Of a stretch of 64,000 bases of DNA, positions 1 to 64,000 are shown piece after piece. The stretch is taken from NCBI GenBank assembly GCA_942493235.1, contig OW818676.1, forward strand, positions 4,151,820-4,215,819. The letters are read 5' to 3'. Below the pieces are notes generated by a model, which searched no databases, was not told where the DNA came from, and was given only the letters and a program-made list of their open reading frames with translations. This DNA is from an uncultured bacterium. Its GTDB lineage: Bacteria > Bacteroidota > Ignavibacteria > Kapaibacteriales > UBA2268. A program made the translations under genes and the position numbers. How positions within the stretch are numbered: position 1 is the stretch's first letter; the number at the start of each line of letters is the position of its first letter.

Positions 1-1
1 T

Positions 2-127
2 AGCGTTTTTGGAATTGAAGCTATTAGAATCGAAACTGATGGTAAAGGACAGACTGAACCAATTGAGGATAATTCAACAGCTCAAGGCAAAGCTTCTAAC
101 CGCAGAGTAGAATTTATCAAGTTGTAA
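2..127 (+). CDS. 3' end of OmpA/MotB-family C-terminal domain protein (partial, start outside window)
   Basis: Reading frame translates ...SVFGIEAIRIETDGKGQTEPIEDNSTAQGKASNRRVEFIKL*, which ends in the NRRVEF motif typical of OmpA C-terminal peptidoglycan-binding domains; stop TAA at 125-127. Confidence 0.55.
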   Translation, partial: SVFGIEAIRIETDGKGQTEPIEDNSTAQGKASNRRVEFIKL

Positions 128-148
128 TTTTTAAAAAATCAATATAAA

Positions 149-186
149 AACCTAAGCACATGTTTGTTATGTACTTAGGTTTTTAT
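149..186. terminator. Hairpin plus T-run between convergent OmpA-like gene and first lipoprotein paralog; likely bidirectional intrinsic terminator
   Basis: cctaagcacat...atgtacttagg inverted repeat at ~151-179 followed by ttttt. Confidence 0.45.
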
Positions 187-242
187 GTATCGATTTATAA
201 ACGGTTGCCTTAATAGCATATATTAATTATATAAGCATTTAA

Positions 243-686
243 TCACTTAGCTCTTACATACCAATGAGCTTGCCCGTCAACGCAGTCATCATCGAGAATC
301 AATGTGTCCGCCTTAAACTCAACTGTACCTCTGATTCCATAACCTTCTCTGACTTTATTATTAATTAATAGAAACATCATAGAATCATTTACAATATAGC
401 TGAATGCTTTTTTATATGAATAATTTAAGGTGTCAATAGTGCGATGTGTACTGTAAATTCTGTCTGAAATGACTGTCGAATCAAAAAATGTATAATATAA
501 ATTATACCCTTCGCTACTCGGTGTCCCTATATAAGCAGCGTAAATTCCTCCGGTAGTTTTGACCCATCTCCATTCACCGATTAGATCCTTACCGGTTTTT
601 TCTGAAACAGAGCCAGTACTGTCGCTACAAGAATAAAAGCATATCCCTAAAATCAAAAAAATAAAAAATGTAAAATATGTTTTCAT
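243..686 (-). CDS. Small exported lipoprotein, paralog 1 of 3 (tandem family)
   Basis: Signal peptide plus Cys (ICFYSCSDST); conserved motifs LIGEWRWVKTTGGI and DCVDGQAHWYVR shared with ORFs 910-1353 and 1450-1860. Confidence 0.6.
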   Translation of the reverse strand: MKTYFTFFIFLILGICFYSCSDSTGSVSEKTGKDLIGEWRWVKTTGGIYAAYIGTPSSEGYNLYYTFFDSTVISDRIYSTHRTIDTLNYSYKKAFSYIVNDSMMFLLINNKVREGYGIRGTVEFKADTLILDDDCVDGQAHWYVRAK

Positions 687-909
687 AACTCTCCTATTTA
701 GCTAATTAAAAATCCAATTATTATATAAAACGTATTAAAATAACGATAGTTACAAAATAAACATATAGCTAACAATATAAGTTCGTTTCAAAAACCATTG
801 ATTTATGTTTTTATAAAATTCCAATCATTCGCAATGCCTATATCCCAACACTGAAGCAGGGATTGAATAAAAAATGAATCAAAATACTGTACTTATGCAA
901 AAGTCTTCT

Positions 910-1353
910 TTATCTTACTCTTACATACCAATGAGCTTGCCCATCAACGCAGTCTTCACCAAGAATCAATGTATCCACCTTAAACTCGACTACCGAACGT
1001 AATTTATAGTCAGCTCCCGGGTCAAACGGAAATCGGTACTCTATCCAAAACATATTAACAGAATCTTTACTTAAATAGCTAAGGTCTTTCCTATAAATAT
1101 ATTTAGAAGTATCGGTAATTACTCCGTTCTTCTTTGATATCAGCAGAGTGTCTATGAAGATATAATTCAAATTATATCCAGCTTTTTCGGGTGTTAATAA
1201 ATAATTACCGTCGATTCCTCCGGTAGTTTTAACCCATCTCCACTCACCGATAAGACTTTCACTGTAATTGTCTTTTGACGATGTACTGTCGCTACAAGAA
1301 TATAAGCATATCCCTGCTATCAGTATTATACAAAATGTAAAATATTTTTTCAT
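910..1353 (-). CDS. Small exported lipoprotein, paralog 2 of 3
   Basis: Same N-terminal signal/lipobox and N- and C-terminal motifs as 243-686; central region diverged. Confidence 0.6.
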   Translation of the reverse strand: MKKYFTFCIILIAGICLYSCSDSTSSKDNYSESLIGEWRWVKTTGGIDGNYLLTPEKAGYNLNYIFIDTLLISKKNGVITDTSKYIYRKDLSYLSKDSVNMFWIEYRFPFDPGADYKLRSVVEFKVDTLILGEDCVDGQAHWYVRVR

Positions 1354-1449
1354 AACTCTCCCTTATGACTATACTAAAACAATTATAAATGTCTTTGATG
1401 TTTATATAAAACTACGTATAATGGTGCATATTAATTATTTCGAATTACA

Positions 1450-1860
1450 TCAGTTACGAACATAAAAATGAGTCTGGCCGTCAACGTTATCTTCATGTAA
1501 AATCACAGTATCTTTGATGAAAGTTACAATAGTCGGTATTCCATAATGAGGTGTTTCGCGGAATTTATAACAGATTAACAACAAATTAGTAGAATCTTTT
1601 GTATAAGTATAGTTTAGTGTATCGGTAGCAATATCATCCTTTTTAATGATAAGAAGCGAATCACTAAATATATAATACTCATTATGCCCCACACTGCTTG
1701 GAGTGATTACGGAGCCTGCAATTCCTCCGGTAGTTTTAAGCCATCTCCACTCACCGATTAGACTTTCACTGTAATTATCATTTGACGATGTACTGTCGCT
1801 ACAAGAATAAAAGCATATCCCTGCTATCAGTATAATACAAAATGTAAAATATTTTTTCAT
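1450..1860 (-). CDS. Small exported lipoprotein, paralog 3 of 3
   Basis: Same family; its upstream non-coding region (1861-2045) is ~85% identical by eye to that upstream of paralog 1 (700-870). Confidence 0.6.
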   Translation of the reverse strand: MKKYFTFCIILIAGICFYSCSDSTSSNDNYSESLIGEWRWLKTTGGIAGSVITPSSVGHNEYYIFSDSLLIIKKDDIATDTLNYTYTKDSTNLLLICYKFRETPHYGIPTIVTFIKDTVILHEDNVDGQTHFYVRN

Positions 1861-2206
1861 AACTCTCCCTTATAGCTAATAATAAAACTAATTACCATAT
1901 AAAACGTTTTAAAATAATGATAGTTACAAAGTGAACATATAGCAAACAGTGATAGTTCGTTTCATAAACAATTGATTTATGTTTTATTAAATATCCAATT
2001 ATTGGCAATGCCTATGTCCCAGCTCTGAAGAGCCTGTGTAAATATTATTCTGCGGCAAAATTCTTACGATTTCTATATGCAAAAGAAGTCCCTTGAAAAG
2101 CTAATTACGATAAATCACAATATTTTCCATCAATTAATAATATTTACTATTGAAATTTTAAATTTAATTCTTATATTTGATAGATTGATAAAAGGGACAA
2201 ACTCGT

Positions 2207-5200
2207 ATGAGAATTTTATTAGTAGAAGACAACAAGATTTTAGCAAGTGTAACGCGTGAATATTTAAAATCTGCGGGATATGAAGTATTTTTAGCTGCGG
2301 ACTCTGTTGCATGCTTAAAACTTCTCAATGATGATGAATTTGACCTTATAGTTTTAGAAGTTGTCTTGCCGGACAGATCCGGAATAGATTTATGTAAAGA
2401 AATCAAATCTAAAGATAGTTTTCAAGACATACCTATTATATTTTTATCCTCTCTTACTAATAAAGATGCCTTAGTCGATGGATTAAATGCCGGGGGCAAA
2501 GACTTCATTACAAAGCCATTTAATAAAGAAGAGTTGCTGGCGAGAGTAAAAGTCAACATAGACCTAAAGTTGTCTAATGATTTAATAAAGAAGCAGAATG
2601 AATTGCTACGCAGGGAAATAGAATCAAGAAAGCAGGCAGAGCAAAGCCTAAAAATTTCCGAATCTGTATATCAGGCAGTTGTTGAAGACCAAATAGAAAT
2701 GATATGCAGAATTAAACCTGATGGAACTATAATATTTGTTAATAACGCATTCTGTAATTATTTCGAGTTCTCCAAGCAGGATATAATTAATAATAACCTA
2801 TTTGATATTTTGGTCGATGACGACAGAAAAATCAGATATAAAAATGTATTGCAATTGGGAAATTCAGAGACTCTTAATCATGAGGATTATTTCTATGATA
2901 AAGAAGGCAATATAAAATGGTACAACTGGAATTTAAGAGCTATACGTGATACTTCGGGTATGCTAAAAGAAATCCAAGGCGTAGGTGCCGATATTACCGA
3001 AAAGAAAAAAATCATCGAAGAGCTTAACGAGCTTAGCCTTTTCAATTATAGTATAATAGATAATGCGGGAGAAGGTATAGCGGTACTTGATAGAAATTTC
3101 AAATTTCAAACTTGGAATAAAGCCATGGAAATCATGAGCGAATTCCGTGCTGATGAAGTAATTGGAATTGACTGCCGAATCCTATTCCCTAATATAATAG
3201 AAAAATTCGGCAAAGATATTGATATTGCTTTTACCGGACAACAGGTTAAAACTACGGTTTATCAATTAACATTAACAAAATCTCAAGATAACTTGTGGGT
3301 TAGCGGAAATTTTGTACCGCATATAAATAAATATGGAGATATAATCGGCTTAATCGCGGTGTTTAGCAATCATACCGAAAAAGTTATTAAAGAAAATCAG
3401 CTTAAAGAAAGTCAAATCAGATTGGCAACTTTGATTGACTCTCTACCTTTTGATTTTTGGGCATTAGATAATGATTGGAATTATATATTACAAAACAAAT
3501 CCTGCATTGATAATTGGAAAGACGTAAAAGGTAGGAATTTTCACGAACTTGATGATTACGATGGATTAAAAGATATTTGGTATGCTAATAATCTAAAAGC
3601 TTTCTCCGGTATATCTGTTGAAGAGCATTATACTTTAAATAACGCAGGTAATGATTTACACAAGAAATCAGTTATTTCTCCGGTGATAATAGATGAAGAA
3701 ATTAAAGGTATTATCGGAACAGAAATCGATATAACCGAGATAATTAATTATCAAAATGCCCTTAAAGAATCCGAAAGTAAATATAGGCTTCTTTTTGATA
3801 ATATGCTAGATGCTTTTACTATTAATGAAATTATTTATAACAGCGAAGGTAAACCAATCGATTATATGGTTACCGAGTATAATAAATCATATCTGAAGCT
3901 GTCCGGATTTAGCGAGGAGCAAGTAAAATCGCTCAGCTCAAGTGAAAGGTCTAAAGAGCATTTTCATGAATTTTTTGATAAAATAGAATTTTCGTACCAT
4001 TCAGGGAAATCACAGAAATTTGAGTTTTACTCTGAATTGTACTGCAAGTATTTATCATTAAGTATTTATTTTCACTCTGATAATAAATTTGCTCTAATAT
4101 TTGATGATATTAGTGAAAGAAAAATCGCCGAAGTTAAGCTTAAAGAAAGCGAAGAACAGTTCAGGCAGCTGACTGAAAATATTGATGAAGTAATTTGGTT
4201 AAGAAATAAAGAATCAATACTCTATATCAGCAGCTCCTCGAAAAAATTATTTAATATAGACAGTAATGAACTAATTAGCAATACGAACCTATTTTATGAC
4301 TGCATTCATCATGAATACCTTGAGTTAGTAAAAAGTAAACTTTACGGTAAGGAATATTTAGAAGAAGGCAAGTTGAATATTGAATTCAAAGTTGTTATTG
4401 ATAACAAAGAAAAATGGTTCTGGTGCCGCTCATTCCCTATATTCGATGAAAATTCAAATTTAATTAAAATAGCCGGTATAGTAGAAGATATTACAGATAT
4501 TAAAGCAAGTGAAGAAATAATCAGAAAAGCTAATCTGGTAATAGAAAAAAGTAACACTGTAATAATTATTTGGGAAGACTTGCTGAATCTTAAACCGCAG
4601 TATATCTCGGAAAGTATTCGTCATTACGGTTATAATGCCAAAGACTTTATTGAAGGCACTTTAGATTTCGAATCAATTATTTATAAAGAAGATATTGAGA
4701 AAGTCAGAAATACAATTACGGAAAACCGACTTAATAGCAAAACGCATTATTCGATAGACTGTAGGCACCTTACTTTTAATAAAGAAATCAAATGGATGGA
4801 AATCAGAATCACTGATAAACAAACTTCCGGTACTACTTATTATAGCGAATCAATTTCAATTGACATCAGTGATAGAAAGAAAGCCGAAGAGAAGCTCTAT
4901 GACTCTGAAAACCGTTGGCAATTTGCTGTCGAAAGTTCCGGAGACGGGCTCTGGGAATGGGATGTCCACTCGGGTGAGTTCCTTATTAGTAATAATCTTC
5001 ATAGTATTATGGAGATGAATATTTATGAAAATATTTTTTCAATAAATGAATGGGAAACAAAAATTCATCCCGATGATTTAAGTGAATTTGCGACAAGTAT
5101 CGAGTATCATTTCAAAGGAGATTACCCACAAATCTACCTTGAGCACCGACTTAAATGTTCGACCGGCGTTTATAAATGGGTTCTGGACAGGGCAAAGATT

Positions 5201-8200
5201 TTAACTAAAGATTTAAATGGCGACCCGTTGAAAGTAATCGGCACTATTACTGATATTTCAAAAAGAAAAAACATAGAGATTAATCTTTTTGATACTTCGG
5301 AACGCTTAAAATTGGCAAAAAATGCCGCAAATATGGGTATTTTTGACTTAGATTGTAAAAATAATATTTTAATTTGGGATGAAGAGCTTTTTGAGATTTT
5401 CGGTGTTAAATCGTCGGATTATAAAAATGCAAGAGAAGCATTTGATACGTTAATCTATTCCGATGATGTTAAAATGATAGATGAAGCTACATCGTTACCT
5501 AATTTAACATCAAATAAAATCGAATTGGAATTTGGATATAGAAAAGGAAATAATCAGCACTGCATAATGAAGTCCATTTCTGACGTAATTTTTGATGAAT
5601 TTGGTGAACCATCGAGAATTATCGGTGTTAATTATGATATTACCGAATCTAAGAAAAGTGAAAAAGAAATTGTAGAGGTTCGTTCGCTTTTAGAAGCAAC
5701 TTTTGAACAGAATCCTGCTCCTATGGTTTTGGTTGAATATCCGAGCATGTTTGTAAGAATAGCAAATTCCGCATTTATTGATTTTTATAACATCGATAAA
5801 GAGATTATTCCTAATAAAATGTCAATCATAGAGCTTAGATCTTATTGGCAGGAATTTTTGCCAAACGGAGTAATGCTCTCTCCGTATCAGACTCCACTTA
5901 CCCAATCCCTTAAAGGAAATCGGATAAAAAATGAAGAATACTATATTAAATGTAAAGACGGATCTGTAAAATGGGAATTGGTCAATTCTGCCCCTATTTT
6001 CAATTCAGCAGGTGAGCTGATAGCAGCATTTGCGGTAGTTAATGATATTACTAATATTAAATCTGCTCAAGAAAAAATCAAACAAAGTGAAGATAAATTC
6101 AGGTTTATTACTGAAAATTTGATTGATGTAATTTGGCAAACCGATATAGATTTAAATTACACATATTTAAGTCCTTCTATTTCTAATTATTCAAATCAAT
6201 CTCCGAGCGATATGATTGGCAAAAGCATTTTAGAAAATATTTTACCCAAATATCATCAATTAATTATAGAAAAGCATAAAGAAAGTATTGTTAATATTGA
6301 AAATAAGAAACAGCCGGAATCAGATACCATTGAATGCGAAAGCTATTTACCAGATGAGACTTCAATCTGGAGTGAAATCACATATACCGCGTTAATTGAT
6401 TCCAACTTTGAGCTTATCGGATACCAAGGTATTACTCGCGATATAACAAAAAGGAAACTTACCGAATTAGCTGTGATTGAATCCGAAAAAAGATTTAGAA
6501 CCTTAATTACTTCGTCACCCGACTCTATTTTTATAACCGATTTGTCTGGACTAATTAAGTTTAGTTCCTTGGCAGGCTCAAATTTATTCGGTTATGACAC
6601 TAAGAGTTTTGCCGAGAAATCAATTACTAATTTACTTGATAAAACGGATGTTAATCATTTCAACTATTCAATTAATAAACTGATTGAAGGCAAATATCCT
6701 CAACCCGAGACATTTGTAGCACACAAGGCAGACGGCTCGAAAATATTTATTGAAATCAATTTTAGTTTATTGAAAAATTCAGCAGAGCTACCGGAAGAAA
6801 TTATATTCATTATCAGAGATATTACCGAGCGAAAAAAAATCGAGTTCCAATTGACAGAAGCTAAAAACAAAGCTGAAGAAGCCAACAGAACCAAATCTGA
6901 GTTTATTGCAAATATCAGCCATGAAATTCGCACACCACTTAATGCAATTATCGGATATGCCGATATTTTAAAAGCTAATATTGTCGAATATGAGCAAAAA
7001 GAATATATAAAAGGAATAGTAAGAGGCAGTAAAAACCTATTGGCAATTATTAATGATATTCTTGACCTTTCAAAAATTGATTCCGGGCATATTGAAATTA
7101 ATTATTCTCCCGTAAATATTAATTATATTATTAATGACATTAGGCAGATGTTTTCTCTGAAAAGTAAAGAGAAAAACCTCGAATTCATTTTTGAGACTAA
7201 TCCTGAATTACCTAAAATAATTCTTACCGATGAAGTTCGATTGAGGCAGATATTGATTAATTTAGTCGGCAATGCATTTAAATTTACTAATAAAGGATTT
7301 GTCAAGCTACAGGTCGATTTTGTCGCTTTTGAAGGCAGAATAGATTTGGTCTTTCATATTATTGACTCGGGAATTGGCATTCCACCAAGCCAGCAAAAAA
7401 TTATTTTTGAACCTTTTAGGCAGCAGCAGGGTCAGAGTACACGTAAATTCGCCGGCACTGGCTTAGGGCTAACTATCTCGGACAAATTAGCAAAATCTAT
7501 GAATGGGAATATTTTATTAGTAAGTTCTCAAGGCAAAGGAGCAAAATTTACTCTTGAACTTAAAAATGTAAAAATTCCTGAAAATTACGAATACAATAGA
7601 ATTACAGAATCTAATATTGATATATTCGATAATAAAAGGATAGTACTAATTTCATCAGATATTATTTTAAGCACTATCATTTCGGATTATTTTTATACTA
7701 CTAACTGTGCATTCGAGATTTTCACAGATTCTGAAAAAGCTAAGCTTGAAGCTAACAGAAATTTAGCTGATGCTATTATTATTGATTTTGATAATTTAAG
7801 CCAAATAGAAATAGATAATTTAGCTCACTTAGCTAAGACAGGTTTTTTAAAAGAGCAATGCCTATTGGCTATTAGTAAAGATAACAAGATTCCTGTCAAT
7901 TCGGATATTAATTTTAATGAAGTTTTTATCAAACCGGTCGATATTGGTTTGTTGTCTGATTCGTTAACTAATTATTTGAAATTTATCAATATAAATGTCG
8001 AATCGATGGATGACAAAATCGAGCAATTAATCGATTTAATTATTCTAAAAACAGATTTTAAAAAATTGGGACAGCTCTCTCCAAATATTTCATCGGAGTG
8101 GAGGAAAATCAAAAAACTAATGGATATTGATGAAATAAATCGATTTGCTGAAAGTCTTATACTGACATCAGAAAGCATGGCTAACACATATTTAAAAATA

Positions 8201-8320
8201 TATGCTGAAGTATTAAGGCATCAAGTTTCTGAATTCCAATTAGATACAATGAATAATACATTTAATTCGTTCTATAAGATAGTAGATTATATAAGTAATT
8301 CAGGATTTCACAATGAATAA
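2207..8320 (+). CDS. Giant hybrid sensor histidine kinase: N-terminal receiver, many PAS/PAC domains, HisKA, HATPase_c, C-terminal pseudo-receiver/unknown region
   Basis: N-terminus MRILLVEDN...DLIVLEVVLPDRSG is a receiver; repeated PAS-like blocks across ~1500 aa; H-box SEFIANISHEIRTPLNAIIGYADIL; G-boxes GTGLGLTIS; 2037 codons open. Confidence 0.85.
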   Translation: MRILLVEDNKILASVTREYLKSAGYEVFLAADSVACLKLLNDDEFDLIVLEVVLPDRSGIDLCKEIKSKDSFQDIPIIFLSSLTNKDALVDGLNAGGKDFITKPFNKEELLARVKVNIDLKLSNDLIKKQNELLRREIESRKQAEQSLKISESVYQAVVEDQIEMICRIKPDGTIIFVNNAFCNYFEFSKQDIINNNLFDILVDDDRKIRYKNVLQLGNSETLNHEDYFYDKEGNIKWYNWNLRAIRDTSGMLKEIQGVGADITEKKKIIEELNELSLFNYSIIDNAGEGIAVLDRNFKFQTWNKAMEIMSEFRADEVIGIDCRILFPNIIEKFGKDIDIAFTGQQVKTTVYQLTLTKSQDNLWVSGNFVPHINKYGDIIGLIAVFSNHTEKVIKENQLKESQIRLATLIDSLPFDFWALDNDWNYILQNKSCIDNWKDVKGRNFHELDDYDGLKDIWYANNLKAFSGISVEEHYTLNNAGNDLHKKSVISPVIIDEEIKGIIGTEIDITEIINYQNALKESESKYRLLFDNMLDAFTINEIIYNSEGKPIDYMVTEYNKSYLKLSGFSEEQVKSLSSSERSKEHFHEFFDKIEFSYHSGKSQKFEFYSELYCKYLSLSIYFHSDNKFALIFDDISERKIAEVKLKESEEQFRQLTENIDEVIWLRNKESILYISSSSKKLFNIDSNELISNTNLFYDCIHHEYLELVKSKLYGKEYLEEGKLNIEFKVVIDNKEKWFWCRSFPIFDENSNLIKIAGIVEDITDIKASEEIIRKANLVIEKSNTVIIIWEDLLNLKPQYISESIRHYGYNAKDFIEGTLDFESIIYKEDIEKVRNTITENRLNSKTHYSIDCRHLTFNKEIKWMEIRITDKQTSGTTYYSESISIDISDRKKAEEKLYDSENRWQFAVESSGDGLWEWDVHSGEFLISNNLHSIMEMNIYENIFSINEWETKIHPDDLSEFATSIEYHFKGDYPQIYLEHRLKCSTGVYKWVLDRAKILTKDLNGDPLKVIGTITDISKRKNIEINLFDTSERLKLAKNAANMGIFDLDCKNNILIWDEELFEIFGVKSSDYKNAREAFDTLIYSDDVKMIDEATSLPNLTSNKIELEFGYRKGNNQHCIMKSISDVIFDEFGEPSRIIGVNYDITESKKSEKEIVEVRSLLEATFEQNPAPMVLVEYPSMFVRIANSAFIDFYNIDKEIIPNKMSIIELRSYWQEFLPNGVMLSPYQTPLTQSLKGNRIKNEEYYIKCKDGSVKWELVNSAPIFNSAGELIAAFAVVNDITNIKSAQEKIKQSEDKFRFITENLIDVIWQTDIDLNYTYLSPSISNYSNQSPSDMIGKSILENILPKYHQLIIEKHKESIVNIENKKQPESDTIECESYLPDETSIWSEITYTALIDSNFELIGYQGITRDITKRKLTELAVIESEKRFRTLITSSPDSIFITDLSGLIKFSSLAGSNLFGYDTKSFAEKSITNLLDKTDVNHFNYSINKLIEGKYPQPETFVAHKADGSKIFIEINFSLLKNSAELPEEIIFIIRDITERKKIEFQLTEAKNKAEEANRTKSEFIANISHEIRTPLNAIIGYADILKANIVEYEQKEYIKGIVRGSKNLLAIINDILDLSKIDSGHIEINYSPVNINYIINDIRQMFSLKSKEKNLEFIFETNPELPKIILTDEVRLRQILINLVGNAFKFTNKGFVKLQVDFVAFEGRIDLVFHIIDSGIGIPPSQQKIIFEPFRQQQGQSTRKFAGTGLGLTISDKLAKSMNGNILLVSSQGKGAKFTLELKNVKIPENYEYNRITESNIDIFDNKRIVLISSDIILSTIISDYFYTTNCAFEIFTDSEKAKLEANRNLADAIIIDFDNLSQIEIDNLAHLAKTGFLKEQCLLAISKDNKIPVNSDINFNEVFIKPVDIGLLSDSLTNYLKFININVESMDDKIEQLIDLIILKTDFKKLGQLSPNISSEWRKIKKLMDIDEINRFAESLILTSESMANTYLKIYAEVLRHQVSEFQLDTMNNTFNSFYKIVDYISNSGFHNE

Positions 8321-9437
8321 AATAAGTTTTGAAGGATTAGAAAACTCAAAATTGTTGATTGTTGATGATATTATAGATAACATTCGAATAATCGCAAGTT
8401 TACTTAAATCAAAAGGCATTCTGGTAACTCCGGCTACAAGTGGGGAGCAGGCTTTAGGCCTGTCTGTTGCTAAAAAACCCGATCTAATCCTATTAGATGT
8501 GCAAATGCCCGAAATGGACGGTTTTGAAGTTTGTAAGAAGCTAAAGGAAAATCCATTAACTAAAAATATCCCTGTTATATTTTTAACAGCAAGAACAGAA
8601 ACCGAAGATATCATGAAGGGATTTAATCTCGGAGCTATTGATTACATAACTAAACCAATCAATTCCGATGAAGTAATGGCAAGAATTAAAACTCATCTTG
8701 AGTTAAAAAAATCAAAAGATATAATCAACGAGCAAAATATTAATTTAAGTGAGCTTAATGCAACTAAAGATAAATTCTTTTCTATAATTGCTCATGATTT
8801 GAAAAATCCTATTTCAAATTTCAGAGATTTAACTAAAGTCTTAGTCGAAAACTTCGGTTCCTTGTCAGATTCTGATAAGGTGGAATACTTGACTATGATG
8901 AATAAATCATCAGAAAGGCTGTTTTCTCTTTTAGAAAATTTGCTTGAATGGTCTCGTTCTCAGAGAGGCTTGATTCAGTTCAGCCCCATTCAGTTAGATC
9001 TTAACTATATTATTGATAATATTATTTCGTTGATGACTCCTCTGGCTCAAAAAAAGGAGATAAGCTTAGTTAAAAATATTAACAGCAATATTAATATTGT
9101 TGCAGATGTTAATATGCTCAATACTGTAATTCGTAATATAGTTTCAAATTCAATTAAATTTACAGAGACTAATGGCAATATTACTGTAGGAGCTAAAAAT
9201 TTCGATAATTATATAGAAGTATTTATAGAGGATAGCGGAATAGGCATCAGTCCCGAAAATATCAGCAAATTGTTTCATATTGATTCTAATATTTCTACTT
9301 TAGGTACTTCAAACGAAAAAGGTACAGGCATAGGGCTAATTCTCTGTAAAGAATTTATCGAAAAGCATAACGGAAAAATCTGGGTAGAAAGTGAAGTGGG
9401 AAAAGGAACTAAATTTACTTTTGTTATTCCTAAATAA
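8313..9437 (+). CDS. Receiver-histidine kinase hybrid (REC-HisKA-HATPase)
   Basis: KLLIVDDI...DLILLDVQMPEMDGFEV receiver; H-box FFSIIAHDLKNPISNF; G2 box GTGIGLILCKEF; start overlaps upstream gene by 8 nt (ATGAATAA). Confidence 0.85.
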   Translation: MNKISFEGLENSKLLIVDDIIDNIRIIASLLKSKGILVTPATSGEQALGLSVAKKPDLILLDVQMPEMDGFEVCKKLKENPLTKNIPVIFLTARTETEDIMKGFNLGAIDYITKPINSDEVMARIKTHLELKKSKDIINEQNINLSELNATKDKFFSIIAHDLKNPISNFRDLTKVLVENFGSLSDSDKVEYLTMMNKSSERLFSLLENLLEWSRSQRGLIQFSPIQLDLNYIIDNIISLMTPLAQKKEISLVKNINSNINIVADVNMLNTVIRNIVSNSIKFTETNGNITVGAKNFDNYIEVFIEDSGIGISPENISKLFHIDSNISTLGTSNEKGTGIGLILCKEFIEKHNGKIWVESEVGKGTKFTFVIPK

Positions 9438-9676
9438 ATTCCAAATAACAATATAGAGGTAATTATATAATTTTAAAAATAGTCATTTTGTGGTGCCTTT
9501 ACAGTTTCGTGTAATTGTAAAGGTGATGATATATTTTTAATATAGAGCTTTTGCAACTTACCTTGATTTTAAATACTTTCTTGATTTCAAAACATTTCTT
9601 GACTTTATAATAAATATTTTGTATTTTGTTGTGATTTTTTAAATACGATATATTCTTCTTGTAAAGGTAGGAAATT

Positions 9677-12600
9677 ATGATAAATAAAAAACAACATAAA
9701 TTGGCTTTCGGTACAAAGTTGTCTTTAATTATTTTGTTATTGGTTTTACTAATAAGTTTGCCGATATTATTTTTTGTTTACAATTATATTGACATTAAAA
9801 TAAAAGATAAGACTCAAAATATATTAGTTGATAATTCCAAACAAATTGCAGAAAAAATCAACAGTCAGTTAAATGAAATTCTCTATCAAATCAATCCTAT
9901 TGCCGAATCATTAGAAAATTTAATAAGTACTAATGATATTAATAAGGTAAAGGATAAAATCAATAATACTCTCGATCAGAATAAACATATTTCAGGTATA
10001 TGGATAATGCTTAATCCGGAAGAATTCGTAAGCAATGAAAATATTTCCGACTTCTTATACGCAAGCGTACTCGGAAATATCACTAAAGTATTTGTAAATA
10101 ATTCAAATAATAAGCACATTTTTAAACCACTGAATAATATAAAAGAAAATCAATTTTTAGATATATTCAAAGAATTGAAATATTCGAGACGAAACACAAT
10201 TTCTGCCCCTTCTATAATTTCAGATTATGGAACTCTATATAGCACAATTCAATTATCAATTCCGGTAACAGTCTCCGGTCGATTTATAGGAGTGGTAGGT
10301 ATCCATCTAAGCTCTCAATTCATCGGTAATATACTGAAATACTCCTTTTTAAACGATGATGCAATATCAGCAATTTTCTCAAATAGCGGAGATGTTATTT
10401 TCATAAATAACGACCATTATAATAAAGAAGCAAATATCAATAATTTTAATATTTATAAATCCGAAACTATGCTTGAGATTGAAAAAGCAATTAAAAGCAC
10501 ATATTCGTATTCTATTAATCAGCATTCTGCAATGACTAATTCTAAAGCATTTACTACGGTAATCCCAATACATCTAAAAAAATATAATACTAATTGGGCT
10601 TTAGTCAATGTCTATCCGGACAAATCTTTTTTCACGGATTTAAATAATTTTACTAATTTTTATATATTAATAGTAATTTTAGGGTTACTATTAATGATTG
10701 CATTAATCCATGCTTATTTAAAATTCCAATTAAAGCCATTGAGAAATTATTTAAAATTCTCTAATAATATTTCAAATGGATTTTATCTTCAAGAAATCAA
10801 TGAAAAATATCTTTCTAAATCCGATGAAATCGGTAATCTATTCCAGTCGTTAAAAACTATCCAGGAGAGCTTGAGAAATAAAGACACAGTAGCAATGAAG
10901 AAATACGAAGAGCAAAATAAATATATTACCGGTACTAAATTATTGCTCGAGCAAATGCGTGGCAATCAGGACATTCAAGTATTAGCTAAAAATGTACTGT
11001 CATTTCTTGCAAAATTTATTGATGCTCAAGTAGGCACATTTTATTTATATAACGACGAAACTAAAGTGCTTGAACTTTCGGCATCATTTTCTTTTACTAA
11101 GAGAAAAGGCGACCATTACAAAATCAATTTAGGCGAAGGAGTATTAGGTCAGGCAGCTATTGAAAAACAAATTGTTTTTTTAACCGAAATACCACCGGAT
11201 TATATTAGCATAAGCTCTGCTCTTGGCGATGCAGTACCGCAGAATATAATAATAGCTCCTTTTGTTTATGAAGATAAGCTAATCGGGGTAATAGAATTAG
11301 CAACGTATCTACAATTTGATGATGCTCAAATCGAGTTTATTAAAAACGGACTAGAAAATATTGCTATTGCATTTAATTCTGCCGGAGTCAATAAAAAAGT
11401 CAATTTGCTCTATCAAGAAGCTCAAAATCAAGCTGAAAAACTACAGACTCAGCAAGAAGAGCTTATTGCTACTAATGAAGAACTTGAAGCTCAGACAGTA
11501 GCTTTAAGAAATTCAGAGCATAAACTAATCGAACAACAGGAAGAATTACAAGCTATCAATGAAGAGCTTGAAGAGAAAACAAGTTTTCTTGAAAAGCAAA
11601 AAGGAGAAATAATTCAAAAGAATGAAGAATTACTCGTTGCTCAATATGAAATTGCTCAAAAAGCTAAAGAAATCGAATTGACAAGCCAGTATAAATCCGA
11701 ATTCCTTGCAAATATGTCGCATGAATTAAGAACCCCGCTAAATAGCATATTGATTCTTGCTACTAATTTATTTGAGAATTCAGCAGGAAACTTAGTAGAT
11801 GACCAAGTAGAATCTTCGAAAATCATATACCAGTGTGGAATTGATTTGCTTAATCTGATAAATGATATTTTAGATTTGTCAAAAATTGAAGCTGGCAAGA
11901 TGACTATGAATTTCCAAGCTACCGAAATAATACATATTGCCGACAGTATTAATAAAAACTTCAAAAAATTAGTTGAAAATAAAGGCTTAAAGCTGATTGT
12001 AGATATAGCTGCCGATTTGCCAAAAGAAATAAACACTGACTCCCAACGGCTTGAGCAGGTAATTAAGAATTTTGTTTCAAATGCAGTTAAATTTACTTCT
12101 AAGGGAGAAATCAGTGTATTAATCAGGCATCCCGATGAGTCTGTTAAACTACGTATTCCTGTAAATAATCACAAGCAAGCATTAGAAATTTGCATTAAAG
12201 ATACCGGCATAGGTATTCCCAAAAATAAACAAAGAGAAATTTTTGAAGCTTTCCACCAGTTAGAAAGTCACTTATCAAGGAATTATAATGGTACAGGGCT
12301 TGGCCTGTCTATAGCAAAAGAAATTACTCACTTGCTTAATGGCGTAATTAATCTCAAAAGCATAGAAGGAGAAGGCTCCGAATTCTCGATTATAATTCCA
12401 ATTAATACGCCTATTGCCGAATCTGATACTAATAATCTCGGAATCAATGAATCAAGCAGAATTATTCTGGAAGCTAACAATGAACTATCGACAGAATCTG
12501 TTTTACACAATCTTTCAGATATGCATGTAGAAGATTATAAACAAGAAATTAGCGAATTGTTTACTGCTGAAATAAATATGGCTAATATCGAAGATGACAG

Positions 12601-13792
12601 AAATTCTTTAAAAGAAGGCGATAAGTTAATTTTAGTAGTTGAAGACGATTTGATTTTTGCTAAAATTCTTTATGAACAGGTAACCCACAAATCTTTCAAA
12701 TGTATATATACTGCCACCGGAGAAGAAGCTTTGGCTTTAGCTGATAAGTTTAAGCCCGATGCTATTATATTAGATATTAAACTACCGGGTATTAACGGCT
12801 GGGAAGTTTTGCAATTTCTAAAGGAAAATCCCAACACTCGCCATATACCTGTTCACATGATGAGTGGCGAAGGCAATACAATTGATGCCAAGCGTAACGG
12901 TGCAGTCGGATTTATTAGTAAACCTACCACAAAGGATAAATTAGATAAAGCCCTGACTAATTTAGAAAATCTAATGAAAAAGAAAATCAAAGATTTACTC
13001 GTTGTAGAAGATGACAGCAAACTCCGGAAAAGTATTATCGGGCTATTGAAAGCAGACGACGTTACTACATACGAAGCTGATTCTGGAGCTCAAGCTCTGC
13101 AGTTTTTAAAATATTATAATATTGATTGCATGGTGCTGGACTTAACACTACCGGACATGACCGGCTTTGACTTACTAAACATAATACAAAGAGAATCAGA
13201 TATTAATATTCCTCCCATAATTGTTTACACCGGTAAAGATTTATCTAAAGAAGAAGAAACAAAGATACTGAAATTTGCAGAATCAATTATTATCAAAGGT
13301 GTTAAGTCAGAGGAAAGGCTAATTGATGAAACTGCATTATTTTTACATAGAGTAGTTGATAAAATTCAAGTACATTCAAAAGATATAATACTAAATCTTC
13401 ACGATAAAGATTCTGTTTTTAAAGATAAAAATGTACTTTTAGTCGATGACGATATTAGAAATGCTTTTGCAGTCTCAAAAGTATTAAAAGAAAAAGGAAT
13501 AAATATTACAGTTGCCGAAAATGGCGAGAAAGCAATTGAAGCATTAAAATCCGATACTTCTTTTAATATGGTACTGATGGACATAATGATGCCGATAATG
13601 GATGGATACACTGCAATTACAAAAATTCGTACCGAATTGAATATGAAAAAATTGCCAATAATTGCTCTTACTGCTAAAGCAATGAAAGAAGATAGAGATA
13701 AGTGTATCAATGCCGGTGCAAACGACTATTTATCCAAACCTATAGATTTAAATAAACTGTATTCTTTGTTAAGGGTCTGGTTATATAAATAA
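9677..13792 (+). CDS. Membrane hybrid sensor kinase: TM, periplasmic sensor domain, TM, HAMP, GAF, coiled coil, HisKA, HATPase, three tandem receiver domains
   Basis: Two hydrophobic segments flank a ~300 aa domain; H-box SEFLANMSHELRTPLNSI; GTGLGLSIAKE; three blocks with LxVEDD / VLLVDDD ... D-x-x-LP receiver signatures. Confidence 0.85.
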   Translation: MINKKQHKLAFGTKLSLIILLLVLLISLPILFFVYNYIDIKIKDKTQNILVDNSKQIAEKINSQLNEILYQINPIAESLENLISTNDINKVKDKINNTLDQNKHISGIWIMLNPEEFVSNENISDFLYASVLGNITKVFVNNSNNKHIFKPLNNIKENQFLDIFKELKYSRRNTISAPSIISDYGTLYSTIQLSIPVTVSGRFIGVVGIHLSSQFIGNILKYSFLNDDAISAIFSNSGDVIFINNDHYNKEANINNFNIYKSETMLEIEKAIKSTYSYSINQHSAMTNSKAFTTVIPIHLKKYNTNWALVNVYPDKSFFTDLNNFTNFYILIVILGLLLMIALIHAYLKFQLKPLRNYLKFSNNISNGFYLQEINEKYLSKSDEIGNLFQSLKTIQESLRNKDTVAMKKYEEQNKYITGTKLLLEQMRGNQDIQVLAKNVLSFLAKFIDAQVGTFYLYNDETKVLELSASFSFTKRKGDHYKINLGEGVLGQAAIEKQIVFLTEIPPDYISISSALGDAVPQNIIIAPFVYEDKLIGVIELATYLQFDDAQIEFIKNGLENIAIAFNSAGVNKKVNLLYQEAQNQAEKLQTQQEELIATNEELEAQTVALRNSEHKLIEQQEELQAINEELEEKTSFLEKQKGEIIQKNEELLVAQYEIAQKAKEIELTSQYKSEFLANMSHELRTPLNSILILATNLFENSAGNLVDDQVESSKIIYQCGIDLLNLINDILDLSKIEAGKMTMNFQATEIIHIADSINKNFKKLVENKGLKLIVDIAADLPKEINTDSQRLEQVIKNFVSNAVKFTSKGEISVLIRHPDESVKLRIPVNNHKQALEICIKDTGIGIPKNKQREIFEAFHQLESHLSRNYNGTGLGLSIAKEITHLLNGVINLKSIEGEGSEFSIIIPINTPIAESDTNNLGINESSRIILEANNELSTESVLHNLSDMHVEDYKQEISELFTAEINMANIEDDRNSLKEGDKLILVVEDDLIFAKILYEQVTHKSFKCIYTATGEEALALADKFKPDAIILDIKLPGINGWEVLQFLKENPNTRHIPVHMMSGEGNTIDAKRNGAVGFISKPTTKDKLDKALTNLENLMKKKIKDLLVVEDDSKLRKSIIGLLKADDVTTYEADSGAQALQFLKYYNIDCMVLDLTLPDMTGFDLLNIIQRESDINIPPIIVYTGKDLSKEEETKILKFAESIIIKGVKSEERLIDETALFLHRVVDKIQVHSKDIILNLHDKDSVFKDKNVLLVDDDIRNAFAVSKVLKEKGINITVAENGEKAIEALKSDTSFNMVLMDIMMPIMDGYTAITKIRTELNMKKLPIIALTAKAMKEDRDKCINAGANDYLSKPIDLNKLYSLLRVWLYK

Positions 13793-13946
13793 CTATCGAA
13801 TATTATCCCTTTGATTTTAGGGATATTGATTCAATTATTACTTTATCATGATAAAAGACATAATTTCTGGGCTTATAGTATAAGGCTGTTGCAAAACTAT
13901 AAAATTTTCAATTTCCATTTGTTCAAGAGGCTGACTAAAAATTTGT

Positions 13947-14022
13947 CATTCTGAACGAAGTGAAGAATCCAGATAAAGCTAACTTGTAGATAATTCTGGA
14001 TTCTTCGTTTCACTCAGAATGA
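13947..14022. repeat. Palindromic hairpin element, copy 1, between convergent kinase gene and groEL
   Basis: cattctgaacgaagtgaagaatccag / ctggattcttcgtttcactcagaatg arms pair over 26 positions with 2 mismatches, ~20-nt loop; near-identical copy at 16756-16829; T/A runs on both sides. Confidence 0.6.
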
Positions 14023-14075
14023 CGATTTAGAAACATTATTACTTTTTTGATAACCTCTAGGAAATTATATAATAA

Positions 14076-14112
14076 AAAACTCCCTCTCCGCATAGCAGAG
14101 AAGGAGTTTATA
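14076..14112 (-). terminator. Probable intrinsic terminator downstream of groEL
   Basis: On minus strand: ctccttctctgc tatg cggagagggag hairpin followed by tttttt. Confidence 0.5.
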
Positions 14113-14133
14113 ATTCTATCGGACAAGATTCGA

Positions 14134-15789
<1,656 letters not shown>

Positions 15790-15948
15790 TTATTCTTATT
15801 AAAATTTTTATTTATATTTCTCAATTTTTTCAAAGCATTGCTTTGAGTTTATTATTTCTCATTACAACATTCCGAACTTTTTCTCATAACAACGCTATGC
15901 GTTGTAATGTCTGGCAATCCTACGCAGTGCGTAGGAGTAAGAAAATAT

Positions 15949-16236
15949 TTATTTTACGATAGCAAAAACGTCAGATTCTCTCATCATTAAATAGTCTTCG
16001 CCGTCCATAGAAATTTCAGTACCTGAATATTTGCCGTAGATTACTTGGTCGTTTACTTTTACTTGTAGAGGAAGTACTTTGCCCTCTTCAGTGATTTTGC
16101 CGTTACCAACAGCGATTACTGTACCCTGCATTGGTTTTTCTTTTGCAGTATCGGGAATAATAATTCCGCCCTTAGTTACTTCTTCAGGAGCAGAAGCTTT
16201 TACGATAATTCTGTCGTATAATGGTGTTAAATTCAT
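15949..16236 (-). CDS. groS: Co-chaperonin GroES (10 kDa)
   Basis: 95 aa, [13 protein letters not shown]...GTVIAVGNG... typical Cpn10; immediately upstream of groEL. Confidence 0.95.
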
Positions 16237-16292
16237 TTGAAACCTCCAATTATAAATTATTATATAAAAAATGTATTGTTATTATTTAGATT

Positions 16293-16319
16293 TTAGCACT
16301 CTCAGTACAAGAGTGCTAA
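16293..16319. promoter_or_regulatory. CIRCE operator (HrcA binding site) in the groES-groEL promoter region
   Basis: TTAGCACTC-tcagtacaa-GAGTGCTAA, a perfect 9-N9-9 match to the CIRCE consensus, ~60-80 bp upstream of the groES start. Confidence 0.85.
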
Positions 16320-16654
16320 CAATTTGACGATAGTATTTTTTTATTATTGTAGAGGTAGGGATTTTTTTAGTAAAATTATTTGGTAATTTATGTATAAATT
16401 GGGTCTTCGCTATTTTAAGTGGGTTAGCAAATAATTGTTATTAGTATAAAGAAAATCCTTAAATATCAAATATTGATTTTTGATATTTAATTGGATATAC
16501 ATCTTTAATTTTATATTTTAACTCCGTTAGATGTTGAATATTGGTAATATAATGAATAAACTACTCCCCATTCTTAATACATCAAATATAATATAATATA
16601 TTATGTAAACCGTAATTCGTAATTGAAACAAGCCCTCTCCTTCCCTTCCTCAAA

Positions 16655-16715
16655 CGTTCTGCGTCGTGCGGCTGTTCTTCCAACATCGTTAGATGTTGAA
16701 TATTGGTAAAATGAA
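16655..16715. repeat. Dispersed intergenic repeat family 'ctgcgt(a/c)gtgcggct-ttctt-caaca(g/t)cgttagatgttgaatattggta' (copy D)
   Basis: Near-identical cores at 25205-25260, 61262-61300 and 16517-16550 (3' half); first-half relatives at 59155-59190 and 15912-15942. Confidence 0.55.
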
Positions 16716-16755
16716 AGTTTAAATATACTCCCATAAAGCTTTCTAAAATATTGTC

Positions 16756-16829
16756 ATTCTGAACGATTGAAGAATCCAGATAAAACTTACTTGCTGATAA
16801 TTCTGGATTCTTCGTTTCACTCAGAATAA
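16756..16829. repeat. Palindromic hairpin element, copy 2, downstream of the lytTR-type regulator gene, in the long groES upstream region
   Basis: gtcattctgaacgattgaagaatccaga ... tctggattcttcgtttcactcagaataac; same family as 13947-14022, including the flanking sequence cactcagaat(g/a)acgattt(a/g)g. Confidence 0.6.
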
Positions 16830-16900
16830 CGATTTGGCAATATTATTACTTATTAGGCAGCCTTAAAATAGAATTTTTTAATAGTAATTCGTAATTGAAT

Positions 16901-17608
16901 TTATATAAGATGCTCTTTTTCAAGCATAGTGAAGAACTGCTTTTTATATGTGTCGCTGATAGGTATAATTTTATCTTGAATCTTGACAGAGGATTTCTCT
17001 ATGGAATTTATTTTATCTAAGGGGACTAAAAATGATTTATGCACGCGGCAGAATTTATCTTTCGGTAACATTTCCTCAAGCTTTTTGAAATTCAGAAGCG
17101 ACATAATTCTTTCAGTATTGGTAACTATTCCCAAATAATCGCCCATTCCTTCTATATATAGGATGTCGGCAATATTAACTTTTTGCAGTCTGAATTCGGT
17201 TTTAACAAATATATAATCCTTTTTATTATCATTTTCGGATTTATTGTTAGAATGAAATTTTTCGACTACTCTATTTACAGCTTTTAGAAATCTTTCAAAG
17301 CTAATAGGTTTGAGCAAGTAATCCGAAATATCGAGGTCATAGCCGTCTATGGCAAAATTATCATAAGCAGTAGTAAAAATCACCTGTGGCTTATGGTTGA
17401 GAGTTTTCAGTAATTGAATGCCTGAAATATAATCCATTTGAATATCGAGGAATAGTAGGTCTATGCTGTTTTTCTGCAAATAGTCCAAGCAATTCAGAGG
17501 ATTATCAAAGCTTGCACTTAGGTTCAGAGTAGGTACTTTATTAATATAGTCTGAGATTAGCTCAAGAGCCAAAGGTTCATCATCAACAGCAATGCAATTG
17601 ATTTTCAT
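16901..17608 (-). CDS. LytTR-family two-component response regulator
   Basis: N-terminal receiver (IAVDDEPLALELI...LLFLDIQMDYISGIQLL) plus C-terminal LytTR-type DNA-binding region; 4-nt overlap with upstream kinase gene. Confidence 0.85.
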   Translation of the reverse strand: MKINCIAVDDEPLALELISDYINKVPTLNLSASFDNPLNCLDYLQKNSIDLLFLDIQMDYISGIQLLKTLNHKPQVIFTTAYDNFAIDGYDLDISDYLLKPISFERFLKAVNRVVEKFHSNNKSENDNKKDYIFVKTEFRLQKVNIADILYIEGMGDYLGIVTNTERIMSLLNFKKLEEMLPKDKFCRVHKSFLVPLDKINSIEKSSVKIQDKIIPISDTYKKQFFTMLEKEHLI

Positions 17609-18627
17609 CTGGTATCCAGTTCAAGTTTAACATTATATTTAGTTTTGTCACTTACGATAATTAGCTCATGCTTTTTCGGATAAATTAAATCCAGTCTTCT
17701 GATTACATTATGCAAGCCTATACCGTTACTTTGGTCAACAGAAACTATAGAATCGCTACCGATATAATTAGTACATTCGAATTTAATTATACTATCAGTT
17801 ACTTCAAATTTGATAATAATACCCGGTGAATCAACTTTCCTTGACCCATGTTTAAAGGCATTTTCAATAAAAGGAATAAATATCAGAGGGCTAACGTATA
17901 TATTATCGATATTACCATGAATTTGAAAATCAATAAAGTCCGCTTCTTTAATTCTTAATTTACTAAGCTCAATAAAACCGCTCAGATATTCAATTTCGTT
18001 AGATAATAGTACTTTATCGGCATTTGAGTCGGTCATCATATATCTCATTATCTCGGACAATTTCATAATAGCAGTCGGTGCTTGGTCAGATTTCTTTAAG
18101 CTAAGATTGTAAATATTATTTAATGTATTAAATAAAAAGTGCGGATTAATCTGACTACGTAGAAATGCGATTTCGCCGGATTGATTTTGATTAATAAGTT
18201 CGATTTTTAATTGCTGCTCGCGATACCAGTCCAAAGTATATTTAATAGTTACCGGTACCCAGCTAAAACCGAATGTATTGAGGAATTCGTTAACTATGAC
18301 GCTTAATCCTACATGCAGATGAGATAAATCAACTTTGAAGATATAGTATGCACCAATAGTAATTCCTATTCTGCCACCGGTGAATAAAATATTTATTAAA
18401 ATAAACGCTATGCTAGTCTTCCATATCCTATTTTTATTGAATGAACTAATCCCGAAATAAGCGTAGCATACATAGAAATTAATTATATTAAGTACTGAAT
18501 TTACAATCATATAGAGAATTGTAGAGCCGGGATATTCACGCTCTGGGAAAATAAATGGTAAAAATGGGACTATAGTATAGAAAACCCAGAAGACCACATG
18601 CACTATTATATAATATTTCTTTTTCAT
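17605..18627 (-). CDS. LytS-like membrane sensor histidine kinase (His_kinase PF06580-type)
   Basis: Multiple N-terminal TM helices; INPHFLFNTLNNI motif typical of LytS/YehU-type kinases; C-terminal ATPase region. Confidence 0.8.
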   Translation of the reverse strand: MKKKYYIIVHVVFWVFYTIVPFLPFIFPEREYPGSTILYMIVNSVLNIINFYVCYAYFGISSFNKNRIWKTSIAFILINILFTGGRIGITIGAYYIFKVDLSHLHVGLSVIVNEFLNTFGFSWVPVTIKYTLDWYREQQLKIELINQNQSGEIAFLRSQINPHFLFNTLNNIYNLSLKKSDQAPTAIMKLSEIMRYMMTDSNADKVLLSNEIEYLSGFIELSKLRIKEADFIDFQIHGNIDNIYVSPLIFIPFIENAFKHGSRKVDSPGIIIKFEVTDSIIKFECTNYIGSDSIVSVDQSNGIGLHNVIRRLDLIYPKKHELIIVSDKTKYNVKLELDTR

Positions 18628-18817
18628 ATTTTATTTTTACGTTGATTTTTATTTTATGTTTCAGAAGATGACTTATTAAGTGCTTGTTGAATAAGTCCGA
18701 CCCAAATAATAACTGAAACATATTTTCAATTTCTGTTATACTATCATTGAATATCAAAAATATTAATATAAAGATATTCGAGGTGTACTATTATTTTTAT
18801 TTATATGGGCTAAATTT

Positions 18818-19885
18818 ATGAGAACTATCAAAACATTCTGCAATAGCAGACACTTATTATTTAATTATTGTCTATTTAATTATCAACATTGTATATTAAG
18901 ACTTATATTATTAACTGCAATTAGTTTTTTACTACAGACTAATTATTCGATTTCTCAAAATGAAACCGATACATTAGTTGATAGTCGCGACGGCAAGAGC
19001 TATAAAACAGTAAAAATCGGTAAGCAGTGGTGGATGGCAGAAAATTTGAATTACGGGAAAAAGGTAAATGGCAATCCAATAGGCATCTTTCAAACAAATA
19101 ATAGTGAAGTCGAGAAGTACTGCTATTCGGATAACGAAGCTAATTGCACAATTTACGGTGGCTTATATGATTGGAATGAAGCTATGAATTACACATCACT
19201 TGAAAATGGGCATACAAATGAAGATATTCAGGGCATCTGCCCCTGCCAGTGGCATTTACCGAGTGATGAAGAGTGGTTTGAATTAGAAAAATATTTGGGC
19301 ATGCCTGACGAATCATTAAATCAATATGACTCCGGCAGAGACGGCACTACCCAAGCAGACAGCATAAAATCAGCGGGAACTACTTATTGGAAAGAGGGGA
19401 ATAATGGGATTAACAGTGCAGGATTTAATGCCATAGCAGCCGGTAATAGGCACAACTATAATTTTATGTTCGGTAATCTTGGGGTTTCTACCGGATTTTG
19501 GACTAGCTCTAAAGATCAAACAAATTATATATTTAGGGGATTGCAATATAATTATAGTCAAATAGCAAGGCACTCAGGTACTAATGATGTTGAAAGTATG
19601 GTTACTTCATATTCGGTAAGATGTGTGAAAAATAAAAGTACTGCCTCTGTGAATACTTTAGATGAATCTAATATAAGGCTATATCCAAACCCAAGTACAG
19701 GTATTGTTAATCTAATAAATTTGCCAAATAACACGGAAATAGTGTTATACAATTCATTAGGTGAAGCATTACAAACTCTAACTAATCAGATAGACTCAAG
19801 TTTTAAAATTGACATTTCAGACTTGCCGCCCGGTGTATATTACTTAAAATTCGCTAAGATACTAAAGATGTTTGTTAAGATATAA
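18818..19885 (+). CDS. Secreted protein with Fibrobacter succinogenes major paralogous domain and T9SS C-terminal sorting domain
   Basis: DSRDGKSYKTVKIGKQWWMAENLNY...YGGLYDWNEAM (TIGR02145-like); C-terminus LYPNPSTGIVNL...GVYYLKF resembles Por_Secre_tail. Confidence 0.7.
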   Translation: MRTIKTFCNSRHLLFNYCLFNYQHCILRLILLTAISFLLQTNYSISQNETDTLVDSRDGKSYKTVKIGKQWWMAENLNYGKKVNGNPIGIFQTNNSEVEKYCYSDNEANCTIYGGLYDWNEAMNYTSLENGHTNEDIQGICPCQWHLPSDEEWFELEKYLGMPDESLNQYDSGRDGTTQADSIKSAGTTYWKEGNNGINSAGFNAIAAGNRHNYNFMFGNLGVSTGFWTSSKDQTNYIFRGLQYNYSQIARHSGTNDVESMVTSYSVRCVKNKSTASVNTLDESNIRLYPNPSTGIVNLINLPNNTEIVLYNSLGEALQTLTNQIDSSFKIDISDLPPGVYYLKFAKILKMFVKI

Positions 19886-20007
19886 AAAATATTTTTGAAT
19901 ACTCCCTCTTCCGCTCAGCGTAGGAGGGAGAAGCTGACCCCTTCTATATAGAGACTATGTAAATAATCTTTAATTTCTATTGATAATAATTACAGTGCAT
20001 GTTTCCC

Positions 20008-20160
20008 TACGCTGAAGCGTGAGGTTGAATGCCGCTGGGGTGAGCATTTGCGACAAATTAATTGAATTACACAGCCTCTTCAGCGTGGGGTTGAATGCCG
20101 CTGGGGTGGGCATTTGCGACAAATTAATTGAATTACACAGTCTCTGAAGCATTGGAATTG
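20008..20160. repeat. ~66-bp tandem repeat (about 2.3 units) containing the hairpin motif gctgaagcgtg(a/g)ggttgaatgccgctggggtg
   Basis: Units at ~20008-20076 and 20077-20142 are near-identical; a related single copy lies at 57371-57420 (ccccacgctgaagcgtggggttgaatggagtgggcg). Confidence 0.65.
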
Positions 20161-20406
20161 AATGGAGGAAGAATAATAATTTACTGCTTTTGAAGCATTC
20201 AAGTTCAATAAAAGCGGGGGTTTGAATTTCTGGAGCGGAATTGTTCAATAAAAGAGAATTGGAGTAAAATATTTGAGTTTTGCTTTTGTCTCTACTTATC
20301 TATAATAATAATATTTTTGCATTAGTAGAAAATTTCTTAATTTTGAATTGTTCAATGTTGTTTATGCAAATAATAGGATATAATTACTTAAAATGGATTC
20401 TAAACT

Positions 20407-22287
20407 ATGATAAAAAAGATGAATTTATATTTTTTGACAGCATTTATTTTAATTACTTCGAGTGTACTGTTATACTCCGCTAACGAAAAATTTACTACAT
20501 CGGTTAATAAGAATAAGGTAGGAGTTGGCGAGCAGATACAGCTGACTTATTCACTCGAAAATGCTCAGGGTAATAATTTTAAACCACCGACATTCAAAGG
20601 ATTTTCTGTTTTAGCCGGACCAAGTTCATCAAATTATACTCAGATTATAAACGGAAAAGTGTCTTCATCTATGTCTTATACCTATATATTAAGAGCGGAG
20701 AATGAAGGTACTTATTCAATTCCCGGGGCAGCTATAACAGTTAATGGCAGTAGATTATCAAGCAATTCGGTAAATATTACCGTTACAAAAGCTTCACCAA
20801 ACCAGCAATCAAGAAATAATAGTCAATCTAATCTGCAAAATCAAGGGAATCAATCCAATAAACAAGATAATTCAAAGACACTTGATGCTCAAGCTAATGA
20901 CGTAATTGCTAAAAACATGTTTATAAAGTTGAATGTTAATAAATCAACTTGCTATAAAGGTGAACCTATTTATGCAGTATATAAATTGTACATTAACCCT
21001 GAATTAACGCTATTAAATCTAACTTCACCTAAAATGCCGGTATTTAACGGATTCTGGTCTCAAGAAATCGAAATCAAAGCAATTGAATTTACAGGTACAG
21101 AAATAGTTAACGGAATTAGATATAAGACTGCCGAACTTAAAAAAGTAGTGCTGATACCGCAGCAGAGTGGCGACCTAACAGTTGATGGGCTTAATTTGGA
21201 CAGCAAAGTCAGATTAAGAGTTCAGGGACAGCAGAGCAGAAGCAATGACCCGTTTGATGACTTTTTCGGTGGCGGATTCGGTTCAAGCTTTCGAGATTTT
21301 AACTATGAAGTGAAATCACAAACGGCAAAAGTAAAAGTAAAAGCACTTCCTGAAAATGCCCCAGCACAATTCAACGGTGCAGTAGGCAATTATAAATTCG
21401 ATGTAAGTTTAGACAAAGATAAGGTCATGCAGAATGAACCGGTCAGCTTGAAGGTAAAAATTTCGGGCTCAGGCAATTTGAAATTAGTTCAAGCTCCTGA
21501 ACTGAATTTACCGCCGGATATTGAAAAATTTGACCCCAAAATAAATGATAATATTTCGATATCGGCTGCCGGTCTGTCCGGCGAGAAAACATTTGAATAT
21601 ATACTAATTGCGAAAAATCCCGGACAATTTAAGATTCCTGCATTGACTTTCGTTTACTTCGATTATAGCAAAGGGCAATATATATCTATTAGTTCCAAAG
21701 AATTATTGCTGAATGTAGAAAAGGGGAATTATCAGGATTATGCAAGCTCATCGGTCAATAAACAAGACGTGCAATATCTGGGTAAAGATATTCGATTTAT
21801 CAAAGACGATTCAAATTTAAATCCGGTCGGATATTCGTTTATCAAATCGTCCATGTTTTATATCTTGACTGCTCTGCCGATTATGTGCTTTATTATATTC
21901 ATATTATACAAACGCAGAAAAGATGAAATTAACGAGAATCAAGATATTTATAAATCCAAATATGCAAATAAAACTGCAATAAAAGCATTATCAGCCGCTA
22001 AGAAAAAATATAATGAGGGCGATATTACGGCTGTATATGAAGAAGTGCATAAGTCAATTCTGAATTATTTCGCTCATAAATTTACTATGGATAATGCCGA
22101 TTTAAGTAAAGATAATATAAGCATAGTGCTTAATTCTAAAAATTATTCTATGGAAACTATCGAAACTGTTAACGATATACTTCAAACTTGTGAGATGGCA
22201 AGATATGCACCTGTAGCAGAAGCTGAAGATGCAAATCATTTAATAAATCAAGCTGAAATGGCAATTACATCTATGGAGGGCAAATAA
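20407..22287 (+). CDS. BatD-like (aerotolerance operon) protein: signal peptide, large extracytoplasmic domain, C-terminal TM anchor
   Basis: 626 aa; N-terminal signal; C-terminal hydrophobic helix (FYILTALPIMCFIIFILY) followed by a short cytoplasmic tail; architecture matches BatD; assignment by architecture and memory only. Confidence 0.45.
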   Translation: MIKKMNLYFLTAFILITSSVLLYSANEKFTTSVNKNKVGVGEQIQLTYSLENAQGNNFKPPTFKGFSVLAGPSSSNYTQIINGKVSSSMSYTYILRAENEGTYSIPGAAITVNGSRLSSNSVNITVTKASPNQQSRNNSQSNLQNQGNQSNKQDNSKTLDAQANDVIAKNMFIKLNVNKSTCYKGEPIYAVYKLYINPELTLLNLTSPKMPVFNGFWSQEIEIKAIEFTGTEIVNGIRYKTAELKKVVLIPQQSGDLTVDGLNLDSKVRLRVQGQQSRSNDPFDDFFGGGFGSSFRDFNYEVKSQTAKVKVKALPENAPAQFNGAVGNYKFDVSLDKDKVMQNEPVSLKVKISGSGNLKLVQAPELNLPPDIEKFDPKINDNISISAAGLSGEKTFEYILIAKNPGQFKIPALTFVYFDYSKGQYISISSKELLLNVEKGNYQDYASSSVNKQDVQYLGKDIRFIKDDSNLNPVGYSFIKSSMFYILTALPIMCFIIFILYKRRKDEINENQDIYKSKYANKTAIKALSAAKKKYNEGDITAVYEEVHKSILNYFAHKFTMDNADLSKDNISIVLNSKNYSMETIETVNDILQTCEMARYAPVAEAEDANHLINQAEMAITSMEGK

Positions 22288-23042
22288 TGAAACACTTAGC
22301 ATTAATATTCAGCATAGTATTTACAATGACTTTTAGTTTACTTGCTCAGGCAGAGAAATCTTTTGAGCAAGCAGGAAGATTATATCAAGCAGGTAAATAT
22401 GATTTCGCACTGGAGAAATATTTAAGCATAAAAAAATCGGGATATGAATCATCGGAGTTAAATTATAATATCGGGAATTCTTATTATAAAATTGCAAATT
22501 ATCCGAAAGCAATTTTATATTATGAAAAGGCGTTAAAGCTCAATCCTTCTGACGAAGATGCTCAAATAAATTTGAAAATTTCTAATTTGAAAATAGTCGA
22601 TAAAGTTAGTGAAATCGAGCCTTTCTTTATTTATAAATGGTTGAAAATTGCTATCAATTTCTTTTCGCCGACTTTGTGGGCTGTGTTTTTTATTATCACA
22701 TTGTTTTCTGCATCTGCTTTTTTGATTTTGCAAATCGTGATCAGAAAACCAAGCTTAAAAAAAACATTTTTCGCATTGGCAATACTAAGTCTTTGCTTTG
22801 CTGTAATTAATTTAAGTTCGGCAATCTATGCCAATTATTTGATTAATGCTTCTAATTCTGCTATAGTTATGTCGCAGGCAGTGAATGTGAAATCGGGCTT
22901 AGACCCAACAGCCGATGTAAGCTTTGTACTTCATGAAGGCACAAAAGTTAATATTCTGGAAGTAAAAGACAACTGGTTGAAAATCAAACTTAGCGATGGC
23001 AGAGAAGGTTGGATGCCACAAAAAGATGCGGAGAATATATAG
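22287..23042 (+). CDS. BatE-like TPR-repeat protein with TM segment and C-terminal SH3b-like domain
   Basis: TPR-like YNIGNSYYKIANYPKAILYYEKALKLNP; hydrophobic segment; C-terminus NWLKIKLSDGREGWMPQKD resembles SH3b; start overlaps the stop of the BatD-like gene. Confidence 0.45.
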   Translation: MKHLALIFSIVFTMTFSLLAQAEKSFEQAGRLYQAGKYDFALEKYLSIKKSGYESSELNYNIGNSYYKIANYPKAILYYEKALKLNPSDEDAQINLKISNLKIVDKVSEIEPFFIYKWLKIAINFFSPTLWAVFFIITLFSASAFLILQIVIRKPSLKKTFFALAILSLCFAVINLSSAIYANYLINASNSAIVMSQAVNVKSGLDPTADVSFVLHEGTKVNILEVKDNWLKIKLSDGREGWMPQKDAENI

Positions 23043-23065
23043 TGTTTGAATTGCACCGCAAGTAT

Positions 23066-23500
23066 ATGCAAGCAGCTATACAAAATGCTGGCTATGCAAA
23101 GCTAAACGGAGATATTCCTATTTCTGCGGTGATAGTGAAGGATAATCAAATAATTGCCTCTGCATATAATGAAGTGGAATTGCGAAAAGACTCGACTGCC
23201 CACGCCGAAATTCTCGCTATAAGAAAAGCAACAGAAATACTCGGTGAAAAGCATTTGGTTGATTGCAGCATGTATGTAACATTGGAGCCTTGCCCAATGT
23301 GTAGCGGAGCGATAGTATTGGCAAGAATCGGTCAATTAATCTATGGTGCTAGCGACCCAAAGACGGGTTCTGCTGGTTCACTTTATAATATAGTGCACGA
23401 TAAGCGATTGAATCATCAATGTAATATAATTGGCGGAGTGCTCGAAAACGAGTGTGCCGAATTAATCAAGCAATTTTTTGCCGAAATAAGAGAGAAATAA
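23066..23500 (+). CDS. tadA: tRNA-specific adenosine deaminase TadA (the ORF track's 23009 start is a TTG that overlaps batE; ATG at 23066 or GTG at 23042 more likely)
   Basis: HAEILAIRKA and VTLEPCPMCSGAI zinc-binding CDA motifs. Confidence 0.85.
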   Translation: MQAAIQNAGYAKLNGDIPISAVIVKDNQIIASAYNEVELRKDSTAHAEILAIRKATEILGEKHLVDCSMYVTLEPCPMCSGAIVLARIGQLIYGASDPKTGSAGSLYNIVHDKRLNHQCNIIGGVLENECAELIKQFFAEIREK

Positions 23501-23502
23501 TT

Positions 23503-24210
23503 ATGTTCGATATGAATAATCTATGCGTAGAGCTTGCACCGGCTCTTTACCTGATACCGACTCCTATCGGCAATTTGGAAGATATTACACTAAGGGCTAT
23601 GAAAACAATCAGTTCCGTTGATATGTTAGCCTGCGAAGATACCCGCACTACTGCCCAGCTATTACGTCATTACGGGATTTCTGCAAAGCGATTGACTTCA
23701 TATCACGAATATAACGAACGTGAAAAATCTATTGAGCTTGCCAATATGATAGAGATGGGTATGGCTGTCGGATTAGTTTCAGATGCCGGCTCACCCGGAA
23801 TTTCTGACCCGGGGTATAGAATTATCAATGAGACAGTTGCACGTGGCTTAAAAGTTATAGCTTTGCCGGGAGCTAATGCTCTGATTCCGGCAATTACATC
23901 TACCGGTTTCCCGACCAATGAATTTAAATTTGTCGGCTTTCCACCTCAGAAAAAGGGTAGGCAGACATTTTTAAAAAATGCTGTCGAAGCACATTGCACA
24001 GTGATAATGTACGAATCCACTCACAGAATTCACAAATTAATCAAAGAGCTGTCAGAGTTAATTCCTCCCGAGAGAGAAGTCTGCATAGCACGTGAAATCT
24101 CTAAAATGTATGAAGAATTTATTCGCGGTACAATCGCCGAAGTTAATCAAATACTATCATCACGCAAAGAAATCAAAGGCGAAATAGTCGTGATTTTAAA
24201 GGGCGAATAG
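23503..24210 (+). CDS. rsmI: 16S rRNA (cytidine1402-2'-O)-methyltransferase RsmI (tetrapyrrole-methylase fold)
   Basis: LYLIPTPIGNLEDITLRA...LACEDTRTTAQLL N-terminal signature; start taken at the ATG just after the tadA stop rather than the ORF-track start at 23452. Confidence 0.85.
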   Translation: MFDMNNLCVELAPALYLIPTPIGNLEDITLRAMKTISSVDMLACEDTRTTAQLLRHYGISAKRLTSYHEYNEREKSIELANMIEMGMAVGLVSDAGSPGISDPGYRIINETVARGLKVIALPGANALIPAITSTGFPTNEFKFVGFPPQKKGRQTFLKNAVEAHCTVIMYESTHRIHKLIKELSELIPPEREVCIAREISKMYEEFIRGTIAEVNQILSSRKEIKGEIVVILKGE

Positions 24211-24430
24211 TGCTTCTGAGTGCAACTAAGAATTTGTAATTATTATAAATCAACATTATCTTGTTTCTTGGTCCTTCGCTATTATGTGTGGGTAAGCAAA
24301 TCAGCGAAGAACCTAAAAATTAGTAATAGCCAAAAGATACTTGAATATAAGCATCTACTCGATCAAAATATTTAGATAATAAAAAAGTCTATTCTTCTAT
24401 AATTTATTTATTAAAAGATACGGAGCTGAT

Positions 24431-25108
24431 ATGTTAAAATTGACTTACTTTAGCCATTCTTGCTTTTTGCTTGACGACGGAGCAAATAGAATTATTATCG
24501 ACCCATTTTTGACTTATAACCCGACAGCCCCTTGTAAAATCGACAAAATCGATGCGAAATTTATCGCTTTAAGCCATGCTCATGGCGACCACAGTAGCGA
24601 CGCTTTAGCAATTGCAAAGCAAAATAATGCTTTAATAATTGCGGTAAACGAATTAGCTAATTATATGAATAGTATGGGAGCTCAAGTTCATAACATGCAT
24701 ATTGGAGGCTCTTATCATTTTGCTTTCGGGACGCTCAAATTTACTATCGCTCACCATGGCTCCGCTAATAATGAAGGACAGTATATGGGTGAGCCTGCCG
24801 GTATGCTTATTAAAATGGGTGGCAAAACAATATACTATACCGGTGATACAGGGTTATTCTATGATATGAAATTAATCGGCGAGATGAATAAGATTGACGT
24901 GATGCTCGCCCCTATAGGTGATAATTTTACTATGGGGATTAACGATGCCGTTAAGGCAGTTGATTTTGTTTGCCCTGAGTTAGTTATTCCTCTTCATTAT
25001 AATACATTTCCGGTAATTCAAGCTGACCCAAATGAATTCAAAACAAAAGTGGAATCTATTGGGAAAAAAGCAAAAGTAATGGCGTATGGCGAGACAATAG
25101 AAATATAA
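24431..25108 (+). CDS. Metal-dependent hydrolase, beta-lactamase fold (UPF0173-like)
   Basis: MLKLTYFSHSCFLL...HAHGDH motif, ~225 aa. Confidence 0.7.
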   Translation: MLKLTYFSHSCFLLDDGANRIIIDPFLTYNPTAPCKIDKIDAKFIALSHAHGDHSSDALAIAKQNNALIIAVNELANYMNSMGAQVHNMHIGGSYHFAFGTLKFTIAHHGSANNEGQYMGEPAGMLIKMGGKTIYYTGDTGLFYDMKLIGEMNKIDVMLAPIGDNFTMGINDAVKAVDFVCPELVIPLHYNTFPVIQADPNEFKTKVESIGKKAKVMAYGETIEI

Positions 25109-25282
25109 TTATTTATTTTTATATGTCTGTAGCAAAAGTCCATAATATTTATTTACTGTAAATTTTTCTAGGAATTTGCACGCCTCCTTACTATGCTATG
25201 CGTAGTGCGGCTTTTCTTACAACAGCGTTAGCTGTTGAATATTGGTAGCATAGATTTGGAACTCCCTTTCGTCTCCTTACTA

Positions 25283-26636
25283 TAAGGCTGTTGCACGGTA
25301 AATAATGGAGTAAGTACTTGTATTTTATATAAATTATGCGTATATTTGTGTACCTATAATGTACAATTCAGTAATTGAAATATGGATAAGAGTAAAAATA
25401 ATACAATGGCTGATTTTCTTTGTAAAGAAAGAGCTCGTAAACTTAAACATCAGTTTTTACAACAAGTAGATGCAATAATAGACTGGGAGCCTATTAATAA
25501 AGTAATTAATAGATACTACAAAAAAGTTGCAAGTGCGACAGGTCGTCCAGCTTATAGTGGACTGTTGTTATTCAAAATGAGTTTACTACAAACTTGGTAT
25601 GGAATGAGTGACTATGAAGCTGAAGAAAGAATAAATGATTCCTTGAGTTTTAGCTACTTTTGCGGATTATCAGTAGAAGAAGCATCTCCAGACCACAGCA
25701 CCTTGAGTCGCTTTCGCTCATTGTTGACAGAGCGTAGAGTATATGATAATCTCTTTACAGAAATAAACAGACAATTAGAAAAAAAGGGGATATTAGTCAA
25801 AAAGGGGATAATCGTAGATGCCAGTATAATAGATACACCTTACAAACCTCGCACGAAAGCCGGTTATGAGATAGAGCAGGATAGAAATGAAAGTCAACGC
25901 ACAGATGAAGAATTAAAAAAGGAAAATCAAGAAGTAAAGTATTTAGAAGTCCATCAGTCAAGCGTTGATACGCAAGCCAGATGGATAAAAAAAGGAGGTC
26001 GAGCAAGGTTCGGATATAAAAAGCACGTATTAACAAATCAAGATGGGTTAGTAATCGGAGCTTTGACAACTCCAGCCAATGTAAATGAAATAAGTAATTT
26101 AGCAGATGTATTACAAACTGCAAAATTTCCGGAGTATATCCCATTTTATGGAGACAAGGGTTATAATTCAGAAAAGAACAGTGAATTATTGAAAAGTAGA
26201 AACTTAATTAACCGAATATTGAAGAAAGCAAAAAAAAATAGACCACTAAAAGCAATAGAAAAGTTATTCAACAAGCTATGTGGCAAAACAAGATTTAAAG
26301 TTGAAAGAACATTCGGAAGTATGCGTAGTTGGTTTAAAAGTGAAAGAGCACGTTATCGGGGAATTGCCAAAACGCATAGTCAGATTATGATGGAATCGAT
26401 TGCGTATAACTTATACCGGAGTCCCGGGATAGTTATATCCAATGCGAAAAAAGGGTAATAAAACAGAAAGGAAAGACATATCTATGTACTGATTTTAGAT
26501 TGAAATATAGAAGGTAAACGCAAAATATGAAAATATTTAGCAAAATAACTTCACCAATATTAATAATATTTTAGAATGCAACCAGAATATTTACACTTAT
26601 CTACAAACCTACCCTTTTGCAACAGCCTTGAATTTA
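25283..26636 (+). mobile_element. IS5-family insertion sequence (boundaries approximate)
   Basis: Transposase ORF at 25382-26458 is flanked by inverted 12-13 bp aaggctgttgca (25286-25298) and tgcaacagcctt (26621-26633). Confidence 0.5.
25382..26458 (+). CDS. IS5-family DDE transposase
   Basis: N-terminal block LLFKMSLLQTWYGMSDYEAEERINDSLSFSYFCGL...PDHSTLSRFR is characteristic of IS5-family (IS1182/IS5 group) transposases. Confidence 0.85.
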   Translation: MDKSKNNTMADFLCKERARKLKHQFLQQVDAIIDWEPINKVINRYYKKVASATGRPAYSGLLLFKMSLLQTWYGMSDYEAEERINDSLSFSYFCGLSVEEASPDHSTLSRFRSLLTERRVYDNLFTEINRQLEKKGILVKKGIIVDASIIDTPYKPRTKAGYEIEQDRNESQRTDEELKKENQEVKYLEVHQSSVDTQARWIKKGGRARFGYKKHVLTNQDGLVIGALTTPANVNEISNLADVLQTAKFPEYIPFYGDKGYNSEKNSELLKSRNLINRILKKAKKNRPLKAIEKLFNKLCGKTRFKVERTFGSMRSWFKSERARYRGIAKTHSQIMMESIAYNLYRSPGIVISNAKKG

Positions 26637-26766
26637 AATCTGTATTAAGAAGTGTGAATAATATAACTTTTTTCGGAATTTATGTAACATTTAATCTGAA
26701 TAAAGTGCTTAACTTTAATTTATTTTTAAACACAAAAATTATGTTATCAATTAGAAAGGGAGAACA

Positions 26767-27231
26767 ATGAAAGGTAACACAAAGTTACTTGAAGTAATGA
26801 ATTCGCTATTGGCTGATGAACTTACTGTTATCAACCAATATATGGTACAATCTGAAATGTGTGCAAATTGGGGATATAGCAAACTCCACAAAGCTATCAG
26901 GAAACAGGCAATGGATGAAATGACACATGCCGAATGGCTTATCGAGCGAATCATTTTTTTCGAGGGCTCGCCAACGGTATCCAGTCTTAATCCGATGAAG
27001 ATTGGAAAAACTGTTTCGGAAATGATCAGTAATGACGATGAAACTGAACTTAATGTCGTCCGTGAATACAACGATGCAATCAAACTCGCCAGGGAGGTTG
27101 ATGATCAAGGCACTGTTGATCTGTTGACCAAAATACTTAAAATGGAAGAATGCCACGTTGATTGGGCAGAAATACAACGTGCTCAAATTGAGCAAATGGG
27201 CTTGGAGAACTATCTGAACAATCAAGTTTAA
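26767..27231 (+). CDS. bfr: Bacterioferritin
   Basis: MKGNTKLLEVMNSLLADELTVINQYMVQSEMCANWGY...MDEMTHAEWLIERI, 154 aa ferritin-like with Bfr-type heme Met. Confidence 0.9.
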   Translation: MKGNTKLLEVMNSLLADELTVINQYMVQSEMCANWGYSKLHKAIRKQAMDEMTHAEWLIERIIFFEGSPTVSSLNPMKIGKTVSEMISNDDETELNVVREYNDAIKLAREVDDQGTVDLLTKILKMEECHVDWAEIQRAQIEQMGLENYLNNQV

Positions 27232-27349
27232 ACAGGACAAATTAAATCATAGTCTTTTTTATGAAAATAATGCCCGGAAACTTTGCTTTAGGGTATTATT
27301 TTGAATTTAAAAATTAGTAATTAATTGTAATTTATTAAAGGATAATAAA

Positions 27350-28414
27350 ATGCCAAAATTAGCCGCTATATCGAAAATTGATTTTCCTTATCGGGTTGAT
27401 CAACAGGAAGTGAAGCAATATTCAAGGAATTTGTTTGCTCCTTCTTTTCCTCAAATAGATAGAATGATGAGTGCTTTTGACAATACCGAAATTAAAATCC
27501 GGAATTTTTGCAAACCTCTTGATTATTATGCCTCTGTCCATACTTTTCAGGAACAAAATGCCGAATACATCCGTCTCTCTCTTGAGTATTCCGTGAAAGC
27601 GATTGAAGCGTGTATTTCTTCTTCACAAATTAAAAAGGAAGAAATTACCGATATAATATTCATTTCTACTACGGGACTTTCTACCCCGAGCCTTGATGCA
27701 CTTATTATTAACAAAATGAGATTGAGCCGGAATATCGGTCGAATGGCGATTTTCGGGTTGGGTTGTGCCGGTGGTGTTTCCGGCTATTCAAAAGCGAACA
27801 TTCTGGCAAAAGAAAATCCAGATGCTATAGTATTGTTAGTAGCTGTAGAGTTATGTTCGTTGACTTTTCTGCGAAATGATTTCAGCAAAAGCAACTTCAT
27901 TGGGTCAAGTTTATTTGCCGATGGAGTTGCAGCCTGCATCATTACCGGAGATAATCATAGCAATAAAACAAAGAACAAAATATCCTTTCTTTCCACACAA
28001 AGTAAATTGTATTATGATACTCTCGATGTAATGGGTTGGGAATTTCTTAATACCGGATTTAAAGTTTTGTTTTCGCACGACATTCCAACCATAATATCAG
28101 AAAATATTCGTGAAGATATCACTTCATTTTTAAATAAACACCAATTGAAGATTTCCGACATCACGAATTTCATTTTTCATCCCGGAGGCAAGAAAATATT
28201 AACTGCATACGAAGAAGCGTTGCAAGTAGAAGGAGATTTCCTGAAAAATACAAGAGAGGTTATGAACGAAAATGGTAATATGTCCAGTACTACTGTTCTT
28301 TATGTATTGGAAAGATTCTTTACGCAAAATTATAAAAACGGTTACGGATTGATGGTCTCGATGGGTCCGGGTTTCTCGTGTGAAATGGTTTTACTGCAAA
28401 TGGATAAAGATTAA
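27350..28414 (+). CDS. Type III polyketide synthase (chalcone synthase-like; BpsA/RppA type)
   Basis: Catalytic Cys in GLGCAGGVSG, His in FHPGGKKIL and Asn in NGNMSSTTVL are all present at the expected spacing. Confidence 0.85.
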   Translation: MPKLAAISKIDFPYRVDQQEVKQYSRNLFAPSFPQIDRMMSAFDNTEIKIRNFCKPLDYYASVHTFQEQNAEYIRLSLEYSVKAIEACISSSQIKKEEITDIIFISTTGLSTPSLDALIINKMRLSRNIGRMAIFGLGCAGGVSGYSKANILAKENPDAIVLLVAVELCSLTFLRNDFSKSNFIGSSLFADGVAACIITGDNHSNKTKNKISFLSTQSKLYYDTLDVMGWEFLNTGFKVLFSHDIPTIISENIREDITSFLNKHQLKISDITNFIFHPGGKKILTAYEEALQVEGDFLKNTREVMNENGNMSSTTVLYVLERFFTQNYKNGYGLMVSMGPGFSCEMVLLQMDKD

Positions 28415-28915
28415 ATGATATTTATAATTTTCATATTGTTTGTTATTCTTTTTAGAATAGGCGAATTGCTCCATTCAAAAAGGAACGAGATTTGGTTAAT
28501 ACAAAATGGTGCAAAAGAGTATGGGCATGAGCATTATTTATTTATTGTCGCACTTCACGTTTCATTTTTTATAGCGATGATATCCGAATATTGCATACAA
28601 CAAACAGCATCATTTAGCCTATATTTTCTCATTTTATATTTTGTTCTTATAGCTTTTAAAATATGGATTGTATTATCATTAGGTAAATTCTGGAACACTA
28701 AAATTTATCACATTTCGGGGTTGCCTTTACAGAAAAAAGGATTATACAAGTACATTCAACATCCAAATTATATAGTTGTAGTTGCCGAAATAGCAATTAT
28801 TCCATTGGTATTTCATTTGTATTATACGGCAATTATTTTTTCGATACTGAATGCTATTATGTTGTTTGTAAGAATAACTACTGAAAATAAAGTTTTGAAA
28901 ATGGATCAACAATAG
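28415..28915 (+). CDS. Isoprenylcysteine carboxyl methyltransferase (ICMT)-family membrane methyltransferase (BpsB-like)
   Basis: 166 aa, 4-5 TM helices; C-terminal YIQHPNY...AE motif typical of the ICMT/PEMT family; start overlaps the PKS stop (TAAATG). Confidence 0.7.
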   Translation: MIFIIFILFVILFRIGELLHSKRNEIWLIQNGAKEYGHEHYLFIVALHVSFFIAMISEYCIQQTASFSLYFLILYFVLIAFKIWIVLSLGKFWNTKIYHISGLPLQKKGLYKYIQHPNYIVVVAEIAIIPLVFHLYYTAIIFSILNAIMLFVRITTENKVLKMDQQ

Positions 28916-29038
28916 TAATAATAAAAACAGTTTAAGGATTAAATCAATGGAAATATTACGAGTCACCACCAAAAATTGGGGATTATGCAAAAAGTTTGGA
29001 GAGCCTAAAGAGAAAGAACTTGTTGTCAATAACCCCTC

Positions 29039-29362
29039 TTAAGTTAGCTCTAAATAGCTTAATTTTAGCATTAAATGATTCAGCATTGGCATTAGTACTA
29101 CGGTTAAGAAGTTCAGTATATTCTCAAAGTTGTGTTTTAAAGTGTTTGTAGCGGTATTAAACTCTTTAATATTCAGCATTTCTGTATTTATAAACCATTG
29201 CTTCATTTTAGTCTCAGCGTGATATCTGCTTTGGTTTTCATATATATTTCTAAACTCTAAAATGTGGTTATAAGCTTTTTCTATGACAGGGTATCGTTTG
29301 AACAAAATATTAGCTCTCTGGGATTGAGATAAAGTCCATTGATATGGCTTTTTATAAAGCAA
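29039..29362 (-). pseudogene. Remnant of an ISL3-family transposase (C-terminal region only)
   Basis: ...ILFKRYPVIEKAYNHILEFRNIYE...NIKEFNTATNTLKHNFENILNF matches the conserved spacing of the ISL3 transposase C-terminal region; no N-terminal part is present. Confidence 0.45.
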
Positions 29363-29520
29363 TAATCTACAACAGCTAACGCTGTTCTAAGAAAGATTTC
29401 TTTATTTGCTTACCCACACATAATAGCGAATGACCATTTTTTTACACTAAAAACAGCAAAGAATTTTTTTAATTTCCTGCTTATAGTAATATGAAGAAAT
29501 TAAAGAACTTTAAAACAGAT

Positions 29521-29898
29521 TTATACTTTCACATTTTTAGAGATGTAATAACCGACAAATACTAAAGCTATTCCCAGTATATTACTAATAGCAATATTTG
29601 CTCCGGCTTTAACATATTCTTCGGCTTTCAAATACTGAAGAGTTTCAAGTGAAAATGTAGAGAATGTAGTAAAGCAACCAAGAAACCCGGTAGTAGCAAA
29701 GCCTTTATATTTATCAGGCAAATCGAAGGTTTCCATAACACCCCAAATCAATCCAATCAAAAATGAACCGATTAGATTAATAACAATTGTTCCATATTTA
29801 AAATCATGAGAAATCATGGAATTAATAAACCCTGCAAGAAAGAATCTGCTCAGCACTCCGAGCACCCCACCGATAACAATATATAATAAATTTTGCAT
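29521..29898 (-). CDS. crcB: Fluoride ion channel CrcB/FluC
   Basis: 125 aa, four TM helices, GTIVINLIGSFLIG and GFLGCFTTFSTFS motifs. Confidence 0.85.
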   Translation of the reverse strand: MQNLLYIVIGGVLGVLSRFFLAGFINSMISHDFKYGTIVINLIGSFLIGLIWGVMETFDLPDKYKGFATTGFLGCFTTFSTFSLETLQYLKAEEYVKAGANIAISNILGIALVFVGYYISKNVKV

Positions 29899-30010
29899 GT
29901 ATTTCCGATTCGATGAAACTTTTTCTTTTTTTAAAACACAAATTTAAGTAATTTAGTTGGTTAAATAATTAACAATATGATTATAAATAAAAAATTGATT
30001 AGATACTATT

Positions 30011-30457
30011 ATGATGGAAAAAGTTTTAAAGTCAGAAATACTTAAAATTAGCTCAAGAATGGTCTTGAGTATAATATTCATCTTCTTTGCAATTGACAAA
30101 ATAGCCGACCCTGTTCAATTTGCCAAAGAGATAAATAATTACAAAATACTGCCGGACTACCTGATTAATATATCGGCAATAATTCTACCTTGGATTGAAT
30201 TGTTTGTCGGCTTTTTGATTTTCATTGGCTCTAAAATCAAATCGGCATCCATTATTACAGCAGCGATGCTCATAGTGTTCATAATTGCTGTTTCAATCGC
30301 TATGGCAAAGGGGCTCAATATTAATTGCGGTTGTTCCGGCTCTTTAGCTCAAAAAGTTGGCTGGGCGAAAATAATTGAAAATATTAGTTTAATAATACTT
30401 TGTATTTATTTGTATGTATTTCCAGATTCAAGATTCTCTATCATGAAAAACGCATAA
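30011..30457 (+). CDS. DoxX/MauE-like small membrane protein
   Basis: 148 aa, four hydrophobic helices, CGC motif near the C-terminus; family assignment tentative. Confidence 0.45.
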   Translation: MMEKVLKSEILKISSRMVLSIIFIFFAIDKIADPVQFAKEINNYKILPDYLINISAIILPWIELFVGFLIFIGSKIKSASIITAAMLIVFIIAVSIAMAKGLNINCGCSGSLAQKVGWAKIIENISLIILCIYLYVFPDSRFSIMKNA

Positions 30458-30742
30458 AGCAAAACGAGACTTTTGCAAATATACGCAATTTCTATTTCAC
30501 TTTCATTTCTTCCAAATGCTTTAGAGTTGTAACCGTGGGATTGGAGTTTGGGGATTGTAACATGTGATAGTTAACCGGATTCATGGAGGTGTGAATTTGA
30601 AATAGAAAAAGTATCAATCACCCCCAAGCGATTTTAAGTATGTAAAAATACTGAAATGGAATAAATAAGAAATAAAAAGCAATGTAAGAATATCCTACAT
30701 TGCTTTTATTATAATAATCTATATGCGAAATCAATCGAATGA

Positions 30743-31342
30743 TTATAATTTTACTATTTTCATCTCAATTTTTTCTAAAGGATTATCATTAGCGTCTCTT
30801 GGGGAAGAAACGATTTTATCGGCAATTTCCATACCTGTAACTACTTCGCCGTAAATTGAATATTTGCCATCTAAAAATGTAGCATCAGCCACACAGATAA
30901 AGAATTGCGAAGATGCACTGTTTGGGTCATTTGAGCGAGCAGCTGAAATCATACCGCGTTTATGGCTCATTGTAGCACTAAATTCCGCCGGTACGCGAGT
31001 CTGGTTAGGATTACCAAAGCCCCAAGTAGATTTATCGCCTTTTACAGAATTCGGGTCGCCACCTTGAATCATAAACCCCGGAATTACTCTATGAAAGGCA
31101 GTTCCATCATAAGCTTTGGCAGCTACTAAACTATCAAAATTGTGAGTGTGCTTAGGAGCAATTTCAGCATAAAGCATAATTACGATTTTACCTAATTCTT
31201 TACCACTTTGGGTAACAGTTATTTCGTATTGTGGATTTTCCATTTTTGATTTTCCTTCTTTTTTGTTTGAGCCGTCTTGAGCATAAGTTGATAATACACT
31301 TAGCATTAAAACAGCAGTAAATAATGCAATTAATTTTTTCAT
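30743..31342 (-). CDS. Peptidyl-prolyl cis-trans isomerase, cyclophilin type, with signal peptide
   Basis: FHRVIPGFMIQGGDP cyclophilin signature; N-terminal signal. Confidence 0.9.
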   Translation of the reverse strand: MKKLIALFTAVLMLSVLSTYAQDGSNKKEGKSKMENPQYEITVTQSGKELGKIVIMLYAEIAPKHTHNFDSLVAAKAYDGTAFHRVIPGFMIQGGDPNSVKGDKSTWGFGNPNQTRVPAEFSATMSHKRGMISAARSNDPNSASSQFFICVADATFLDGKYSIYGEVVTGMEIADKIVSSPRDANDNPLEKIEMKIVKL

Positions 31343-31391
31343 TTAGATATTTCCTTTTTTTATTTTATAAAACTATTTTATATTTTTTTTA

Positions 31392-34300
31392 TTATTTTAT
31401 AACAGTTACGCTTTTATTTTCAATTTTGTTATCAGAGTATTTAATTCTTAATATATAAGTACCGCTAACAAAGTCTTTGGCATCAAGTACATAATCAGAA
31501 ATAATATCGCCGTTTAAATTCTTAATGCAAACGCTATTACCTGATAAATCAATTAATTCTAAACTTTTCGGTGTAGAGCTATTTAAGAATTTGACATATA
31601 TCATATCAGAGCTTGGATTAGGAGAGATAATCGAATTACTAATCACTCTATCGATTATTCCCAAACCATCTTCGGCTATAGCCTTTATATTTAATAATAT
31701 AGGAGTAATTTCTCCGCTATTGTAAATTTTTAAAACCGCCGATTTATCGCCTTTAGTTTTTGGGTAGTAGTTCAATTCAATTTCGGTAGTTTCTCCTACA
31801 CTAATTACTTTATCAAATTCATTATTTAAAACAAATTCATTCGTTGCTGTATTAGCTCCTGGAGAAATTTCAGAACCGCTAACAGAAATATCGACTATAC
31901 CCATATTCTTAATTTTAATATAAGCAGTATTTGTATCATTTACTTTTGCTGTGCCGAAGTCGTGCTCATCTCCGTCTATAAATGCTATTGTGTTTGAAGG
32001 CAGAGCTTCTTTGGCATAAGCGTTTAAAGTAATTATAAGCTCAGGCTCAATAGCATTGCTTCTTATTTTCAAATATGCAGTTTTTTTACCGACTGTTTTC
32101 GGTGAAAATTTAAATCTGAGTAAAATTGTTTCCATTGGTTCTATAGAACTAATATCAGCCGTAACTAAACTGAATTCATTAGCATTAGTATTTTCTCCGG
32201 GTTCGATTATTATCACGTCAATATCTGTGCTGATATTACCAATATTTTTAATTTTAATTGTTTTTGTTTTATTTTTAAATACCTCGGCTGTATCGCATTG
32301 TACTAAGTTACCATCTAAAGAGATTAGCTCACGCGTTCCGTTTAGTATATCGTATTTAAAGTTAAGTCTTCCGAATGTAGTACCGGCATCAAAAACTATT
32401 GCGGTATTAGGATTATATGAGTAAGCAGCTCCGATTTTAATTCCGCTTTTTCGTTTTGTTAAAATAGGTTTCCAGCTTATTCCTTTGTCAGAAGTAACTA
32501 CCACACTACCATTTTTTAATAGCATATAGAAATCAGCTGAATTATATACATTAAAAACAGACAATACATCATAGCCGAGAGTAGTTAAATTAATATTTGT
32601 CGGAGTCCAGTTCGCTCCGCCATCATCTGTAAAAGCAAGAAATGAATTAGCTCCGCTTTGCTTATTAAAGACCGCCATACCATTGAGTGCTGTACTAAAT
32701 ACTATATAATGAATTTCCAAAGCACCGCTAATAGTTGAGGTTGACCAGCTTGCTCCTTTGTTATTAGTATAGACTACTCTGCCCTTTGTAGTTCCAAAAG
32801 CTCCTTTATCTTCATACCAGCAACTTGAAGTATTAATACTTGTTTCTGCGGCTAAAGAGACAATCGGATTGCTGATTGACTCCCAAGTAGTTCCAGCATC
32901 AATGGTACGTACTATTCCCCAAGTACCGTTTTTAGGATCACCAATTACTACCCCGATACTGTTTTCAAAAAAATGTATATCATTAATAAATGTAGTAAAT
33001 GAACTCAGATCTTTTTCTGTCCAAGACTCGCCTGTATTTTCGGTATAATAGACCTTTTTCTCGTAATTACTGCTTGATGCTAAATATGCGGAACTCGCAC
33101 TAAATGCATGTACAGCTGTAATCGGGCTACTTGACACTTCATTATAGAAAATATAATTATTTGCAGTTTGCTTCAAAAAGCCACCGCTATAATTATAACC
33201 ATTACCAAATAAAGGACCATAGCCAACATACCAGCACACATCCTTACTCGGTGCATAAGCATCATAGAATTCTGGCAAATAAGAAGAAGGTAGTTCATAG
33301 TCAATTGTATAAGTATTTTTATTATTTGAAATATTGACCGGTATTGCTATCATCTCATAGTCTAAATAATTATCAGCTTCATAATAAACTACTAATTTCA
33401 TGTAACCAGAAAACCAAGGATTATCTGCTGTCAATGCAATAGTCGGGGTAATAGTCTTATTTGTTAATGAATCAAAATTTTCTAATGTAAAGCTATTGTT
33501 AGTAATCACAAAACCTTTATCCGGTGAAGATATAGTAACAATGCAATTATTAGCAGGGGCAAGATAGTTTTTCAATGTGATTTTGTAAGGTCTCGCTGTA
33601 TTATCTATTAATTCAGATGCTAAACCATCAGTAAACTCAGATTTAACTATACCAATGCCGGGTACTTGTTTGCTTTGGTCATCAGAATTATATGTTACCG
33701 CTTGGTATGCATCAGCTATACCAAAGAATAGCTCGCTACCGTTAGTTTCTTGAATATTTTTATTGGCAGTACTTCTAATCTGATGATAAACTTGCTGAGG
33801 AGACCATTCGGGATGAATTGTCTTAACTAACGCAGCTATTCCGGCAATATAAGGTGAAGAAAATGATGTCCCGTCCGTAGTAGTATATTGATTACTTGCA
33901 TCAGTAGTATAAATTCGAGAACCGGGAGCAAATACCCCTACCGAATAGCCATAATTTGTAAAATCAGACGCTGATTTTGCTGAAGTTACAGAGCCAATAC
34001 TAAAAGCATTGCTAAAGTTAGCAGGATAAAACTTAGTATCATCGGTATTTGAGTAATCATTACCTGATGAAACTATCAGGCAGGCTCCCTTTGATGCAGC
34101 ATAATTAATTACAGCTTCTTCAGAAGCACTATATCCCTGACCGCCCCAAGAACAGTTAATTACCTGTGCCCCAAGTTTAGCAGCATAAGTAATGCCTGCA
34201 TATCCGTTATAAATCCCGGAAACACCGGATATTGATGAACCGCATTTTATAGGGATAATTTTACAGTTAAAACCAATACCCGCAACGCCCATATTGTTGT

Positions 34301-35174
34301 CCGTGGTCGCACTTGCACATCCTGCTACAGAAGTACCATGAGTATTAACTAAATTCGTTGGGTCGTTATCTTCACGAAAATTACCACTATTTATATCTGA
34401 GATACTGCTTGTAGCACAGAAATCCCAACCGTGAACATCATCAATTTTTCCGTTTTTATCATCATCGACTCCGTTGCCGGCAATTTCGTTTGGATTAGTC
34501 CAGATATTTGCGGCTAAGTCTTTGTGATTAATGTCAACTCCTGAGTCAACAATTGCAATTTTAACTGTATCGCTACCTTTAGTAACGCCCCAAGCTTTAA
34601 ACATATTTAAGATAGTTAAACCATATTGCAAATTTACATTTGAATCATTCGGAGTAAAGTCGTGCTGCTCCCTTATATAAACAGGGCAAGCAAATTCAAC
34701 ATCAGGATTGCTCATCAGCTCTGAGCAAATGTTATATGGGTCATCTTGAGAGTCATATCTGACTTCATAAATTCTATCTATACCAAATGTATTAGCTTGA
34801 TTATCGGAAATAATTAATTCCGAAGGTATAAATTTCTTTATGCTTGTTGCTTTAATTGAATTAAGAGCATTATTCAAATAATTTATTCCGTTAAATCGTG
34901 CTCCGCTGACTATCGAAGTAATTGCTTTAGTTTTAATATGAATCACACCTTTAACAATGTACTTATCTTCGATACGATCGATAGTTCTAATACTAAAATT
35001 TCCATCTCCATTAGTGCCGGGAACTAATACGGTATATTGCTCTACATTACCGTCAGAATTATGTTTAATAACTGATTTAAATTTGCTTGGATTTTCAAAC
35101 GGAGCTGCATATAGCCCCATACTAAAAAGACCTAACAAAGCAATCATGAAAATAGCTTTGTAGAATTTACTCAT
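31392..35174 (-). CDS. Secreted subtilisin-family (S8) serine peptidase with BNR/sortilin-like repeats and T9SS C-terminal sorting domain
   Basis: Asp (IAIVDSGVD), His (THGTSVAG) and Ser (GTSFSSPYIAG) active-site motifs; repeated S/T-x-D-x-G-x-(S/T)-W blocks; C-terminus SPNPSSDMIYVKF...GTYILRI T9SS tail. Confidence 0.85.
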   Translation of the reverse strand: MSKFYKAIFMIALLGLFSMGLYAAPFENPSKFKSVIKHNSDGNVEQYTVLVPGTNGDGNFSIRTIDRIEDKYIVKGVIHIKTKAITSIVSGARFNGINYLNNALNSIKATSIKKFIPSELIISDNQANTFGIDRIYEVRYDSQDDPYNICSELMSNPDVEFACPVYIREQHDFTPNDSNVNLQYGLTILNMFKAWGVTKGSDTVKIAIVDSGVDINHKDLAANIWTNPNEIAGNGVDDDKNGKIDDVHGWDFCATSSISDINSGNFREDNDPTNLVNTHGTSVAGCASATTDNNMGVAGIGFNCKIIPIKCGSSISGVSGIYNGYAGITYAAKLGAQVINCSWGGQGYSASEEAVINYAASKGACLIVSSGNDYSNTDDTKFYPANFSNAFSIGSVTSAKSASDFTNYGYSVGVFAPGSRIYTTDASNQYTTTDGTSFSSPYIAGIAALVKTIHPEWSPQQVYHQIRSTANKNIQETNGSELFFGIADAYQAVTYNSDDQSKQVPGIGIVKSEFTDGLASELIDNTARPYKITLKNYLAPANNCIVTISSPDKGFVITNNSFTLENFDSLTNKTITPTIALTADNPWFSGYMKLVVYYEADNYLDYEMIAIPVNISNNKNTYTIDYELPSSYLPEFYDAYAPSKDVCWYVGYGPLFGNGYNYSGGFLKQTANNYIFYNEVSSSPITAVHAFSASSAYLASSSNYEKKVYYTENTGESWTEKDLSSFTTFINDIHFFENSIGVVIGDPKNGTWGIVRTIDAGTTWESISNPIVSLAAETSINTSSCWYEDKGAFGTTKGRVVYTNNKGASWSTSTISGALEIHYIVFSTALNGMAVFNKQSGANSFLAFTDDGGANWTPTNINLTTLGYDVLSVFNVYNSADFYMLLKNGSVVVTSDKGISWKPILTKRKSGIKIGAAYSYNPNTAIVFDAGTTFGRLNFKYDILNGTRELISLDGNLVQCDTAEVFKNKTKTIKIKNIGNISTDIDVIIIEPGENTNANEFSLVTADISSIEPMETILLRFKFSPKTVGKKTAYLKIRSNAIEPELIITLNAYAKEALPSNTIAFIDGDEHDFGTAKVNDTNTAYIKIKNMGIVDISVSGSEISPGANTATNEFVLNNEFDKVISVGETTEIELNYYPKTKGDKSAVLKIYNSGEITPILLNIKAIAEDGLGIIDRVISNSIISPNPSSDMIYVKFLNSSTPKSLELIDLSGNSVCIKNLNGDIISDYVLDAKDFVSGTYILRIKYSDNKIENKSVTVIK

Positions 35175-35199
35175 TTATTCCCTCCATTTATCATAATAA

Positions 35200-37173
35200 T
35201 TAATAATCCTGAATAATATACACTGTATAGCCCTTAGTTTTAGAACCTCCGAAAACAAACGAATAGCTTTTGCTGTGTATCATATTTACTTCATCAAGCC
35301 TGAATAATAATTCTTGACTAATCGAATTAAAGAAAAATAAACTGAAATTTCTCTCTTTAGTCTCTTTTTGAAAAGCTGAGCTTGATAAATAGTTGACGGC
35401 ATCTGCAATAACAGTACCGGTATCAGAATCCATTCTAACAGTCATAAGTTCAATATCTTTTGCAGCATTAATAAACCTTCTCTGTGAATATGCCATTACA
35501 TCAACTAAAGGCGGAGTTGGTAAATTAATCAATTCAATATTATTCTGGTCGCCGGTAGCAACTAAAATATTTCTTTTATCATCAGTTACATCAAAACCGA
35601 ATGGATAGCCATTGAGTACAATAGAATTAGCCCCCAGCTCAGACACAGTTGCAATCCCTGTCGGATAATCAACAGCTGCTTCGGCTAAAATATCAGAATA
35701 ATTTACGCTTATGGAATTCATACCCGGCACAATATTAACAAATTGTAGAAATTGTTTATTATCAAGCTGAGTAATGTTAGCATTTTCTTGCGTTTCTTCT
35801 GTTACATATAATGCGGGATTATCCGTCGAATTTTTATAAATAACAAATAAATAGCTCTTCCCCGGCTCTAAAATAGTTTTAGTCGAAAGCACTAATTTAC
35901 CCGGTTGAGCTGAAGTAAATAATGTAATTGGCAAAGTTTTCGGGCTACTACCTAAATAGATATTATTTAATTCGGAAATTTTAGAATAATTAACCTTAGT
36001 AGCTAATATTTCTCCCAAAGTATATTTCTTTGTACTTGTGTCTGCTCTGGCACCAACCGATAAAGTAGCTCCCTCTATATCTTCGTTAGCATTGATTACT
36101 CTTATTAATGCCAAATTATTATACGAATAGTCGGGTGCTGCCTTCGGAATAATATATGACTGCCCTGCTTTTTTATTTTTTGTATCTAATGTTACAAATG
36201 TATATTTATCATTCACACTTAGAGATAATGGCTGAACCGAAGAAACGAATGTTCCGTTAACAGCCGCAATAGTATCCATAAATCCGCTTGAGCAAGCTGA
36301 AACCGGTTTATAATAACCGATATGGTTAGCCCCGGCAGCTGTCTCAATCAATTCATCAGGAATTTTCTTTATATCTAATGCTTCTGTTGAGAAATTGATT
36401 GTTCTAACGTAAGCAGTCTTTTCAAAAATCTGAGGAACAGTATATAGAGCAGATACTTCATTACTCATCTCGTTTAGCAACCTAAATTCGGGAGCACCAT
36501 TAATATCTTCTGAAATTACTATTGTATATTGATAATCCTTAGCTAAATCTAAATCATATAAGCCGAGAATCTCTGTACCGGCACTGGAATTTTTCATAAA
36601 TGAGACAGGGACTGAGCCTGCTCTTACTGTTACTTGGCTTGAAATCTGTTTATACCCGACATTAGCGGCTAATGTTAAGCCATTAGGGCAACCCTGAGTA
36701 ATCGAAAAGTTGACAGTTGAATCCGGATAACCGTTAAATACTTTAAGATATGAATTTACAGTATTTTCTCCCAAGCCTACCGAAGTAGAAAAATATAACA
36801 GAGTATCAACAGCATTATTTCTAATTGCATTTTTCGGAGAGGGCAGGCAGAAAGCCGAATAGAAAGTTTCCCTAAGGAATTTTATTTTTTTTGTTAAATT
36901 ATATTCTGTTATGCTATTCTTGGTAATTGATGCAATTATTGAATCCGCCGGTGGAGTAACAGCAGCAGATGTATTATCAAATTCAACAGGACCGAGAATT
37001 TTCTCAGGAGACATTTTAAGGATTCTTGCTTCTTTATCAGCAGCGAAATTCATAAAGCGGATACGAACAGTCTCGTTTTGAGGCTTAGGATTTACTAAAT
37101 CAGGATTTTCGTCAATACAAGATGTCAGCAGAATAACTACAAGCAATATCAGAGACTTAATTCTATTATCCAT
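35200..37173 (-). CDS. Hypothetical exported lipoprotein (657 aa)
   Basis: Signal peptide ending LLTSC; no recognisable catalytic motif; same strand and 25 bp downstream of the S8 peptidase gene. Confidence 0.45.
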   Translation of the reverse strand: MDNRIKSLILLVVILLTSCIDENPDLVNPKPQNETVRIRFMNFAADKEARILKMSPEKILGPVEFDNTSAAVTPPADSIIASITKNSITEYNLTKKIKFLRETFYSAFCLPSPKNAIRNNAVDTLLYFSTSVGLGENTVNSYLKVFNGYPDSTVNFSITQGCPNGLTLAANVGYKQISSQVTVRAGSVPVSFMKNSSAGTEILGLYDLDLAKDYQYTIVISEDINGAPEFRLLNEMSNEVSALYTVPQIFEKTAYVRTINFSTEALDIKKIPDELIETAAGANHIGYYKPVSACSSGFMDTIAAVNGTFVSSVQPLSLSVNDKYTFVTLDTKNKKAGQSYIIPKAAPDYSYNNLALIRVINANEDIEGATLSVGARADTSTKKYTLGEILATKVNYSKISELNNIYLGSSPKTLPITLFTSAQPGKLVLSTKTILEPGKSYLFVIYKNSTDNPALYVTEETQENANITQLDNKQFLQFVNIVPGMNSISVNYSDILAEAAVDYPTGIATVSELGANSIVLNGYPFGFDVTDDKRNILVATGDQNNIELINLPTPPLVDVMAYSQRRFINAAKDIELMTVRMDSDTGTVIADAVNYLSSSAFQKETKERNFSLFFFNSISQELLFRLDEVNMIHSKSYSFVFGGSKTKGYTVYIIQDY

Positions 37174-37293
37174 CTATTCCTCAAAATATATAATAATTCA
37201 ATTTTTGCTTTTATAAATAAATACAATTTATACAAAGTTCTAAATTAATCAATTTTTTTAAAAATATCAATTATATATATTATTTGGGCTAAT

Positions 37294-37884
37294 TTATAAT
37301 CTGATTTTTAAAGAATTATAGACGATGTTTTTACTTAATTCTTTTATTTCACCGGAAATAAATCCCTTAATATTTAATTCTTCAATCGAATATCGAATTA
37401 ATCTAAGCGTAGGATAGCCTACCGAAGCAGTCATTTTACGAACTTGTCGGTTCTTACCTTCGCTGATTGTGATTTTAAGCCATGTAGTAGGAATATTTGC
37501 TCTATATCGGATAGCCGGAATTCTCTCGGGCAAGTCCGGCTCTTCCATAATGCTGACATCCGCCGCTAATGTCCTGTGAATTTGTCCATTTATGTTAATA
37601 TCTACTCCCGAGCAGAGCGAATTAATTGACTCATTGTTTACTTGTCCCTCTACCTGTGCAAAATAAGTTTTCCTACATTTCGATTTTGGATTAATCACTT
37701 TAGTTTTTAGATAATTATCATTAGTCAGCACAAGCATGCCCTCCGAGTCGTAGTCTAATCTACCCACAGAATAAACATCTTTGGGTAATTGATATAAATC
37801 ATTCAGAGTTAGCTTACCATCTTGAGCAGTAAACTGCGATAGTACCCTAAAGGGCTTATAAATAACATAATAGCAATTAGTCAT
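37294..37884 (-). CDS. rRNA pseudouridine synthase, RsuA/RluE family
   Basis: VGRLDYDSEGMLVLTND catalytic Asp motif; 196 aa, no S4 domain. Confidence 0.8.
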   Translation of the reverse strand: MTNCYYVIYKPFRVLSQFTAQDGKLTLNDLYQLPKDVYSVGRLDYDSEGMLVLTNDNYLKTKVINPKSKCRKTYFAQVEGQVNNESINSLCSGVDININGQIHRTLAADVSIMEEPDLPERIPAIRYRANIPTTWLKITISEGKNRQVRKMTASVGYPTLRLIRYSIEELNIKGFISGEIKELSKNIVYNSLKIRL

Positions 37885-37890
37885 AATTCT

Positions 37891-39351
37891 TCAGCTCCCC
37901 GGGATTTCAATTGTAAAGACAGAACCATAGCCAATTTCGCTTTCAGCATATATTCTGCCTCGATTTATTTCAGCAAATTCTTTGCATAAAATCAAGCCGA
38001 GTCCGGTACCTTTTTCTTTATTTGTTCCTACAGTAGTATGATGTTCATCTATTCTGAATATTTTCGTAATATTTTCATTGCTGATTCCTACGCCGGTATC
38101 CCGAACAATTATGCGAACAATTTCATTGCCGGACTGAGTGAGTTTCCGTGCTGAAATCTGAACTCTGCCACCGCTCGGCGTAAATTTTATCGCATTGGAA
38201 ATCACATTCATAAGCATCACTCCCAGCATATAAATATCAGCAAATACAATTGTTTCATCATTTATGTCATTAATATCATTTATAATACTTACATTTTTAT
38301 TCTTTGCCAAAAGCTCAAATTGTGAAAGGATATTTGGTACTAAGCTTTTTAAATTAACTAAATCCGGTTTGTATTTGATTTTGCCGGATTGAGTCCTTGC
38401 CCAATTAAGCAGGTTATCAAGCATGTCGCAGACTAAGTCAACAGCCTTGTCTATAGAGACGGCAATATCTTTAATCTGCTCGATCTCCATTTTCTCCGGT
38501 TGCTTGATTAATTCCAAATATGTTTTAATTGCCGATAAAGGATTTTTCAAGTCGTGAGATATGATAGAGAAAAATGTATCTTTTGCCAAATTGGCTTCAT
38601 TAAGTTTTATATTTAATGTTTCAAATTCAGTATTCTGCTGCAATATTTGCATATTAGTTTCTACTAATCTTTGATTTAAAGCTTCTAACTCTTCCTTTTG
38701 AAGATTAATCATGTCGTTTTTTTCGTTTAACTCGGTGTTTACAATTTCCACATTTTGTCTGGCTAATTGGTGCTTCTCCTTCTCATTGTGGTAGTTATCC
38801 ATTACATAGCTGATTAATCCCCATAGAACAAATATGCAATAGGACACTGTCAGAAGCAAATCATAAAATCGATCATCAAAGCTTTTATATGGAATTACTG
38901 AATTAGGATAATAATATTGGATAAAATATAATGACAAAATTACAAGTAAATAAGCAATAGTAATTTTCAACTGATGCCGTACAGGAGTAACCATGATTGA
39001 TATTATCAGAGTATTGAAAAACAAAATGATATTTGCTGAGTCAAACCCGCCGTTAAAAAGCCAGACAACTGCAACAGTCGAAATACAGCAAAATACATAC
39101 GGTATTACATACTTAGAATAATTTTTCTTAAATCGCGATTGATAATAAAAAAATATTAGTAATAGCAGAATTAATAATGGAAATATTATTAAAAATAATC
39201 CCATACCGAGAATCATATTTACCAATGAGCCGAAAAAGCACATAAACATACTCATAAAGCTGGTAATATTGAATATTCTTTCCTCTAAGGATAGCTCATC
39301 TATTTTTCCGAAAACGGCTTCTTTAAACTTACTATATTGTTTGCTCATCAA
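37891..39351 (-). CDS. Membrane sensor histidine kinase with N-terminal 7TM-receptor-like domain
   Basis: ~7 hydrophobic helices, coiled coil, H-box FFSIISHDLKNPLSAI, G-box GTGLGLILCKEF. Confidence 0.8.
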   Translation of the reverse strand: MMSKQYSKFKEAVFGKIDELSLEERIFNITSFMSMFMCFFGSLVNMILGMGLFLIIFPLLILLLLIFFYYQSRFKKNYSKYVIPYVFCCISTVAVVWLFNGGFDSANIILFFNTLIISIMVTPVRHQLKITIAYLLVILSLYFIQYYYPNSVIPYKSFDDRFYDLLLTVSYCIFVLWGLISYVMDNYHNEKEKHQLARQNVEIVNTELNEKNDMINLQKEELEALNQRLVETNMQILQQNTEFETLNIKLNEANLAKDTFFSIISHDLKNPLSAIKTYLELIKQPEKMEIEQIKDIAVSIDKAVDLVCDMLDNLLNWARTQSGKIKYKPDLVNLKSLVPNILSQFELLAKNKNVSIINDINDINDETIVFADIYMLGVMLMNVISNAIKFTPSGGRVQISARKLTQSGNEIVRIIVRDTGVGISNENITKIFRIDEHHTTVGTNKEKGTGLGLILCKEFAEINRGRIYAESEIGYGSVFTIEIPGS

Positions 39352-39500
39352 TTTTTTGGTATTTAATATAACAATAGTGCGTATTTTTGTTTGGTATTAA
39401 TTTAATATCATTATAATTATTTGATTAATACTCATACACAATATATAAAAAACCTTGCCAAAAATGTATTTCAGCAAGGTTTTTTTTTATTTTTATTTGA

Positions 39501-40292
39501 TTATACTTTGTTTTTTTTCAAAGACATTATAATAAGCACAATACCGAATATAACAAACGGAATGCTATAGTACTGCCCCAAGTGAAAAGATAATGTATTT
39601 TCAAAGTCAACCTGAACATCTTTTGCGTACTCAATCAGAAAGCGAGCAGTAAACATAACTGTTAGGAAAATGCCGGCAAGTAATCCTTTGGGTAATTTTG
39701 CGGATTTGATTTTATAGATAATCAGCAAAATTGCAAATAATGCAAAGTAGGTAATTGCTTCGTATAATTGAGCAGGGTGCCTTGGTATCATGTCTATTCT
39801 CGGAAAAGTAACAGACCAAGGTAAGTCAGCTGGTTTGCCAAGAATTTCTGAGTTAATGAAATTGCCCAAACGAACACATGCGGCAACAAAAGCAATCACA
39901 ATACAAAGCCGGTCAGAAATCCAGTAGAAATTTATATCTCTGTTTCGATATAGAAATAGTCCCAAGGCTACAACTATTCCGACAGCTCCGCCGTGTGAAG
40001 CAAGCCCTCCCTCCCACACATATAGTATTCTTACAGGGTCTGCCAGATATACACCCGGGTCATAAAGCAAGCAATGGCCAAGCCTTGCCCCGACAACGGT
40101 CGCAATTATCATATAGAAGGTTAGCGATTCCAAAGCCGGAATACGGGCGTTTTCTCTTCTGAATATCCATAGCATTACTTGATATGCCACTATGAAACCT
40201 ATTGCAAATAATAATCCATACCAACGTATCGGTAACCAATCCACTATTTGAGGTTGAACGTCCCAGATAAATCCTGCAATTTGACTATTCAT
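39501..40292 (-). CDS. lgt: Prolipoprotein diacylglyceryl transferase
   Basis: Lgt signature around GARLGHCLLYD...VRLGNFINSEILG; polytopic membrane protein. Confidence 0.85.
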   Translation of the reverse strand: MNSQIAGFIWDVQPQIVDWLPIRWYGLLFAIGFIVAYQVMLWIFRRENARIPALESLTFYMIIATVVGARLGHCLLYDPGVYLADPVRILYVWEGGLASHGGAVGIVVALGLFLYRNRDINFYWISDRLCIVIAFVAACVRLGNFINSEILGKPADLPWSVTFPRIDMIPRHPAQLYEAITYFALFAILLIIYKIKSAKLPKGLLAGIFLTVMFTARFLIEYAKDVQVDFENTLSFHLGQYYSIPFVIFGIVLIIMSLKKNKV

Positions 40293-40309
40293 TAGATTCT
40301 CGTAAAGTT

Positions 40310-41146
40310 TTACTTAATAAAATAAGAGAGAACAACTATACCAAGTATAATTCTATATACTACGAATATATATGTAGTTCGAGTCTTCAAAAATTTAATT
40401 AATAACGCAATTGATGCGTATCCACTAATTGCAGCTGCCAATGTAGCCACAGATAGTGCTAAAATATCGCTTGAATTAATATATTCCAAACTCTGATAAA
40501 ATTCTAATATTCCACTTGCCATCACAGCAGGGATACTTAACAAAAAAGAGAATTTAGCAGCGGTATCTCGTTTCATTCCAAGGAACAAACCGGCAGTAAT
40601 AGTAGTGCCTGAGCGTGATGCTCCGGGAATTAATGCAAGGCATTGAGCTAATCCGACTACAAGAGCATCTTTTAATGTTAAGTCTTTATTTTCTTTTTTA
40701 AATTTGCCGAATTTCTCGGCGACAGCTAAAATCAATGCCAATACTATCAAACTAATACCGATAATAATCGGGTCTTTAGTAAATTCACCTTCGATTACTT
40801 TTTTGATTAGCAAGCCAATCGCTACTATAGGAATAGTACCTAAAGTAATAAAATAAGCAAACTTTGAGTTCGTGCTTTGCTCTTTATATGGTAATTTACC
40901 TGTACCGAAATTTTCCCTAAAAAATGCTAAGGGAATATCGCGAATCTCTTTTGCAAAATATACAAATACAGCAAGCAATGTACCCAATTGAATAGTTGCC
41001 ATAAAAGATGTCCACTTCTCGGGATGAGCTGAATCAATGCTGCCGAACAAATGCCCGGCAAGAGTTAAATGAGCTGTTGAACTAATCGGAATAAATTCGG
41101 AAAGCCCCTGAATTAATCCTAAGATAATAGCTGTAAAAACATCCAT
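40310..41146 (-). CDS. uppP: Undecaprenyl-diphosphatase
   Basis: MDVFTAIILGLIQGLSEFIPISSTAHL N-terminus and SRSGTTITAGL motif. Confidence 0.9.
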   Translation of the reverse strand: MDVFTAIILGLIQGLSEFIPISSTAHLTLAGHLFGSIDSAHPEKWTSFMATIQLGTLLAVFVYFAKEIRDIPLAFFRENFGTGKLPYKEQSTNSKFAYFITLGTIPIVAIGLLIKKVIEGEFTKDPIIIGISLIVLALILAVAEKFGKFKKENKDLTLKDALVVGLAQCLALIPGASRSGTTITAGLFLGMKRDTAAKFSFLLSIPAVMASGILEFYQSLEYINSSDILALSVATLAAAISGYASIALLIKFLKTRTTYIFVVYRIILGIVVLSYFIK

Positions 41147-41147
41147 A

Positions 41148-44100
41148 CTATTTATTCTTCTCCGCTTTTAAAATAAATTCGGCTTTAATTACCTTTTTAC
41201 TCGTTTTGCTGATTTTATATTTATTACTTAATCGCTTACCGACTACCCAAATTATTTCCGACTTTGTAGTTAGAAGTATTATATTTTGCTTCTCCATAAT
41301 CGGAACCTTAATATTGCTTAAGAAATCGCTTACTTTAACATGCCCCTCCATACCAAGTGGCTGGAAAATATCTCCGGTCTCCCAACTACGCAATTGCAAA
41401 TATGAAGGAATTAGTTCGGCATCTATATACTCAATATTTGTATCTTTATTGAAGTCAGCAGTTTTCCGCTGTACTTCGGTTAATCTTAAAATATGCGTAC
41501 CGAGGTCATATTCGCCGGTTCGCTCTATTTGCATATCAACTTTAAAAGTAGAACTTTTAATTGAAAATACAAGATGATTTCTATCTTTAAGTACAAAAGC
41601 ATTTTTATTTATGTCGCATATTGAGCCACTCGGTGATTCGCAGAGCGACAGAATTCTATCGATAGTATTTGATGTTATTGGTAATGATTTAAATACCTTA
41701 ACTACTGATTGCTGTATTATCTCACTTTGGATAAATTCGGTAAAAGTCTGCAATTGCGGAATATTAATATAATATCTGTCTTTTCTTCTGTCTTTAATCA
41801 GAATTTGAAGCAATCCATTAACGTAAGTATTAATAAAATCATCAGCTCCACGTAAAATGGCAGCAGTCTTATTAATAGTTTCTATAATTGCTGGAGAGAA
41901 ATCCTCTTTTAATTTCGGCAATAGGTCTAATCTTATTTTATTTCGAGTATAATTGGTAAGAGCGTTTGTCTCGTCTTCTCTCCAAGCTAATTTTCTTTCT
42001 TTTGCATATTCATATATATCAGATTTCTTAATATTGATGATAGGTCTGATCAAGTGCGAATTTTTAGTAAGTATTCGCTTTTTTGGAATTCCGGTTAATC
42101 CGGTAAGACCTGTACCACGCATCAGATTAAGTAAAAATGTTTCGGCACTATCGTCAGAAGTATGAGCGGTAGCCACAAAATTAATCTTTAAATTGCCGGC
42201 TAATCTCTCGAACATTTTATAACGTCGCACTCTGGCAGCTTGCTCAATAGAAATTGAATTTGCCGAAGCATAAGCCATAATGTTTTCTGAATTAGTATAG
42301 ACCTTTAATGCGTATTTCTCTGATATTTTGCGAACTAATTCTTCATCTTCATCAGAAGACAATCCCCTAAGATTATGATTAAAATGAGCCACAATTAGCG
42401 TAAATTTATATTTTTCGGATAGCTGGGCAAACATATCAAGTAACGAAATTGAGTCAACTCCCCCGCTTACAGCAACCATTATTCTTGCTCCTTCAGCAAC
42501 AAATAATTCTTCAGTTAGGGAATATTCAAATTTTTTGAGTAAAGCCTCAACAGTTGGATTGCTTGGTTTATCAGGATTAATAAGCATTTTTGACGAAATT
42601 TTAGAATATACCAAATCATCATTCGGATTTTTCTTTAGCTTTTTAATTGGCTCCGGAGCTACTTCAAAAGTAGTTTTGATATAATTGGGGTCCATTACCA
42701 ACGGATCAATTATTTCATCAGGGTCGTCAAGTTCAATCTTTTCATTAGTGTATTTATGCTTATTCTGGAATTTTGTATTCTTATGTTTATTTCTATTATC
42801 AGACTTTTCTTTGACTTCTTTCTCTACCGCTACGACTTTCTCAATCGAAACCTCTTCAATTGGCTTATCGGCTTCGGAGCTAATCTCGTCTAATTGGACA
42901 GTTCCGGATTTTAATAATTGCTCTGCTTCTAAAGCAGCTTTCTCTGCTTTAAGCTTTTTGGCAAATTTCTTCCGTCTGTTATTTCTCTGTGAAGCCGTTT
43001 CTTTTTTATATTCTTCATTAGTAACGACTTCGCTTATAGTTTCATTAGGTAATACAATCGCATCTGATGCTAAATCAAGAATTTTAGCAGTTGTATTTTC
43101 CTTTTTATGCTTGTTAATATTTTTAGAAAAAGGCAACCTGATTATTTCATTTTTTTCTTCAATAATAGGTTCTTTAACTTCTCTTTCAGAAATATTTTCA
43201 TTAACAGAAACTGATTCAATCGGCTTATTTTGCTGTTTATTTTGATTCTTTTTACTAAAAGGTAATCTTATCGTTTTTGAACTAATAATTGTTAATATAG
43301 GCTCTACTTCAGATTTACTACTTTCTCCTCTTTTATCTTCTGCCTTATTAGTTTCAGCGTTTGGAAAATCAGTGGCATTGCTATTTCTGTTTTTCTGCCA
43401 ATTATTATTTTGGGAATTATTACTACGGAAATTATTATTACGAGAATTATTATTTTGGGAATTATTACTACGAAAACTATTATTTTTTTGTTGTGGTTTT
43501 AACCTTTGACTCTCAGCATTTGAATTCTCTATTATCTCTGAACTTACTCTTTCAGTACTTAATTTCTCAGTATTAATTTTTGATTCCACTCGTTGAGTGT
43601 TTGCAGTTCTATCATTAGAATTTTGCTTTGATTCCACTCGTTGAGTATTTACAGTTCTATCATTAGGATTTTGCTTTGATTCCACTCGTTGAGTGTTTGC
43701 AGTTCTATCATTAGGATTTTGCTTTGATTCCACTCGTTGAGTGTTTACAGTTTTTTCATTAGGATTTTGCTTTGGTTCCACTCGTTGAGTATTTACAGTT
43801 CTATCATTAGGATTTTTATCATTCAGATTCTGTTTTGATTCCACTCGTTGAGTATTTACAGTTCTATCATTAGAATTTTGCTTTGGTTCCACTCGTTGAG
43901 TGTTTACAGTTCTATCATTAGGATTTCTATCATTCAGATTCTGCTTTGATTCAGCTCTTTGAGTGTTTACAGTTCTATCATTTGAATTTCTATCATTCAG
44001 ATTCTGCTTTGATTCAGCTCTTTGAGTGTTTACAGTTCTATCATTAGGATTTCTATCATTCAGATTTTGCTTTGGTTCAGCTCTTTGAGTATTTACAGTT

Positions 44101-45341
44101 CTATCATTAGGATTCTGCTTTGATTCAGCTCTTTGAGTATTTACAGTTCTATCATTAGGATTCTGCTTTGGTTCCACTCTTTGAGTGTTTGAATTTACTT
44201 TTGTTAGAGGTTCTTGATTATTTAAAGATTGTCCATCTATAGTACTTTTTTCAAATGTATCTGATTTAACTTGACTTTGACTATTGGGCTGAATCAAATT
44301 TTTATTTCTGTTCAGAGGAGAATGTCTTTTCTGATTAACAATAGTAACAATAGCCGGTAAATTATTTTCTTTTTTATCGGATAGAGTTTTATTCGTCGGA
44401 GCTGATGATAATTTATCTTTTTCTGAAGGGATAATACTTTCCGCATTCACTTTTTTGGAGCTTGTTTGGGCTTTATCATCAAATAATGCATTGTTGTCAT
44501 TATTTGAATATTTAGGTTTATTCCTAAAACTATTCCTATTTTGAAAATCTTTAGTAGGATTAGATTCATCAGAATTTAAAGTAGGAGCATTATCACGAGT
44601 ATTTGCTTTTTGCTCTACACTTTGCTTTGAATAATGATGAGTATGCTTTGGCTTTTGCTCTACAGCAGGCTTTGCAAAATTCTCCTGTTGACTTGCTTTT
44701 TGCTCTACAGTCTGTTTTGAATAATTCGGAAGTTTGGACTTTTGCTCTACAGCAGGCTTTGCAAAATTCTCTTGTTGATTTGCTTTTTGCTCTACACTTT
44801 GCTTTGAATAATGATGAGTATGCTTTGGCTTTTGCTCTACAGCAGGCTTTGCAAAATTCTCTTGTTGACTTGCTTTTTGCTCAACAGTCTGTTTTGAATA
44901 ATTCGTTTGCTTTTGCTCTACGGCAACTTTTGCAAAATTTTCCTGTTGACTTGCTTTTTGCTCATCGGTTTGTTTGGAATAATTATTCTGATGTTTAGGC
45001 TTATGATCTAAAATCGGTCTTGAATAATTGCTTGAGCGATTATCCTTGCTATAGCCTTGTTTTGAGCCTTCATCACTTGCAGAATGCTTGCTATCAGAGC
45101 GGTATTTGCTCTTATAATTGGAATTGCTTCTATAATCATCATTATAGCCGGTATTTGGCTGATAATTTGGTTTTACTCCCCGAACTTGTTCAGGATTAAC
45201 AATTAATCTATCATCTGTCGAAAGCTTAATATCTCTAAGCAGAGGTTTTTTCTTAATATATCCGCCGCTTTTACTATCTGATTTTTCTTTATTAGCGGAA
45301 TAATTATGAATCTTATTATTTTCTGTATTTGTTTTTGCCAT
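41148..45341 (-). CDS. tilS: tRNA(Ile)-lysidine synthetase with ~900-aa N-terminal low-complexity repeat extension (single open frame)
   Basis: C-terminal ~480 aa has the PP-loop ARIMVAVSGGVDSISLL and full TilS-like length; upstream ~900 aa is N/Q/K/S-rich tandem repeats (NTQRVESKQNPNDRTV x~12; KQTVEQKASQQENFAKPAVEQKPKHTHHYS x~4) with no in-frame stop. Confidence 0.65.
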   Translation of the reverse strand: MAKTNTENNKIHNYSANKEKSDSKSGGYIKKKPLLRDIKLSTDDRLIVNPEQVRGVKPNYQPNTGYNDDYRSNSNYKSKYRSDSKHSASDEGSKQGYSKDNRSSNYSRPILDHKPKHQNNYSKQTDEQKASQQENFAKVAVEQKQTNYSKQTVEQKASQQENFAKPAVEQKPKHTHHYSKQSVEQKANQQENFAKPAVEQKSKLPNYSKQTVEQKASQQENFAKPAVEQKPKHTHHYSKQSVEQKANTRDNAPTLNSDESNPTKDFQNRNSFRNKPKYSNNDNNALFDDKAQTSSKKVNAESIIPSEKDKLSSAPTNKTLSDKKENNLPAIVTIVNQKRHSPLNRNKNLIQPNSQSQVKSDTFEKSTIDGQSLNNQEPLTKVNSNTQRVEPKQNPNDRTVNTQRAESKQNPNDRTVNTQRAEPKQNLNDRNPNDRTVNTQRAESKQNLNDRNSNDRTVNTQRAESKQNLNDRNPNDRTVNTQRVEPKQNSNDRTVNTQRVESKQNLNDKNPNDRTVNTQRVEPKQNPNEKTVNTQRVESKQNPNDRTANTQRVESKQNPNDRTVNTQRVESKQNSNDRTANTQRVESKINTEKLSTERVSSEIIENSNAESQRLKPQQKNNSFRSNNSQNNNSRNNNFRSNNSQNNNWQKNRNSNATDFPNAETNKAEDKRGESSKSEVEPILTIISSKTIRLPFSKKNQNKQQNKPIESVSVNENISEREVKEPIIEEKNEIIRLPFSKNINKHKKENTTAKILDLASDAIVLPNETISEVVTNEEYKKETASQRNNRRKKFAKKLKAEKAALEAEQLLKSGTVQLDEISSEADKPIEEVSIEKVVAVEKEVKEKSDNRNKHKNTKFQNKHKYTNEKIELDDPDEIIDPLVMDPNYIKTTFEVAPEPIKKLKKNPNDDLVYSKISSKMLINPDKPSNPTVEALLKKFEYSLTEELFVAEGARIMVAVSGGVDSISLLDMFAQLSEKYKFTLIVAHFNHNLRGLSSDEDEELVRKISEKYALKVYTNSENIMAYASANSISIEQAARVRRYKMFERLAGNLKINFVATAHTSDDSAETFLLNLMRGTGLTGLTGIPKKRILTKNSHLIRPIINIKKSDIYEYAKERKLAWREDETNALTNYTRNKIRLDLLPKLKEDFSPAIIETINKTAAILRGADDFINTYVNGLLQILIKDRRKDRYYINIPQLQTFTEFIQSEIIQQSVVKVFKSLPITSNTIDRILSLCESPSGSICDINKNAFVLKDRNHLVFSIKSSTFKVDMQIERTGEYDLGTHILRLTEVQRKTADFNKDTNIEYIDAELIPSYLQLRSWETGDIFQPLGMEGHVKVSDFLSNIKVPIMEKQNIILLTTKSEIIWVVGKRLSNKYKISKTSKKVIKAEFILKAEKNK
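43580..44200. repeat. Coding tandem repeat, 48-bp unit (some 63 bp), about 12 copies
   Basis: gattccactcgttgagtgtttacagttctatcattaggattttgcttt iterated; encodes the 16-aa unit NTQRVESKQNPNDRTV on the minus strand. Confidence 0.8.
44600..44990. repeat. Coding tandem repeat, ~90-bp unit, about 4 copies
   Basis: gctttttgctctaca(c/g)t(t/c)tg(c/t)tttgaataa...ttttgctctacagcaggctttgcaaaattctc(c/t)tgttgactt iterated. Confidence 0.75.
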
Positions 45342-45584
45342 AAGTATTTATATTTATAAAACTTTTTCTTACTTTTTTTGCCTATTTTTAGAATACAAAA
45401 ATAAGCAAAAAGAACAAGAAATACTCAATAATACTGTATATATCTTATATGTCTATAATTAGAGCGATATAAAGTATAATTTTCAATTTTATTAAATAGA
45501 TTAACATACTTCAATCAGAGACTTTTTTAAATAAAAGCACAGAAGAAATAATTCCACTGTGCTTTTGATTTATGTCAATTTGTT

Positions 45585-47150
45585 TTATTTCGCAAGTGAG
45601 ACACTTCTTCTCTCGCGAATAACGGTAACTTTAATTTGACCGGGGTATTCCATTTCGTTTTCGATACGTTTGGCAATTTCGGCAGCCATTGAATCAGCCA
45701 ATACGTCATCAATTTTCTCCGGCTCTACAATTACTCTAACTTCTCTGCCGGCTTGGATTGCAAAAGTCTTGGCAACGCCTTCAAATCCTTGAGCTAATGT
45801 CTCTAATTTTTCTAATCTTTTAACATAGTTTTCAAGTGATTCGCGTCTTGCACCCGGGCGAGCTCCACTGATAGAGTCAGCCGCTTGAACTAATACTGCA
45901 TAAGGCGATTCCATTTCGATATCTTCATGGTGAGCACCGATGGCATTGCAGACTACTTTGTGTTCTTTGAATTTTTTAGCAATTTCGTAGCCGATAAGAG
46001 CGTGCGGACCTTCTGTATTTTGGTCAACACATTTACCAATATCGTGGAATAAACCGGCACGTTTAGCAATATTCGGGTCTAATCCTAATTCCGAAGCCAT
46101 AAGCCCGGCTAAGTACGAGACCTCTATAGAGTGATTTAGCAAGTTCTGTCCGTAACTCGAGCGGTATCTCATCTTACCGATAAGCTTGAGGATTTCGTTA
46201 TGCACAGAGTGCAATCCGACTTCAAGAACAGTATTTTCACCAATACGAATGATTTCATCGTCAAGCTCTTTACGCGTTTTTTCTACGATTTCTTCAATTC
46301 TTGCTGGGTGAATTCTACCGTCAGACATTAATTTTTCTAAAGCTTTTTTGGCAACTTCACGCCTGAATGGGTCAAAACCGGAAATCACAACAGCTTCGGG
46401 TGTATCGTCAATTATCAAGTCGATACCTGTAGCTGCTTCGAAAGCTCGGATATTACGACCTTCACGACCAATTATTCTACCTTTCATTTCATCACTATCA
46501 AGGTTTACTACCGATACAGTAGTTTCGACACTGTGGTCTGATGCAGTTCTTTGAATCGCATCAATAATAATATTGCGTGATTCTCTCTGTGCGTTCATTT
46601 TTGCATCATCTCTAATTTGCTTTATTAATTGAGCAGATTCAGATTTAGCTTCGTTTATGAAATTATCAGTCAAAGTCTTTTTAGCTTCATCTTTGGTCAT
46701 GCCGCTGATTTTCTCAAGTGCCGCCATTTGCTTTTTTGAAGACTGCTCAGCATCAGTTAGTAATGCTTTTAGTTCAACTTCTTTTTTCTTTAGTTCTTCG
46801 TCAAAAGCAGTCAACTGTTTGTCTTTTTTATTTACTTGCTCAAGCTTAGTGCCTAAGTCGTCTTCTTTTTGTTTAATCTGCTTTTCAGATTGTTGCAATT
46901 TCTGTTTTCTTTGTTGAGTTTCATTTTCGAAGTCCTGCTTTTTCTTATGCCATTCTTCTTTAACTTCAAGCAGTCTTTCTTTTTTTAAATTGGTAGCTTC
47001 TTTTTCTGCATCTTTTAAAATTAATTTTGCATTTTGTTCAGCTTCAGTAATTTTAGTGGCTGCTATTTTAGTACCGATAAAGTATGCGATACCAAAACCA
47101 ATAACAACAGCAACTATCCCAACAATTACAAAGATTAAATTACTATCCAT
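45585..47150 (-). CDS. rny: Ribonuclease Y (start probably the MDSNLIF Met at 47150 rather than 47186)
   Basis: N-terminal TM helix, coiled coil, KH domain (GRIIGREGRNIRAFE), HD domain (HSIEVSYLAGLMA...HDIGK). Confidence 0.9.
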   Translation of the reverse strand: MDSNLIFVIVGIVAVVIGFGIAYFIGTKIAATKITEAEQNAKLILKDAEKEATNLKKERLLEVKEEWHKKKQDFENETQQRKQKLQQSEKQIKQKEDDLGTKLEQVNKKDKQLTAFDEELKKKEVELKALLTDAEQSSKKQMAALEKISGMTKDEAKKTLTDNFINEAKSESAQLIKQIRDDAKMNAQRESRNIIIDAIQRTASDHSVETTVSVVNLDSDEMKGRIIGREGRNIRAFEAATGIDLIIDDTPEAVVISGFDPFRREVAKKALEKLMSDGRIHPARIEEIVEKTRKELDDEIIRIGENTVLEVGLHSVHNEILKLIGKMRYRSSYGQNLLNHSIEVSYLAGLMASELGLDPNIAKRAGLFHDIGKCVDQNTEGPHALIGYEIAKKFKEHKVVCNAIGAHHEDIEMESPYAVLVQAADSISGARPGARRESLENYVKRLEKLETLAQGFEGVAKTFAIQAGREVRVIVEPEKIDDVLADSMAAEIAKRIENEMEYPGQIKVTVIRERRSVSLAK

Positions 47151-47374
47151 TTTGTTTCCTTCCCATAAAAAAATACGTGCATTCACACCATAGTATAATA
47201 AGCACTTTGTTTCTCAATTCCATTAATTATATATATTTTTAAAGTTGTTTCCCATTATATTGTTTATTAAATCATTAAGTTCATAATTATCCCTTAATTT
47301 GCTATCTATATTTATTTATATTCAAAGAACGTAAGTACCAATATTTTCGTTTATATGTTAATAAAAATAATAAA

Positions 47375-47585
47375 CCGCAACTCAACCATTGGAGTAATCT
47401 CGTACAAATCGGGAAGAACCCAACCTGACACATTGGGTGGTATCCCAAATATATTTCGCTTCCACTGAATCCCGAAGAATTACCGATTTTCACCGGTCGA
47501 GGCCTGCAATTTATACACGGAGGCTACCTCCCTTATACTCTACTTATAGGTTCTTTCGTTTGTAATGACAACGATTGAGTTGCGG
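47375..47585 (-). ncRNA. Candidate structured ncRNA, possibly 6S RNA (ssrS), immediately downstream of zapA
   Basis: ccgcaactcaa (47375-47385) is perfectly complementary to ttgagttgcgg (47575-47585), closing a ~210-nt element; internal GC-rich segments in AT-rich surroundings; 6S RNA follows zapA in many bacteria; strand and identity unverified. Confidence 0.3.
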
Positions 47586-47681
47586 CGTTAATTTTTACCG
47601 TTTCTAATATCTATATTAATCGAATAGTATTCCTCATAATAATATTAAACAAATTCCCTCGATGCCAATTATGGCTATTCA

Positions 47682-47969
47682 CTAAGAAGCATCTTTTAAA
47701 GTCTGCTCTAATTTCTCTGCCATTTTCTGCAGTTCTTCTCGTAGGAAATCTTTATCTATATTACTTTGCTCTTTTGATTGATGGTACTTTTCTGCTATAT
47801 TTAAAGCTGCAAGTACGGTTACAGTGATGGTTGACTCATTAGGCATCTTCTCCTGAACTTTGCTAATTTCATTATTAACCATGTCCGCGGTTAATTGCAG
47901 AAGCTTATCATTGCTACTCTTTAAATTATACTCTTTTCCGCCTATTATTGTCCGCATCGTAAAATTCAA
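47682..47969 (-). CDS. zapA: Cell division protein ZapA-like
   Basis: 95 aa: MRTIIGGKEYNL...TVLAALNIAEKY followed by a coiled-coil C-terminus. Confidence 0.65.
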   Translation of the reverse strand: MNFTMRTIIGGKEYNLKSSNDKLLQLTADMVNNEISKVQEKMPNESTITVTVLAALNIAEKYHQSKEQSNIDKDFLREELQKMAEKLEQTLKDAS

Positions 47970-48120
47970 TCAATTCGTTGTCAATTATACCAATTATAAT
48001 TATTTATTTCAATTGACTCTGTATTTTTTAAATACAAAGCACTTTATAGACTAAAAATAACCTATAATATTGTTTATTCCAAAGACAATTTTCAATATTA
48101 CGAATAATTAACTTTAATTA

Positions 48121-48549
48121 CTATTCGGCTTTATTATCTATTCCCTTTTTTTTATAAAAAGATGCAATTAGAAACAGTAAGCTTAATGCAAATGCTGCTA
48201 TATTGATTAGCTGAGTTGGCTCATTTATCATTAGCATCGGTATTTTTACAGGGAATTGCCCCTCTAAATAAAACCTAAATGCCCATAGAAGAAATTGAAT
48301 TCGGCATATACCTACAAAATACTTCTTATTCTTGTCATATAAGTTTAATGTAGCCAAACTTATTGCACCGGCAAATATCAATAACAATCCGGTACAAAGC
48401 ATTGCAAGCTTAAATAAATTCAATGAATTAGGACTTAACATATTGAATGCCCCCGCGTTAATTACACCACTAAGCGAGACAAAGTGCATTAGCCCAAGAC
48501 ATATCTCGATAGTTCCGGCTGTAGCCGCCAATAACTTATTTACCTGCAT
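48121..48549 (-). CDS. Hypothetical small membrane protein (4 TM)
   Basis: 142 aa open frame with four hydrophobic segments. Confidence 0.4.
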   Translation of the reverse strand: MQVNKLLAATAGTIEICLGLMHFVSLSGVINAGAFNMLSPNSLNLFKLAMLCTGLLLIFAGAISLATLNLYDKNKKYFVGICRIQFLLWAFRFYLEGQFPVKIPMLMINEPTQLINIAAFALSLLFLIASFYKKKGIDNKAE

Positions 48550-49093
48550 AAAAATTCCTGACCATCCGTTTTAAAAGACTCTTAATTATCAGTCTATGAA
48601 AAGGCTTAACAAAAAAGAAATAGAAATTGCCCAATTTTCTATTATATTGAACCCGAGTAATAAATATCAATTCACTATCTTCTGCTGACTTTTTATTTTC
48701 GGAATTATCTTTATTTTTAAGTAGTAAAGAACCTGAGAAATCCAAATGTGAGTCTTTTTCAACAAACATTATTTCACTATCATTGCGTTCATATACTTTG
48801 AAAATCCCAATCAATGAACCCTTGCCGCAGTCGGATTTCTTTGCTTCCTCGATACTGTCTAAGATGTTGCCACCTTGAAGACCTACAAATTTAACAAGAA
48901 AATTTCGTAATTTAAACAAATATAATGACCACTCCGGCATACTTGCAAAAATGTTTTTTGCGAAATAGTCAACCGATACATTCCGACGATTATCGAAATT
49001 GGCAGAAAATACATCTTCGTAATTCACATTAAGCGGATAAATATGCACTATAGATTCTCTGGGGATACTGATAGATTTTACTTCGGTTTTCAT
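48536..49093 (-). CDS. Hypothetical protein (185 aa), overlaps the downstream membrane protein gene by 14 nt
   Basis: Open frame; no recognisable motif. Confidence 0.4.
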   Translation of the reverse strand: MKTEVKSISIPRESIVHIYPLNVNYEDVFSANFDNRRNVSVDYFAKNIFASMPEWSLYLFKLRNFLVKFVGLQGGNILDSIEEAKKSDCGKGSLIGIFKVYERNDSEIMFVEKDSHLDFSGSLLLKNKDNSENKKSAEDSELIFITRVQYNRKLGNFYFFFVKPFHRLIIKSLLKRMVRNFYAGK

Positions 49094-49213
49094 AATAAGT
49101 CCTAATTTAATAAAAGGATATAAGCTGAAACGTCTGATTATTTGGGAGATCTTATGAAGAGACTATTTTTTGCCTATATCCTATTTGTTAATAAATATTT
49201 TTATAATTTTAGC

Positions 49214-50080
49214 CTATGGTTGATTCTTCAATAGAAAGCAAGTATCTTTCAATGCTGAAGCCGAACCGAAACATCCGTATCCATCGGTAATCGAATTTAA
49301 CCGCTCGTCAAATTCTCTGAAACTGAAACTTTGTAAATACCATTTCAGCATATTTTCATCCATAGCATAGACTGATATTTCATGCTTACCGAACCATCTA
49401 AATACATTCCAAACTACGCTAGATTTATTATTATCAACTACAGGACTTTCAGATATTTCTTTAAATTCTTCACCGTCTTTATGTACTGTAGTCAAATTAT
49501 AGCATCGTCTATTCATTTCATTTGTTTGCGGAGATAGGTACATTCCATAATTAAATGTATCTAAACATTTTACATTTAGCATATAATAATCAATATCGCC
49601 GACTTGTTTCCATTCAATAGTATCTTTGGCTCTCAATTTTAGTGTATCAGTCGGATACTGTAAATATTCATTACATTTTAGAATCCACTCAGTCCTCTCG
49701 GGAGTGAATGTACTGCCTTTCATAACCGAACTGTCTTTTAAAATAACGACTAATTTATACTCGGTATTCGGCTTAATTAAGTAATTTTTATCTGCGTAGT
49801 AATACCCTTTGCTACCGGTCGGGTCTATCATTAATTCAAATATTTGATTATCACCTTCAATAAATACTTTCGCATCTCTGACTAAAGATTTTTCGTAATC
49901 GAATTTTTCAAATACCGGTTGGGATTTAATTACCTTAATATTCTCTATCGGAGAGTCAACAATTAGAATCCCCTCAATAATAGTACGAGGAATATAATCG
50001 GTAATCGGGTCATCTTCGCAGGAATTTAATCCTAATACTGCTATAATAAGCACAGCTAATATATATATTTTATTTTTCAT
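49214..50080 (-). CDS. Lipoprotein (DUF4249-like), partner of the adjacent TonB-dependent receptor
   Basis: Signal peptide ending LNSC lipobox; located 21 bp downstream of a TonB-dependent receptor gene, the usual DUF4249 arrangement. Confidence 0.5.
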   Translation of the reverse strand: MKNKIYILAVLIIAVLGLNSCEDDPITDYIPRTIIEGILIVDSPIENIKVIKSQPVFEKFDYEKSLVRDAKVFIEGDNQIFELMIDPTGSKGYYYADKNYLIKPNTEYKLVVILKDSSVMKGSTFTPERTEWILKCNEYLQYPTDTLKLRAKDTIEWKQVGDIDYYMLNVKCLDTFNYGMYLSPQTNEMNRRCYNLTTVHKDGEEFKEISESPVVDNNKSSVVWNVFRWFGKHEISVYAMDENMLKWYLQSFSFREFDERLNSITDGYGCFGSASALKDTCFLLKNQP

Positions 50081-50101
50081 TTTATTTCCTTAATAATTTG
50101 A

Positions 50102-52402
50102 TTAAAAATTGATTTCTAATGATAGAGACGGTATTATAGGTAACAGAGTAACATCCTTTAATTCAGCCTCTTTTTCACTTGTGTCATAGTATCTCATAAG
50201 AATATCTTTATGATTATATACATTGTAGATATCTAAATTTAATCTTGATTTAAGCCCGAATATATCAAATTTCTTACCAATGCTGATATTTAATTGATGA
50301 GAAGCTGGCAATCTCTGCCCGTATTTTTGAGACGGGAATATGTGTCCATTTCCAAAATTCTCGTCAGGCATTCGAGTTTGGAATCTGGAAGTAGCTCCGG
50401 TATATGACTGCCCTGATTGAAAAGTAAAATTTGCTCCGAAATCCCAGCTTTCATCTAATCTGTACTGAAGGACTAATTTAATATCGTGTGTACGGTCATA
50501 TTTGGGATGGAACTCTTCACCATTATTTATATTTTCAAATTTAGATTTTATTACGCCATAAGCATAACCGAACCAACCGGTAAAATTCCCAACTTTCTTT
50601 TGAAAAAACAATTCAAAACCATAAGCTTTTGCACTACCCATTTCAAATACATCGCTTACGGTAGTGCCCTCGGTGGCAGTCATATTAACTTCACTAACAT
50701 TAGACAAGGATTTATAATAGGCATCTATAGAGAAGTCAATATCAGCAAATATTTTAGTCTCATAAGATAATATATAGTGATTTGCTTTAGCACAATCTAC
50801 AGTAGAATCGGTAGGCAGCCAAGTATCAAAAAATGAGAAATCCGGCATAGCCGATAATCTCAAATTCTGATGGTAAATTCCCCAAGAAAATTTGAACGCA
50901 CTATTGTCATCAATAGCAAAGCGAACAGCAAAACGAGGGTCTAACAATACTATATCCCTCTGCTGCCAATAATAAGTACGAAGCCCGCCCTGAAGTGAAA
51001 TCTCGCCGGTTAATTGCCAATTTAAGTGTGCAAATGCCGCATAATTCCAATCTTTAACTTTTAAATTAATTGTTCCACCGTCTGAGCCGGTCTGAGTAGA
51101 ATCAGTGTTGCCCGAGAAGTTCTGTAAATATCTAAAATTATAATTATTTATTTCTGAACCAAAAACAGCTGTAATTTCATCACTTGCAAACCATTCAAAG
51201 TTAACTTTTGCAGTATAATCTTCGATACTATTATCCATAATGCCTTTATACCCCGAATTGTCAACAGTAAGCTTGTTGCCGTATTTGCTCCAAGATAAAT
51301 TTACATTACTGAATAAATTATCTGCCCAGATTTTATTCCAGCGTAAGCCTAATAATTTATTAGATAAATCTAAGTCCATTACCAAGCCTTTATTATCTAT
51401 TCCAAAGTTATCTTTACTGAAAAACCCACTTGCGAAGATTTTATCATCTATTCCTAAATCTTGAGTAAATTTCGCATTTAAGTCATAGAAACCAAAATCA
51501 GGAAGTGGGTCTTTAGGGTCTTCGTCCATTGCTTTTTTGATTAAATCAAAATATGTGGAGCGTCCGCTTATAAAGTATGAACCGCCTTCCCAACCCATAG
51601 GTCCCTGCAATGAAGCTCTCGAAGAGATAATACCCAATGAAGCATTGCCTTCAAAATTCTCACGATTACCGTCTTTCTGAGTCATATTCAGAACAGCCGA
51701 CAGCCTGCCACCATATTGAGCTGGGAAGCCACCCTTAATCAGCTCAACATCTTTAATTGCATCGGTATTAAAAGTAGATATAAATCCGAATATGTGAGTC
51801 GGATTATAGACTGTCGCTCCGTCTAATAAAACTAAGTTCTGGTCCGGCGACCCACCGCGAACAAATAATCCGCTCGAAATCTGAGATGAAGTCAATACAC
51901 CGGGCAACATTTGCAAAGCACGAAATACATCGCTCTCGCCTCCGATACGGATTTCTTTAATCTGTGTTACGGGAACGTTTACTTTACTGATACTGATTTC
52001 TCTTTTTTCGATTTCACGTTCGGCAGTAATTGTAATTTCATCGGTAGTAGATTCCTTAGTTATTAATAAGAAATCTTTGCGTATTTGCTCTGTTTTCTTG
52101 AACTTAATAGTATTGGTTAGTTTTTCATATCCGATAAAAGATACCGTTACCGTATATTCTCCGGGTGGTATATTAGTCAATGAAAAGAAACCGCTCTTAT
52201 TAGTTTTAGAACCTTTTTTAAGGCTTGTTATTTGAACGGTTGCACCAATTAATGTTTCTTTGGTAGCATTATCGGTAACATACCCGCTAATCGAAGCATT
52301 CTCGCCCATTGATGCTTCTAATGCCCAAAGATTTTCTGCCGAAGTGCCGATGATAATCGTTGCACTTATAATTAGTAGTAATAATCTCCAAATCCTTTTC
52401 AA
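50102..52402 (-). CDS. TonB-dependent outer-membrane receptor with N-terminal carboxypeptidase-regulatory-like domain
   Basis: Signal peptide; GYVTDNATKETLIGATV CarbopepD_reg-like domain; plug domain; beta-barrel with C-terminal F. Confidence 0.85.
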   Translation of the reverse strand: MKRIWRLLLLIISATIIIGTSAENLWALEASMGENASISGYVTDNATKETLIGATVQITSLKKGSKTNKSGFFSLTNIPPGEYTVTVSFIGYEKLTNTIKFKKTEQIRKDFLLITKESTTDEITITAEREIEKREISISKVNVPVTQIKEIRIGGESDVFRALQMLPGVLTSSQISSGLFVRGGSPDQNLVLLDGATVYNPTHIFGFISTFNTDAIKDVELIKGGFPAQYGGRLSAVLNMTQKDGNRENFEGNASLGIISSRASLQGPMGWEGGSYFISGRSTYFDLIKKAMDEDPKDPLPDFGFYDLNAKFTQDLGIDDKIFASGFFSKDNFGIDNKGLVMDLDLSNKLLGLRWNKIWADNLFSNVNLSWSKYGNKLTVDNSGYKGIMDNSIEDYTAKVNFEWFASDEITAVFGSEINNYNFRYLQNFSGNTDSTQTGSDGGTINLKVKDWNYAAFAHLNWQLTGEISLQGGLRTYYWQQRDIVLLDPRFAVRFAIDDNSAFKFSWGIYHQNLRLSAMPDFSFFDTWLPTDSTVDCAKANHYILSYETKIFADIDFSIDAYYKSLSNVSEVNMTATEGTTVSDVFEMGSAKAYGFELFFQKKVGNFTGWFGYAYGVIKSKFENINNGEEFHPKYDRTHDIKLVLQYRLDESWDFGANFTFQSGQSYTGATSRFQTRMPDENFGNGHIFPSQKYGQRLPASHQLNISIGKKFDIFGLKSRLNLDIYNVYNHKDILMRYYDTSEKEAELKDVTLLPIIPSLSLEINF

Positions 52403-52885
52403 TTCTTTTCCTAAAATTATTTACAAATTTGTTTCTGTTTACATCTTTACAATCTTACGAAAGCAAACTTAAAAAGTTCGTTGCGGATAATAAAGTATAT
52501 TACTGTGAATGCCGAAAATTTACCGTTAAAAATATATTTTTGAAAGGTAAATACATTTAATTAACCTGTTTAAAGGCGACTGGCGGTAATTTTTTTTATT
52601 CTTATGATGCTTCTCATTACTTGCTTTTTTCAAAAATCTCTACCTCTTTTAGATATACTATATTTTGCTGATATGGCATATTTTGCACCCTTGAACTCGG
52701 TTCAAAGCAACTCAATATTAATAATGCTCTATGTGTAATCAACTCTACGATTACAGTTCGATTGTAAATGATACCTGCTAATAATGATATTTCGGGATAT
52801 TCAACAGGCTGTTAGCTAAAATCAAGGCAATAATTCATAAAATTTTGTTAAATTTGTTTTTTATTATAATTTAAATTTTAAGAAT

Positions 52886-54550
52886 ATGAAACAATCAAAA
52901 ATAATTCTTTTTGCTACTTCAACCGGTATATTATTCGGGCTTTCATTCCCACCGATGCCATTTAATTTACTTGCTTTTATTTGCTATATTCCATTGCTGT
53001 TTGCTTTAGAGCAATCGCCCAAACGCCCAAACCTATTAATCTATCTGACATTTTTAATGCAACATCTAACTACGTTATGGTGGATTGGTTCATGGCAGAA
53101 AGATGCTGATCCATTTCTGATGATAGCCGGAATTGCAGTATGCGTTTTACAACCGTTTCTTTATCTGTTACCTATGACATTATATAGATATATACGAAAA
53201 AAAGCAGATTTGAGCATAGCACTTATTAGTTTCCCATTTCTGATGCTCTGCTATGAATGGTTCAGAGCTTATACCGATTTCGCATTCCCCTGGATATCAA
53301 TAGGCTATAGCCAAGCAAATAATAGATACTTTTCTCAAATGGCTGACATTGGCGGGGTCTGGTTAATATCTTTAGTTATTTTGGCTCTTAACGTATTAAT
53401 TTTTAAATTAGTCATGAACTTTTCTGCAACTATACCGATAAAAAATAGATTTTTCGATTTTATAAAAGTAAAAAAGAATTATTCGCTAATTATCTTTACT
53501 TTATTAATTATTTTCATACCCCTTGCTTACGGTTATTCCACTGTAAGCTACTACAGCCACTCTAATCTTATTAACCGAAATGAAAAAATTAATATTGGGA
53601 TTATTCAGCCAAATATTAATCCTTGGAATAAATGGAGCCGCAATACAGTCGAAAGTATTTATGAGCATATTAAAGTTCAAGACTCTCTAATGAAAATATT
53701 CCCAAATTTAGACTTGGCTCTATGGACTGAGACTTCAATCACATATTATAATATAGAGATGAACAGCCACCCATACAATCTTGATTTCATGAAGAAATGG
53801 CTCGATTCTAATTCTGTCTCATTAATTAGCGGATTTACTGAAATATACTTTTTTGATAACAACGAAGAAATCCCAATTACTGCGGAGAAATTCAAATTAG
53901 ATACATCTAAAATCTATCAGTCTTATAATTCTGCAATTATGCTTTCTCCAAGTAAATATAATGATACTCTTCAAATTTATAGAAAAATGAAGCTTACTCC
54001 ATTCTCCGAAAGACTTCCGTATGTTGACTATTTAGCTTTTGCAAAAAATTTATTAAAATGGGAAGTTGGGATTTCTAACTGGGGATTAGGCTGGAATCAG
54101 CATAGTTTAACTCTACATACTGAGAAAGGAAATCGGGATGTAGCCGTAATTATATGTATTGAGTCCATTCATCCGAATTTTGTTAGAGATTTTGCAGAGA
54201 AAAGCGGAGTATTCACCATCATCACAAATGATGCTTGGTATAATCATACATTTGGTCCGGGGCAACATTATGCAATAGCTCAGATGAGAGCCATCGAGAA
54301 CAAGAGATATATAGCCCGTTCGGCTAACGGCGGCATTTCCGGTTTTATCTCTCCGACTGGCGAAAGCTTAATGCAAGCCAAACAATATACATACCAAGGG
54401 ATTGCTATGCCCGTTCCACTTATAAATGACATTACTTTCTATTCAAGATACGGAGATTGGGTTAATTATTTAGCTTTAGCTGCTGCACTGAGTATATTAG
54501 TATTTTCTACATTGAAAAAAACAAAATCAATTAAATCTTACATTGCTTAA
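52886..54550 (+). CDS. lnt: Apolipoprotein N-acyltransferase
   Basis: N-terminal polytopic membrane region plus C-terminal CN-hydrolase domain (catalytic VIICIESIHP). Confidence 0.8.
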   Translation: MKQSKIILFATSTGILFGLSFPPMPFNLLAFICYIPLLFALEQSPKRPNLLIYLTFLMQHLTTLWWIGSWQKDADPFLMIAGIAVCVLQPFLYLLPMTLYRYIRKKADLSIALISFPFLMLCYEWFRAYTDFAFPWISIGYSQANNRYFSQMADIGGVWLISLVILALNVLIFKLVMNFSATIPIKNRFFDFIKVKKNYSLIIFTLLIIFIPLAYGYSTVSYYSHSNLINRNEKINIGIIQPNINPWNKWSRNTVESIYEHIKVQDSLMKIFPNLDLALWTETSITYYNIEMNSHPYNLDFMKKWLDSNSVSLISGFTEIYFFDNNEEIPITAEKFKLDTSKIYQSYNSAIMLSPSKYNDTLQIYRKMKLTPFSERLPYVDYLAFAKNLLKWEVGISNWGLGWNQHSLTLHTEKGNRDVAVIICIESIHPNFVRDFAEKSGVFTIITNDAWYNHTFGPGQHYAIAQMRAIENKRYIARSANGGISGFISPTGESLMQAKQYTYQGIAMPVPLINDITFYSRYGDWVNYLALAAALSILVFSTLKKTKSIKSYIA

Positions 54551-54621
54551 AGCAGCAAAGAACCTATTTTTATTTAATTTAAAATTTGCCAATATTTTCG
54601 TATATTGTATTTTTGTAATTA

Positions 54622-56745
54622 ATGAAGAGAAAAAAGATGAAAAAATCAGCCTTACTTCTGGTTTTATTTTGTATTGGATATTTACCGCTATTGTCAAGCT
54701 TTGTACCTGAATATTTACAAGCGGATTTCAAAGGCGAATATAAACCTGTATCGTCTGAATTTAGTAAGAAAAAAGATAACAACTTAATGGGTAATCAAGA
54801 TGCCATTATCAGAAATTATGATGTGATTCATTATGATATCAGTCTTGACTGGTATAATGTAATGAAAGCAACCGCTGATACTAACGAATCAAGGTATTGG
54901 AACGGGACAATTAAAATTAGAGCTAAATTATTAGCGGACAATATTAACTATATTGAATTAGATGCTGCATTACTGAAAATTGATGAAGTATTAATTGATA
55001 ATATTGCACTTGAAAATCTTCCGATTTGTAACTCAAATAATATCCTTAAAATCGAATTTCCTAAAGTTTACAATACTAATGACACAATTGATATTAGTAT
55101 TAAATATCAATATGTTAATCTTACAAACATAGGATTCTATATTTATAATAAGCACTTTTTTGTCGATATAAATCCTTTTGGTAATAATGACAGTCTATTT
55201 ACCTTAGAAAGAATTGCCTATACACAAAGCGAACCAAAAGACACCAGATACTGGTTCCCGTGTAATGACCAACCTCACGACAAAGCAACAGTCGGACTAA
55301 CAATGAAATTACCGAAAGAATACACCTCTGCTTCGGTTGGTATTCTTTCTGATCAATATATAGTCGAAGATTCCGCATTTTTTATTTGGAGTTCCCGCGA
55401 TGCTATGCCTACATATTTAATTAGTGCCAATGCTTCGATTTTCCATACTTTTTCGGATTGGTTTACAAATAATAATAATGAAAATATAGAAGTAAAATAT
55501 TATGTTTGGGAGCAAGATTATAACAACGAAATTCAAGGTTATAATCCAATTGAAGCTTTTAACCAAACAACAGAAATGATGCAGTATTTCTCCGGTTTAT
55601 TTTTTGATTACCCATTTCAGAAATATGGCATGGTTGCAGTGTATCCTTTCGGCGGTGGGATGGAGCATCAGACTTTAACTACTATTGATCGCGATTGGTT
55701 TCGTGAAAGCTATTGCTATTCGGGGATAGCACATGAGCTTGCTCATCAATGGCTGGGTGATTATATTACTTGTTCAAACTGGAAAGATTTATGGATAAAT
55801 GAGGGCGGGGCTACTTGGTCAACTGCGATGTGGTTTCTTAACAAATACGGATATGAATCTTATTTAAAAGAAATATTAACAAATAGAAATAAGTATATTA
55901 ATCGCGGAGGATTATATTTTCCTCCAATTTACGATTTACCAGATAATATTCTGTTTATTGAAGCACTTACATACTGCAAAGCTTCATTATTTTACAATAT
56001 GACATATCAAGCATTGGGCTATAATCAGCAGTTAAGCGAATATAATTTTAATCTTATTTTAAGAGAACTTTTCAGCAGGCATAAATTGTCTTCAATAGAT
56101 TTAGAACAATTCAAAGCCGTATGCAAAGAATTAAATCCTGAGTTCCCGATTTCTTGGGACACTTGGTTTGACCAATGGATAGTTAAAGCCGGGCATCCAG
56201 AATTTGAGCTAAGCTCGGATATTATTCCCGAGAATAATCAATATTCAATTAATACAAAAATTACTCAAGTTCAAATTGGAATGGATGTACCCGAAGATTT
56301 TCAAGTACCTGTCTATATAATTTATAAATATGAAGACAATACTGCCGATACATCAATGGTTTATATGACCCAAAAGGAACAAGAATACAAAAAAGTAAGT
56401 AATAGAGTTCCTATGGAAATCGGATTAGATACAATCAAGCTCTTATGCCGAGTTGTTAACACGTCTATGCTGTCGGTTCAAACGTTTGACAAGATAGATA
56501 ATTCGGTATATCCGAATATTATCAATTCCGGAGATAATTTCAAAATTGCATTTAATGCAAATTCTGAAGTTGAGATAAAGATTATTGATATTTTAGGGCG
56601 AGAAATTAAAAATTTATTTTCCGGTTATATCGGCAATCAGTCCGCTACTATGGAATTTACAAGTCAAGGGCTTGAATCCGGAATATATTTTATAAAAATA
56701 TATTCGGAAAATATAAGCTCAAATTTAAAATTAATCGTCAGATGA
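54622..56745 (+). CDS. Secreted M1-family zinc aminopeptidase with T9SS C-terminal sorting domain
   Basis: GGMEHQT (GAMEN-type) and HELAHQWLGD...E (HExxH-18-E) motifs; C-terminus GIYFIKIYSENISSNLKLIVR T9SS tail. Confidence 0.85.
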   Translation: MKRKKMKKSALLLVLFCIGYLPLLSSFVPEYLQADFKGEYKPVSSEFSKKKDNNLMGNQDAIIRNYDVIHYDISLDWYNVMKATADTNESRYWNGTIKIRAKLLADNINYIELDAALLKIDEVLIDNIALENLPICNSNNILKIEFPKVYNTNDTIDISIKYQYVNLTNIGFYIYNKHFFVDINPFGNNDSLFTLERIAYTQSEPKDTRYWFPCNDQPHDKATVGLTMKLPKEYTSASVGILSDQYIVEDSAFFIWSSRDAMPTYLISANASIFHTFSDWFTNNNNENIEVKYYVWEQDYNNEIQGYNPIEAFNQTTEMMQYFSGLFFDYPFQKYGMVAVYPFGGGMEHQTLTTIDRDWFRESYCYSGIAHELAHQWLGDYITCSNWKDLWINEGGATWSTAMWFLNKYGYESYLKEILTNRNKYINRGGLYFPPIYDLPDNILFIEALTYCKASLFYNMTYQALGYNQQLSEYNFNLILRELFSRHKLSSIDLEQFKAVCKELNPEFPISWDTWFDQWIVKAGHPEFELSSDIIPENNQYSINTKITQVQIGMDVPEDFQVPVYIIYKYEDNTADTSMVYMTQKEQEYKKVSNRVPMEIGLDTIKLLCRVVNTSMLSVQTFDKIDNSVYPNIINSGDNFKIAFNANSEVEIKIIDILGREIKNLFSGYIGNQSATMEFTSQGLESGIYFIKIYSENISSNLKLIVR

Positions 56746-56842
56746 TAATATAAATTATTTTTTGAATTATATAATAATTTTTATATTTGTAAATTAGTGA
56801 TGATAATAAATTTTTACTTTTTATAAAAAATCGGAGTTTAAT

Positions 56843-57169
56843 ATGGCAAATAACATAATTCACGTAACAGATGCTTCATTTGATGAAGATGTATTGAAAT
56901 CTACAGTACCGGTTGTTATAGATTTTTGGGCTACTTGGTGCGGTCCATGCAGAATGATTGCTCCCTATATCGAAGAAATTTCTACTGAATATGAAGGTCA
57001 AGCTAGAGTTTGCAAAGTTGATGTTGATAACAACCAGAAAATCGCAATGACTTATGGCATACGTTCCATCCCTACAGTATTGTACTTCAAAGGGGGCGAA
57101 TTGGTTGATACTGTTATAGGTGCAGTTCCTAAAGCTCAATTAGAAGACAAATTAAAAGCTTTATTATAA
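56843..57169 (+). CDS. trxA: Thioredoxin
   Basis: 108 aa with WCGPC active site. Confidence 0.92.
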
Positions 57170-57206
57170 GATTTTATTATATTTATAGACTTTTATAATT
57201 TATATT

Positions 57207-57245
57207 AAGCCTAACGGAAAATTTATTCTGTTAGGCTTTTTTTTA
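57207..57245 (+). terminator. Intrinsic terminator after trxA
   Basis: agcctaacgg...ctgttaggct hairpin followed by tttttttt. Confidence 0.6.
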
Positions 57246-57596
57246 GAATTCTGAATAAAGCAAAGTTCAACTAAGTCAAAGCGGACTAAGGACTTGTATC
57301 TCCACCCTTATGAATAGTGTGTAAAAACCTTTGATAACTACCATTTATCGACCAATTACAATTACTAAAAGTCTCTGATCCCCACGCTGAAGCGTGGGGT
57401 TGAATGGAGTGGGCGATAAAAATTGCGGACATTTGAAGAAAGTTTGGAGTATTTTCACAAGCACCGATGAGTGATGTTGAATGATATACTACTATCATTT
57501 GTTATAGCTAAGATGGATTTTTACAACCACCGAAAGGTGGACTGTTAGATTCGATATATCCCATTTCTTGTAATAAATGATATTTTCCACAGAATA

Positions 57597-58946
57597 CTAA
57601 AAGACTTCAGTCAGAGCTAAGGATATTCTTTCGATTACTTTTAAACGGATTCCTTTGGGAGCTGCCTTTTCTTTATAGGGATTAATTGGCGAATATACAT
57701 TGGTAAAGCCTAATTTCACGGCTTCGTTAATTCTTTGTTCTAAAGAAGATACCTGCCGGATTTCACCTGTCAAACCAATTTCACCTATAAAGCATGTATC
57801 CATATCAAGTGGTATATCGCGTAATGAGCTAACTAATGCAAGCGATAAAGCCAAGTCCACAGCAGGGTCATCTATATATAATCCTCCGGCAATATTGACA
57901 AACACATCATGCTGCCGGAATGGCATTCCGAGCCGTTTCTCGAGCACAGAAAGAATCATCTGCAAACGCTTTTGGTCAAATCCGTTTGATGTACGTTGCG
58001 GCACGCTATACCCCGACGGAGTAACCAAAGCCTGAACTTCAAGTAATAAGGGACGGCTACCTTCGATAGCTGCAGTAATTGCAATTCCCGACTCTTTATT
58101 CTGCCTATCGGCAAGAAATAATTCCGAAGGGTTTTTCACTTCACGCATACCGTTGCCCTGCATTTCGAATATCCCGATTTCATTAGTAGAACCGTAGCGA
58201 TTTTTTAATGCTCGGAGTATTCGATAGCTGTACATTTTCTCTCCTTCGAACTGCAAGACAGTATCCACCAAATGCTCTAATATTTTCGGTCCGGCGATTA
58301 CACCTTCTTTAGTTACATGCCCGATAATAAATATTGTCTTTTGAGTTTTTTTCGCAGTTTGCATTAGTAGCGATGCACATTCGCGTACTTGAATAACCGA
58401 GCCGGGAGTACTCTCGACTCTTTCGGAATATACTGACTGAATTGAATCGACTACAATTATTCGAGCTTCAGAATTTAAGATCGCATAATTAATTGTTTCT
58501 ATACTGGTCTCGCTCATTAAATCTAAACTTGGATTAATGTCGTCCAATCTATCGGCACGAACCTTTATCTGCTCAAGCGATTCTTCGCCGGTTATATATA
58601 GCGGATTATATGCAGCCAATTTACTTACCATCTGAAGCATGAGAGTTGACTTACCTATCCCGGGGTCGCCACCGACTAATATCAAAGAGCCGGGAATAAT
58701 TCCTCCGCCAAGTACACGGTCTAACTCCTCTATACCGGATATCATTCGAAAATTATTATCAGTATTGATGTCCCTCAGCTTAATTATATTACCTTTTGCA
58801 GCCGGAACCATATTTACTTTCTTTTTGGGGTCTTGAGAAATTACTTCCGCAAATGTTTCCCAAGATTCGCAGGAAGGACATTTGCCTAACCACTTAGGAG
58901 AATGATATCCGCACTGGCTGCATTCGTAATGTGTTTTCTGTTTCAT
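57597..58946 (-). CDS. radA: DNA repair protein RadA/Sms (start probably MKQKTHYE at 58946)
   Basis: C4 zinc finger CSQCGYHSPKWLGKCPSCESW, Walker A GDPGIGKST, KNRYG motif, Lon-like C-terminal domain. Confidence 0.9.
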   Translation of the reverse strand: MKQKTHYECSQCGYHSPKWLGKCPSCESWETFAEVISQDPKKKVNMVPAAKGNIIKLRDINTDNNFRMISGIEELDRVLGGGIIPGSLILVGGDPGIGKSTLMLQMVSKLAAYNPLYITGEESLEQIKVRADRLDDINPSLDLMSETSIETINYAILNSEARIIVVDSIQSVYSERVESTPGSVIQVRECASLLMQTAKKTQKTIFIIGHVTKEGVIAGPKILEHLVDTVLQFEGEKMYSYRILRALKNRYGSTNEIGIFEMQGNGMREVKNPSELFLADRQNKESGIAITAAIEGSRPLLLEVQALVTPSGYSVPQRTSNGFDQKRLQMILSVLEKRLGMPFRQHDVFVNIAGGLYIDDPAVDLALSLALVSSLRDIPLDMDTCFIGEIGLTGEIRQVSSLEQRINEAVKLGFTNVYSPINPYKEKAAPKGIRLKVIERISLALTEVF

Positions 58947-59104
58947 TTTTGCTTCAAATATTCTTATGTTAAATTTAAGTTTGCAAAATAAAGAATTCAG
59001 CATTAAAATACTAAAAATAAGTTATTGGAAATAAATATTCTTTATCTGAGACTTTAGCATAATTATGAAAATAAGGTTCTTCATTATTATGAGTGGATAG
59101 TAAA

Positions 59105-59368
59105 ATTAGCTGCTGGGGGCTGGAAATAGGAATTGGGAATTGTACGCCTCCGTACTACGCTCTGCGTAGTGCCGCTGGAGGCTGAAAACCCTTTCAACCC
59201 CACCCAAACCCTCCCCAAGGGGAGGGCTAAAAGTTTATGATTGGGAAATGGGGGCTGGGGGCTATTCTTCAAATTCCCCTCCAAAAGGAGGGGTGGCATC
59301 GCGAAGCGATGACGGGGTGGGTTCTTTCTTCGGAATTGGGAAATAGGAATTGGATCGGAACTTCCGCT
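59105..59368. repeat. GC-rich hairpin island with internal and flanking direct repeats
   Basis: Consecutive perfect hairpins (gcctccg...cggaggc; ccctcccc-aa-ggggaggg; cccctcc-aaaa-ggagggg; catcgc-gaa-gcgatg); direct repeats ggaaataggaattgg at 59123 and 59337; gctgggggct at 59110 and 59253. Confidence 0.55.
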
Positions 59369-61212
59369 CGTCATATTGCAATAAGTAACTAATCTACCAA
59401 CAGATAAGTGTATTTTTGTTTAAATATACGTAGGCATTTTTATTAATGATAAATAATTTGTATATAAAATATTTATGCTTATATTTGTAAGCATTGTATT
59501 TTATTTGGAGATTATTATGTACGTTTCTAGAATTGCTAACAATAATAAATCTGAGAAAACTAAATATACAAGCCTGATAAGAGAATCTTACAGGGAGAAT
59601 GGGAAAGTTAAGACAAGAGTTATTTGTAATATATCGCATCTACCCGAAGATGAAATTTTAGCTATTGAATTTGCCTTGAAAAACAGAGGCGATGTCTCAA
59701 AATATTTAAAAGTCAAAGAATCAAGCCAAGTCTATAAAAGCGTCGGAGCAGTTCAGCTAATTTATGAAATATTAAAGAAATTTGGTGTGCATAAAGCTTT
59801 AGGCTCTAAATTAGAAGGCAAGCTTGCTCTAATGCAAATAATATCAAGAGTTATTAATCAAGGTTCTTGTTTGTCAACAATCCGCTATACATCAAATCAA
59901 GCATTATGCGAAGTGCTCAACATTCAAGAAAAAATCAGTGAAGACAGTTTATATGACAATCTTTCATGGCTATCATCAAATCAATCGAAAATCGAAGTCA
60001 AATTATTTAACGAGCGATTTAAAGGTTCTAAGCCAACATTATTTTTATATGATGTAACAAGCAGTTACTTCGAAGGTGAACATAATGATTTGGCAGAATG
60101 GGGCTATAATCGAGACAAAAAGAAAGGTAAAAAGCAAGTAGTTGCGGGATTATTGTGTGATGAAGACGGATATCCGTTATCAATAGAGCTGTTTGAAGGC
60201 AACACACTTGATTATCAAACATTTGGTAATCAGATTAAAAAAGTAGTCGAGAAGTTTAAATGCGAATATGTAACCTTTGTCGGAGACAGAGGTATGATTA
60301 AATCAAAGCAAGTAGATGAAATTACTGAAAATGATTTTTATTATATAACTGCAATAACCAAACCGCAGATTCAAACACTGTTAAATTCCGGTATAATAGA
60401 AATGAGCCTTTTTGATACTGAATTAAAAGAAGTAGAAAATAATGGCGTTCGTTATGTATTAAGACGTAATCCGCAACGTACTTTAGAAATACGTAGGTCA
60501 AGAAAGCAAAAGAGAGAAAAATTAGAAAGTTTTTTAAAAGAAAAAAATGATTATTTAGAAATGCACTCTAAAGCCTGTGTCGATGTAGCTAAAAAAAACG
60601 TAGATGAAAAAATAAAGAAGCTAAAATTAGATAGCTATTTATCTGTAGATGTATCAAAAGATAATAATCGTAAATTAGCAGTCTTTATCGATGAGCAGTT
60701 ACTTGCAGAATTATCTTTACTCGACGGATGCTATATAATTAAGACAAATTTACCGACTACAGTTGATAAAGAAATTATTCACAGCAGATACAAGGACTTA
60801 TCAAAAGTAGAAACAGCATTTAAGAATATGAAGACAGAAGTTCTTGAATTAAGACCTTGGTTCGTTCAGACAGAAGCGAGCACTCGCGGACACGCGTTTG
60901 TTGTCATGCTTGCATATTTAGTAATTAAGTATTTGAGAAATAACTGGAAAATATTTGGAATTCCCGTGGCTGAGGCTATTGACTCATTTAATAATCTATC
61001 AATTATCGAAGAAACTTACAAGACTGGAGAAAAGATTTATGTAATACCGGAGCCAAATAATAAGATGAAACAACTACTGGAGGCAATTAATGTTAAATTG
61101 CCAACTACATTACCACATATCAAAATAAATGTAGTCAGTAGAAAATTAAAGTAATATCATTTTAACTAATTTATATTACATATACTTAGATGCTGTTCTT
61201 GCCTTGTTTATT
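59369..61212 (+). mobile_element. IS1634-family insertion sequence (boundaries tentative)
   Basis: Transposase ORF flanked by 11-bp direct repeats cggaacttccg at 59358-59368 and 61215-61225. Confidence 0.4.
59517..61154 (+). CDS. IS1634-family (IS4-like DDE) transposase
   Basis: N-terminus MYVSRIANNNKSEKTKYTSLIRESYRENGKVKTRVICNISHL is typical of IS1634-family transposases; ~545 aa. Confidence 0.65.
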   Translation: MYVSRIANNNKSEKTKYTSLIRESYRENGKVKTRVICNISHLPEDEILAIEFALKNRGDVSKYLKVKESSQVYKSVGAVQLIYEILKKFGVHKALGSKLEGKLALMQIISRVINQGSCLSTIRYTSNQALCEVLNIQEKISEDSLYDNLSWLSSNQSKIEVKLFNERFKGSKPTLFLYDVTSSYFEGEHNDLAEWGYNRDKKKGKKQVVAGLLCDEDGYPLSIELFEGNTLDYQTFGNQIKKVVEKFKCEYVTFVGDRGMIKSKQVDEITENDFYYITAITKPQIQTLLNSGIIEMSLFDTELKEVENNGVRYVLRRNPQRTLEIRRSRKQKREKLESFLKEKNDYLEMHSKACVDVAKKNVDEKIKKLKLDSYLSVDVSKDNNRKLAVFIDEQLLAELSLLDGCYIIKTNLPTTVDKEIIHSRYKDLSKVETAFKNMKTEVLELRPWFVQTEASTRGHAFVVMLAYLVIKYLRNNWKIFGIPVAEAIDSFNNLSIIEETYKTGEKIYVIPEPNNKMKQLLEAINVKLPTTLPHIKINVVSRKLK

Positions 61213-61586
61213 TCCGGAACTTCCGTTGGATAGTGGCGTTTGTAAAATCTGTTCTTTCCTTCCAACAGCGTTAGATGTTGAACATTGGTAACATAGACTT
61301 GTCCTTGCTCATTTTCTTGGTGGGAGCAGAGTCAAGACTAATGTTTTTACACATTTAAAACAACGAAGAGCCATGCTCTATTTCAATTTGTTAATGGTAT
61401 TTCAGCAAAATTAATTATGATTTTTGATAGGAGATATATTCTGTTCACGTTTATTATTTTTAGTTAAATAGCTATCATAGATTTCTGCTATACTCTTTAA
61501 TCTGTAATCCCATAGTTTCGATTGTTTTTTAACGAAAAAAAAAGTATATTGTATCTGTTATTTTGGACTCTGTGAAAATATACATT

Positions 61587-64000
61587 ATGAACGATGAAAA
61601 TTTGATTTATAGTATTTTTAACGACATAGAAGAAATCCTTTTAGTACTTGATTATAATGCCAATATAATTAGCTGCAATGATATTGCTGTTAGTAAATTA
61701 GCATTTCAGAAAGATGATATTATCTCTAAAAGTATTTATAGCTTTCATCATCGTTACCAAGTCAATGCGGCAAAAAAAATATTTTCCGAAATAATAGATG
61801 GAAATACCAAATTATATAATACGGCTTTAGTTGCCGCTAATCGCCAAGTAATTGAAATAGAGGGAAAAGCTACTCGTCAAAACTGGAATGGCAGCCCCGC
61901 AATTATCCTTATTATTTGCGATATTACTAATAAAAGCAGAGACATCAGTAGATTAAAATATAATTTAGATAAATATTCTACTCTTTTTCATTCGAGCCCG
62001 GCTCTTTCTGCTTTAACTTCATTAAGAGATGGTAGAATTATTGATGTAAACAAAACATTTCTCAATACTTTGGGCTACGAAAGAGAAGAGATAGTCGGCA
62101 AGACCACTCATGATATTAATCTCTACAAGTTCAATGAAGATAGAAAGCGAATGATAGAGCTGATTAACACTAATAACAAAATCAGCAATTTATTAGTTAC
62201 CATAATGACTAAAAGCAGGATGCCGCTTCAAGGTGCATTCTATATGGAGAAAATTACTTTCTATGGCGAAGAATGCCTTATTACTGTAGTAAATGATTTA
62301 AGTAAAAATTTCGAACCGAACAAAGAGCTTTTGGAGTATGATAAAAGATTTAAGACCGTACTTAACAATGTAGAAACATTTATCGTGGTCAGCGAATTAT
62401 ATACAAATAAAGTGCTACATATCAATAAATTCACCGAAGATATTATTGGCAATGTAATCGGTACCGAAGTAAACGGTCTGATGAGAGATAACCCATATCC
62501 GATAAATGATTTTCCGATAAATAAATTTCTTAGTGCCGACGGTCAGATGCCGCTCGACGTATGCGTTTGGGAATATTATAATAATACTATAAACAAATGG
62601 TTTGAAATCTGGGACAGAGCTATTACCTGGGTTGACGGTAGATTAGTTCGTCTCGAAATTGCTAACGACATCAGTTATCGTAAAAAAATCGAATCAGACT
62701 TGATAGAAAGCAAAGAACAATATAAATATGTAATCAATAGCATTAAAGAAGTAATATTTAGAACTAATTCGGAGGGACTTTGGACTTTTCTAAACCCCGC
62801 ATGGACGGAACTCTCAAGCTATACTGTTGAAGAAAGCTTAGGCTGCTTATTCCTTAGCTATGTCCATCCCGAAGATAGAGAGCAATATATGGAGACTTTC
62901 AAGCCTTTGATAGAAAAGAAAAAAGACTATTGCAGGCATGAAATCAGATACCTAAATAAAAATGGCGGTTATAAATGGGTAGAAGTCTATGCCAGATTAA
63001 CAATTGATGATAATGGCAAACCAACCGGTACTGCCGGCACTTTAAAAGATATTACTAATCGTAAAAATATTGAATCTCTGATAAAAAATCAAAATGAGTA
63101 CCTTAGCAATATATTAAACTCAATTCCGATTAATATTTTTATCAAAAATGATATTGGTCAATTTTCATTTGTAAACAAGCATACCTCCGATATAATGAAT
63201 ATTAAAATTAATGATTTCTTGGGTAAGAACGACTATGAAATATTCCCTTTTGAAATAGCGGACAAATTAGTAAAATCTGATAATTATGTCCGATCTACGG
63301 GAATAGATATAATTAATGAAGAAGAAGAATTGGTAATTAGAAATAAAACTCATTATACAATTGCCGGGAAAAAGATTATTCACGACATGTACAATGAGCG
63401 ATTACTGCTCGGATATTCTATAGATATTACCGATAGAAAAATCATGGAGCATAAAATTGCATTTATGAATGATTTATATGGCATAATAACCGATATTTCA
63501 ACAAATCTCATAAATTCAAGTACAGATAAAATTGATTTTCATATTAACAATTCTATAAAAAAAATATCTACTTTCTTATCTGCACAATCTTCACTTATTT
63601 TTAAATTCATTGAAGATAATTCGCTTACTATCGCTTACCAACAGATTTTTTCCGAGAGCTCAATGGCTAACTACGACATTATCGGCTCAGACATCGATAC
63701 CCTAAAATCGAATTTATTATCTAAGGAGCATATAATAATTGATAAAGAAGTCAATAGCATTACACATAAATTCTTGTTTGTTCCGCTTTTCTGCACCGAT
63801 ATTCTAATCGGAGGCTTAGTGTTTGAATTTAGCGAGATTGAAAGTATTAAAGATTTAGGAACAATTAAGCTTATTAGAATGGTAGCCGAAATTATAGCCG
63901 GAAGCTTGCAGAGAATTGAATTCGAGAAGGAATTAATTATTTCTAAAGACATAGCAGAATCAGCCAATGTAGTTAAATCGGAATTCCTTGCTAATATAAG
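61587..64000 (+). CDS. Multi-PAS/GAF sensor histidine kinase, 3' end beyond the window (not in ORF track because no stop is reached)
   Basis: Manual translation from ATG 61587 is open to the window end and finishes ...ESANVVKSEFLANI, the start of a HisKA H-box; PAS-like segments, e.g. NKNGGYKWVEVYARLTIDDNGKPTGTAGTLKDITNRK. Confidence 0.7.
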   Translation, partial: MNDENLIYSIFNDIEEILLVLDYNANIISCNDIAVSKLAFQKDDIISKSIYSFHHRYQVNAAKKIFSEIIDGNTKLYNTALVAANRQVIEIEGKATRQNWNGSPAIILIICDITNKSRDISRLKYNLDKYSTLFHSSPALSALTSLRDGRIIDVNKTFLNTLGYEREEIVGKTTHDINLYKFNEDRKRMIELINTNNKISNLLVTIMTKSRMPLQGAFYMEKITFYGEECLITVVNDLSKNFEPNKELLEYDKRFKTVLNNVETFIVVSELYTNKVLHINKFTEDIIGNVIGTEVNGLMRDNPYPINDFPINKFLSADGQMPLDVCVWEYYNNTINKWFEIWDRAITWVDGRLVRLEIANDISYRKKIESDLIESKEQYKYVINSIKEVIFRTNSEGLWTFLNPAWTELSSYTVEESLGCLFLSYVHPEDREQYMETFKPLIEKKKDYCRHEIRYLNKNGGYKWVEVYARLTIDDNGKPTGTAGTLKDITNRKNIESLIKNQNEYLSNILNSIPINIFIKNDIGQFSFVNKHTSDIMNIKINDFLGKNDYEIFPFEIADKLVKSDNYVRSTGIDIINEEEELVIRNKTHYTIAGKKIIHDMYNERLLLGYSIDITDRKIMEHKIAFMNDLYGIITDISTNLINSSTDKIDFHINNSIKKISTFLSAQSSLIFKFIEDNSLTIAYQQIFSESSMANYDIIGSDIDTLKSNLLSKEHIIIDKEVNSITHKFLFVPLFCTDILIGGLVFEFSEIESIKDLGTIKLIRMVAEIIAGSLQRIEFEKELIISKDIAESANVVKSEFLANI

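Follow-up and report, generated by a model that had tools for sequence, protein, structure and literature searches.

A tandem array of three small lipoprotein genes, conserved at their ends and divergent in the core, from a widespread lipocalin-like family

The three adjacent minus-strand genes described here likely represent a lineage-specific, three-copy tandem expansion of a widespread and uncharacterised family of small outer-membrane lipoproteins, with shared ends that are explained by the fold of the proteins together with gene conversion between the copies. On this reading, the array is an ordinary gene-family expansion and not a special diversification system. An earlier note on the same window, by which we mean the whole 64-kb stretch of DNA analysed, had described three tandem lipoprotein genes of 147, 147 and 136 aa and had read their conserved ends and variable core as the mark of a diversifying surface or immunity family. 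The gene models were recovered exactly (Table 1), while the interpretation gave way to the one proposed here.

Organization of the array

The array lies between a gene encoding an OmpA-like C-terminus on one side and a hybrid sensor kinase gene on the other; the latter starts at 2207, and the region upstream of copy C sits within the 346-nt divergent intergenic region. GC content is uniform at ~32% over the array and its flanks. A family HMM found three full genes only, with no further family copies or silent cassettes within the 64 kb. A DDE transposase gene is located 57 kb from the array.

Table 1. Features of the lipoprotein gene array, in window coordinates
Feature	Position	Strand	Observations
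Copy A, 147-aa lipoprotein gene	243-686	-	ORF; leader and lipobox Cys20 at 627-686; mature part predicted as lipocalin-like beta-barrel
Copy B, 147-aa paralogue	910-1353	-	ORF; family HMM E = 6e-42; aa identity 55% to A, 65% to C
Copy C, 136-aa paralogue	1450-1860	-	ORF; family HMM E = 1e-35; AF2 pLDDT 81.3, strand order as in A
Intergenic region upstream of copy A	687-909	-	Homologous to copy C upstream region; promoter-like block at 723-757
Region upstream of copy C	1861-2076	-	Homologous to copy A upstream region; promoter-like block at 1897-1931
Spacer between copies C and B	1354-1449	-	96 nt; ribosome-binding region and ACGT..TTTTATAT box kept
Tract, B/C 5' coding region plus 18 nt upstream	1721-1878 vs 1214-1371	-	158 nt, 95% identical
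Segment, 3' coding ends of A and B	251-324 vs 918-991	-	74 nt, 91% identical
Terminator-like hairpin followed by T run, downstream of copy A	144-186	-	Sole terminator predicted in the array

The encoded proteins share 55-65% pairwise identity, distributed very unevenly along their length. The signal peptide with its lipobox (Cys20) is 79-96% identical among the three paralogues and the N-terminal block LIGEWRW(V/L)KTTGGI 93-100%, while the core of roughly 80 residues is only 37-46% identical and holds all three indels, including, in copy C, the loss of 7 residues from the strand 4-5 hairpin. The shared ends and divergent centre that had been noticed from the sequence are therefore real, as is the non-uniform divergence along the gene, with the qualification that the C-terminal block is less alike in copy C: its sequence is DCVDGQAHWYVR in both A and B but DNVDGQTHFYVR in C, where the Cys of the C-terminal motif is absent, and its identity among the paralogues ranges from 65 to 81%.

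All three products are predicted SPase II substrates, and thus lipoproteins, with a hydrophobic leader, MK(T/K)YFTF..I(L/A)GIC(F/L)YS-C20, that ends in the lipobox Cys. At least 90% of 55 family members have this Cys, usually with a Ser before it; the Tyr at the -2 position is atypical compared with the classical lipobox. Weak NCBIfam matches extended over no more than the leader of known lipoprotein families. Only one acidic residue follows Cys20 in the products; a lipoprotein export signal of the Bacteroidota type is thus not apparent.

Upstream regions and transcription

The regions upstream of copies A and C had been put at about 85% identity by eye, and whole gene-plus-promoter units were thought to have been duplicated. 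A repeat search aligned 616-856 with 1790-2030 without gaps over 241 nt at the same 85%, of which 71 nt are coding sequence and 170 nt lie upstream; across all 223 nt of the intergenic region, A and C are 78% identical once a 16-nt indel is excluded. Duplication of a unit with its upstream region (about 170-220 nt) thus applies to copies A and C, but copy B lacks this unit: in its 96-nt spacer, likeness to the A and C upstream regions is limited to the last ~20 nt, comprising the ribosome-binding region, and to a short ACGT..TTTTATAT box. The 35-nt promoter-like block occurs at only two sites in the 64 kb, upstream of A and of C (0 occurrences in 100 shuffles), and was also found upstream of a metagenomic relative, P0004. 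Both the upstream similarities and those among the paralogues are far beyond chance.

Given that no terminator was predicted in the spacer between C and B and that most of the upstream unit is missing there, copy B may be co-transcribed with copy C. Rfam searches, run on the whole window at gathering thresholds and on positions 1-2400 at E <= 1, yielded no RNA family, indicating that the conserved upstream region is not any known riboswitch or leader. The repeat search detected no significant inverted repeats around the promoters.

The wider family

None of the three proteins matched a Pfam model even at E <= 1, and neither NCBIfam nor PADLOC gave them a meaningful match. Word-indexed protein searches retrieved 5 and 9 proteins only, and the family came to light through an exhaustive profile HMM search alone, which recovered 1051 clusters at E <= 1e-3 and 111 at E <= 1e-10. 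Homologues elsewhere, which the earlier note had proposed to look for, are thus abundant. They are nearly all 125-165 aa long, most being lipoproteins of 130-150 aa, and belong mainly to Bacteroidota and other FCB-group bacteria. Genome loci were retrieved with a hand-built degenerate DNA pattern, a related-locus search of genome contigs having given none, and about 59 of the 63 pattern-matched loci encode family members. These loci derive mostly from Bacteroidota, with some from Ignavibacteria, Balneolales, Chlorobiota, Zixibacteria and Cloacimonadota. Most genomes have one copy per locus and some have two; adjacent family pairs, 28-47% identical, were present at 6 of the pattern-matched loci.

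Across 55 diverse members, G37, W39, W41, G46, G47 and D137 are invariant and R145 nearly so, and the family can be recognized by the signature motifs GxWxW..SxGGxxG..TP and DTLxLxD.C.D(C/G)..H.YVR. Only 2 of the 55 relatives touched the Pfam model Lipocalin_4 (E = 0.002). A C-terminal sorting domain for type IX secretion is found in five multidomain relatives and puts the family domain outside the cell. In Emticicia genomes, a META-domain lipoprotein adjoins a family member, with a weak family HMM score (E about 5e-4). Neighbour clustering across about 60 genomes revealed no conserved partner gene beside family members, only within-genus housekeeping synteny.

Predicted fold

The products are predicted to fold, with AF2 pLDDT values of 82.6 for copy A and 81.3 for copy C and about 90 over the mature domain. 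Both models are eight-stranded antiparallel up-and-down beta-barrels, in which no helix is predicted after strand 8, where kernel lipocalins have their C-terminal helix; the modelled fold class is that of a calycin-type, lipocalin-like barrel of ~110 residues. Values below 50 were confined to residues 21-28, probably a short flexible tether. In the model, the N-terminal block forms strand 1 (G-x-W-x-W ... GG) and the C-terminal block forms strand 7, a turn and strand 8 (DTLxL ... D..H.Y.R), the strand 7-8 hairpin carrying a conserved D-x-C-x-D-G-x-x-H motif. Judged from topology rather than from coordinates, strands 1 and 8 would be adjacent and close the barrel, so that the two sequence ends would come to lie side by side as the conserved heart of the fold, an arrangement reminiscent of the GxW and Arg closure in lipocalins. 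The middle of the sequence would provide strands 2-6 and their hairpins, that is, the rest of the wall and the loops, where substitutions would be tolerated and where all indels are held. Because variable polar and invariant residues alternate along strand 1, its Trp residues are suggested to face inward, and alternation combined with topology would orient the whole cluster of Trp, His, Tyr and Arg residues toward the barrel interior.

This orientation bears on whether the array could encode glycan-binding modules, similar to surface glycan-binding proteins or carbohydrate-binding modules, with a different polysaccharide bound by each paralogue. For the laminarin-binding module of a GH16 enzyme from a marine member of the Bacteroidota, the best structural matches are 4QRL and 4L3R (bioRxiv 10.1101/2023.09.07.556657), one family relative weakly matches a GH43 C-terminal lipocalin-like domain, and Trp, Tyr, His and Arg residues are conserved in the family. 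However, the alternation pattern suggests that the conserved aromatics point into the barrel rather than forming an exposed platform, and neither SusC/SusD nor glycoside hydrolase genes flank the array or family members elsewhere. We therefore assign a glycan-binding role only a very slight probability.

The hairpin motif is relevant to another possible role, that of potempin-like inhibitors, outer-membrane lipoproteins whose loops, situated at one end of the barrel, block a peptidase secreted by type IX secretion, in the way that PotE blocks forsilysin in Tannerella forsythia (PMC9890683). The signal peptides of potempins are very similar (65% identity) and their mature parts highly divergent (PMC9890683), much like the array proteins, and the window does encode peptidases that are cargo of type IX secretion, namely an S8 subtilase at 31392-35174 and an M1 enzyme at 54622-56745. 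Potempin genes, however, are situated immediately upstream of their own peptidase gene and are co-transcribed with it (PMC9890683), whereas the neighbours of the array are the OmpA-like gene and sensor kinases, the peptidases are 30-54 kb away, with a distance of at least 29 kb to the nearest one bearing a type IX secretion sorting domain, and no peptidase recurs beside family members in other genomes. In sequence, the array proteins have no significant similarity to PotE (E = 0.088). Moreover, the strand 7-8 hairpin, which is the reactive loop site in PotE, is the most conserved motif in a family that spans several phyla, and hence a poor fit to target-specific inhibitory loops. Taken together, inhibition of a peptidase by these proteins seems highly improbable.

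Gene conversion and selection

High-identity tracts in the array join different pairs of copies: A and C over 241 nt (85%), B and C over 158 nt (95%), and A and B over 74 nt (91%). Between B and C, sliding identity is 93-97% in the 5' tract and drops to about 53% in the core, and codons for the same amino acid are identical in 37 of 41 cases at the 5' end versus 12 of 30 in the core (p = 1.4e-5). Given that synonymous sites of the core are saturated, the 95% identity of the B/C 5' end indicates segmental gene conversion, and the share of end conservation seen at synonymous sites points to conversion, not to selection at the protein level. The corresponding excess in the 3' tract of A and B is not significant (13 of 16 versus 17 of 28, p = 0.2). 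Gene conversion is thus statistically firm only for the B/C 5' tract, and strong constraints on codons or on translation initiation in signal-peptide regions could also play a part in it. P0004, the sole close relative, is itself a mosaic with respect to A, B and C; scanning metagenomes for close relatives yielded a single locus, distant and with one copy.

We propose that the duplications are old, since the core synonymous sites are saturated, and that gene conversion would later have made segments of the copies alike again: those of B and C at the 5' coding end, and those of A and C across the upstream region together with the 5' end. The same mosaic tracts, including the make-up of P0004, would also be the traces of a recombination-driven diversification module, in which the conserved 5' (leader and strand 1) and 3' (strands 7-8) blocks would serve as homology arms, and gene conversion would shuffle barrel cores among the paralogues to yield mosaic lipoproteins at the surface whose binding specificities are new, such as receptors or potempin-like inhibitors. 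We regard such a module as highly unlikely.

Pairwise dN/dS over the whole gene was 0.25-0.30 among the three paralogues. In the core, pN was 0.36-0.41 and pS 0.76-0.83, that is, saturated, so that dN/dS is not computable there; pN lies well below pS. Neither comparison gave an indication of omega > 1, and the dN/dS check proposed in the earlier note thus returned no sign of diversifying selection. Positions invariant among the paralogues correlated with family-wide information content (r = 0.52, p = 6e-9).

These results weigh on the proposal that the genes encode diversifying surface or immunity lipoproteins, with a core under positive selection or shuffled by recombination so as to vary a surface face or to match different toxins. 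The strongly non-uniform divergence along the gene is in line with it, as are the inter-copy recombination evident from the tracts and from P0004 and the extracellular location suggested by the sorting domains of relatives. Set against this, the conserved blocks are structural motifs of the whole family, dN/dS is low over the gene and core pN lies well below the saturated pS, and part of the identity of the ends is at synonymous sites. The window offers neither silent cassettes nor extra copies, and no inverted repeats flank the promoters, as an invertible element would have; no toxin, secretion-effector or protease gene lies nearby and the neighbouring genes contain no toxin domain, toxins, proteases and invertible elements are likewise missing beside family members in about 60 other genomes, PADLOC gave no meaningful match to a defence or immunity family, and the single copy per locus in most genomes and the missing conserved neighbour are no better a fit. 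We consider diversification of this kind improbable.

Discussion

An expansion of an existing family, in which barrel closure and local gene conversion together produce conserved ends around a variable middle, would best account for these observations. From fold and location, we infer that the products would be binding modules held by a lipid anchor on the far side of the cytoplasmic membrane, probably at the outer membrane or the surface of the cell, and that the paralogues would differ in the ligands bound by their variable wall and loops.

The array itself opens no new mechanism and resolves no open question. It does draw attention to a large family of the lipocalin-like superfamily that has no Pfam or NCBIfam model despite clear signature motifs and at least 1000 clusters at 50% identity; a family description would be useful for annotation, and the family is a candidate for a new domain entry. 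The array also illustrates that a pattern of conserved ends and variable middle in tandem genes can come from barrel topology and local gene conversion, without diversifying selection.

Among known systems, the potempins PotE, PotB1 and PotB2 of Tannerella forsythia (PDB 8ehc, 8ehd; PMC9890683) are likewise paralogues with conserved signal peptides and divergent mature regions, but the array has no adjacent, co-transcribed peptidase gene and no significant sequence similarity to them, and its loop equivalent to the PotE reactive-centre loop is a conserved motif. In hhalign comparisons, PotE aligned only over the leader, the lipobox and the L.G.W start, and the Emticicia META protein only over the leader and the L.G.W region; sequence-level links to both were rejected. 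The META domain/HslJ (PF03724, PDB 2kts) is otherwise represented by the META lipoprotein next to a family member in Emticicia, whereas the window proteins have no Pfam META match.

Lipocalins are marked by G-x-W in the first strand and an Arg ending the last strand, their structurally conserved regions. The array proteins share both features with kernel lipocalins such as E. coli Blc (PDB 1qwd), yet are ~50 residues smaller, lack the helix after strand 8 and have no Pfam Lipocalin match. Also close are lipocalin-like small proteins of Bacteroides whose structures come from structural genomics (PDB 4qrl BACUNI_01346, 2mhd, 4gzv and 3hty; Lipocalin_4-type, calycin clan). Although the window proteins match none of those Pfam models at E <= 1 and have signature motifs of their own, the two groups are alike in their occurrence in Bacteroidota and the FCB group, in having no assigned function, and in their architecture, a lipoprotein leader followed by an L-x-G-x-W strand 1 start and a ~100-residue, eight-stranded barrel.

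Organization of the array

At this locus a widespread, undescribed family of lipocalin-like lipoproteins has expanded in tandem, and the observation made in the earlier note was, as a whole, confirmed. Its description of three adjacent minus-strand genes was accurate by ORF listing (see table). The products, copies A, B, and C, are 55–65% identical in an alignment spanning their full length. Identity among the copies is 79–96% in the leader and lipobox, 93–100% in the LIGEWRW(V/L)KTTGGI block, 65–81% in the C-terminal DTLIL..DCVDGQAHWYVR block, where C is the outlier (DNVDGQTHFYVR), and 37–46% in the divergent core of ~80 residues, which contains three indels. The alignment bears out conserved ends and a variable core, except that the C-terminal block of C is less conserved than had been claimed. 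A repeat search, independent of the protein alignment, gave three high-identity tracts. The proposed duplication of a gene-plus-upstream unit holds for A and C, which are 78% identical over the whole 223-nt intergenic region with a single 16-nt indel, but not for B, where the spacer is just 96 nt long and most of the common upstream sequence is missing; the unit is therefore present at two copies out of three. GC content of the window is 32%, and composition is unbroken at the array. An antisense ORF that spans the C-B spacer and the first part of copy B is most likely spurious, and a family HMM scan gave it no support.

Features of the lipoprotein array and of the surrounding window
Feature	Position	Strand	Description
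Convergent gene, 3' end	1-124	+	
Terminator-like hairpin	144-186		after copy A
Copy A	243-686	-	147 aa
Copy B	910-1353	-	147 aa
Copy C	1450-1860	-	136 aa
Repeat, A vs C	616-856 / 1790-2030		241 nt, 85%; 71 nt coding + 170 nt upstream
Repeat, B vs C	1214-1371 / 1721-1878		158 nt, 95%; 5' coding end
Repeat, A vs B	251-324 / 918-991		74 nt, 91%; 3' coding end
Upstream block, A / C	723-757 / 1897-1931		35 nt
Antisense ORF	1268-1465	+	65 aa, TTG start
Three consecutive sensor kinases	2207-13792	+	divergent from array
Fib_succ_major protein	18818-19885		type IX sorting domain
S8 subtilase	31392-35174		1260 aa; type IX sorting domain
TilS ORF	41148-45341	-	1397 aa
M1 peptidase	54622-56745		type IX sorting domain
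RadA-like gene	57597-59003		
DDE transposase	59475-61154		

The upstream block TTTTGTAACTATCGTTATTTTAATACGTTTTATAT precedes A and, with one mismatch, C. It has no further occurrence in the 64-kb window and is recognizable upstream of P0004, the only close relative, a metagenomic protein from a different organism. The Bacteroidota-type promoter consensus includes a TAnnTTTG box, and the block, with TTTG, an 18-nt spacer, and the TAnnTTTG-like TACGTTTT, can be read as a putative promoter of this type. Upstream of B, only the ACGT..TTTTATAT box is kept. Plausibly, promoters would lie ahead of C and A, with B transcribed by read-through from C. The only terminator-like hairpin, between copy A and the convergent gene, is possibly a bidirectional terminator. 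The product of that gene ends in ...GKGQTEPIEDNSTAQGKASNRRVEFIKL, and this end (..NRRVEFIKL) is characteristic of the C-terminal peptidoglycan-binding domain of OmpA-family proteins. Rfam detected no known RNA element in the window.

Selection and probable gene conversion

The earlier note had proposed diversifying selection of the core; however, whole-gene dN/dS was 0.25–0.30 for the A/B/C pairs (Nei-Gojobori), with no sign of omega > 1, although these are only three sequences and episodic selection is compatible with them. Given that core synonymous sites are saturated (pS 0.76–0.83; pN 0.36–0.41), the duplications are old.

The gene ends are conserved at synonymous sites too. Counting identical codons among those encoding the same amino acid, end versus core of the same pair, we found 37/41 versus 12/30 for the first 48 codons of B/C (p = 1.4e-5), 26/31 versus 16/31 for the 5' end of A/C (p = 0.013), and 13/16 versus 17/28 for the 3' end of A/B (p = 0.2, not significant). 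Partners differ by segment, with A matching C upstream, B matching C in the 5' coding part, and A matching B in the 3' coding part, so a single duplication tree fails to explain them, and segmental gene conversion among the paralogues is the simplest account. P0004 is also mosaic (nt 60–165 nearest B, nt 180–345 nearest A) and is roughly equidistant overall.

Family size and distribution

Pfam and NCBIfam gave no match to A, B, or C beyond weak leader similarity to other lipoprotein leaders, and word-indexed protein searches returned only the copies themselves, P0004 (about 51–58% identical to them), and a few distant proteins. Homologues elsewhere were nevertheless found: when 1.84 billion representatives were searched exhaustively with a profile, 1051 clusters matched at E <= 1e-3, of which 111 reached E <= 1e-10, and nearly all were 125–165 aa long. 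In an alignment of 55 diverse members (consensus ..SC.K....L.G.W.W..S.GG..G...TP...G ... DTL.L.D.C.DC..H.YVR), G37, W39, W41, G46, G47, and D137 are invariant, and C20, G50, P56, and L129 are >= 90% conserved.

Species-representative genomes contained 63 loci that matched a degenerate DNA pattern built for the N-terminal motif, with a member confirmed by the family HMM in about 59. Most are from Bacteroidota (Emticicia, Hymenobacter, Spirosoma, Saprospira, Flavobacteriaceae, Bacteroidales, Sphingobacteriales, Chitinophagales), and the remainder from Ignavibacteria, Balneolales, Chlorobiota, Zixibacteria, Cloacimonadota, and Gemmatimonadota MAGs. The gene is mostly single per locus in about 60 other genomes; adjacent pairs, 28–47% identical, occur at L024, L027, L035, L039, L057, and L061.

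Genomic context and function

The array is bordered by the OmpA-like convergent gene and, on the other side, by a divergent kinase of 2037 aa (REC, multiple PAS, HisKA/HATPase). Next come a 374-aa REC-kinase, whose gene overlaps the preceding one by 8 nt, and a 1371-aa GAF-kinase that has three receiver domains. Kinases of this kind were not found beside family members in other genomes. There, neighbours are conserved within genera only and are housekeeping genes (aldolase, gamma-glutamyltranspeptidase, fatty-acid oxidation genes, TetR, ABC transporter); the family thus has no conserved operon partner. The P0004 gene, on a 3007-bp JGI contig (sample 3300075153), adjoins DUF3795 and RadA/Sms-like genes; the RadA-like gene of the window is 55 kb from the array, beside a DDE transposase, which suggests rearrangement between the two lineages. 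Elsewhere in the window, a TilS ORF has its PP-loop and C-terminal domains confined to the last ~450 residues; the first ~950, without Pfam match, form an unusually long extension for TilS.

C-terminal sorting domains of type IX secretion occur in three proteins of the window, so the organism has type IX cargo including peptidases and belongs to the FCB group; none of the three adjoins the array. In five multidomain relatives the domain, single or doubled, is joined to a type IX sorting domain, and in one it is fused to a NigD_C domain, which speaks for a place of action outside the cytoplasm, either at the outer membrane or beyond it. Two tandem copies precede the sorting domain in L055 29-1120 and P0014, and therefore duplication also occurs within genes in this family.

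In the same phylum, this fold serves protease inhibition in potempin E (PotE) of Tannerella forsythia (PMC9890683) and glycan binding (bioRxiv 10.1101/2023.09.07.556657). Genomic context at the array supports neither role for A, B, and C. They are best read as lipid-tethered binding modules whose specificity would differ among paralogues.

Fold and conservation pattern

AlphaFold2 models from a 12-sequence alignment were confidently all-beta for copies A (mean pLDDT 82.6, blocks of 86–95 across most of the mature domain) and C (81.3), with the same strand order; pLDDT fell below 50 only at residues 21–28, the tether after the predicted lipid-modified Cys. The main strands of copy A are 37–46, 61–68, 71–78, 82–96, 101–110, 117–125, 128–133, and 139–145. 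Eukaryotic lipocalins formed a long tail among the listed structural matches, and Foldseek matches to fatty-acid-binding proteins were marginal only. PotE reached only E = 0.088 in a PDB profile search, and hhalign alignments to PotE and to an Emticicia META protein were limited to the leader, lipobox, and L.G.W start; membership in any named family is not supported at sequence level. In Emticicia loci L015, L018, L030, and L034, a META-domain (PF03724) lipoprotein gene directly follows the family gene, its product scoring weakly with the family HMM (E about 5e-4), which hints at distant kinship or functional pairing of two small-barrel lipoproteins.

The strand 7-8 hairpin (copy A residues 133–141) has two forms family-wide, the two-Cys D-x-C-x-D-C-x-x-H and the Cys-free D-V-Y-D-G-(F/Y)-x-H; a single Cys is present in A and B, whereas C lacks Cys here. 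D137 is invariant in the 55-member alignment and the His strongly conserved. Metal binding and a disulfide are candidate roles for the Cys-Cys-His form.

In the model, strand 1 and the GG turn make up the N-terminal block, while the C-terminal block runs from strand 7 through the hairpin to strand 8. A closed up-and-down barrel has its first strand paired with its last, which would bring the two sequence ends together as a single contiguous structural unit; strand 1/strand 8 pairing in A, B, and C would follow from this topology. Family-wide information content is about 2-fold higher at paralogue-invariant than at variable positions (2.38 vs 1.19 bits; r = 0.52, p = 6e-9; Mann-Whitney p = 1e-6), and all three indels lie at or beside the strand 3-4, 4-5, and 5-6 hairpins. 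Given this strand placement, information content, and indel siting, conserved ends with a variable middle are the fold family's general conservation profile, not a peculiarity of the array. With the pattern family-wide and no sign of omega > 1, the proposed assignment to a diversifying or immunity family is unsupported; barrel topology plus gene conversion would have shaped the array.

Variable polar positions 38 and 40 alternate with G37, W39, and W41 in strand 1, and variable 140, 142, and 144 with H141, Y143, and R145 in strand 8, which suggests that the conserved residues share one, inward face. Lipocalins have a GxW motif and an Arg closure, which the conserved strand 1 and strand 8 residues of A, B, and C resemble.

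Follow-up and report, generated by a model that had tools for sequence, protein, structure and literature searches.

The REP/BIME repeats of enterobacteria and pseudomonads are short extragenic sequences built on small imperfect palindromes. Together with other motifs they make up mosaics in spacers, and they often lie beside IS elements or have been hit by them; REP elements are known targets of IS insertion in both groups of bacteria. IS-derived MITEs are likewise small, non-coding, dispersed and intergenic. Here we describe a repeat of comparable character from a 64-kb stretch of DNA, analysed as a whole and referred to as the window. With a probability of roughly 0.55, we regard it as a lineage-specific, non-coding interspersed repeat of the REP/BIME/MITE kind, selfish or neutral, which was spread by a trans-acting enzyme and is accompanied by IS debris.

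A 22-nt core, CGTTAGATGTTGAATATTGGTA, was found at positions 16525, 16687, 25226 and 61269 with at most three mismatches, each time on the plus strand, and no occurrence is expected in shuffled sequences. The preliminary description had reported recurrence of the core at 16655-16715, 25205-25260 and 61262-61300, and this is borne out by the four occurrences against an expectation of zero. Pairwise comparison revealed 90% identity across 49 nt between 16660-16708 and 25199-25247, 89% identity between 25211-25254 and 61254-61297, and 90% identity between 25180-25208 and 59144-59172; taken together, the copies share 88-94% identity across 33-49 nt. Profile searches recovered the pieces with best E values of 1e-8 to 1e-12 and an additional minus-strand piece at 29361-29395 (E = 2e-8). 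The repeat family is real and stands far above chance; the evidence comprises five or six pieces, all from the 64-kb window. The pieces, which are confined to intergenic DNA, are the following.

25172-25283, plus strand: copy A, intact and of full length
16636-16732, plus strand: copy C, of full length with a diverged 5' part, inside the block upstream of groES that is bracketed by 16-bp repeats
16522-16547, plus strand: copy C', partial, consisting of the 3' arm of hairpin 2 and AATATTGGTA only and abutting the ISAon1 right-end relic
59133-59177, plus strand: piece B, the 5' half of a split copy, terminating in ...GTGCCGCTG
61249-61297, plus strand: piece D, the 3' half of split copy B/D, beginning with CTGTTCTTTCC...
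29364-29394, minus strand: copy E, partial, with the pyrimidine tract and hairpin 2

Two of the half-copies proposed earlier are genuine, with altered limits: the one placed at 16517-16550 extends from 16522 to 16547, and the one placed at 59155-59190 extends from 59143 to 59177 and is 90% identical to 25180-25208. A third, at 15912-15942, did not hold up, as its profile E value is only 0.19-0.44 and the common feature is a short CTACGC..GCGTAG palindrome. The epithet "GC-rich" is correct relative to the window (39-45% G+C in the repeat against 33% in the whole window) but not in absolute terms. The minus-strand piece at 29364-29394, a 33-nt sequence termed module X and the relation of B and D as halves of one copy had all escaped the first inspection.

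The unit, about 85-100 nt long, is non-coding and contains two small hairpins. In copy A, GGAATTTGC-ACGCCTCCTTACTAT is followed by hairpin 1, TGCGGCT and a pyrimidine tract, and the 3' part consists of hairpin 2, AATATTGGTA, GCATAGATTTGG and the motif ACTCCC (25261-25266). Hairpin 1 of this copy is the 15-nt CTATGC-TAT-GCGTAG (family form CTAYGC-N3-GCGTAG), and hairpin 2 the 18-nt CAACAGC-GTTA-GCTGTTG (family form CAACAKC-GTTA-GMTGTTG). Four of the five pieces contain hairpin 2, with one double change, CAACATC/GATGTTG in place of CAACAGC/GCTGTTG. Near both ends of copy A, at 25184 and 25273, lies an 11-nt direct repeat, CTCCTTACTAT; its 5' member is kept in copy B and hence belongs to the element. 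The unit thus shows the short, non-coding and dispersed character of a MITE (three full-length and two partial copies within the window), and its hairpins of 15 and 18 nt represent the extragenic imperfect palindromes of about 20-40 nt by which REP elements are recognised.

B and D are two halves of one interrupted copy. When they are joined at their common CTG, about 85 nt align with copy A, and the joined segments 59125-59177 and 61252-61325 follow copy A from ACGCCTCC through CATAGAYTTG. The insert which separates the halves is nested and measures 2,074 bp: a 195-bp G-rich, hairpin-rich block contains an IS1634-family element. This block and the IS elements located beside the repeats are listed below.

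59178-59355, plus strand: G-rich, hairpin-rich block between B and D, with the remainder at 61232-61248 and CTG on both sides
59356-61225, plus strand: IS1634-family element of 1870 bp with 11-bp terminal repeats CGGAACTTCCG (NCBIfam, 290 bits)
25284-26629, plus strand: IS5-family element of 1346 bp with 12-bp TIRs AAGGCTGTTGCA
28961-29371, minus strand: frameshifted 3' fragment of an ISAon1-family (ISL3-type) transposase, identified by Pfam DDE_Tnp_ISL3, NCBIfam ISAon1 and homologues

The IS1634 element is flanked by a 6-bp target duplication, TTGGAT, at 59350-59355 and 61226-61231; with its transposase as query, no related loci were returned. The IS5 element follows directly on the second CTCCTTACTAT repeat of copy A, 19 nt past the ACTCCC motif. 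The ISAon1 transposase fragment covers positions 200-327 of the 327 in the NCBIfam profile and retains its own right terminal repeat at 28961-28992. Its protein homology begins at 29371, within the 3' arm of hairpin 2 of copy E, which is fused to the fragment and has module X 9 nt away; this boundary has the appearance of a microhomology junction. Each of the window's three transposase loci has a repeat piece at a distance of no more than about 20 nt (2-19 nt). With 7.7 kb of intergenic DNA available, three insertion sites would come this near to repeats with a chance probability of 0.0005-0.003, a rough and post hoc value based on three events. The split copy, the truncation of two copies at junctions with ISAon1 remnants and the position of IS5 at a distance of 19 nt indicate that the repeats either attract IS elements or share tolerant spacers with them, and an attraction beyond merely sharing tolerant sites may well be involved.

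Remains of ISAon1-type elements were found at several positions of the window.

16403-16435, plus strand: module X within the ISAon1 relic upstream of groES
24269-24301, plus strand: module X copy F, a solitary ISAon1-type terminal repeat downstream of rsmI
29404-29436, minus strand: module X copy E, 33 nt from the transposase fragment at 28961-29371
16400-16521, minus strand: relic of an ISAon1-family (ISL3-type) element, its last ~120-150 nt, ending in module X

Module X comprises 33 nt with the pattern TGGTC.TTCGCTATT.T..GTGGGT.AGCAAAT and starts at 16403 (+), 24269 (+) and 29436 (-). The sequences 24269-24301 and 29404-29436 are 97% complementary, and a composite transposon bounded by this inverted pair was rejected because the 8-bp flanks differ (TGTTTCTT versus ATTTTTTT). 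The reverse complement of module X matches the right-end pattern TTTGCTTAATCCCCA-N12-GATCC of ISAon1 elements from unrelated metagenomes, and the module shows the ISAon1 right-end pattern TTTGCTTA-CCCA-N12-GACC. Comparison with the right end of the best member, L001, yielded z = 3.2-4.2, with 0-12 of 2000 shuffles scoring equally; the similarity to L003 and to the window's own ISAon1 remnant was weaker (z about 2), and the exact pattern had no match in IMG/VR. At the level of sequence, the terminal match and the contiguity with ISAon1 transposase-coding sequence show module X to be IS-derived. Global alignment of 16400-16547 (minus strand) with the 3'-terminal 150 nt of two ISAon1 elements gave z values of 5.1 and 4.5; none of 1000 shuffles reached these scores, which also exceeded those of 42 control intergenic 150-mers. 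We therefore regard this segment of the groES upstream mosaic as a decayed IS end.

A similar origin might be considered for the repeat core itself. It would then be a relic of an ISAon1-like IS, left over from several decayed or internally deleted copies and not an independent element, and its opposite strand would correspond to the coding region at the conserved '...YFINRSTNANAE...' motif, which precedes the right terminal repeat by about 108 nt. Several observations agree with this proposal: within 16400-16547 the distance from the core to the TTTGC of module X is 106 nt compared to 108 nt in real ISAon1, the entire 150 nt could be aligned to ISAon1 3' ends (z = 5.1), the reverse strand of all copies encodes [YC]ST[AST]N[ADG]V, and two of the five pieces adjoin module X in the same relative orientation. 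A tblastn search also pairs 29351-29467 with 'FFHQRSTNANAE...LFRL.KLF', but the E value of this match is 2.6. Furthermore, the core alone showed no significant similarity to the DNA of two ISAon1 members (the five pieces gave z values between -0.6 and 2.6), and the three full-length copies are flanked by ACGCCTCC...TGCGTAGTGCSGCT and not by an ISAon1 terminal repeat. Mutual identity among the copies is about 90%, whereas the surrounding relic has decayed beyond recognition by BLAST. We consider it unlikely, although worth keeping in mind, that the repeat core arose in this way.

The region upstream of groES contains two of the repeat copies together with further elements.

16293-16319, minus strand: canonical CIRCE operator of groESL, TTAGCACTC-N9-GAGTGCTAA, kept in relatives and outside the repeat family
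16612-16627, plus strand: left 16-bp direct repeat GTAATTCGTAATTGAA
16735-16864, plus strand: long-hairpin element with IS5-like terminal remnants AAAGCTTTCTAA (left) and GGCAGCCTT (right)
16884-16899, plus strand: right 16-bp direct repeat GTAATTCGTAATTGAA, directly after the stop codon of a LytTR response-regulator gene

Both groEL (14134-15789) and groES (15949-16236) are encoded on the minus strand. The next GroEL relatives are 92-96% identical and originate mostly from wastewater metagenomes, and named matches at 82-86% identity belong to Kapabacteria or Ignavibacteriota, which places the source among the uncultured Ignavibacteriota; a search for related loci by GroEL provided relatives of 80% identity or less only. 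Relatives whose groEL is about 86% identical in nucleotide sequence can be aligned through groEL, groES and the CIRCE/promoter region up to position 16350 and no further, and 95%-identical relatives have an upstream spacer of 244 bp and another gene upstream. The repeats are absent from every relative's locus compared (GroEL 92-96% identical), as is, in the nearest relatives, the additional ~550 bp found in the window upstream of the groES promoter/CIRCE. The end of homology at 16350 substantiates the earlier proposal that the mosaic upstream of groES is inserted DNA.

The 550 bp begin with the ISAon1 end relic carrying C', followed by the left 16-bp repeat, copy C, the long-hairpin element at 16735-16864, and the right 16-bp repeat, which abuts the stop codon of the LytTR gene. 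The 16-bp repeat noticed earlier is an exact pair; it occurs at these two sites only in the window (chance expectation 0), but its right member starts at 16884 instead of 16877 and the pair encloses 256 bp. A second copy of the long-hairpin element at 13882-14066 is preceded by an exact 15-nt IS5 end, and its core (13943-14044) is 90% identical to the hairpin at 16751-16851. The spacer between groES and groEL contains, as an insertion missing in relatives, about 90 bp of small hairpins. A partial derivation of the mosaic from IS ends, as suggested previously, was confirmed, since module X plus about 100 nt is the ISAon1 right-end relic and the hairpin element is IS5-like. The direct repeats of 11, 15 and 16 nt at three loci, in contrast, are not supported as target-site duplications, because the element boundaries that they flank are not equivalent. 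The mosaic consists of at least three kinds of mobile-element debris located between a regulator gene and an intact, conserved promoter/CIRCE, and probably plays no role in groES regulation.

For an interspersed repeat spread in trans, the following course of events is conceivable. The unit would have been dispersed through the intergenic regions of an Ignavibacteriota genome by a trans-acting enzyme encoded outside the window; IS elements of several families would then have inserted into or beside the repeats, or have collected in the same tolerant spacers. As no target duplication was found at equivalent boundaries, transposition is a step that we infer. Among the window ORFs of at least 110 amino acids scanned, none encodes a candidate mobilising enzyme (Y1/RAYT, TnpB, reverse transcriptase or integrase). 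The copies have no TIRs; the sole inverted repeat, the 8-bp pair CTATGCTA/TAGCATAG of copy A, does not resemble the IS5 (AAGGCTGTTGCA), IS1634 (CGGAACTTCCG) or ISAon1 ends. A target-site duplication of set length flanking each copy was not found, and the 11-, 15- and 16-nt repeats bracket non-equivalent segments. A classical MITE, one of the identities originally put forward, is not supported, given these direct repeats and the absence of TIRs matching any IS in the window. An empty site was sought by means of the metallo-beta-lactamase gene beside copy A and none was found; the closest relatives available belong to other species, those compared here are 83-86% identical at the amino acid level, synteny is lost, and two of their three contigs stop right after the gene.

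Sequence databases returned no further copies. The exact 22-25-nt core had no match in GTDB representative genomes, JGI metagenomes and IMG/VR, nhmmer profiles of three modules found nothing in the 98 loci compared, and plasmid and phage collections gave no match. Literature on ISAon1 and on Ignavibacteria repeats yielded nothing relevant. If the source genome is in the scanned collection with the window alone masked, the family could even be confined to the window.

Less likely again than a derivation from ISAon1 is a REP- or PATE-like element, the hairpins of which a Y1 transposase (RAYT or IS200/IS605-type) encoded elsewhere would recognise in single-stranded form. Such single-stranded recognition would explain the missing TIRs and target duplications, and the two short imperfect palindromes, their extragenic location and the modest GC enrichment fit well with it; looser hairpins of the CTACGC/GCGTAG type were also observed in other spacers (15919-15935, 20005-20024 and 57379-57398). 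However, no Y1 transposase domain was detected among the scanned window ORFs of at least 110 amino acids, inverted pairs resembling REPINs were not found, and in a reading by eye GTAG was seen solely within the 3' arm of hairpin 1 (TGCGTAGTGC) and not at the 5' edge of a palindrome.

A functional RNA or DNA (small RNAs, a promoter or operator module, or a palindrome to which a protein binds to control neighbouring genes including groES) appears very unlikely. The retention of hairpin 2 in four of five pieces with one double change would be in line with such a function, but covariation in hairpin 2 amounts to one double change in seven pairs, and 316 of 500 shuffles were as good. The plus-strand copies gave fold z-scores of -2.1, -1.2 and +1.4; only copy A, with the first of these values, folds slightly better than its shuffles. 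No Rfam match was obtained at gathering or E-value thresholds and no terminator follows any copy, a single weak terminator-like site being located at the 5' end of copy C (16659-16671). The small-RNA family considered in the preliminary description is not supported by this combination of missing Rfam match, missing terminator, insignificant covariation and fold z-scores of -2.1 to +1.4. Its alternative of a promoter module fared no better: neither the position nor the orientation of the copies with respect to genes is constant, and a distance of more than 170 nt separates them from the conserved groES promoter downstream. The copies at 16522 and 16655 are directed away from groES, beyond the promoter conserved in relatives, and other copies are located at gene 3' ends (one after a hydrolase gene and one after a transposase) or abut IS elements. 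Moreover, one copy tolerates an interruption of 2 kb.

Several further identities were examined for the repeat and rejected. A coding peptide ending in ...LDVEYW* is contradicted by the only open frame, where each of the five positions at which copies A and C differ changes the encoded residue. The 5' end of a group II intron (GTGCG) was rejected as neither a reverse transcriptase nor a domain V is present, an integron attC site as the stems are just 7 bp long, an intrinsic terminator as the hairpins lack a T-run, and a sigma-54 or ECF promoter owing to wrong spacing.

It is also very improbable that the repeat is a dedicated landing pad for IS5, IS1634 and ISAon1 insertions, where several unrelated transposases might insert preferentially into or beside the hairpins and so channel insertions into harmless spacers, or a new hairpin element with direct-repeat ends and 11-16-nt duplications, which might be mobilised by a mechanism so far undescribed in bacteria.

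The long region upstream of groES should be annotated as mobile-element debris and not as regulatory sequence. The analysis delimits three IS elements and a small repeat family, a result with little significance beyond annotation of the source genome. The family is expected to break short-read assemblies, and it is at just such sites that contigs of relatives end. If a genome-wide preference of IS elements of three families for the repeat held, it would provide an Ignavibacteriota example of the known targeting of REP elements by IS.

A repeat of this sort can be compared to three known systems. Unlike REP/BIME, with which it shares the features named at the outset, the window repeat is longer (85-100 nt, with two different hairpins), forms no inverted pairs, has no sequence similarity to them and, among the window ORFs scanned, is not linked to a RAYT gene. 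It differs from IS-derived MITEs in lacking TIRs that match IS5, IS1634 or ISAon1 and target duplications of fixed length, although the neighbouring module X and the long-hairpin element look IS-derived. With respect to ISAon1-family elements, the repeat core is not significantly similar and the full-length copies have no ISAon1 ends; nevertheless, module X carries the ISAon1 right-end pattern, the transposase fragment adjoins one copy, and the segment 16400-16547 aligns to the ISAon1 3' end.

The element of about 80 nt with a long hairpin (GTCATTCTGAACGAAGTGAAGAATCCAGA...), found in two copies near groEL and groES (13882-14066 and 16735-16864), appears to be a MITE of the window's own IS5 element (25284-26629). 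In front of copy 1 there is an exact match of 15 nt to the IS5 terminal repeat (13879-13893), and copy 2 carries AAAGCTTTCTAA and GGCAGCCTT on its two sides.

The spacer between groES and groEL exceeds that of relatives by about 90 bp, and this extra DNA contains small hairpins. In a relative with 96% identity (locus L098), the contig ends 17 nt upstream of groEL, corresponding to position 15803 of the window and near the site of the spacer insertion, as if the spacer of this relative, judged from the position of the contig end, likewise held a repeat. Small hairpins, all of them perfect, also occur in a G-rich block inside the split copy of the short interspersed repeat, where the surrounding stretch (59137-59338) has a G+C content of 55%; the motif GGAAATAGGAATTGG is found around this block at two sites, 59122 and 59339.

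Hairpins and genes in three segments of the window
15833-15925, extra DNA of the groES-groEL spacer: three small hairpins, CCTACGCA/TGCGTAGG, ACAACGC/GCGTTGT and CAAAGCA/TGCTTTG
59178-59355, G-rich block: three perfect small hairpins, CCCTCCCC/GGGGAGGG, CCCCTCC/GGAGGGG and CATCGC/GCGATG
24269-29436, between inverted copies of module X: metallo-beta-lactamase-fold hydrolase, IS5 element, putative bacterioferritin-like ORF, type III polyketide synthase and ICMT-family methyltransferase

A further GC-rich intergenic family was observed at 20004-20147 and 57379-57427. At the former site a 66-bp unit, whose first part is the hairpin CCCYACGC-TGAA-GCGTGRGG with TTGAATG after it, is duplicated in tandem with 92-95% identity. 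A third copy lies 3' of the thioredoxin gene.

Repetition was also observed within and among ORFs. The minus-strand ORF at 41148-45341 encodes a TilS PP-loop domain (residues 954-1137) behind an N-terminal extension of about 950 residues, which is built from 45-48-nt tandem repeats of the families D1, D2 and D7. Either the fusion of a repetitive gene or a mis-joined ORF could account for this. On the minus strand at 243-1860, three paralogous ORFs (136-147 aa each) with DNA segments 76-95% identical are arranged in tandem, and none of them had a match in Pfam.

Two copies of module X, a 33-nt ISAon1-type terminal repeat, are 97% complementary, inverted relative to each other and separated by 5.1 kb (24269-29436). 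Their 8-bp flanks differ and thus give no indication that one transposition event placed both copies; the arrangement could reflect an inversion or a composite structure. In related species, two contigs with the orthologous hydrolase gene (L095 and L096) end at most 4 nt from its stop codon, and a third locus (L097) carries IS5-like ends on both sides of this gene: TTGCAACAGGCT some 200 nt upstream of the start codon, and ACAGCCTGTTGAA roughly 30 nt past the stop. Taken together, these contig ends and IS5-like ends suggest IS hot spots at the same spacers in related species.

Follow-up and report, generated by a model that had tools for sequence, protein, structure and literature searches.

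A type III polyketide synthase and ICMT-family methyltransferase gene pair behind bacterioferritin and a conserved promoter-like element in an uncultured bacterium

The window analysed here, the whole 64-kb stretch of DNA, carries two adjacent plus-strand genes, one for a type III polyketide synthase (PKS; 27350..28414) and an ICMT-family methyltransferase gene (28415..28915), which by sequence comparison form a predicted phenolic-lipid operon of the BpsA/BpsB type, and one that appears as an old, strongly conserved and ordinary unit in bacteria of the Bacteroidota/Ignavibacteriota group. The cassette is no discovery, being a textbook pair that automated pipelines already name as such. The new finding is a 41-nt element upstream of the neighbouring bacterioferritin gene, bfr, which is a candidate promoter or operator of a stress regulon. 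The explanation that best joins these observations, and which we judge probable, is a BpsA/BpsB-type operon that is a native unit, has a stress-linked element upstream of bfr, and has been trimmed at its flanks by insertion sequences.

The PKS, of the alkylpyrone/alkylresorcinol-synthase type, is 354 aa long and in Pfam is a single-domain protein without a carrier domain, matching Chal_sti_synt_C with 71 bits and Chal_sti_synt_N with 68.4 bits (cut-off 27). The residues Cys139 (in GLGCAGG), His277 (in FHPGG) and Asn310 (in GNMSS) align with C138, H277 and N310 of Pks11, the first of which is the residue mutated in 4jat, and this triad is unchanged in all 81 of 81 PKS orthologues; the earlier identification of a type III PKS with an intact Cys-His-Asn triad is thus upheld by both the domain scores and the alignment. 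Pks11 (4jao) is also the top PDB match (194 bits, E = 2.8e-56; 308 aligned columns, about 33% of them identical), followed by CylI with 128 bits, and all 60 of the 60 PDB matches listed are type III PKSs. The match to THNS (1u0m) scores 126 bits against 194 for Pks11, and the DpgA equivalog model gives 162 bits, well under its cut-off of 425. There are 6776 homologues at E <= 1e-10, the best 120 of which are all at least 79% identical, and many of the orthologues are annotated by JGI as 'alkylresorcinol/alkylpyrone synthase'.

A grouping with FabH had been named beforehand as an outcome that would overturn this assignment. If the gene were FabH (KAS III) of fatty-acid synthesis, with an unrelated membrane protein encoded downstream, the low-scoring secondary hits on ACP_syn_III_C (34 bits) and two NCBIfam FabH models (52.6 and 49.2 bits) would be accounted for, but matches of this strength are expected in any thiolase-fold condensing enzyme. 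The FabH models remain far below their cut-offs of 292.1 and 249 bits, the type III PKS domains score double (68-71 bits, with ACP_syn_III_C reaching about half of this), every PDB match listed is a type III PKS, and the downstream protein matches Pfam ICMT with E = 6e-23. The Pfam, NCBIfam and PDB searches together refute a FabH identity, and we give this reading next to no credence. The PKS gene is accordingly classed from its sequence as a type III PKS distinct from FabH and, since Pks11 is its closest solved relative, the BpsA/BpsB-like reading stands as a prediction.

The downstream gene encodes a predicted polytopic membrane methyltransferase of 166 aa, which is BpsB/DquB-like. Pfam ICMT (PF04140) scores 81.5 bits (cut-off 24), all of the homologues listed carry PF04140, and there are about five hydrophobic segments, with Kyte-Doolittle stretches at residues 1-22, 39-62, 61-93 and 117-157. 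Both this family assignment and the proposed HMM check, in which Chal_sti_synt_N, Chal_sti_synt_C and ICMT all exceed their Pfam cut-offs, agree with the preliminary description. The Methanosarcina ICMT structure 4a2n can be aligned with the protein (E = 1.4e-4 by sequence, 2.9e-4 by profile), and the profile-to-PDB search yielded nothing beyond 4a2n. Two motif patterns, GxYKxIxHPxY and RxxxExxxL, are shared between them, with GLYKYIQHPNY and RITTENKVL in the window corresponding to GIYKNIRHPMY and RVPKEEELL in 4a2n. Residues H116, P117, Y119, R153 and E157 are unchanged in 30 homologues, and the C-terminal motifs are presumably those that bind SAM in the 4a2n structure. An AlphaFold2 model built from a 30-sequence alignment is poor (mean pLDDT 54, pTM 0.44), and is all-helical at low confidence. 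The equivalog model for protein-S-isoprenylcysteine O-methyltransferase (NF040696) scores 21.5 bits, far under its cut-off of 160, and an orthologue of the prenylcysteine methyltransferases is therefore ruled out; the protein is a predicted member of the family, for which the PKS product is the more likely substrate.

The two genes are as tightly joined as was first described, and both the ORF coordinates and the TAAATG junction are exact: in the sequence ...GAT TAA ATG... the PKS stop codon (28412-28414) abuts the start codon of the ICMT-family gene (28415-28417). In 80 of 81 related loci the latter lies directly 3' of the PKS gene in the same orientation, the median gap being 8 nt, and PKS and ICMT are the only universal genes of these loci. 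The PKS is 64-91% identical in the relatives, which span more than 80 species genomes of Bacteroidota and Ignavibacteriota; cultivable carriers include Rurimicrobium arvi, Sunxiuqinia indica, Mucilaginibacter and a Paludibacter isolate. A PKS gene paired with an ICMT-like methyltransferase gene is the published architecture of both BpsA/BpsB and DquA/DquB (PMC9827899), and the likeness drawn earlier to the two-gene bpsA-bpsB layout is sound. By the same comparison, the view that such a cassette is not expected in this genomic context has to be given up, both for the conservation of the pair and because T3PKS is reported to rank second in frequency among the antiSMASH cluster types of Flavobacteriaceae (PMC7440613). 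Literature searches found no biochemically characterised enzyme from the Bacteroidota/Ignavibacteriota clade, so that the characterised systems are the source from which starter length, the choice between a pyrone and a resorcinol ring, and the methyl acceptor are extrapolated. This is a very large and unusually conserved clade to be apparently lacking a biochemically characterised member, and the comparative data touch on the question of what type III PKS lipids do in bacteria beyond the cyst and spore formers.

The conserved promoter-like element (GTGTGAATAATATAACTTTTTTCGGAATTTATGTAACATTT) occupies 26652..26692 on the plus strand, 75 nt ahead of the start codon of bfr. It was first seen as a 38-nt blastn match; a k-mer search that covered 160 nt upstream of every PKS gene returned just A/T-rich words. 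Its pattern is GTGTGAATnATGTAAC-N15-TGTAACA, with direct TGTAAC repeats 21 nt apart. The 64-kb window contains a single significant copy (45-49 bits, against a maximum of 11.6 over 10 shuffles), and related loci totalling 1.08 Mb hold 96 sites that reach 14 bits or more, where the shuffle maximum is 13.0. Sites of 46-49 bits also occur in loci that were left out of matrix building, and an ORF usually starts 46-84 nt downstream. At promoter distance the element precedes the PKS gene in 11 loci and a bfr-PKS arrangement in another 11 (the window included), and at the threshold used it was not detected upstream of PKS in 49 of 79 loci. In the relatives it also heads genes for SOD, Usp, CsbD, YtxH, Dps-like, YceI, cupin, AHSA1 and nitroreductase proteins. 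From its position before bfr-PKS, before PKS and before stress genes we infer membership of the operon in a general-stress regulon, which the sequence comparisons suggest. In locus L035 a strong site is followed by an AraC-like gene, which was considered as the regulator and rejected, being present in only four loci and absent from the window. Literature searches revealed no report of the motif or of a general-stress regulon in Bacteroidota. Through the element the operon is connected with genes of iron storage, ROS detoxification and general stress, which provides a testable handle on the role of the lipid.

The gene behind the element is bacterioferritin (26767..27231, plus strand; TIGR00754, 148 bits, cut-off 125.55), as had been recognised, although it is no arbitrary flank: 13 loci have it directly upstream of PKS in the same orientation, with 72-86% identity. 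A bacterioferritin, ferritin, catalase or SOD gene is found within 5 kb in 20 of 82 loci, and in L006, L088, L046, L021 and L057 the pair sits inside co-directional strings of SOD, ferritin, catalase and reductase genes. The RNA fold of the bfr-PKS spacer (27232-27349) shows an AU-rich hairpin followed by a U-run (27264..27302, plus strand), with a 12-bp stem (AAAAUAAUGCCC...GGGUAUUAUUUU) that includes 3 G-C pairs, and similar palindromes are visible in the spacers of L014, L059, L024 and L046. The fold z-score of the entire 118-nt spacer is only -1.1. A terminator scan of the plus strand found none, and sigma-70-type promoter and terminator scans are uninformative in DNA as A/T-rich as this. 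The hairpin is possibly a weak terminator or attenuator.

The conserved block extends from 26652 to 28953 and is bounded by insertion sequences on both sides. To the left is an intact IS5-family element (25284..26629, plus strand; transposase ORF 25382..26458), whose transposase matches NF033581 (249 bits, cut-off 140) as well as DDE_Tnp_1 and DUF772, and whose 12-nt terminal inverted repeat (AAGGCTGTTGCA / TGCAACAGCCTT), at 25284-25295 and 26618-26629, is perfect. It ends 23 nt before the block, and homology with Paludibacter locus L024 is present only from 26652 onward. At the right boundary, nucleotide homology with the closest relative, L006, stops at 28953, just before an ISL3/ISAon1-family transposase fragment (29039..29362, minus strand). 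The fragment covers profile positions 200-286 of 327 in NF049917 (76 bits, cut-off 250) and 120-205 of 240 in DDE_Tnp_ISL3 (45.7 bits), and is thus the middle part of a transposase and not a full-length one; crcB (29521..29898) fills the space expected for the N-terminal 200 codons. An inverted copy of a REP-like hairpin repeat (29370..29387, minus strand) lies at the truncated end of the fragment, and its core, CAACAGCGTTAGCTGTTG, is present in four copies in the window (16681, 25220, 29370 inverted and 61263) with none expected by chance. The transposase fragment and dispersed repeat reported downstream are therefore both present. The repeats were considered as IS ends of a mobile unit and discarded; the similarity extends for only about 30-50 nt and the copies are at unrelated intergenic sites. 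We also note that the bfr-PKS-ICMT site lies between an MBL-fold gene and crcB, and that Rfam at the gathering threshold gave no match in the whole window, including no fluoride riboswitch before crcB.

A plausible scenario for the chemistry, drawn from membership of the two families, is that the PKS would load a long-chain fatty-acyl thioester from the fatty-acid pool onto Cys139, extend the chain by two or three malonyl-CoA units, and cyclise it to an alkylpyrone and/or alkylresorcinol. The ICMT-family enzyme would then O-methylate a ring hydroxyl with S-adenosylmethionine, and the resulting methyl ether would remain in the membrane. In this genome the pair is most likely transcribed jointly with bfr or via read-through from it, from a start at the promoter that the conserved 41-nt element would mark, such that the lipid may be made within a general or oxidative stress response. 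IS activity would have trimmed the block on both sides and left it intact.

This scenario can be weighed against others at each of its steps. The element could govern bfr only, with PKS-ICMT separately regulated and the stress-gene neighbourhood coincidental; the hairpin and U-run in the 118-nt spacer could terminate transcription, palindromes are seen in the relatives too, and in 49 of 79 loci there is no detectable element upstream of PKS. However, in 11 loci without bfr the element lies 46-93 nt directly before the PKS start, the bfr-linked loci have no second element between bfr and PKS, and in L011 bfr stops just 20 nt ahead of the PKS start. The hairpin itself is AU-rich with few G-C pairs in a spacer whose fold is not significant, and we regard separate regulation as rather unlikely. 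A different history is also conceivable, in which the flanking IS elements brought the cassette in by recent horizontal transfer, either with bfr or without it. IS sequence is present on both sides and homology with the relatives ends exactly there, loci with a PKS 90% identical to that of the window still differ in their outer context, and no gene of the window exceeds bfr in GC3 (0.40). By GroEL, the named relatives of the window belong to Kapabacteria/Ignavibacteriota, yet its PKS nests in a Bacteroidales/Marinilabiliales clade, apart in the tree from well-assembled Ignavibacteriales copies. Against this, the two IS are of different families and one is a fragment, and hence they do not make a composite transposon; GC3 of the PKS gene (0.34) and ICMT-family gene (0.26) and their codon distance fall within the spread of the window (mean 0.30 +/- 0.04); and the order element-bfr-PKS-ICMT is common to about a dozen genomes without these IS. 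The MAG labels behind the tree incongruence are moreover unreliable, with one contig labelled Hyphomicrobiales. Recent transfer is in our estimation improbable. The preliminary description had offered acquisition or rearrangement, and it is the second that survives: the IS5 element and the ISL3/ISAon1 fragment at the limits of the block support local rearrangement of its flanks, whereas recent acquisition is not supported by the native composition. An older horizontal history is conceivable.

Returning to the native, stress-linked operon, the nature of its end product can be read in another way, as a redox-active methoxy-alkylquinone or quinol that acts as an electron carrier or radical scavenger and not as an inert membrane lipid. 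This would resemble what has been proposed for type III PKS operons of mycobacteria and Streptomyces, and respiratory electron transport is among the published roles of type III PKS lipids (PMC9827899). The neighbours include oxidative-stress genes, and an FNR-type FAD/NAD(P) reductase gene adjoins the pair in at least 12 loci, being directly upstream in L086. Only PKS and ICMT are universal in the related loci, however, and the window has neither a hydroxylase nor a reductase gene adjoining the pair. In L057 and L088 the reductase accompanies SOD and may belong with it and not with the PKS, and a quinone product seems to us a poor prospect. For the preferred methylated membrane lipid, a broader proposal is that PKS-ICMT is a dedicated effector of a Bacteroidota/Ignavibacteriota general or oxidative stress regulon, defined by the GTGTGAATnATGTAAC-N15-TGTAACA element and read by a sigma factor or AraC-type activator, and is co-expressed with bacterioferritin, SOD, catalase, Usp, CsbD, YtxH, Dps and YceI, with the lipid serving as a membrane antioxidant or stabiliser in mostly oxygen-sensitive bacteria. 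We offer this tentatively, as a possibility that may well prove wrong. If true, it would explain how an enzyme usually regarded as one of 'secondary metabolism' keeps 64-91% identity from one class to another, would amount to a general-stress regulon in a phylum for which we found none described, and would place phenolic lipids within it.

Among known systems, Streptomyces griseus SrsABC and Azotobacter vinelandii ArsABCD make phenolic lipids by type III PKSs, with roles in the envelope or membrane and with ties to stress or dormancy, through antibiotic resistance in one and cyst formation in the other. Both are larger, SrsABC by a hydroxylase gene and ArsABCD by type I FAS-like genes for starters, and these extra genes are absent from the window. 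The Methanosarcina acetivorans ICMT (4a2n), the only solved relative of the window methyltransferase, is of similar size and multi-pass with the C-terminal motifs GxYKxIRHPxY and RVxxEExxL, although the similarity is weak (E of about 1e-4). Mycobacterium tuberculosis Pks11 (4jao), an alpha-pyrone synthase that starts from long-chain acyl groups (PMC9827899), has the same triad numbering as the window PKS except at the cysteine (C138 and C139), but shares only about one third identity with it, and residues 1-44 of the window PKS are outside the best-scoring aligned stretch. The DquA/DquB locus of Dendrosporobacter quercicolus (Sporomusaceae, Negativicutes) is likewise a PKS plus ICMT-like locus in anaerobes with the triad kept, and DquA, like the window PKS, has Pks11 as its best structural template. 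The products of DquA have been demonstrated experimentally, whereas those of the window clade are predicted, and the authors of the DquA work suggest a physiological and not an antibiotic role, linked to the resistant state of sporulation (PMC9827899). DquAB follows sporulating lineages, in contrast to the window-type pair, which is found with oxidative and general stress genes in non-sporulating FCB bacteria. Closest in gene arrangement is Bacillus subtilis BpsA/BpsB, where the gene directly after that of the type III PKS encodes a small membrane methyltransferase of ICMT-like type; BpsA produces alkylpyrones and alkylresorcinols with long chains, whose free hydroxyls BpsB methylates (PMC9827899). 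The window pair differs in coming from the FCB group and not from the Firmicutes and, relative to bpsAB as described there, in its linkage to bacterioferritin and to a stress-type promoter element.

The gene at 27350-28414 (+) encodes a 354-residue type III polyketide synthase (PKS). Both Pfam chalcone synthase domains score above the cut-off of 27 bits (Chal_sti_synt_N, 68.4 bits; Chal_sti_synt_C, 71 bits), and the top PDB match among those listed is the M. tuberculosis alkylpyrone synthase Pks11 (4jao; E = 2.8e-56, 194 bits), followed by CylI, THNS and Steely1. Residues Cys139, His277 and Asn310 align with Cys138, His277 and Asn310 of Pks11, where Cys138 is the residue substituted in the mutant structure 4jat, and the Cys-His-Asn triad is unchanged in 81 of 81 orthologues. 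Identity as a FabH is ruled out, since the NCBIfam FabH models give scores of only about 50 bits where 249-292 are required and all 60 PDB matches listed are type III PKSs; the DpgA equivalog also falls far under its cut-off (162 versus 425 bits).

The PKS termination codon (TAA, 28412-28414) is followed at once by the ATG (28415-28417) of a second gene (28415-28915, +), and the TAAATG junction reported in the preliminary description is thus exact at base resolution. The 166-residue product matches Pfam ICMT (81.5 bits, cut-off 24) and has about five hydrophobic segments, as expected of a polytopic membrane methyltransferase of this family. The only solved ICMT that it matches is Methanosarcina 4a2n (E = 1.4e-4 by sequence, 2.9e-4 with a 30-sequence profile), with which it shares two C-terminal motifs (GLYKYIQHPNY/GIYKNIRHPMY and RITTENKVL/RVPKEEELL, window and 4a2n respectively); H116, P117, Y119, R153 and E157 are unchanged across 30 homologues. 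NF040696 scores 21.5 bits against a cut-off of 160. Judged by its sequence the protein is not an orthologue of the protein prenylcysteine methyltransferases, in keeping with a small-molecule substrate. Its AlphaFold2 model (pLDDT 54) is too uncertain for use.

There are 6776 PKS homologues with E <= 1e-10, the best 120 of which are all at least 79% identical, and where the source gives a name it is 'alkylresorcinol/alkylpyrone synthase'. A scan of species-representative genomes recovered 80 loci at 64-91% identity in Marinilabiliales, Paludibacter, Prolixibacteraceae, Chitinophagaceae, Mucilaginibacter, Flavobacterium and Ignavibacteriota, with isolates including Rurimicrobium arvi, Sunxiuqinia indica and Flavipsychrobacter stenotrophus. 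When every ORF lying up to 5 kb from the PKS was clustered without bias, only two families proved universal, the PKS itself (81/81) and the ICMT family (80/81); the ICMT gene invariably follows the PKS in the same orientation, at a median distance of 8 nt. This obligate pairing in a fixed order therefore defines a conserved functional unit. The BpsA/BpsB-type reading proposed previously is correct in its core, the cassette itself being already named by pipelines, but the view that it is not expected in this context is untenable, because T3PKS is reported to be the second commonest antiSMASH cluster type in the Flavobacteriaceae (PMC7440613) and the pair is so widely conserved.

The bacterioferritin gene bfr (26767-27231, +; TIGR00754, 148 bits, cut-off 125.55) does lie upstream as described, but it is not an arbitrary flank, since in 13 loci a bfr gene (72-86% identity) directly precedes the PKS in the same orientation. 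Other recurrent neighbours, with identities confirmed with Pfam, are an alpha/beta-hydrolase (12-13 loci), an FNR-type reductase (10), catalase (5), ferritin (5) and Fe/Mn-SOD (4), together with Usp genes in Paludibacter; bfr, ferritin, catalase or SOD lies within 5 kb of the PKS in 20 of 82 loci. The closest relatives give the clearest picture. L006 (91% PKS identity) carries SOD-ferritin-catalase-orf138-PKS-ICMT-hydrolase in one direction throughout, L088 (90%) has rubrerythrin-like-SOD-reductase-hydrolase-PKS-ICMT-hydrolase-DUF6496, and L086 (90%) has orf100-reductase-PKS-ICMT-TPP enzyme. We note that the catalases beside the pair in L006 (5758-7239) and L046 (5585-7072) are 93% identical, on contigs labelled Breznakibacter and Paludibacter respectively, which suggests that the stress-gene neighbourhood may have been exchanged between lineages.

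A 41-nt element came to light through a blastn match of 38 nt that pairs window 26652-26689, ahead of bfr, with L006 4391-4428, ahead of SOD. It has the consensus GTGTGAATnATGTAAcTttTTtcaaaAaTTnTGTAAcAcTt (about 41 bits of information) and the form GTGTGAATnATGTAAC-N15-TGTAACA, in which direct TGTAAC repeats lie 21 nt apart. In 1.08 Mb of related loci, 96 sites score 14 bits or more against the weight matrix; the highest score in one shuffled version of that sequence is 13.0 bits. The element, present in many FCB-group loci, points to the downstream gene, whose start codon usually lies 46-84 nt beyond it; the distance is 58-75 nt for bfr and mostly 46-68 nt for the PKS. Such an arrangement has the geometry of a promoter. 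Genes downstream of it include bfr (12), PKS (11), SOD, Usp and hydrolases, as well as CsbD, YtxH, Dps-like, YceI, DUF326, cupin, AHSA1/SRPBCC, nitroreductase and Nramp genes, a set that resembles a general-stress regulon. The 64-kb window has exactly one site, which scores 45-49 bits against a null maximum of 11.6 and occupies 26652-26692, 75 nt ahead of the bfr ATG; the element is therefore no generic promoter. Sites elsewhere include L006 4391-4431, L024 (Paludibacter) 7319-7359 and 4418-4458, L014 13766-13806, L086 8828-8868 and L088 3125-3165, and L033 has six.

Among 79 loci with enough upstream sequence, the element stands directly before the PKS in 11, before a bfr immediately preceding the PKS in another 11, the window among them, and farther upstream, ahead of co-directional genes, in six. 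In 49, mostly of more divergent clades, there is none upstream of the PKS at the scan threshold, a low-threshold rescan adding five loci; three loci outside the matrix set have 46-49-bit sites heading PKS-containing gene strings. The weight-matrix scan found no second site between bfr and PKS in the 11 bfr-PKS loci. In the window the two genes are probably co-transcribed, although an AU-rich hairpin with a U-run (27264-27302) in their 118-nt spacer may attenuate read-through. AraC dimers bind direct repeats spaced about 21 bp, and a 181-residue AraC-type regulator directly behind a 53-bit copy (L035 550-1092) is for this reason a weak candidate for the factor reading the element; its homologues are in L015, L019 (two copies) and L031, and it recurs in only four loci.

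The conserved block is bounded by mobile DNA. An intact IS5-family element (25284-26629; 358-residue transposase, 249 bits, cut-off 140) is delimited by a perfect 12-nt terminal inverted repeat (25284-25295 and 26618-26629) and so stops 23 nt before the 41-nt element; its insertion could alter expression of bfr, PKS and ICMT. Homology to L006 stops at 28953, and next lies the transposase ORF described earlier (29039-29362, -), a fragment that covers positions 200-286 alone of an ISL3/ISAon1 profile 327 positions long; in relatives this place is taken by a hydrolase or other stress genes. The dispersed repeat is also real, its hairpin core CAACAGCGTTAGCTGTTG occurring four times in the window (16681-16698, 25220-25237, 29370-29387 inverted, and 61263-61280) with none expected by chance; the short span of similarity between copies, only about 30-50 nt, makes it a small intergenic repeat of REP-like type. 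Two copies, inverted to each other, bracket the segment from IS5 to the ISL3 remnant, and that at 61263 follows a second DDE transposase ORF (59475-61154, 559 aa, DDE_Tnp_1).

Other repeats include a 96-nt repeat (86% identity; 13961-14056 and 16768-16863) that flanks the GroEL region and holds a GAAGAATCCAGA...TCTGGATTCTTC palindrome, an intergenic 66-nt tandem duplication (20016-20147, 92% identity) upstream of a BatD-domain gene, and three tandem paralogous ORFs of 136-147 aa (243-1860, -; repeats D3, D4, D5 and D9, 76-95% identity). A 1397-residue ORF (41148-45341, -) probably encodes a repetitive protein that is secreted or at the cell surface; at 43400-45031 it holds extended arrays of degenerate tandem repeats of 15, 45, 48 and 63 nt (families D1, D2 and D7). 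Rfam at the gathering threshold identifies no fluoride riboswitch upstream of crcB (fluoride channel; 29521-29898, -), to about 30010.

Acquisition or rearrangement had been proposed from these flanks. Trimming of the block 26652-28953 by IS activity on both sides supports rearrangement, but recent acquisition finds no support in GC3 (PKS 0.34, ICMT gene 0.26; window mean 0.30 +/- 0.04) or in the unremarkable codon-usage distances, and the genes around the block belong to an ordinary backbone (GroEL, a LytTR two-component system, BatD, deaminase, RsmI-like methylase, RadA, T9SS cargo). An older horizontal history is possible. GroEL (14134-15789) has named relatives in Kapabacteria/Ignavibacteriota (82-85% identity), and the PKS nests in a Bacteroidales/Marinilabiliales clade apart from well-assembled Ignavibacteriales copies, is 91% identical to a copy on a contig binned as Breznakibacter, and has variable outer gene context among loci 90% identical to it. 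The incongruence could reflect either horizontal exchange of stress genes or mis-binned MAG contigs, the MAG labels behind it being unreliable.

The pair is thus unusually strongly conserved, and a literature search found no biochemical study of any Bacteroidota or Ignavibacteriota member of the clade, a characterised member in this phylum group being apparently lacking. The promoter-like element of stress type is apparently undescribed, a literature search having found no account of it, and makes the physiological role of the pair testable. A plausible scenario from comparative genomics is that the PKS is expressed from the element-marked promoter, together with bfr or by read-through from it, within a response to general or oxidative stress. 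By analogy with BpsA/BpsB, DquA and Pks11, the PKS would take a long-chain acyl starter and add two or three malonyl-CoA extensions, the ring closing to a pyrone and/or resorcinol, which the ICMT-family enzyme would O-methylate in the membrane using SAM. The characterised BpsA/BpsB and DquA/DquB systems have the same architecture of paired PKS and methyltransferase genes; their PKSs produce long-chain alkylpyrones or alkylresorcinols, which BpsB then methylates (PMC9827899).

What the first reader, a model, noticed from the sequence alone, without database searches (positions are those of the whole stretch)
41148..45341. tilS is fused in-frame to a ~900-aa disordered tandem-repeat N-terminal domain
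The TilS catalytic region (PP-loop SGGVDS, length comparable to a complete TilS) occupies only the last ~480 codons of a 1397-codon open frame. The preceding ~2.7 kb is N/Q/K/S-rich low-complexity sequence built from two tandem-repeat families: a 16-aa unit repeated about 12 times and a ~30-aa unit repeated about 4 times. The DNA repeats are near-perfect. In an AT-rich genome, 2.7 kb with no stop in this frame is very unlikely unless it is translated, yet TilS is normally a compact ~450-aa essential enzyme. This is either a real fusion of an intrinsically disordered repeat domain to an essential tRNA-modifying enzyme, or tilS starts at the internal Met (MLINPDKPS...) and an upstream repeat protein lacks its own stop. 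Near-identical repeats also imply recent expansion and possible length polymorphism.
Basis: seen in the sequence. Interest (0 to 1): 0.7.

Follow-up and report, generated by a model that had tools for sequence, protein, structure and literature searches.

The report
TilS with giant disordered N-terminal extension
An essential tRNA-modifying enzyme (TilS) in this bacterium really does carry a ~920-residue, positively charged, repeat-filled floppy tail on its front end, and the same kind of tail (different sequence each time) turns out to be common across its whole lineage (Kapaibacterium-like bacteria), so it is a selected feature and not an annotation or assembly accident.

Summary
Window 41148-45341 (minus strand) is one uninterrupted 1397-codon ORF. 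A complete TilS occupies aa ~919-1397. Aa 1-918 is a polar, basic (net +40, pI 9.6), domain-free region predicted to be disordered, with three in-frame tandem-repeat arrays. It is translated. Codon usage in frame 0 is gene-like throughout. The closest relative (L081) conserves the 240 aa upstream of the internal Met at protein level (pN 0.26 against pS 0.70; 78% identity in the last 68 aa). It is also not unique. In 80 related loci (Kapaibacterium/"Kapabacteria" MAGs), the in-frame open stretch before the PP-loop reaches 400-1000 codons in many subclades. Extension sequences are unrelated, but all 42 extensions of at least 150 aa are net positive across GC 27-58% (K is replaced by R). All 25 repeat arrays found have periods divisible by 3. 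Only 3 of 464 flanking ORFs have comparable low-hydrophobicity regions. Best reading: a lineage-wide, fast-evolving polycationic disordered appendage on TilS, probably an electrostatic RNA/tRNA tether. That function is inferred, not shown. A short isoform from Met919 cannot be excluded. I found no description of this in the literature.

The parts
41148..45341 (-). Whole 1397-codon ORF (extension + TilS), ATG at 45341-45339, stop at 41150-41148
42588..45341 (-). N-terminal extension, aa 1-918: polar, basic (net +40, pI 9.6), no Pfam hit even at E<=10, predicted disordered
44604..44999 (-). Repeat array A (aa ~115-246): 27-30-aa units ..NYSKQTVEQKASQQENFAKPAVEQKPKHTHH.., about 4 copies; 177-nt super-unit x2.1 at 92%
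43554..44189 (-). Repeat array B (aa 385-596): 12 units of 16 or 21 aa (48 or 63 nt). Copies differ by synonymous changes (AAC/AAT, CGA/AGA, AAG/AAA, CAA/CAG) and by some replacements
43400..43484 (-). 15-nt (5-aa) N/S/Q/R micro-repeat, 5.7 copies (aa ~620-647)
42588..43307 (-). Proximal, non-repetitive part of the extension (aa 679-918), conserved with the closest relative L081 (58% aa identity, pN 0.26 vs pS 0.70). Includes two RLPFSK motifs (43248-43274, 43119-43145)
42909..42995 (-). Only predicted secondary-structure element in the proximal extension: basic/amphipathic helix aa 783-811 (ASQRNNRRKKFAKKLKAEKAALEAEQLLK), pLDDT ~68-83
42660..42758 (-). Conserved linear motif aa 862-894, HKYTNEKIELDDPDEIIDPLVMDPNYIKTTFEV. 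It matches NKYExE..LPPEDYIKxTFPE in L001-L004 and is nearly identical in L081, with synonymous third-position differences
42585..42587 (-). Internal in-frame ATG (Met919), 8-10 codons upstream of where canonical TilS sequences begin. Conserved only in L081, not in other relatives
41151..42587 (-). TilS enzyme proper (aa 919-1397): PP-loop domain 41931-42482 (SGGVDS at 42450-42467), TilS_C 41193-41399. AF2 pLDDT >90 from about aa 910 onward
45533..45566 (-). Strong stem-loop just after the rny stop (-19 kcal/mol, z = -6), followed by ~190 nt of AT-rich spacer before the ORF start. It separates the ORF from the upstream gene
40310..41146 (-). uppP (BacA) starts 1 nt after the TilS stop. The tilS-uppP(-lgt) arrangement is shared with L081 and L001-L004

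Best explanation
The ORF encodes one polypeptide: a canonical type-I TilS (tRNA(Ile2) C34 lysidine synthetase) with a ~918-residue intrinsically disordered, polycationic, polar N-terminal extension. The extension is a characteristic of TilS in the Kapaibacterium/'Kapabacteria' lineage. Selection keeps the reading frame open and keeps its bulk properties (low hydrophobicity, net positive charge, K/R-rich first residues). Its sequence is replaced quickly through birth, in-frame slippage and decay of tandem repeats. Only the ~240 aa next to the enzyme hold recognisable motifs among close relatives. Shown here: it is coding, it is under constraint, it is lineage-wide, and its charge is conserved. 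Inferred: the extension works as a non-specific electrostatic polyanion/RNA-binding arm. It would raise local tRNA concentration or tether TilS to RNA-rich structures such as ribosomes or the nucleoid, like the lysine-rich disordered N-terminal appendages of eukaryotic LysRS/AspRS. My confidence is ~0.9 that it is a translated, selected, lineage-wide fusion and ~0.35 that RNA/polyanion tethering is the function.
For: Translation: frame-0 codon log-odds are +0.20 to +0.47 in every 100-codon block of the extension, the same as the TilS part and 22 training genes (mean 0.28), and the other five frames are near zero or negative and always below frame 0. Frame 0 has 0 stops; shuffles gave a mean of 74 and a minimum of 48. 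Constraint: against L081 (TilS 84% aa identity), aa 679-918 is 58% identical with pN 0.26 vs pS 0.70. Aa 851-918 is 78% identical with pN 0.12 vs pS 0.61, close to TilS at pN 0.10. Synonymous third-position changes run through HKYTNE...TTFEV. Lineage-wide: PP-loop positions of 5-403 in the 120 best database homologues. In 80 genome loci the open in-frame stretch before the PP-loop reaches 1001-1045 codons, with many at 400-800, and an ATG usually lies within a few codons of the upstream stop. Long extensions occur in nearly all subclades of an NJ tree. Specific to TilS: 39 of 67 TilS ORFs but only 3 of 464 flanking ORFs have >=100 aa of low-hydrophobicity sequence, and it is the only long region of this kind among ~40 ORFs of the window. 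Charge: 42 of 42 extensions >=150 aa are net positive (median +5.2 per 100 aa, median pI 9.75) across GC 0.27-0.58, with K replaced by R as GC rises. 53 of 75 distinct N-termini have >=2 K/R in residues 2-8. Repeats: 25 of 25 arrays in 16 of 47 extensions have periods divisible by 3, with unrelated units. Disorder: AF2 with a 99-sequence alignment gives pLDDT <50 for aa 640-782 and 812-909 against >90 for TilS. Aa 1-640 folded from the single sequence has mean pLDDT 39. There is no Pfam hit at E<=10. [quoted passage not shown]
Against: No direct evidence of expression exists (no proteome, Ribo-seq or transcript data). The functional inference rests on composition alone. Charge density is modest (18% K+R, net +0.044 per residue), and much of the extension is N/Q/S/T-rich rather than classically RNA-binding. 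Several subclades manage with only ~45-70 residues before the PP-loop, so a long arm is dispensable for TilS chemistry. Extension sequences share no significant similarity even at 58% TilS identity, which also fits weak or absent selection on most of its length. dS against L081 is saturated, so dN/dS values are only rough. The 42/42 charge result is not corrected for phylogenetic non-independence. A Met919 start would give a normal-length TilS.
Confidence: 0.6

Rival explanations
1. Tolerated junk. The extension is translated, but most of it has no function. The TilS N-terminus is a permissive site where slippage-prone A-rich sequence expands and contracts neutrally. Selection acts only against stops and frameshifts (which would kill an essential enzyme when the start is far upstream) and against hydrophobic, aggregation-prone sequence. 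Positive charge would be a by-product of K/N/R-rich low-complexity sequence.
For: No sequence conservation between extensions of relatives. Complete replacement of the repeat array between the window and L081. Short-extension subclades exist. A hand-picked basic-helix motif did not generalise in an HMM test: only the seed sequences (and two loci encoding the same proteins as seeds) were recovered, and nothing new.
Against: Net positive charge in 42 of 42 extensions persists across a two-fold GC range through a K-to-R switch, which mutational bias alone does not explain. The trait is concentrated on TilS (39/67 against 3/464 neighbouring ORFs). The proximal 240 aa are under clear purifying selection. 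Retaining 400-1000 codons in many subclades is costly for pure junk.
Confidence: 0.25
2. Two isoforms. Both the 1397-aa protein and a ~479-aa canonical TilS starting at Met919 are made from the same ORF, as with the in-frame internal starts that give IF2 alpha and beta in E. coli (my own knowledge). The short form supplies housekeeping activity and the long form a specialised role.
For: Met919 lies 8-10 residues before the position where Aquifex and Geobacillus TilS begin. Met919 is conserved in L081. Shine-Dalgarno use is weak genome-wide, so a missing SD does not argue against an internal start.
Against: No Met at the equivalent position in L001-L004 or in most other relatives. No promoter-like or SD-like signal above chance upstream of Met919. 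AF2 places residues ~910-918 in the confidently folded part.
Confidence: 0.12
3. Artefact. The long frame results from mis-assembly of repeats or a hidden frameshift, or the upstream part is a separate gene that lost its stop only in this assembly.
For: Repeats do break assemblies of relatives. L001 has a run of N inside its array. L006 has a 1-nt frameshift at an A7 run. L081 has a frameshift inside the catalytic domain.
Against: The frame here is intact for 4.2 kb with gene-like codon usage throughout. The same architecture occurs independently in dozens of assemblies from different projects. Copy number could be wrong, but every unit length is a multiple of 3, so the frame would survive.
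Confidence: 0.03

Closest known systems
Canonical bacterial TilS (Geobacillus kaustophilus 3A2K, E. coli MesJ 1NI5, Aquifex aeolicus 1WY5)
   Same: Aa ~929-1397 align over essentially the whole solved enzymes: 3A2K residues 13-442 (E 6e-44), with the PP-loop domain plus the C-terminal substrate domain.
   Different: Solved and typical TilS proteins are 317-464 aa and start ~20-35 residues before the PP-loop. Here 918 extra residues precede that point.
Disordered, lysine-rich N-terminal tRNA-interaction appendages of eukaryotic LysRS/AspRS (PMC6213541 for human LysRS; yeast AspRS from my own knowledge)
   Same: N-terminal, basic, intrinsically disordered, attached to an enzyme that must capture tRNA. 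The abstract says the appendage is absent from the prokaryotic counterparts of LysRS.
   Different: Those are ~60-70 residues with high lysine density and are conserved in sequence. This one is 10-15 times longer, N/Q/S/T-rich with modest net charge, repeat-built, unconserved in sequence, bacterial, and untested for tRNA binding. No homology.
Variable disordered terminal extensions of bacterial IF2 (PMC12919033)
   Same: A universal translation-related protein with lineage-variable, disordered, phase-separation-prone N-terminal extensions that are dispensable for core chemistry.
   Different: Different protein. IF2 extensions are known and partly characterised; nothing comparable is described for TilS.
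In-frame amino-acid tandem repeats that create disordered regions in Borg elements (bioRxiv 10.1101/2022.05.18.492195)
   Same: A-rich tandem repeats inside ORFs with unit lengths divisible by 3, rapid independent origin, and disordered products. That abstract also reports that homologous proteins carry repeats of similar composition.
   Different: Borg repeats are described as perfect and recently formed, and are enriched in extracellular and membrane proteins. Here the copies are 80-95% identical, sit in a cytoplasmic essential enzyme, and make up only about a third of the extension.
Plasmodium falciparum apicoplast TilS (PMC12069591)
   Same: A TilS with an N-terminal extension (180 aa) ahead of conserved catalytic domains.
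   Different: That extension is predicted to be a bipartite organelle transit peptide. There is no such compartment in a bacterium, and the extension here is 5 times longer.

Membership tests
TilS, tRNA(Ile)-lysidine synthetase | PP-loop ATP-pyrophosphatase motif SGGxDS in an N-terminal-type catalytic domain | tested here: met
   SGGVDS at aa 959-964. PF01171 E 3.8e-52. TIGR02432 190.4 bits against a cutoff of 93.6.
TilS, tRNA(Ile)-lysidine synthetase | TilS-specific C-terminal substrate-binding domain (type I architecture) | tested here: met
   PF11734 29.5 bits (cutoff 22). TIGR02433 27.7 bits (cutoff 20.2) at aa 1315-1383.
TilS, tRNA(Ile)-lysidine synthetase | End-to-end similarity to a structurally solved TilS | tested here: met
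   3A2K residues 13-442 aligned, E 6.2e-44. 1WY5 residues 3-245, E 3.3e-39. AF2 pLDDT >90 over the TilS part.
TilS, tRNA(Ile)-lysidine synthetase | Full-length equivalog score (NF007942, E. coli-type PRK10660) | tested here: not met
   108.9 bits against a cutoff of 606. It is not the proteobacterial equivalog, as expected for a distant phylum. The domain-level equivalog models are met.
TilS, tRNA(Ile)-lysidine synthetase | Lysidine formation on tRNAIle2(CAU), and presence of that tRNA in the genome | not testable with these tools
   No tRNA gene in the 64-kb window. The rest of the genome is not available. Enzymatic activity needs experiment.
Appended disordered tRNA-binding extension (eukaryotic LysRS/AspRS type) | N-terminal, basic, intrinsically disordered segment on a tRNA-handling enzyme | tested here: met
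   Net +40, pI 9.6. pLDDT <50. 42 of 42 relatives net positive.
Appended disordered tRNA-binding extension (eukaryotic LysRS/AspRS type) | Sequence homology to those appendages or any RNA-binding domain | tested here: not met
   No Pfam family at E<=10. The all-library HMMER search with aa 640-918 gave one weak hit, a WHEP-repeat protein, at E 2e-7 summed over 5 repeats, judged spurious.
Appended disordered tRNA-binding extension (eukaryotic LysRS/AspRS type) | Demonstrated non-specific tRNA binding that improves catalysis | not testable with these tools
   Needs EMSA or filter binding and kinetics with full-length against truncated enzyme.
In-frame tandem-repeat-generated disordered regions (aaTR type) | Repeat periods divisible by 3 and independent origin in homologues | tested here: met
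   25 of 25 arrays in 16 of 47 extensions. Unit sequences are unrelated between the window, L081, L001 and L003.
In-frame tandem-repeat-generated disordered regions (aaTR type) | Perfect or near-perfect copies (recent formation) | tested here: not met
   Arrays in the window are 75-95% identical, with both synonymous and replacement differences between copies.

The most novel reading that the evidence does not exclude
Across a whole bacterial lineage, an essential single-substrate tRNA-modification enzyme carries a selected polycationic disordered arm of 200-1000 residues. Only its physical properties are conserved. The arm concentrates or tethers the enzyme on RNA (ribosomes, nucleoid or a condensate). 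This would be a bacterial, independently evolved counterpart of the appended domains of eukaryotic tRNA synthetases, continually rebuilt by tandem-repeat turnover.
Probability: 0.3. Interest if true: 0.7.

Novelty: new variant of a known kind. Interest (0 to 1): 0.5.

Why it matters
Long disordered regions are rare in bacteria, and ones of ~900 residues on a small essential housekeeping enzyme are exceptional (my own knowledge). Dozens of natural variants are available here. They share charge, polarity and position but no sequence, on an enzyme with a simple assayable reaction and a single substrate tRNA. That makes it a clean system for asking what composition-only selection on a disordered region does in a bacterium. 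Candidate answers include substrate capture, localisation, condensates and regulation by proteolysis. It would also show how tandem repeats build such regions. It has a practical side as well. Gene callers and assemblers mishandle these genes: there are truncated starts, frameshifts in homopolymers and gaps in repeats. As a result, TilS lengths in Kapabacteria MAG annotations are unreliable.

Tried and rejected
(1) A full-length protein search returned only the query itself, because low-complexity words swamped candidate selection. An exact-product contig look-up and a cluster look-up did not name the source genome.
(2) BLASTP of the extension against extensions of the closest relatives and against ~110 others gave nothing significant. 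The only near-hit was a convergent KQNPN-type repeat in L042, E 0.07.
(3) I picked out by eye a possible shared basic helix motif (RRKKFAKKLKAE...). An HMM built from it recovered only its own seeds (plus two loci that encode the same proteins as seeds) and no new members at E<0.01, so I dropped it as a family-wide motif.
(4) The N-terminal 'MAK.NTE' resemblance to L023/L038/L044 is not significant.
(5) The all-library HMMER search with aa 640-918 gave one hit, a WHEP-repeat protein. I treat it as a composition and repeat artefact.
(6) The third word-indexed search, with aa 679-960, returned nothing, not even the query, so it is uninformative.
(7) A metagenome scan for near-identical strains, intended for comparing repeat copy number, found only distant TilS genes.
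(8) Synteny with rny as a functional clue was rejected. rny is not upstream of tilS in any relative, and a strong hairpin separates the two genes here.
(9) Shine-Dalgarno and promoter scans do not discriminate between the two candidate starts.
(10) A genome-wide habit of basic tails was rejected as far as the data allow: 3 of 464 flanking ORFs. Whole proteomes were not examined.

Full report
**1. What is in the window**

Window 41148-45341 on the minus strand is a single ORF of 1397 codons starting with ATG. A stop lies three codons upstream of that ATG, so it is the first possible start.

All recognisable domains are in the last third.
- Pfam PP-loop domain, aa 954-1137 (E 3.8e-52), and TilS_C, aa 1315-1383.
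- NCBIfam TIGR02432, 190 bits against a cutoff of 93.6, and TIGR02433, 27.7 against 20.2.
- The PP-loop SGGVDS is at aa 959-964.
- Against solved structures, Geobacillus TilS residues 13-442 and Aquifex TilS residues 3-245 align from our aa 946 and 929 onward. So aa ~919-1397 is a complete canonical TilS, and everything before it is extra.

The extra 918 residues have these properties.
- Composition is N13 K12 S9 E8 Q7 %. Net charge is +40 and pI is 9.6.
- There is no Pfam match even at E<=10.

They contain three tandem-repeat arrays.
- Twelve 16- or 21-aa units at aa 385-596.
- About four 27-30-aa units at aa ~115-246.
- A 5-aa micro-repeat near aa 620-647.

The exception is that the DNA copies are 75-95% identical, not near-perfect; only one 128-nt pair reaches 98%.

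**2. Is the extension translated?**

- Frame 0 has no stop in 918 codons. The other five frames have 45-174, and 1000 shuffles averaged 74 with a minimum of 48.
- I trained a codon-usage log-odds score on 22 other long ORFs of the window. It is +0.20 to +0.47 per codon in every 100-codon block of the extension. That matches the TilS part (0.17-0.33) and the training genes (mean 0.28). All other frames are near zero or negative and always below frame 0.
- Copies within array B differ by synonymous changes (AAC/AAT, AAG/AAA, CAA/CAG, and the first-position synonymous CGA/AGA) as well as some replacements.
- The strongest evidence comes from the closest relative I could find, L081 (ENA contig; its TilS part is 84% identical in protein, 77% in DNA).
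  - Aa 679-918 of the extension align with 58% identity, pN 0.26 against pS 0.70.
  - The last 68 residues before Met919 are 78% identical, pN 0.12 against pS 0.61. That is close to the catalytic domain (pN 0.10).
  - The block HKYTNE..DDPDEIIDPLVMDPNY[IV]KTTF is conserved in protein while third codon positions differ.
  - dS is saturated, so the ratios are rough, but the direction is clear.
- Sequence upstream of Met919 is therefore read as protein in this frame.

**3. The trait is lineage-wide**

- A search with the TilS part alone gave 2108 homologues. In the best 120, the PP-loop sits anywhere from residue 5 to residue 403. The extra N-terminal sequence is K-rich and low in complexity, and sometimes repetitive.
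- To avoid relying on gene callers, I fetched 80 loci from species-representative genomes and read the DNA. Most are labelled Candidatus Kapaibacterium, Kapabacteria, Ignavibacteria or Bacteroidota MAGs (taxonomy).
- The in-frame open stretch before the PP-loop is 400-1045 codons in many of them. Examples: L029 1001, L037 1045, L065 816, L035 801, L070 782, L018 765, L004 686. An ATG typically lies within a few codons of the upstream stop.
- Ignavibacterium album (L080) has only 32 residues before the PP-loop.
- On a neighbour-joining tree of the catalytic parts, long extensions occur in almost every subclade. A few subclades have only ~45-70 residues.
- Some apparently short cases are artefacts: contig ends, a run of N inside L001's repeat array, and a 1-nt frameshift at an A7 run in L006 that splits a ~700-aa extension from TilS.
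- So the 958-residue distance to the PP-loop here is at the top of a continuous range (L029 has 959 counted from its first ATG) and is not an outlier.

**4. What is and is not conserved**

Sequence is not conserved.
- BLASTP finds nothing significant between this extension and those of relatives with 53-58% identical TilS, or any of ~110 others.
- An exhaustive HMMER search of 1.84 billion representatives with aa 640-918 found only one weak hit. It is probably spurious and is to a WHEP-repeat protein.
- Within the immediate subclade (window, L081, L001-L004), one short motif ~35-90 residues upstream of the enzyme is shared: NKYExE...LPPEDYIKxTFPE, which appears as HKYTNE...DPNYIKTTFEV here.

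Physical properties are conserved.
- All 42 extensions of at least 150 aa are net positive (median +5.2 per 100 residues, median pI 9.75).
- This holds from 27% to 58% GC because lysine is replaced by arginine as GC rises.
- 53 of 75 distinct N-termini have at least two K/R in residues 2-8, typically MAKKK, MPRKKK or MARRP.

Repeats arise independently and in frame.
- 16 of 47 extensions contain tandem arrays with unrelated units. All 25 arrays have periods divisible by three.
- L081, despite its closeness, has a different 39-aa unit, at least 7 copies, where the window has its 16/21-aa array.

The trait is concentrated on TilS.
- 39 of 67 TilS ORFs but only 3 of 464 neighbouring ORFs in the same loci have at least 100 residues of low-hydrophobicity sequence.
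- In the window it is the only long region of this kind among ~40 ORFs.

**5. Structure**

- AlphaFold2 on aa 640-1397 with a 99-sequence alignment gives pLDDT above 90 for TilS from about aa 910.
- It gives below 50 for aa 640-782 and 812-909.
- There is one helix at aa 783-811 (RRKKFAKKLKAEKAALEAEQ) at pLDDT ~68-83.
- Aa 1-640 folded from the single sequence has mean pLDDT 39, with no residue above 70. That fits disorder, with the usual caveat for single-sequence predictions.

**6. Context**

- The upstream gene is RNase Y. It ends with a strong hairpin (-19 kcal/mol, z = -6) followed by ~190 nt of AT-rich spacer.
- rny is not next to tilS in any relative, so I draw no functional link.
- Downstream, uppP starts 1 nt after the TilS stop, followed by lgt. 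This order is shared with L081 and L001-L004.
- Shine-Dalgarno use is weak throughout the window, so ribosome-binding sites do not decide between the two candidate starts. Promoter-like matches are at chance level.

**7. Interpretation**

Shown:
- The ORF is a genuine, translated fusion.
- The architecture is typical of the lineage.
- Frame, polarity and positive charge are maintained while sequence turns over by repeat birth and decay.
- The part nearest the enzyme is under ordinary purifying selection.

Inferred:
- A long, flexible polycation attached to an enzyme that must find one rare tRNA most plausibly acts as an electrostatic arm. It would bind RNA or other polyanions non-specifically, and so capture tRNA or hold TilS on ribosomes or the nucleoid.
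- This is the logic established for the disordered lysine-rich N-terminal appendages of eukaryotic LysRS (PMC6213541) and AspRS (my own knowledge).
- I put ~0.9 on the fusion being real and selected, and ~0.35 on this particular function.

Alternatives:
- The main alternative (0.25) is that most of the length is tolerated filler, kept open only because a stop would kill an essential gene.
- A short isoform from Met919 (0.12) is possible. That start would give a normal TilS and the Met is conserved in L081. But the Met is absent at that position in other relatives.
- An assembly artefact is unlikely (0.03).

**8. Novelty**

- Full-text searches found no description of N-terminal disordered extensions on bacterial TilS. 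I searched for TilS with 'N-terminal extension', lysidine synthetase with 'disordered', and Kapabacteria with 'intrinsically disordered'.
- The only TilS extension found is the 180-aa transit peptide of Plasmodium apicoplast TilS.
- The closest conceptual parallels are variable disordered IF2 extensions (PMC12919033) and in-frame tandem repeats that generate disordered regions in Borg elements.
- I class this as a new variant of a known kind: a known enzyme with an undescribed, lineage-wide appended region.
- Interest is moderate. It is surprising in size and in being conserved by composition only, and it is experimentally tractable. Its function remains inferred.

Noticed in passing
L006 5380-5430 (OW818654.1, 4.49-Mb metagenome chromosome): The TilS extension (ORF 4004-5422, starts MPRRK) is separated from the TilS frame by a 1-nt shift at an A7 homopolymer, just before a 72-nt x3.2 repeat. 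It is either a long-read consensus error or a genuine slippage site. As annotated, TilS looks short (TTG start at 5701).
   Followed up: partly
L081 2290-2340 (ENA ERZ21878172 ctg4745l): The closest relative has a frameshift inside the TilS catalytic domain (..FVATRAYF* followed by a new ORF MRGTGLTGL..). This splits an essential gene, so it is most likely an assembly error. Its extension runs off the contig end inside a 117-nt repeat array.
   Followed up: partly
L001 about 4200-4300 (CAZIIZ010000015.1): A run of N sits inside a 99-nt x7.6 repeat array in the TilS extension. The database protein (P0002) therefore starts at an internal GTG and under-reports the extension (PP-loop at 324; at least 641 codons open).
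   Followed up: yes
record titles of L001, L003, L005, L008, L012 and others: Many contigs whose TilS and uppP are clearly Kapaibacterium-like carry the title 'uncultured Hyphomicrobiales bacterium'. Others are titled Chloroflexota, Desulfobulbaceae or Patescibacteria. The taxonomic labels of these MAG records look wrong.
   Followed up: no
window 243-1860 (-): Three tandem paralogous small ORFs (136-147 aa) with near-identical lipoprotein-like N-termini (MKKYFTFCIILIAGICFYSCSDSTSS).
   Followed up: no
window 2207-8320 (+) and 9677-13792 (+): Two very large hybrid sensor kinases. The first is 2037 aa (receiver, many PAS domains, HisKA, HATPase). The second is 1371 aa (GAF, HisKA, HATPase, three receiver domains).
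   Followed up: partly
window 31392-35174 (-): A 1260-aa S8 subtilase with Ig-like domains and a type IX secretion C-terminal sorting domain. This fits a Bacteroidota-group organism.
   Followed up: partly
window 45533-45566 (-): A strong stem-loop directly after the rny stop (-19 kcal/mol, z = -6.05). The terminator scan missed it because its outer loop is longer than the scan allows.
   Followed up: yes
L035 8124-10355 and L040 8058-10253: Two of the three non-TilS flanking ORFs with long low-hydrophobicity regions lie about 0.7 kb downstream of the tilS match in GC-rich relatives. They have polar N-termini (MAFEDKNNTNQQGKGPQPP.., 731-743 aa) ahead of a hydrophobic segment, and could be FtsH-like. 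I did not identify them.
   Followed up: no
P0122 (432 aa, from the representatives search): The only library hit to aa 640-918 is a protein made of ~70-aa repeats that look to me (from memory, not tested) like the WHEP-type helix-turn-helix linker repeats of eukaryotic tRNA synthetases. The match (aa 806-847, 38% identity, summed over 5 repeats) is probably compositional, but the family is an RNA-binding appendage of tRNA synthetases.
   Followed up: partly
L042 extension, aa ~178-342: An unrelated relative has KQNPNQ-type repeats that resemble the KQNPND core of array B in the window (BLASTP E 0.07). This may be convergence on similar low-complexity units.
   Followed up: no
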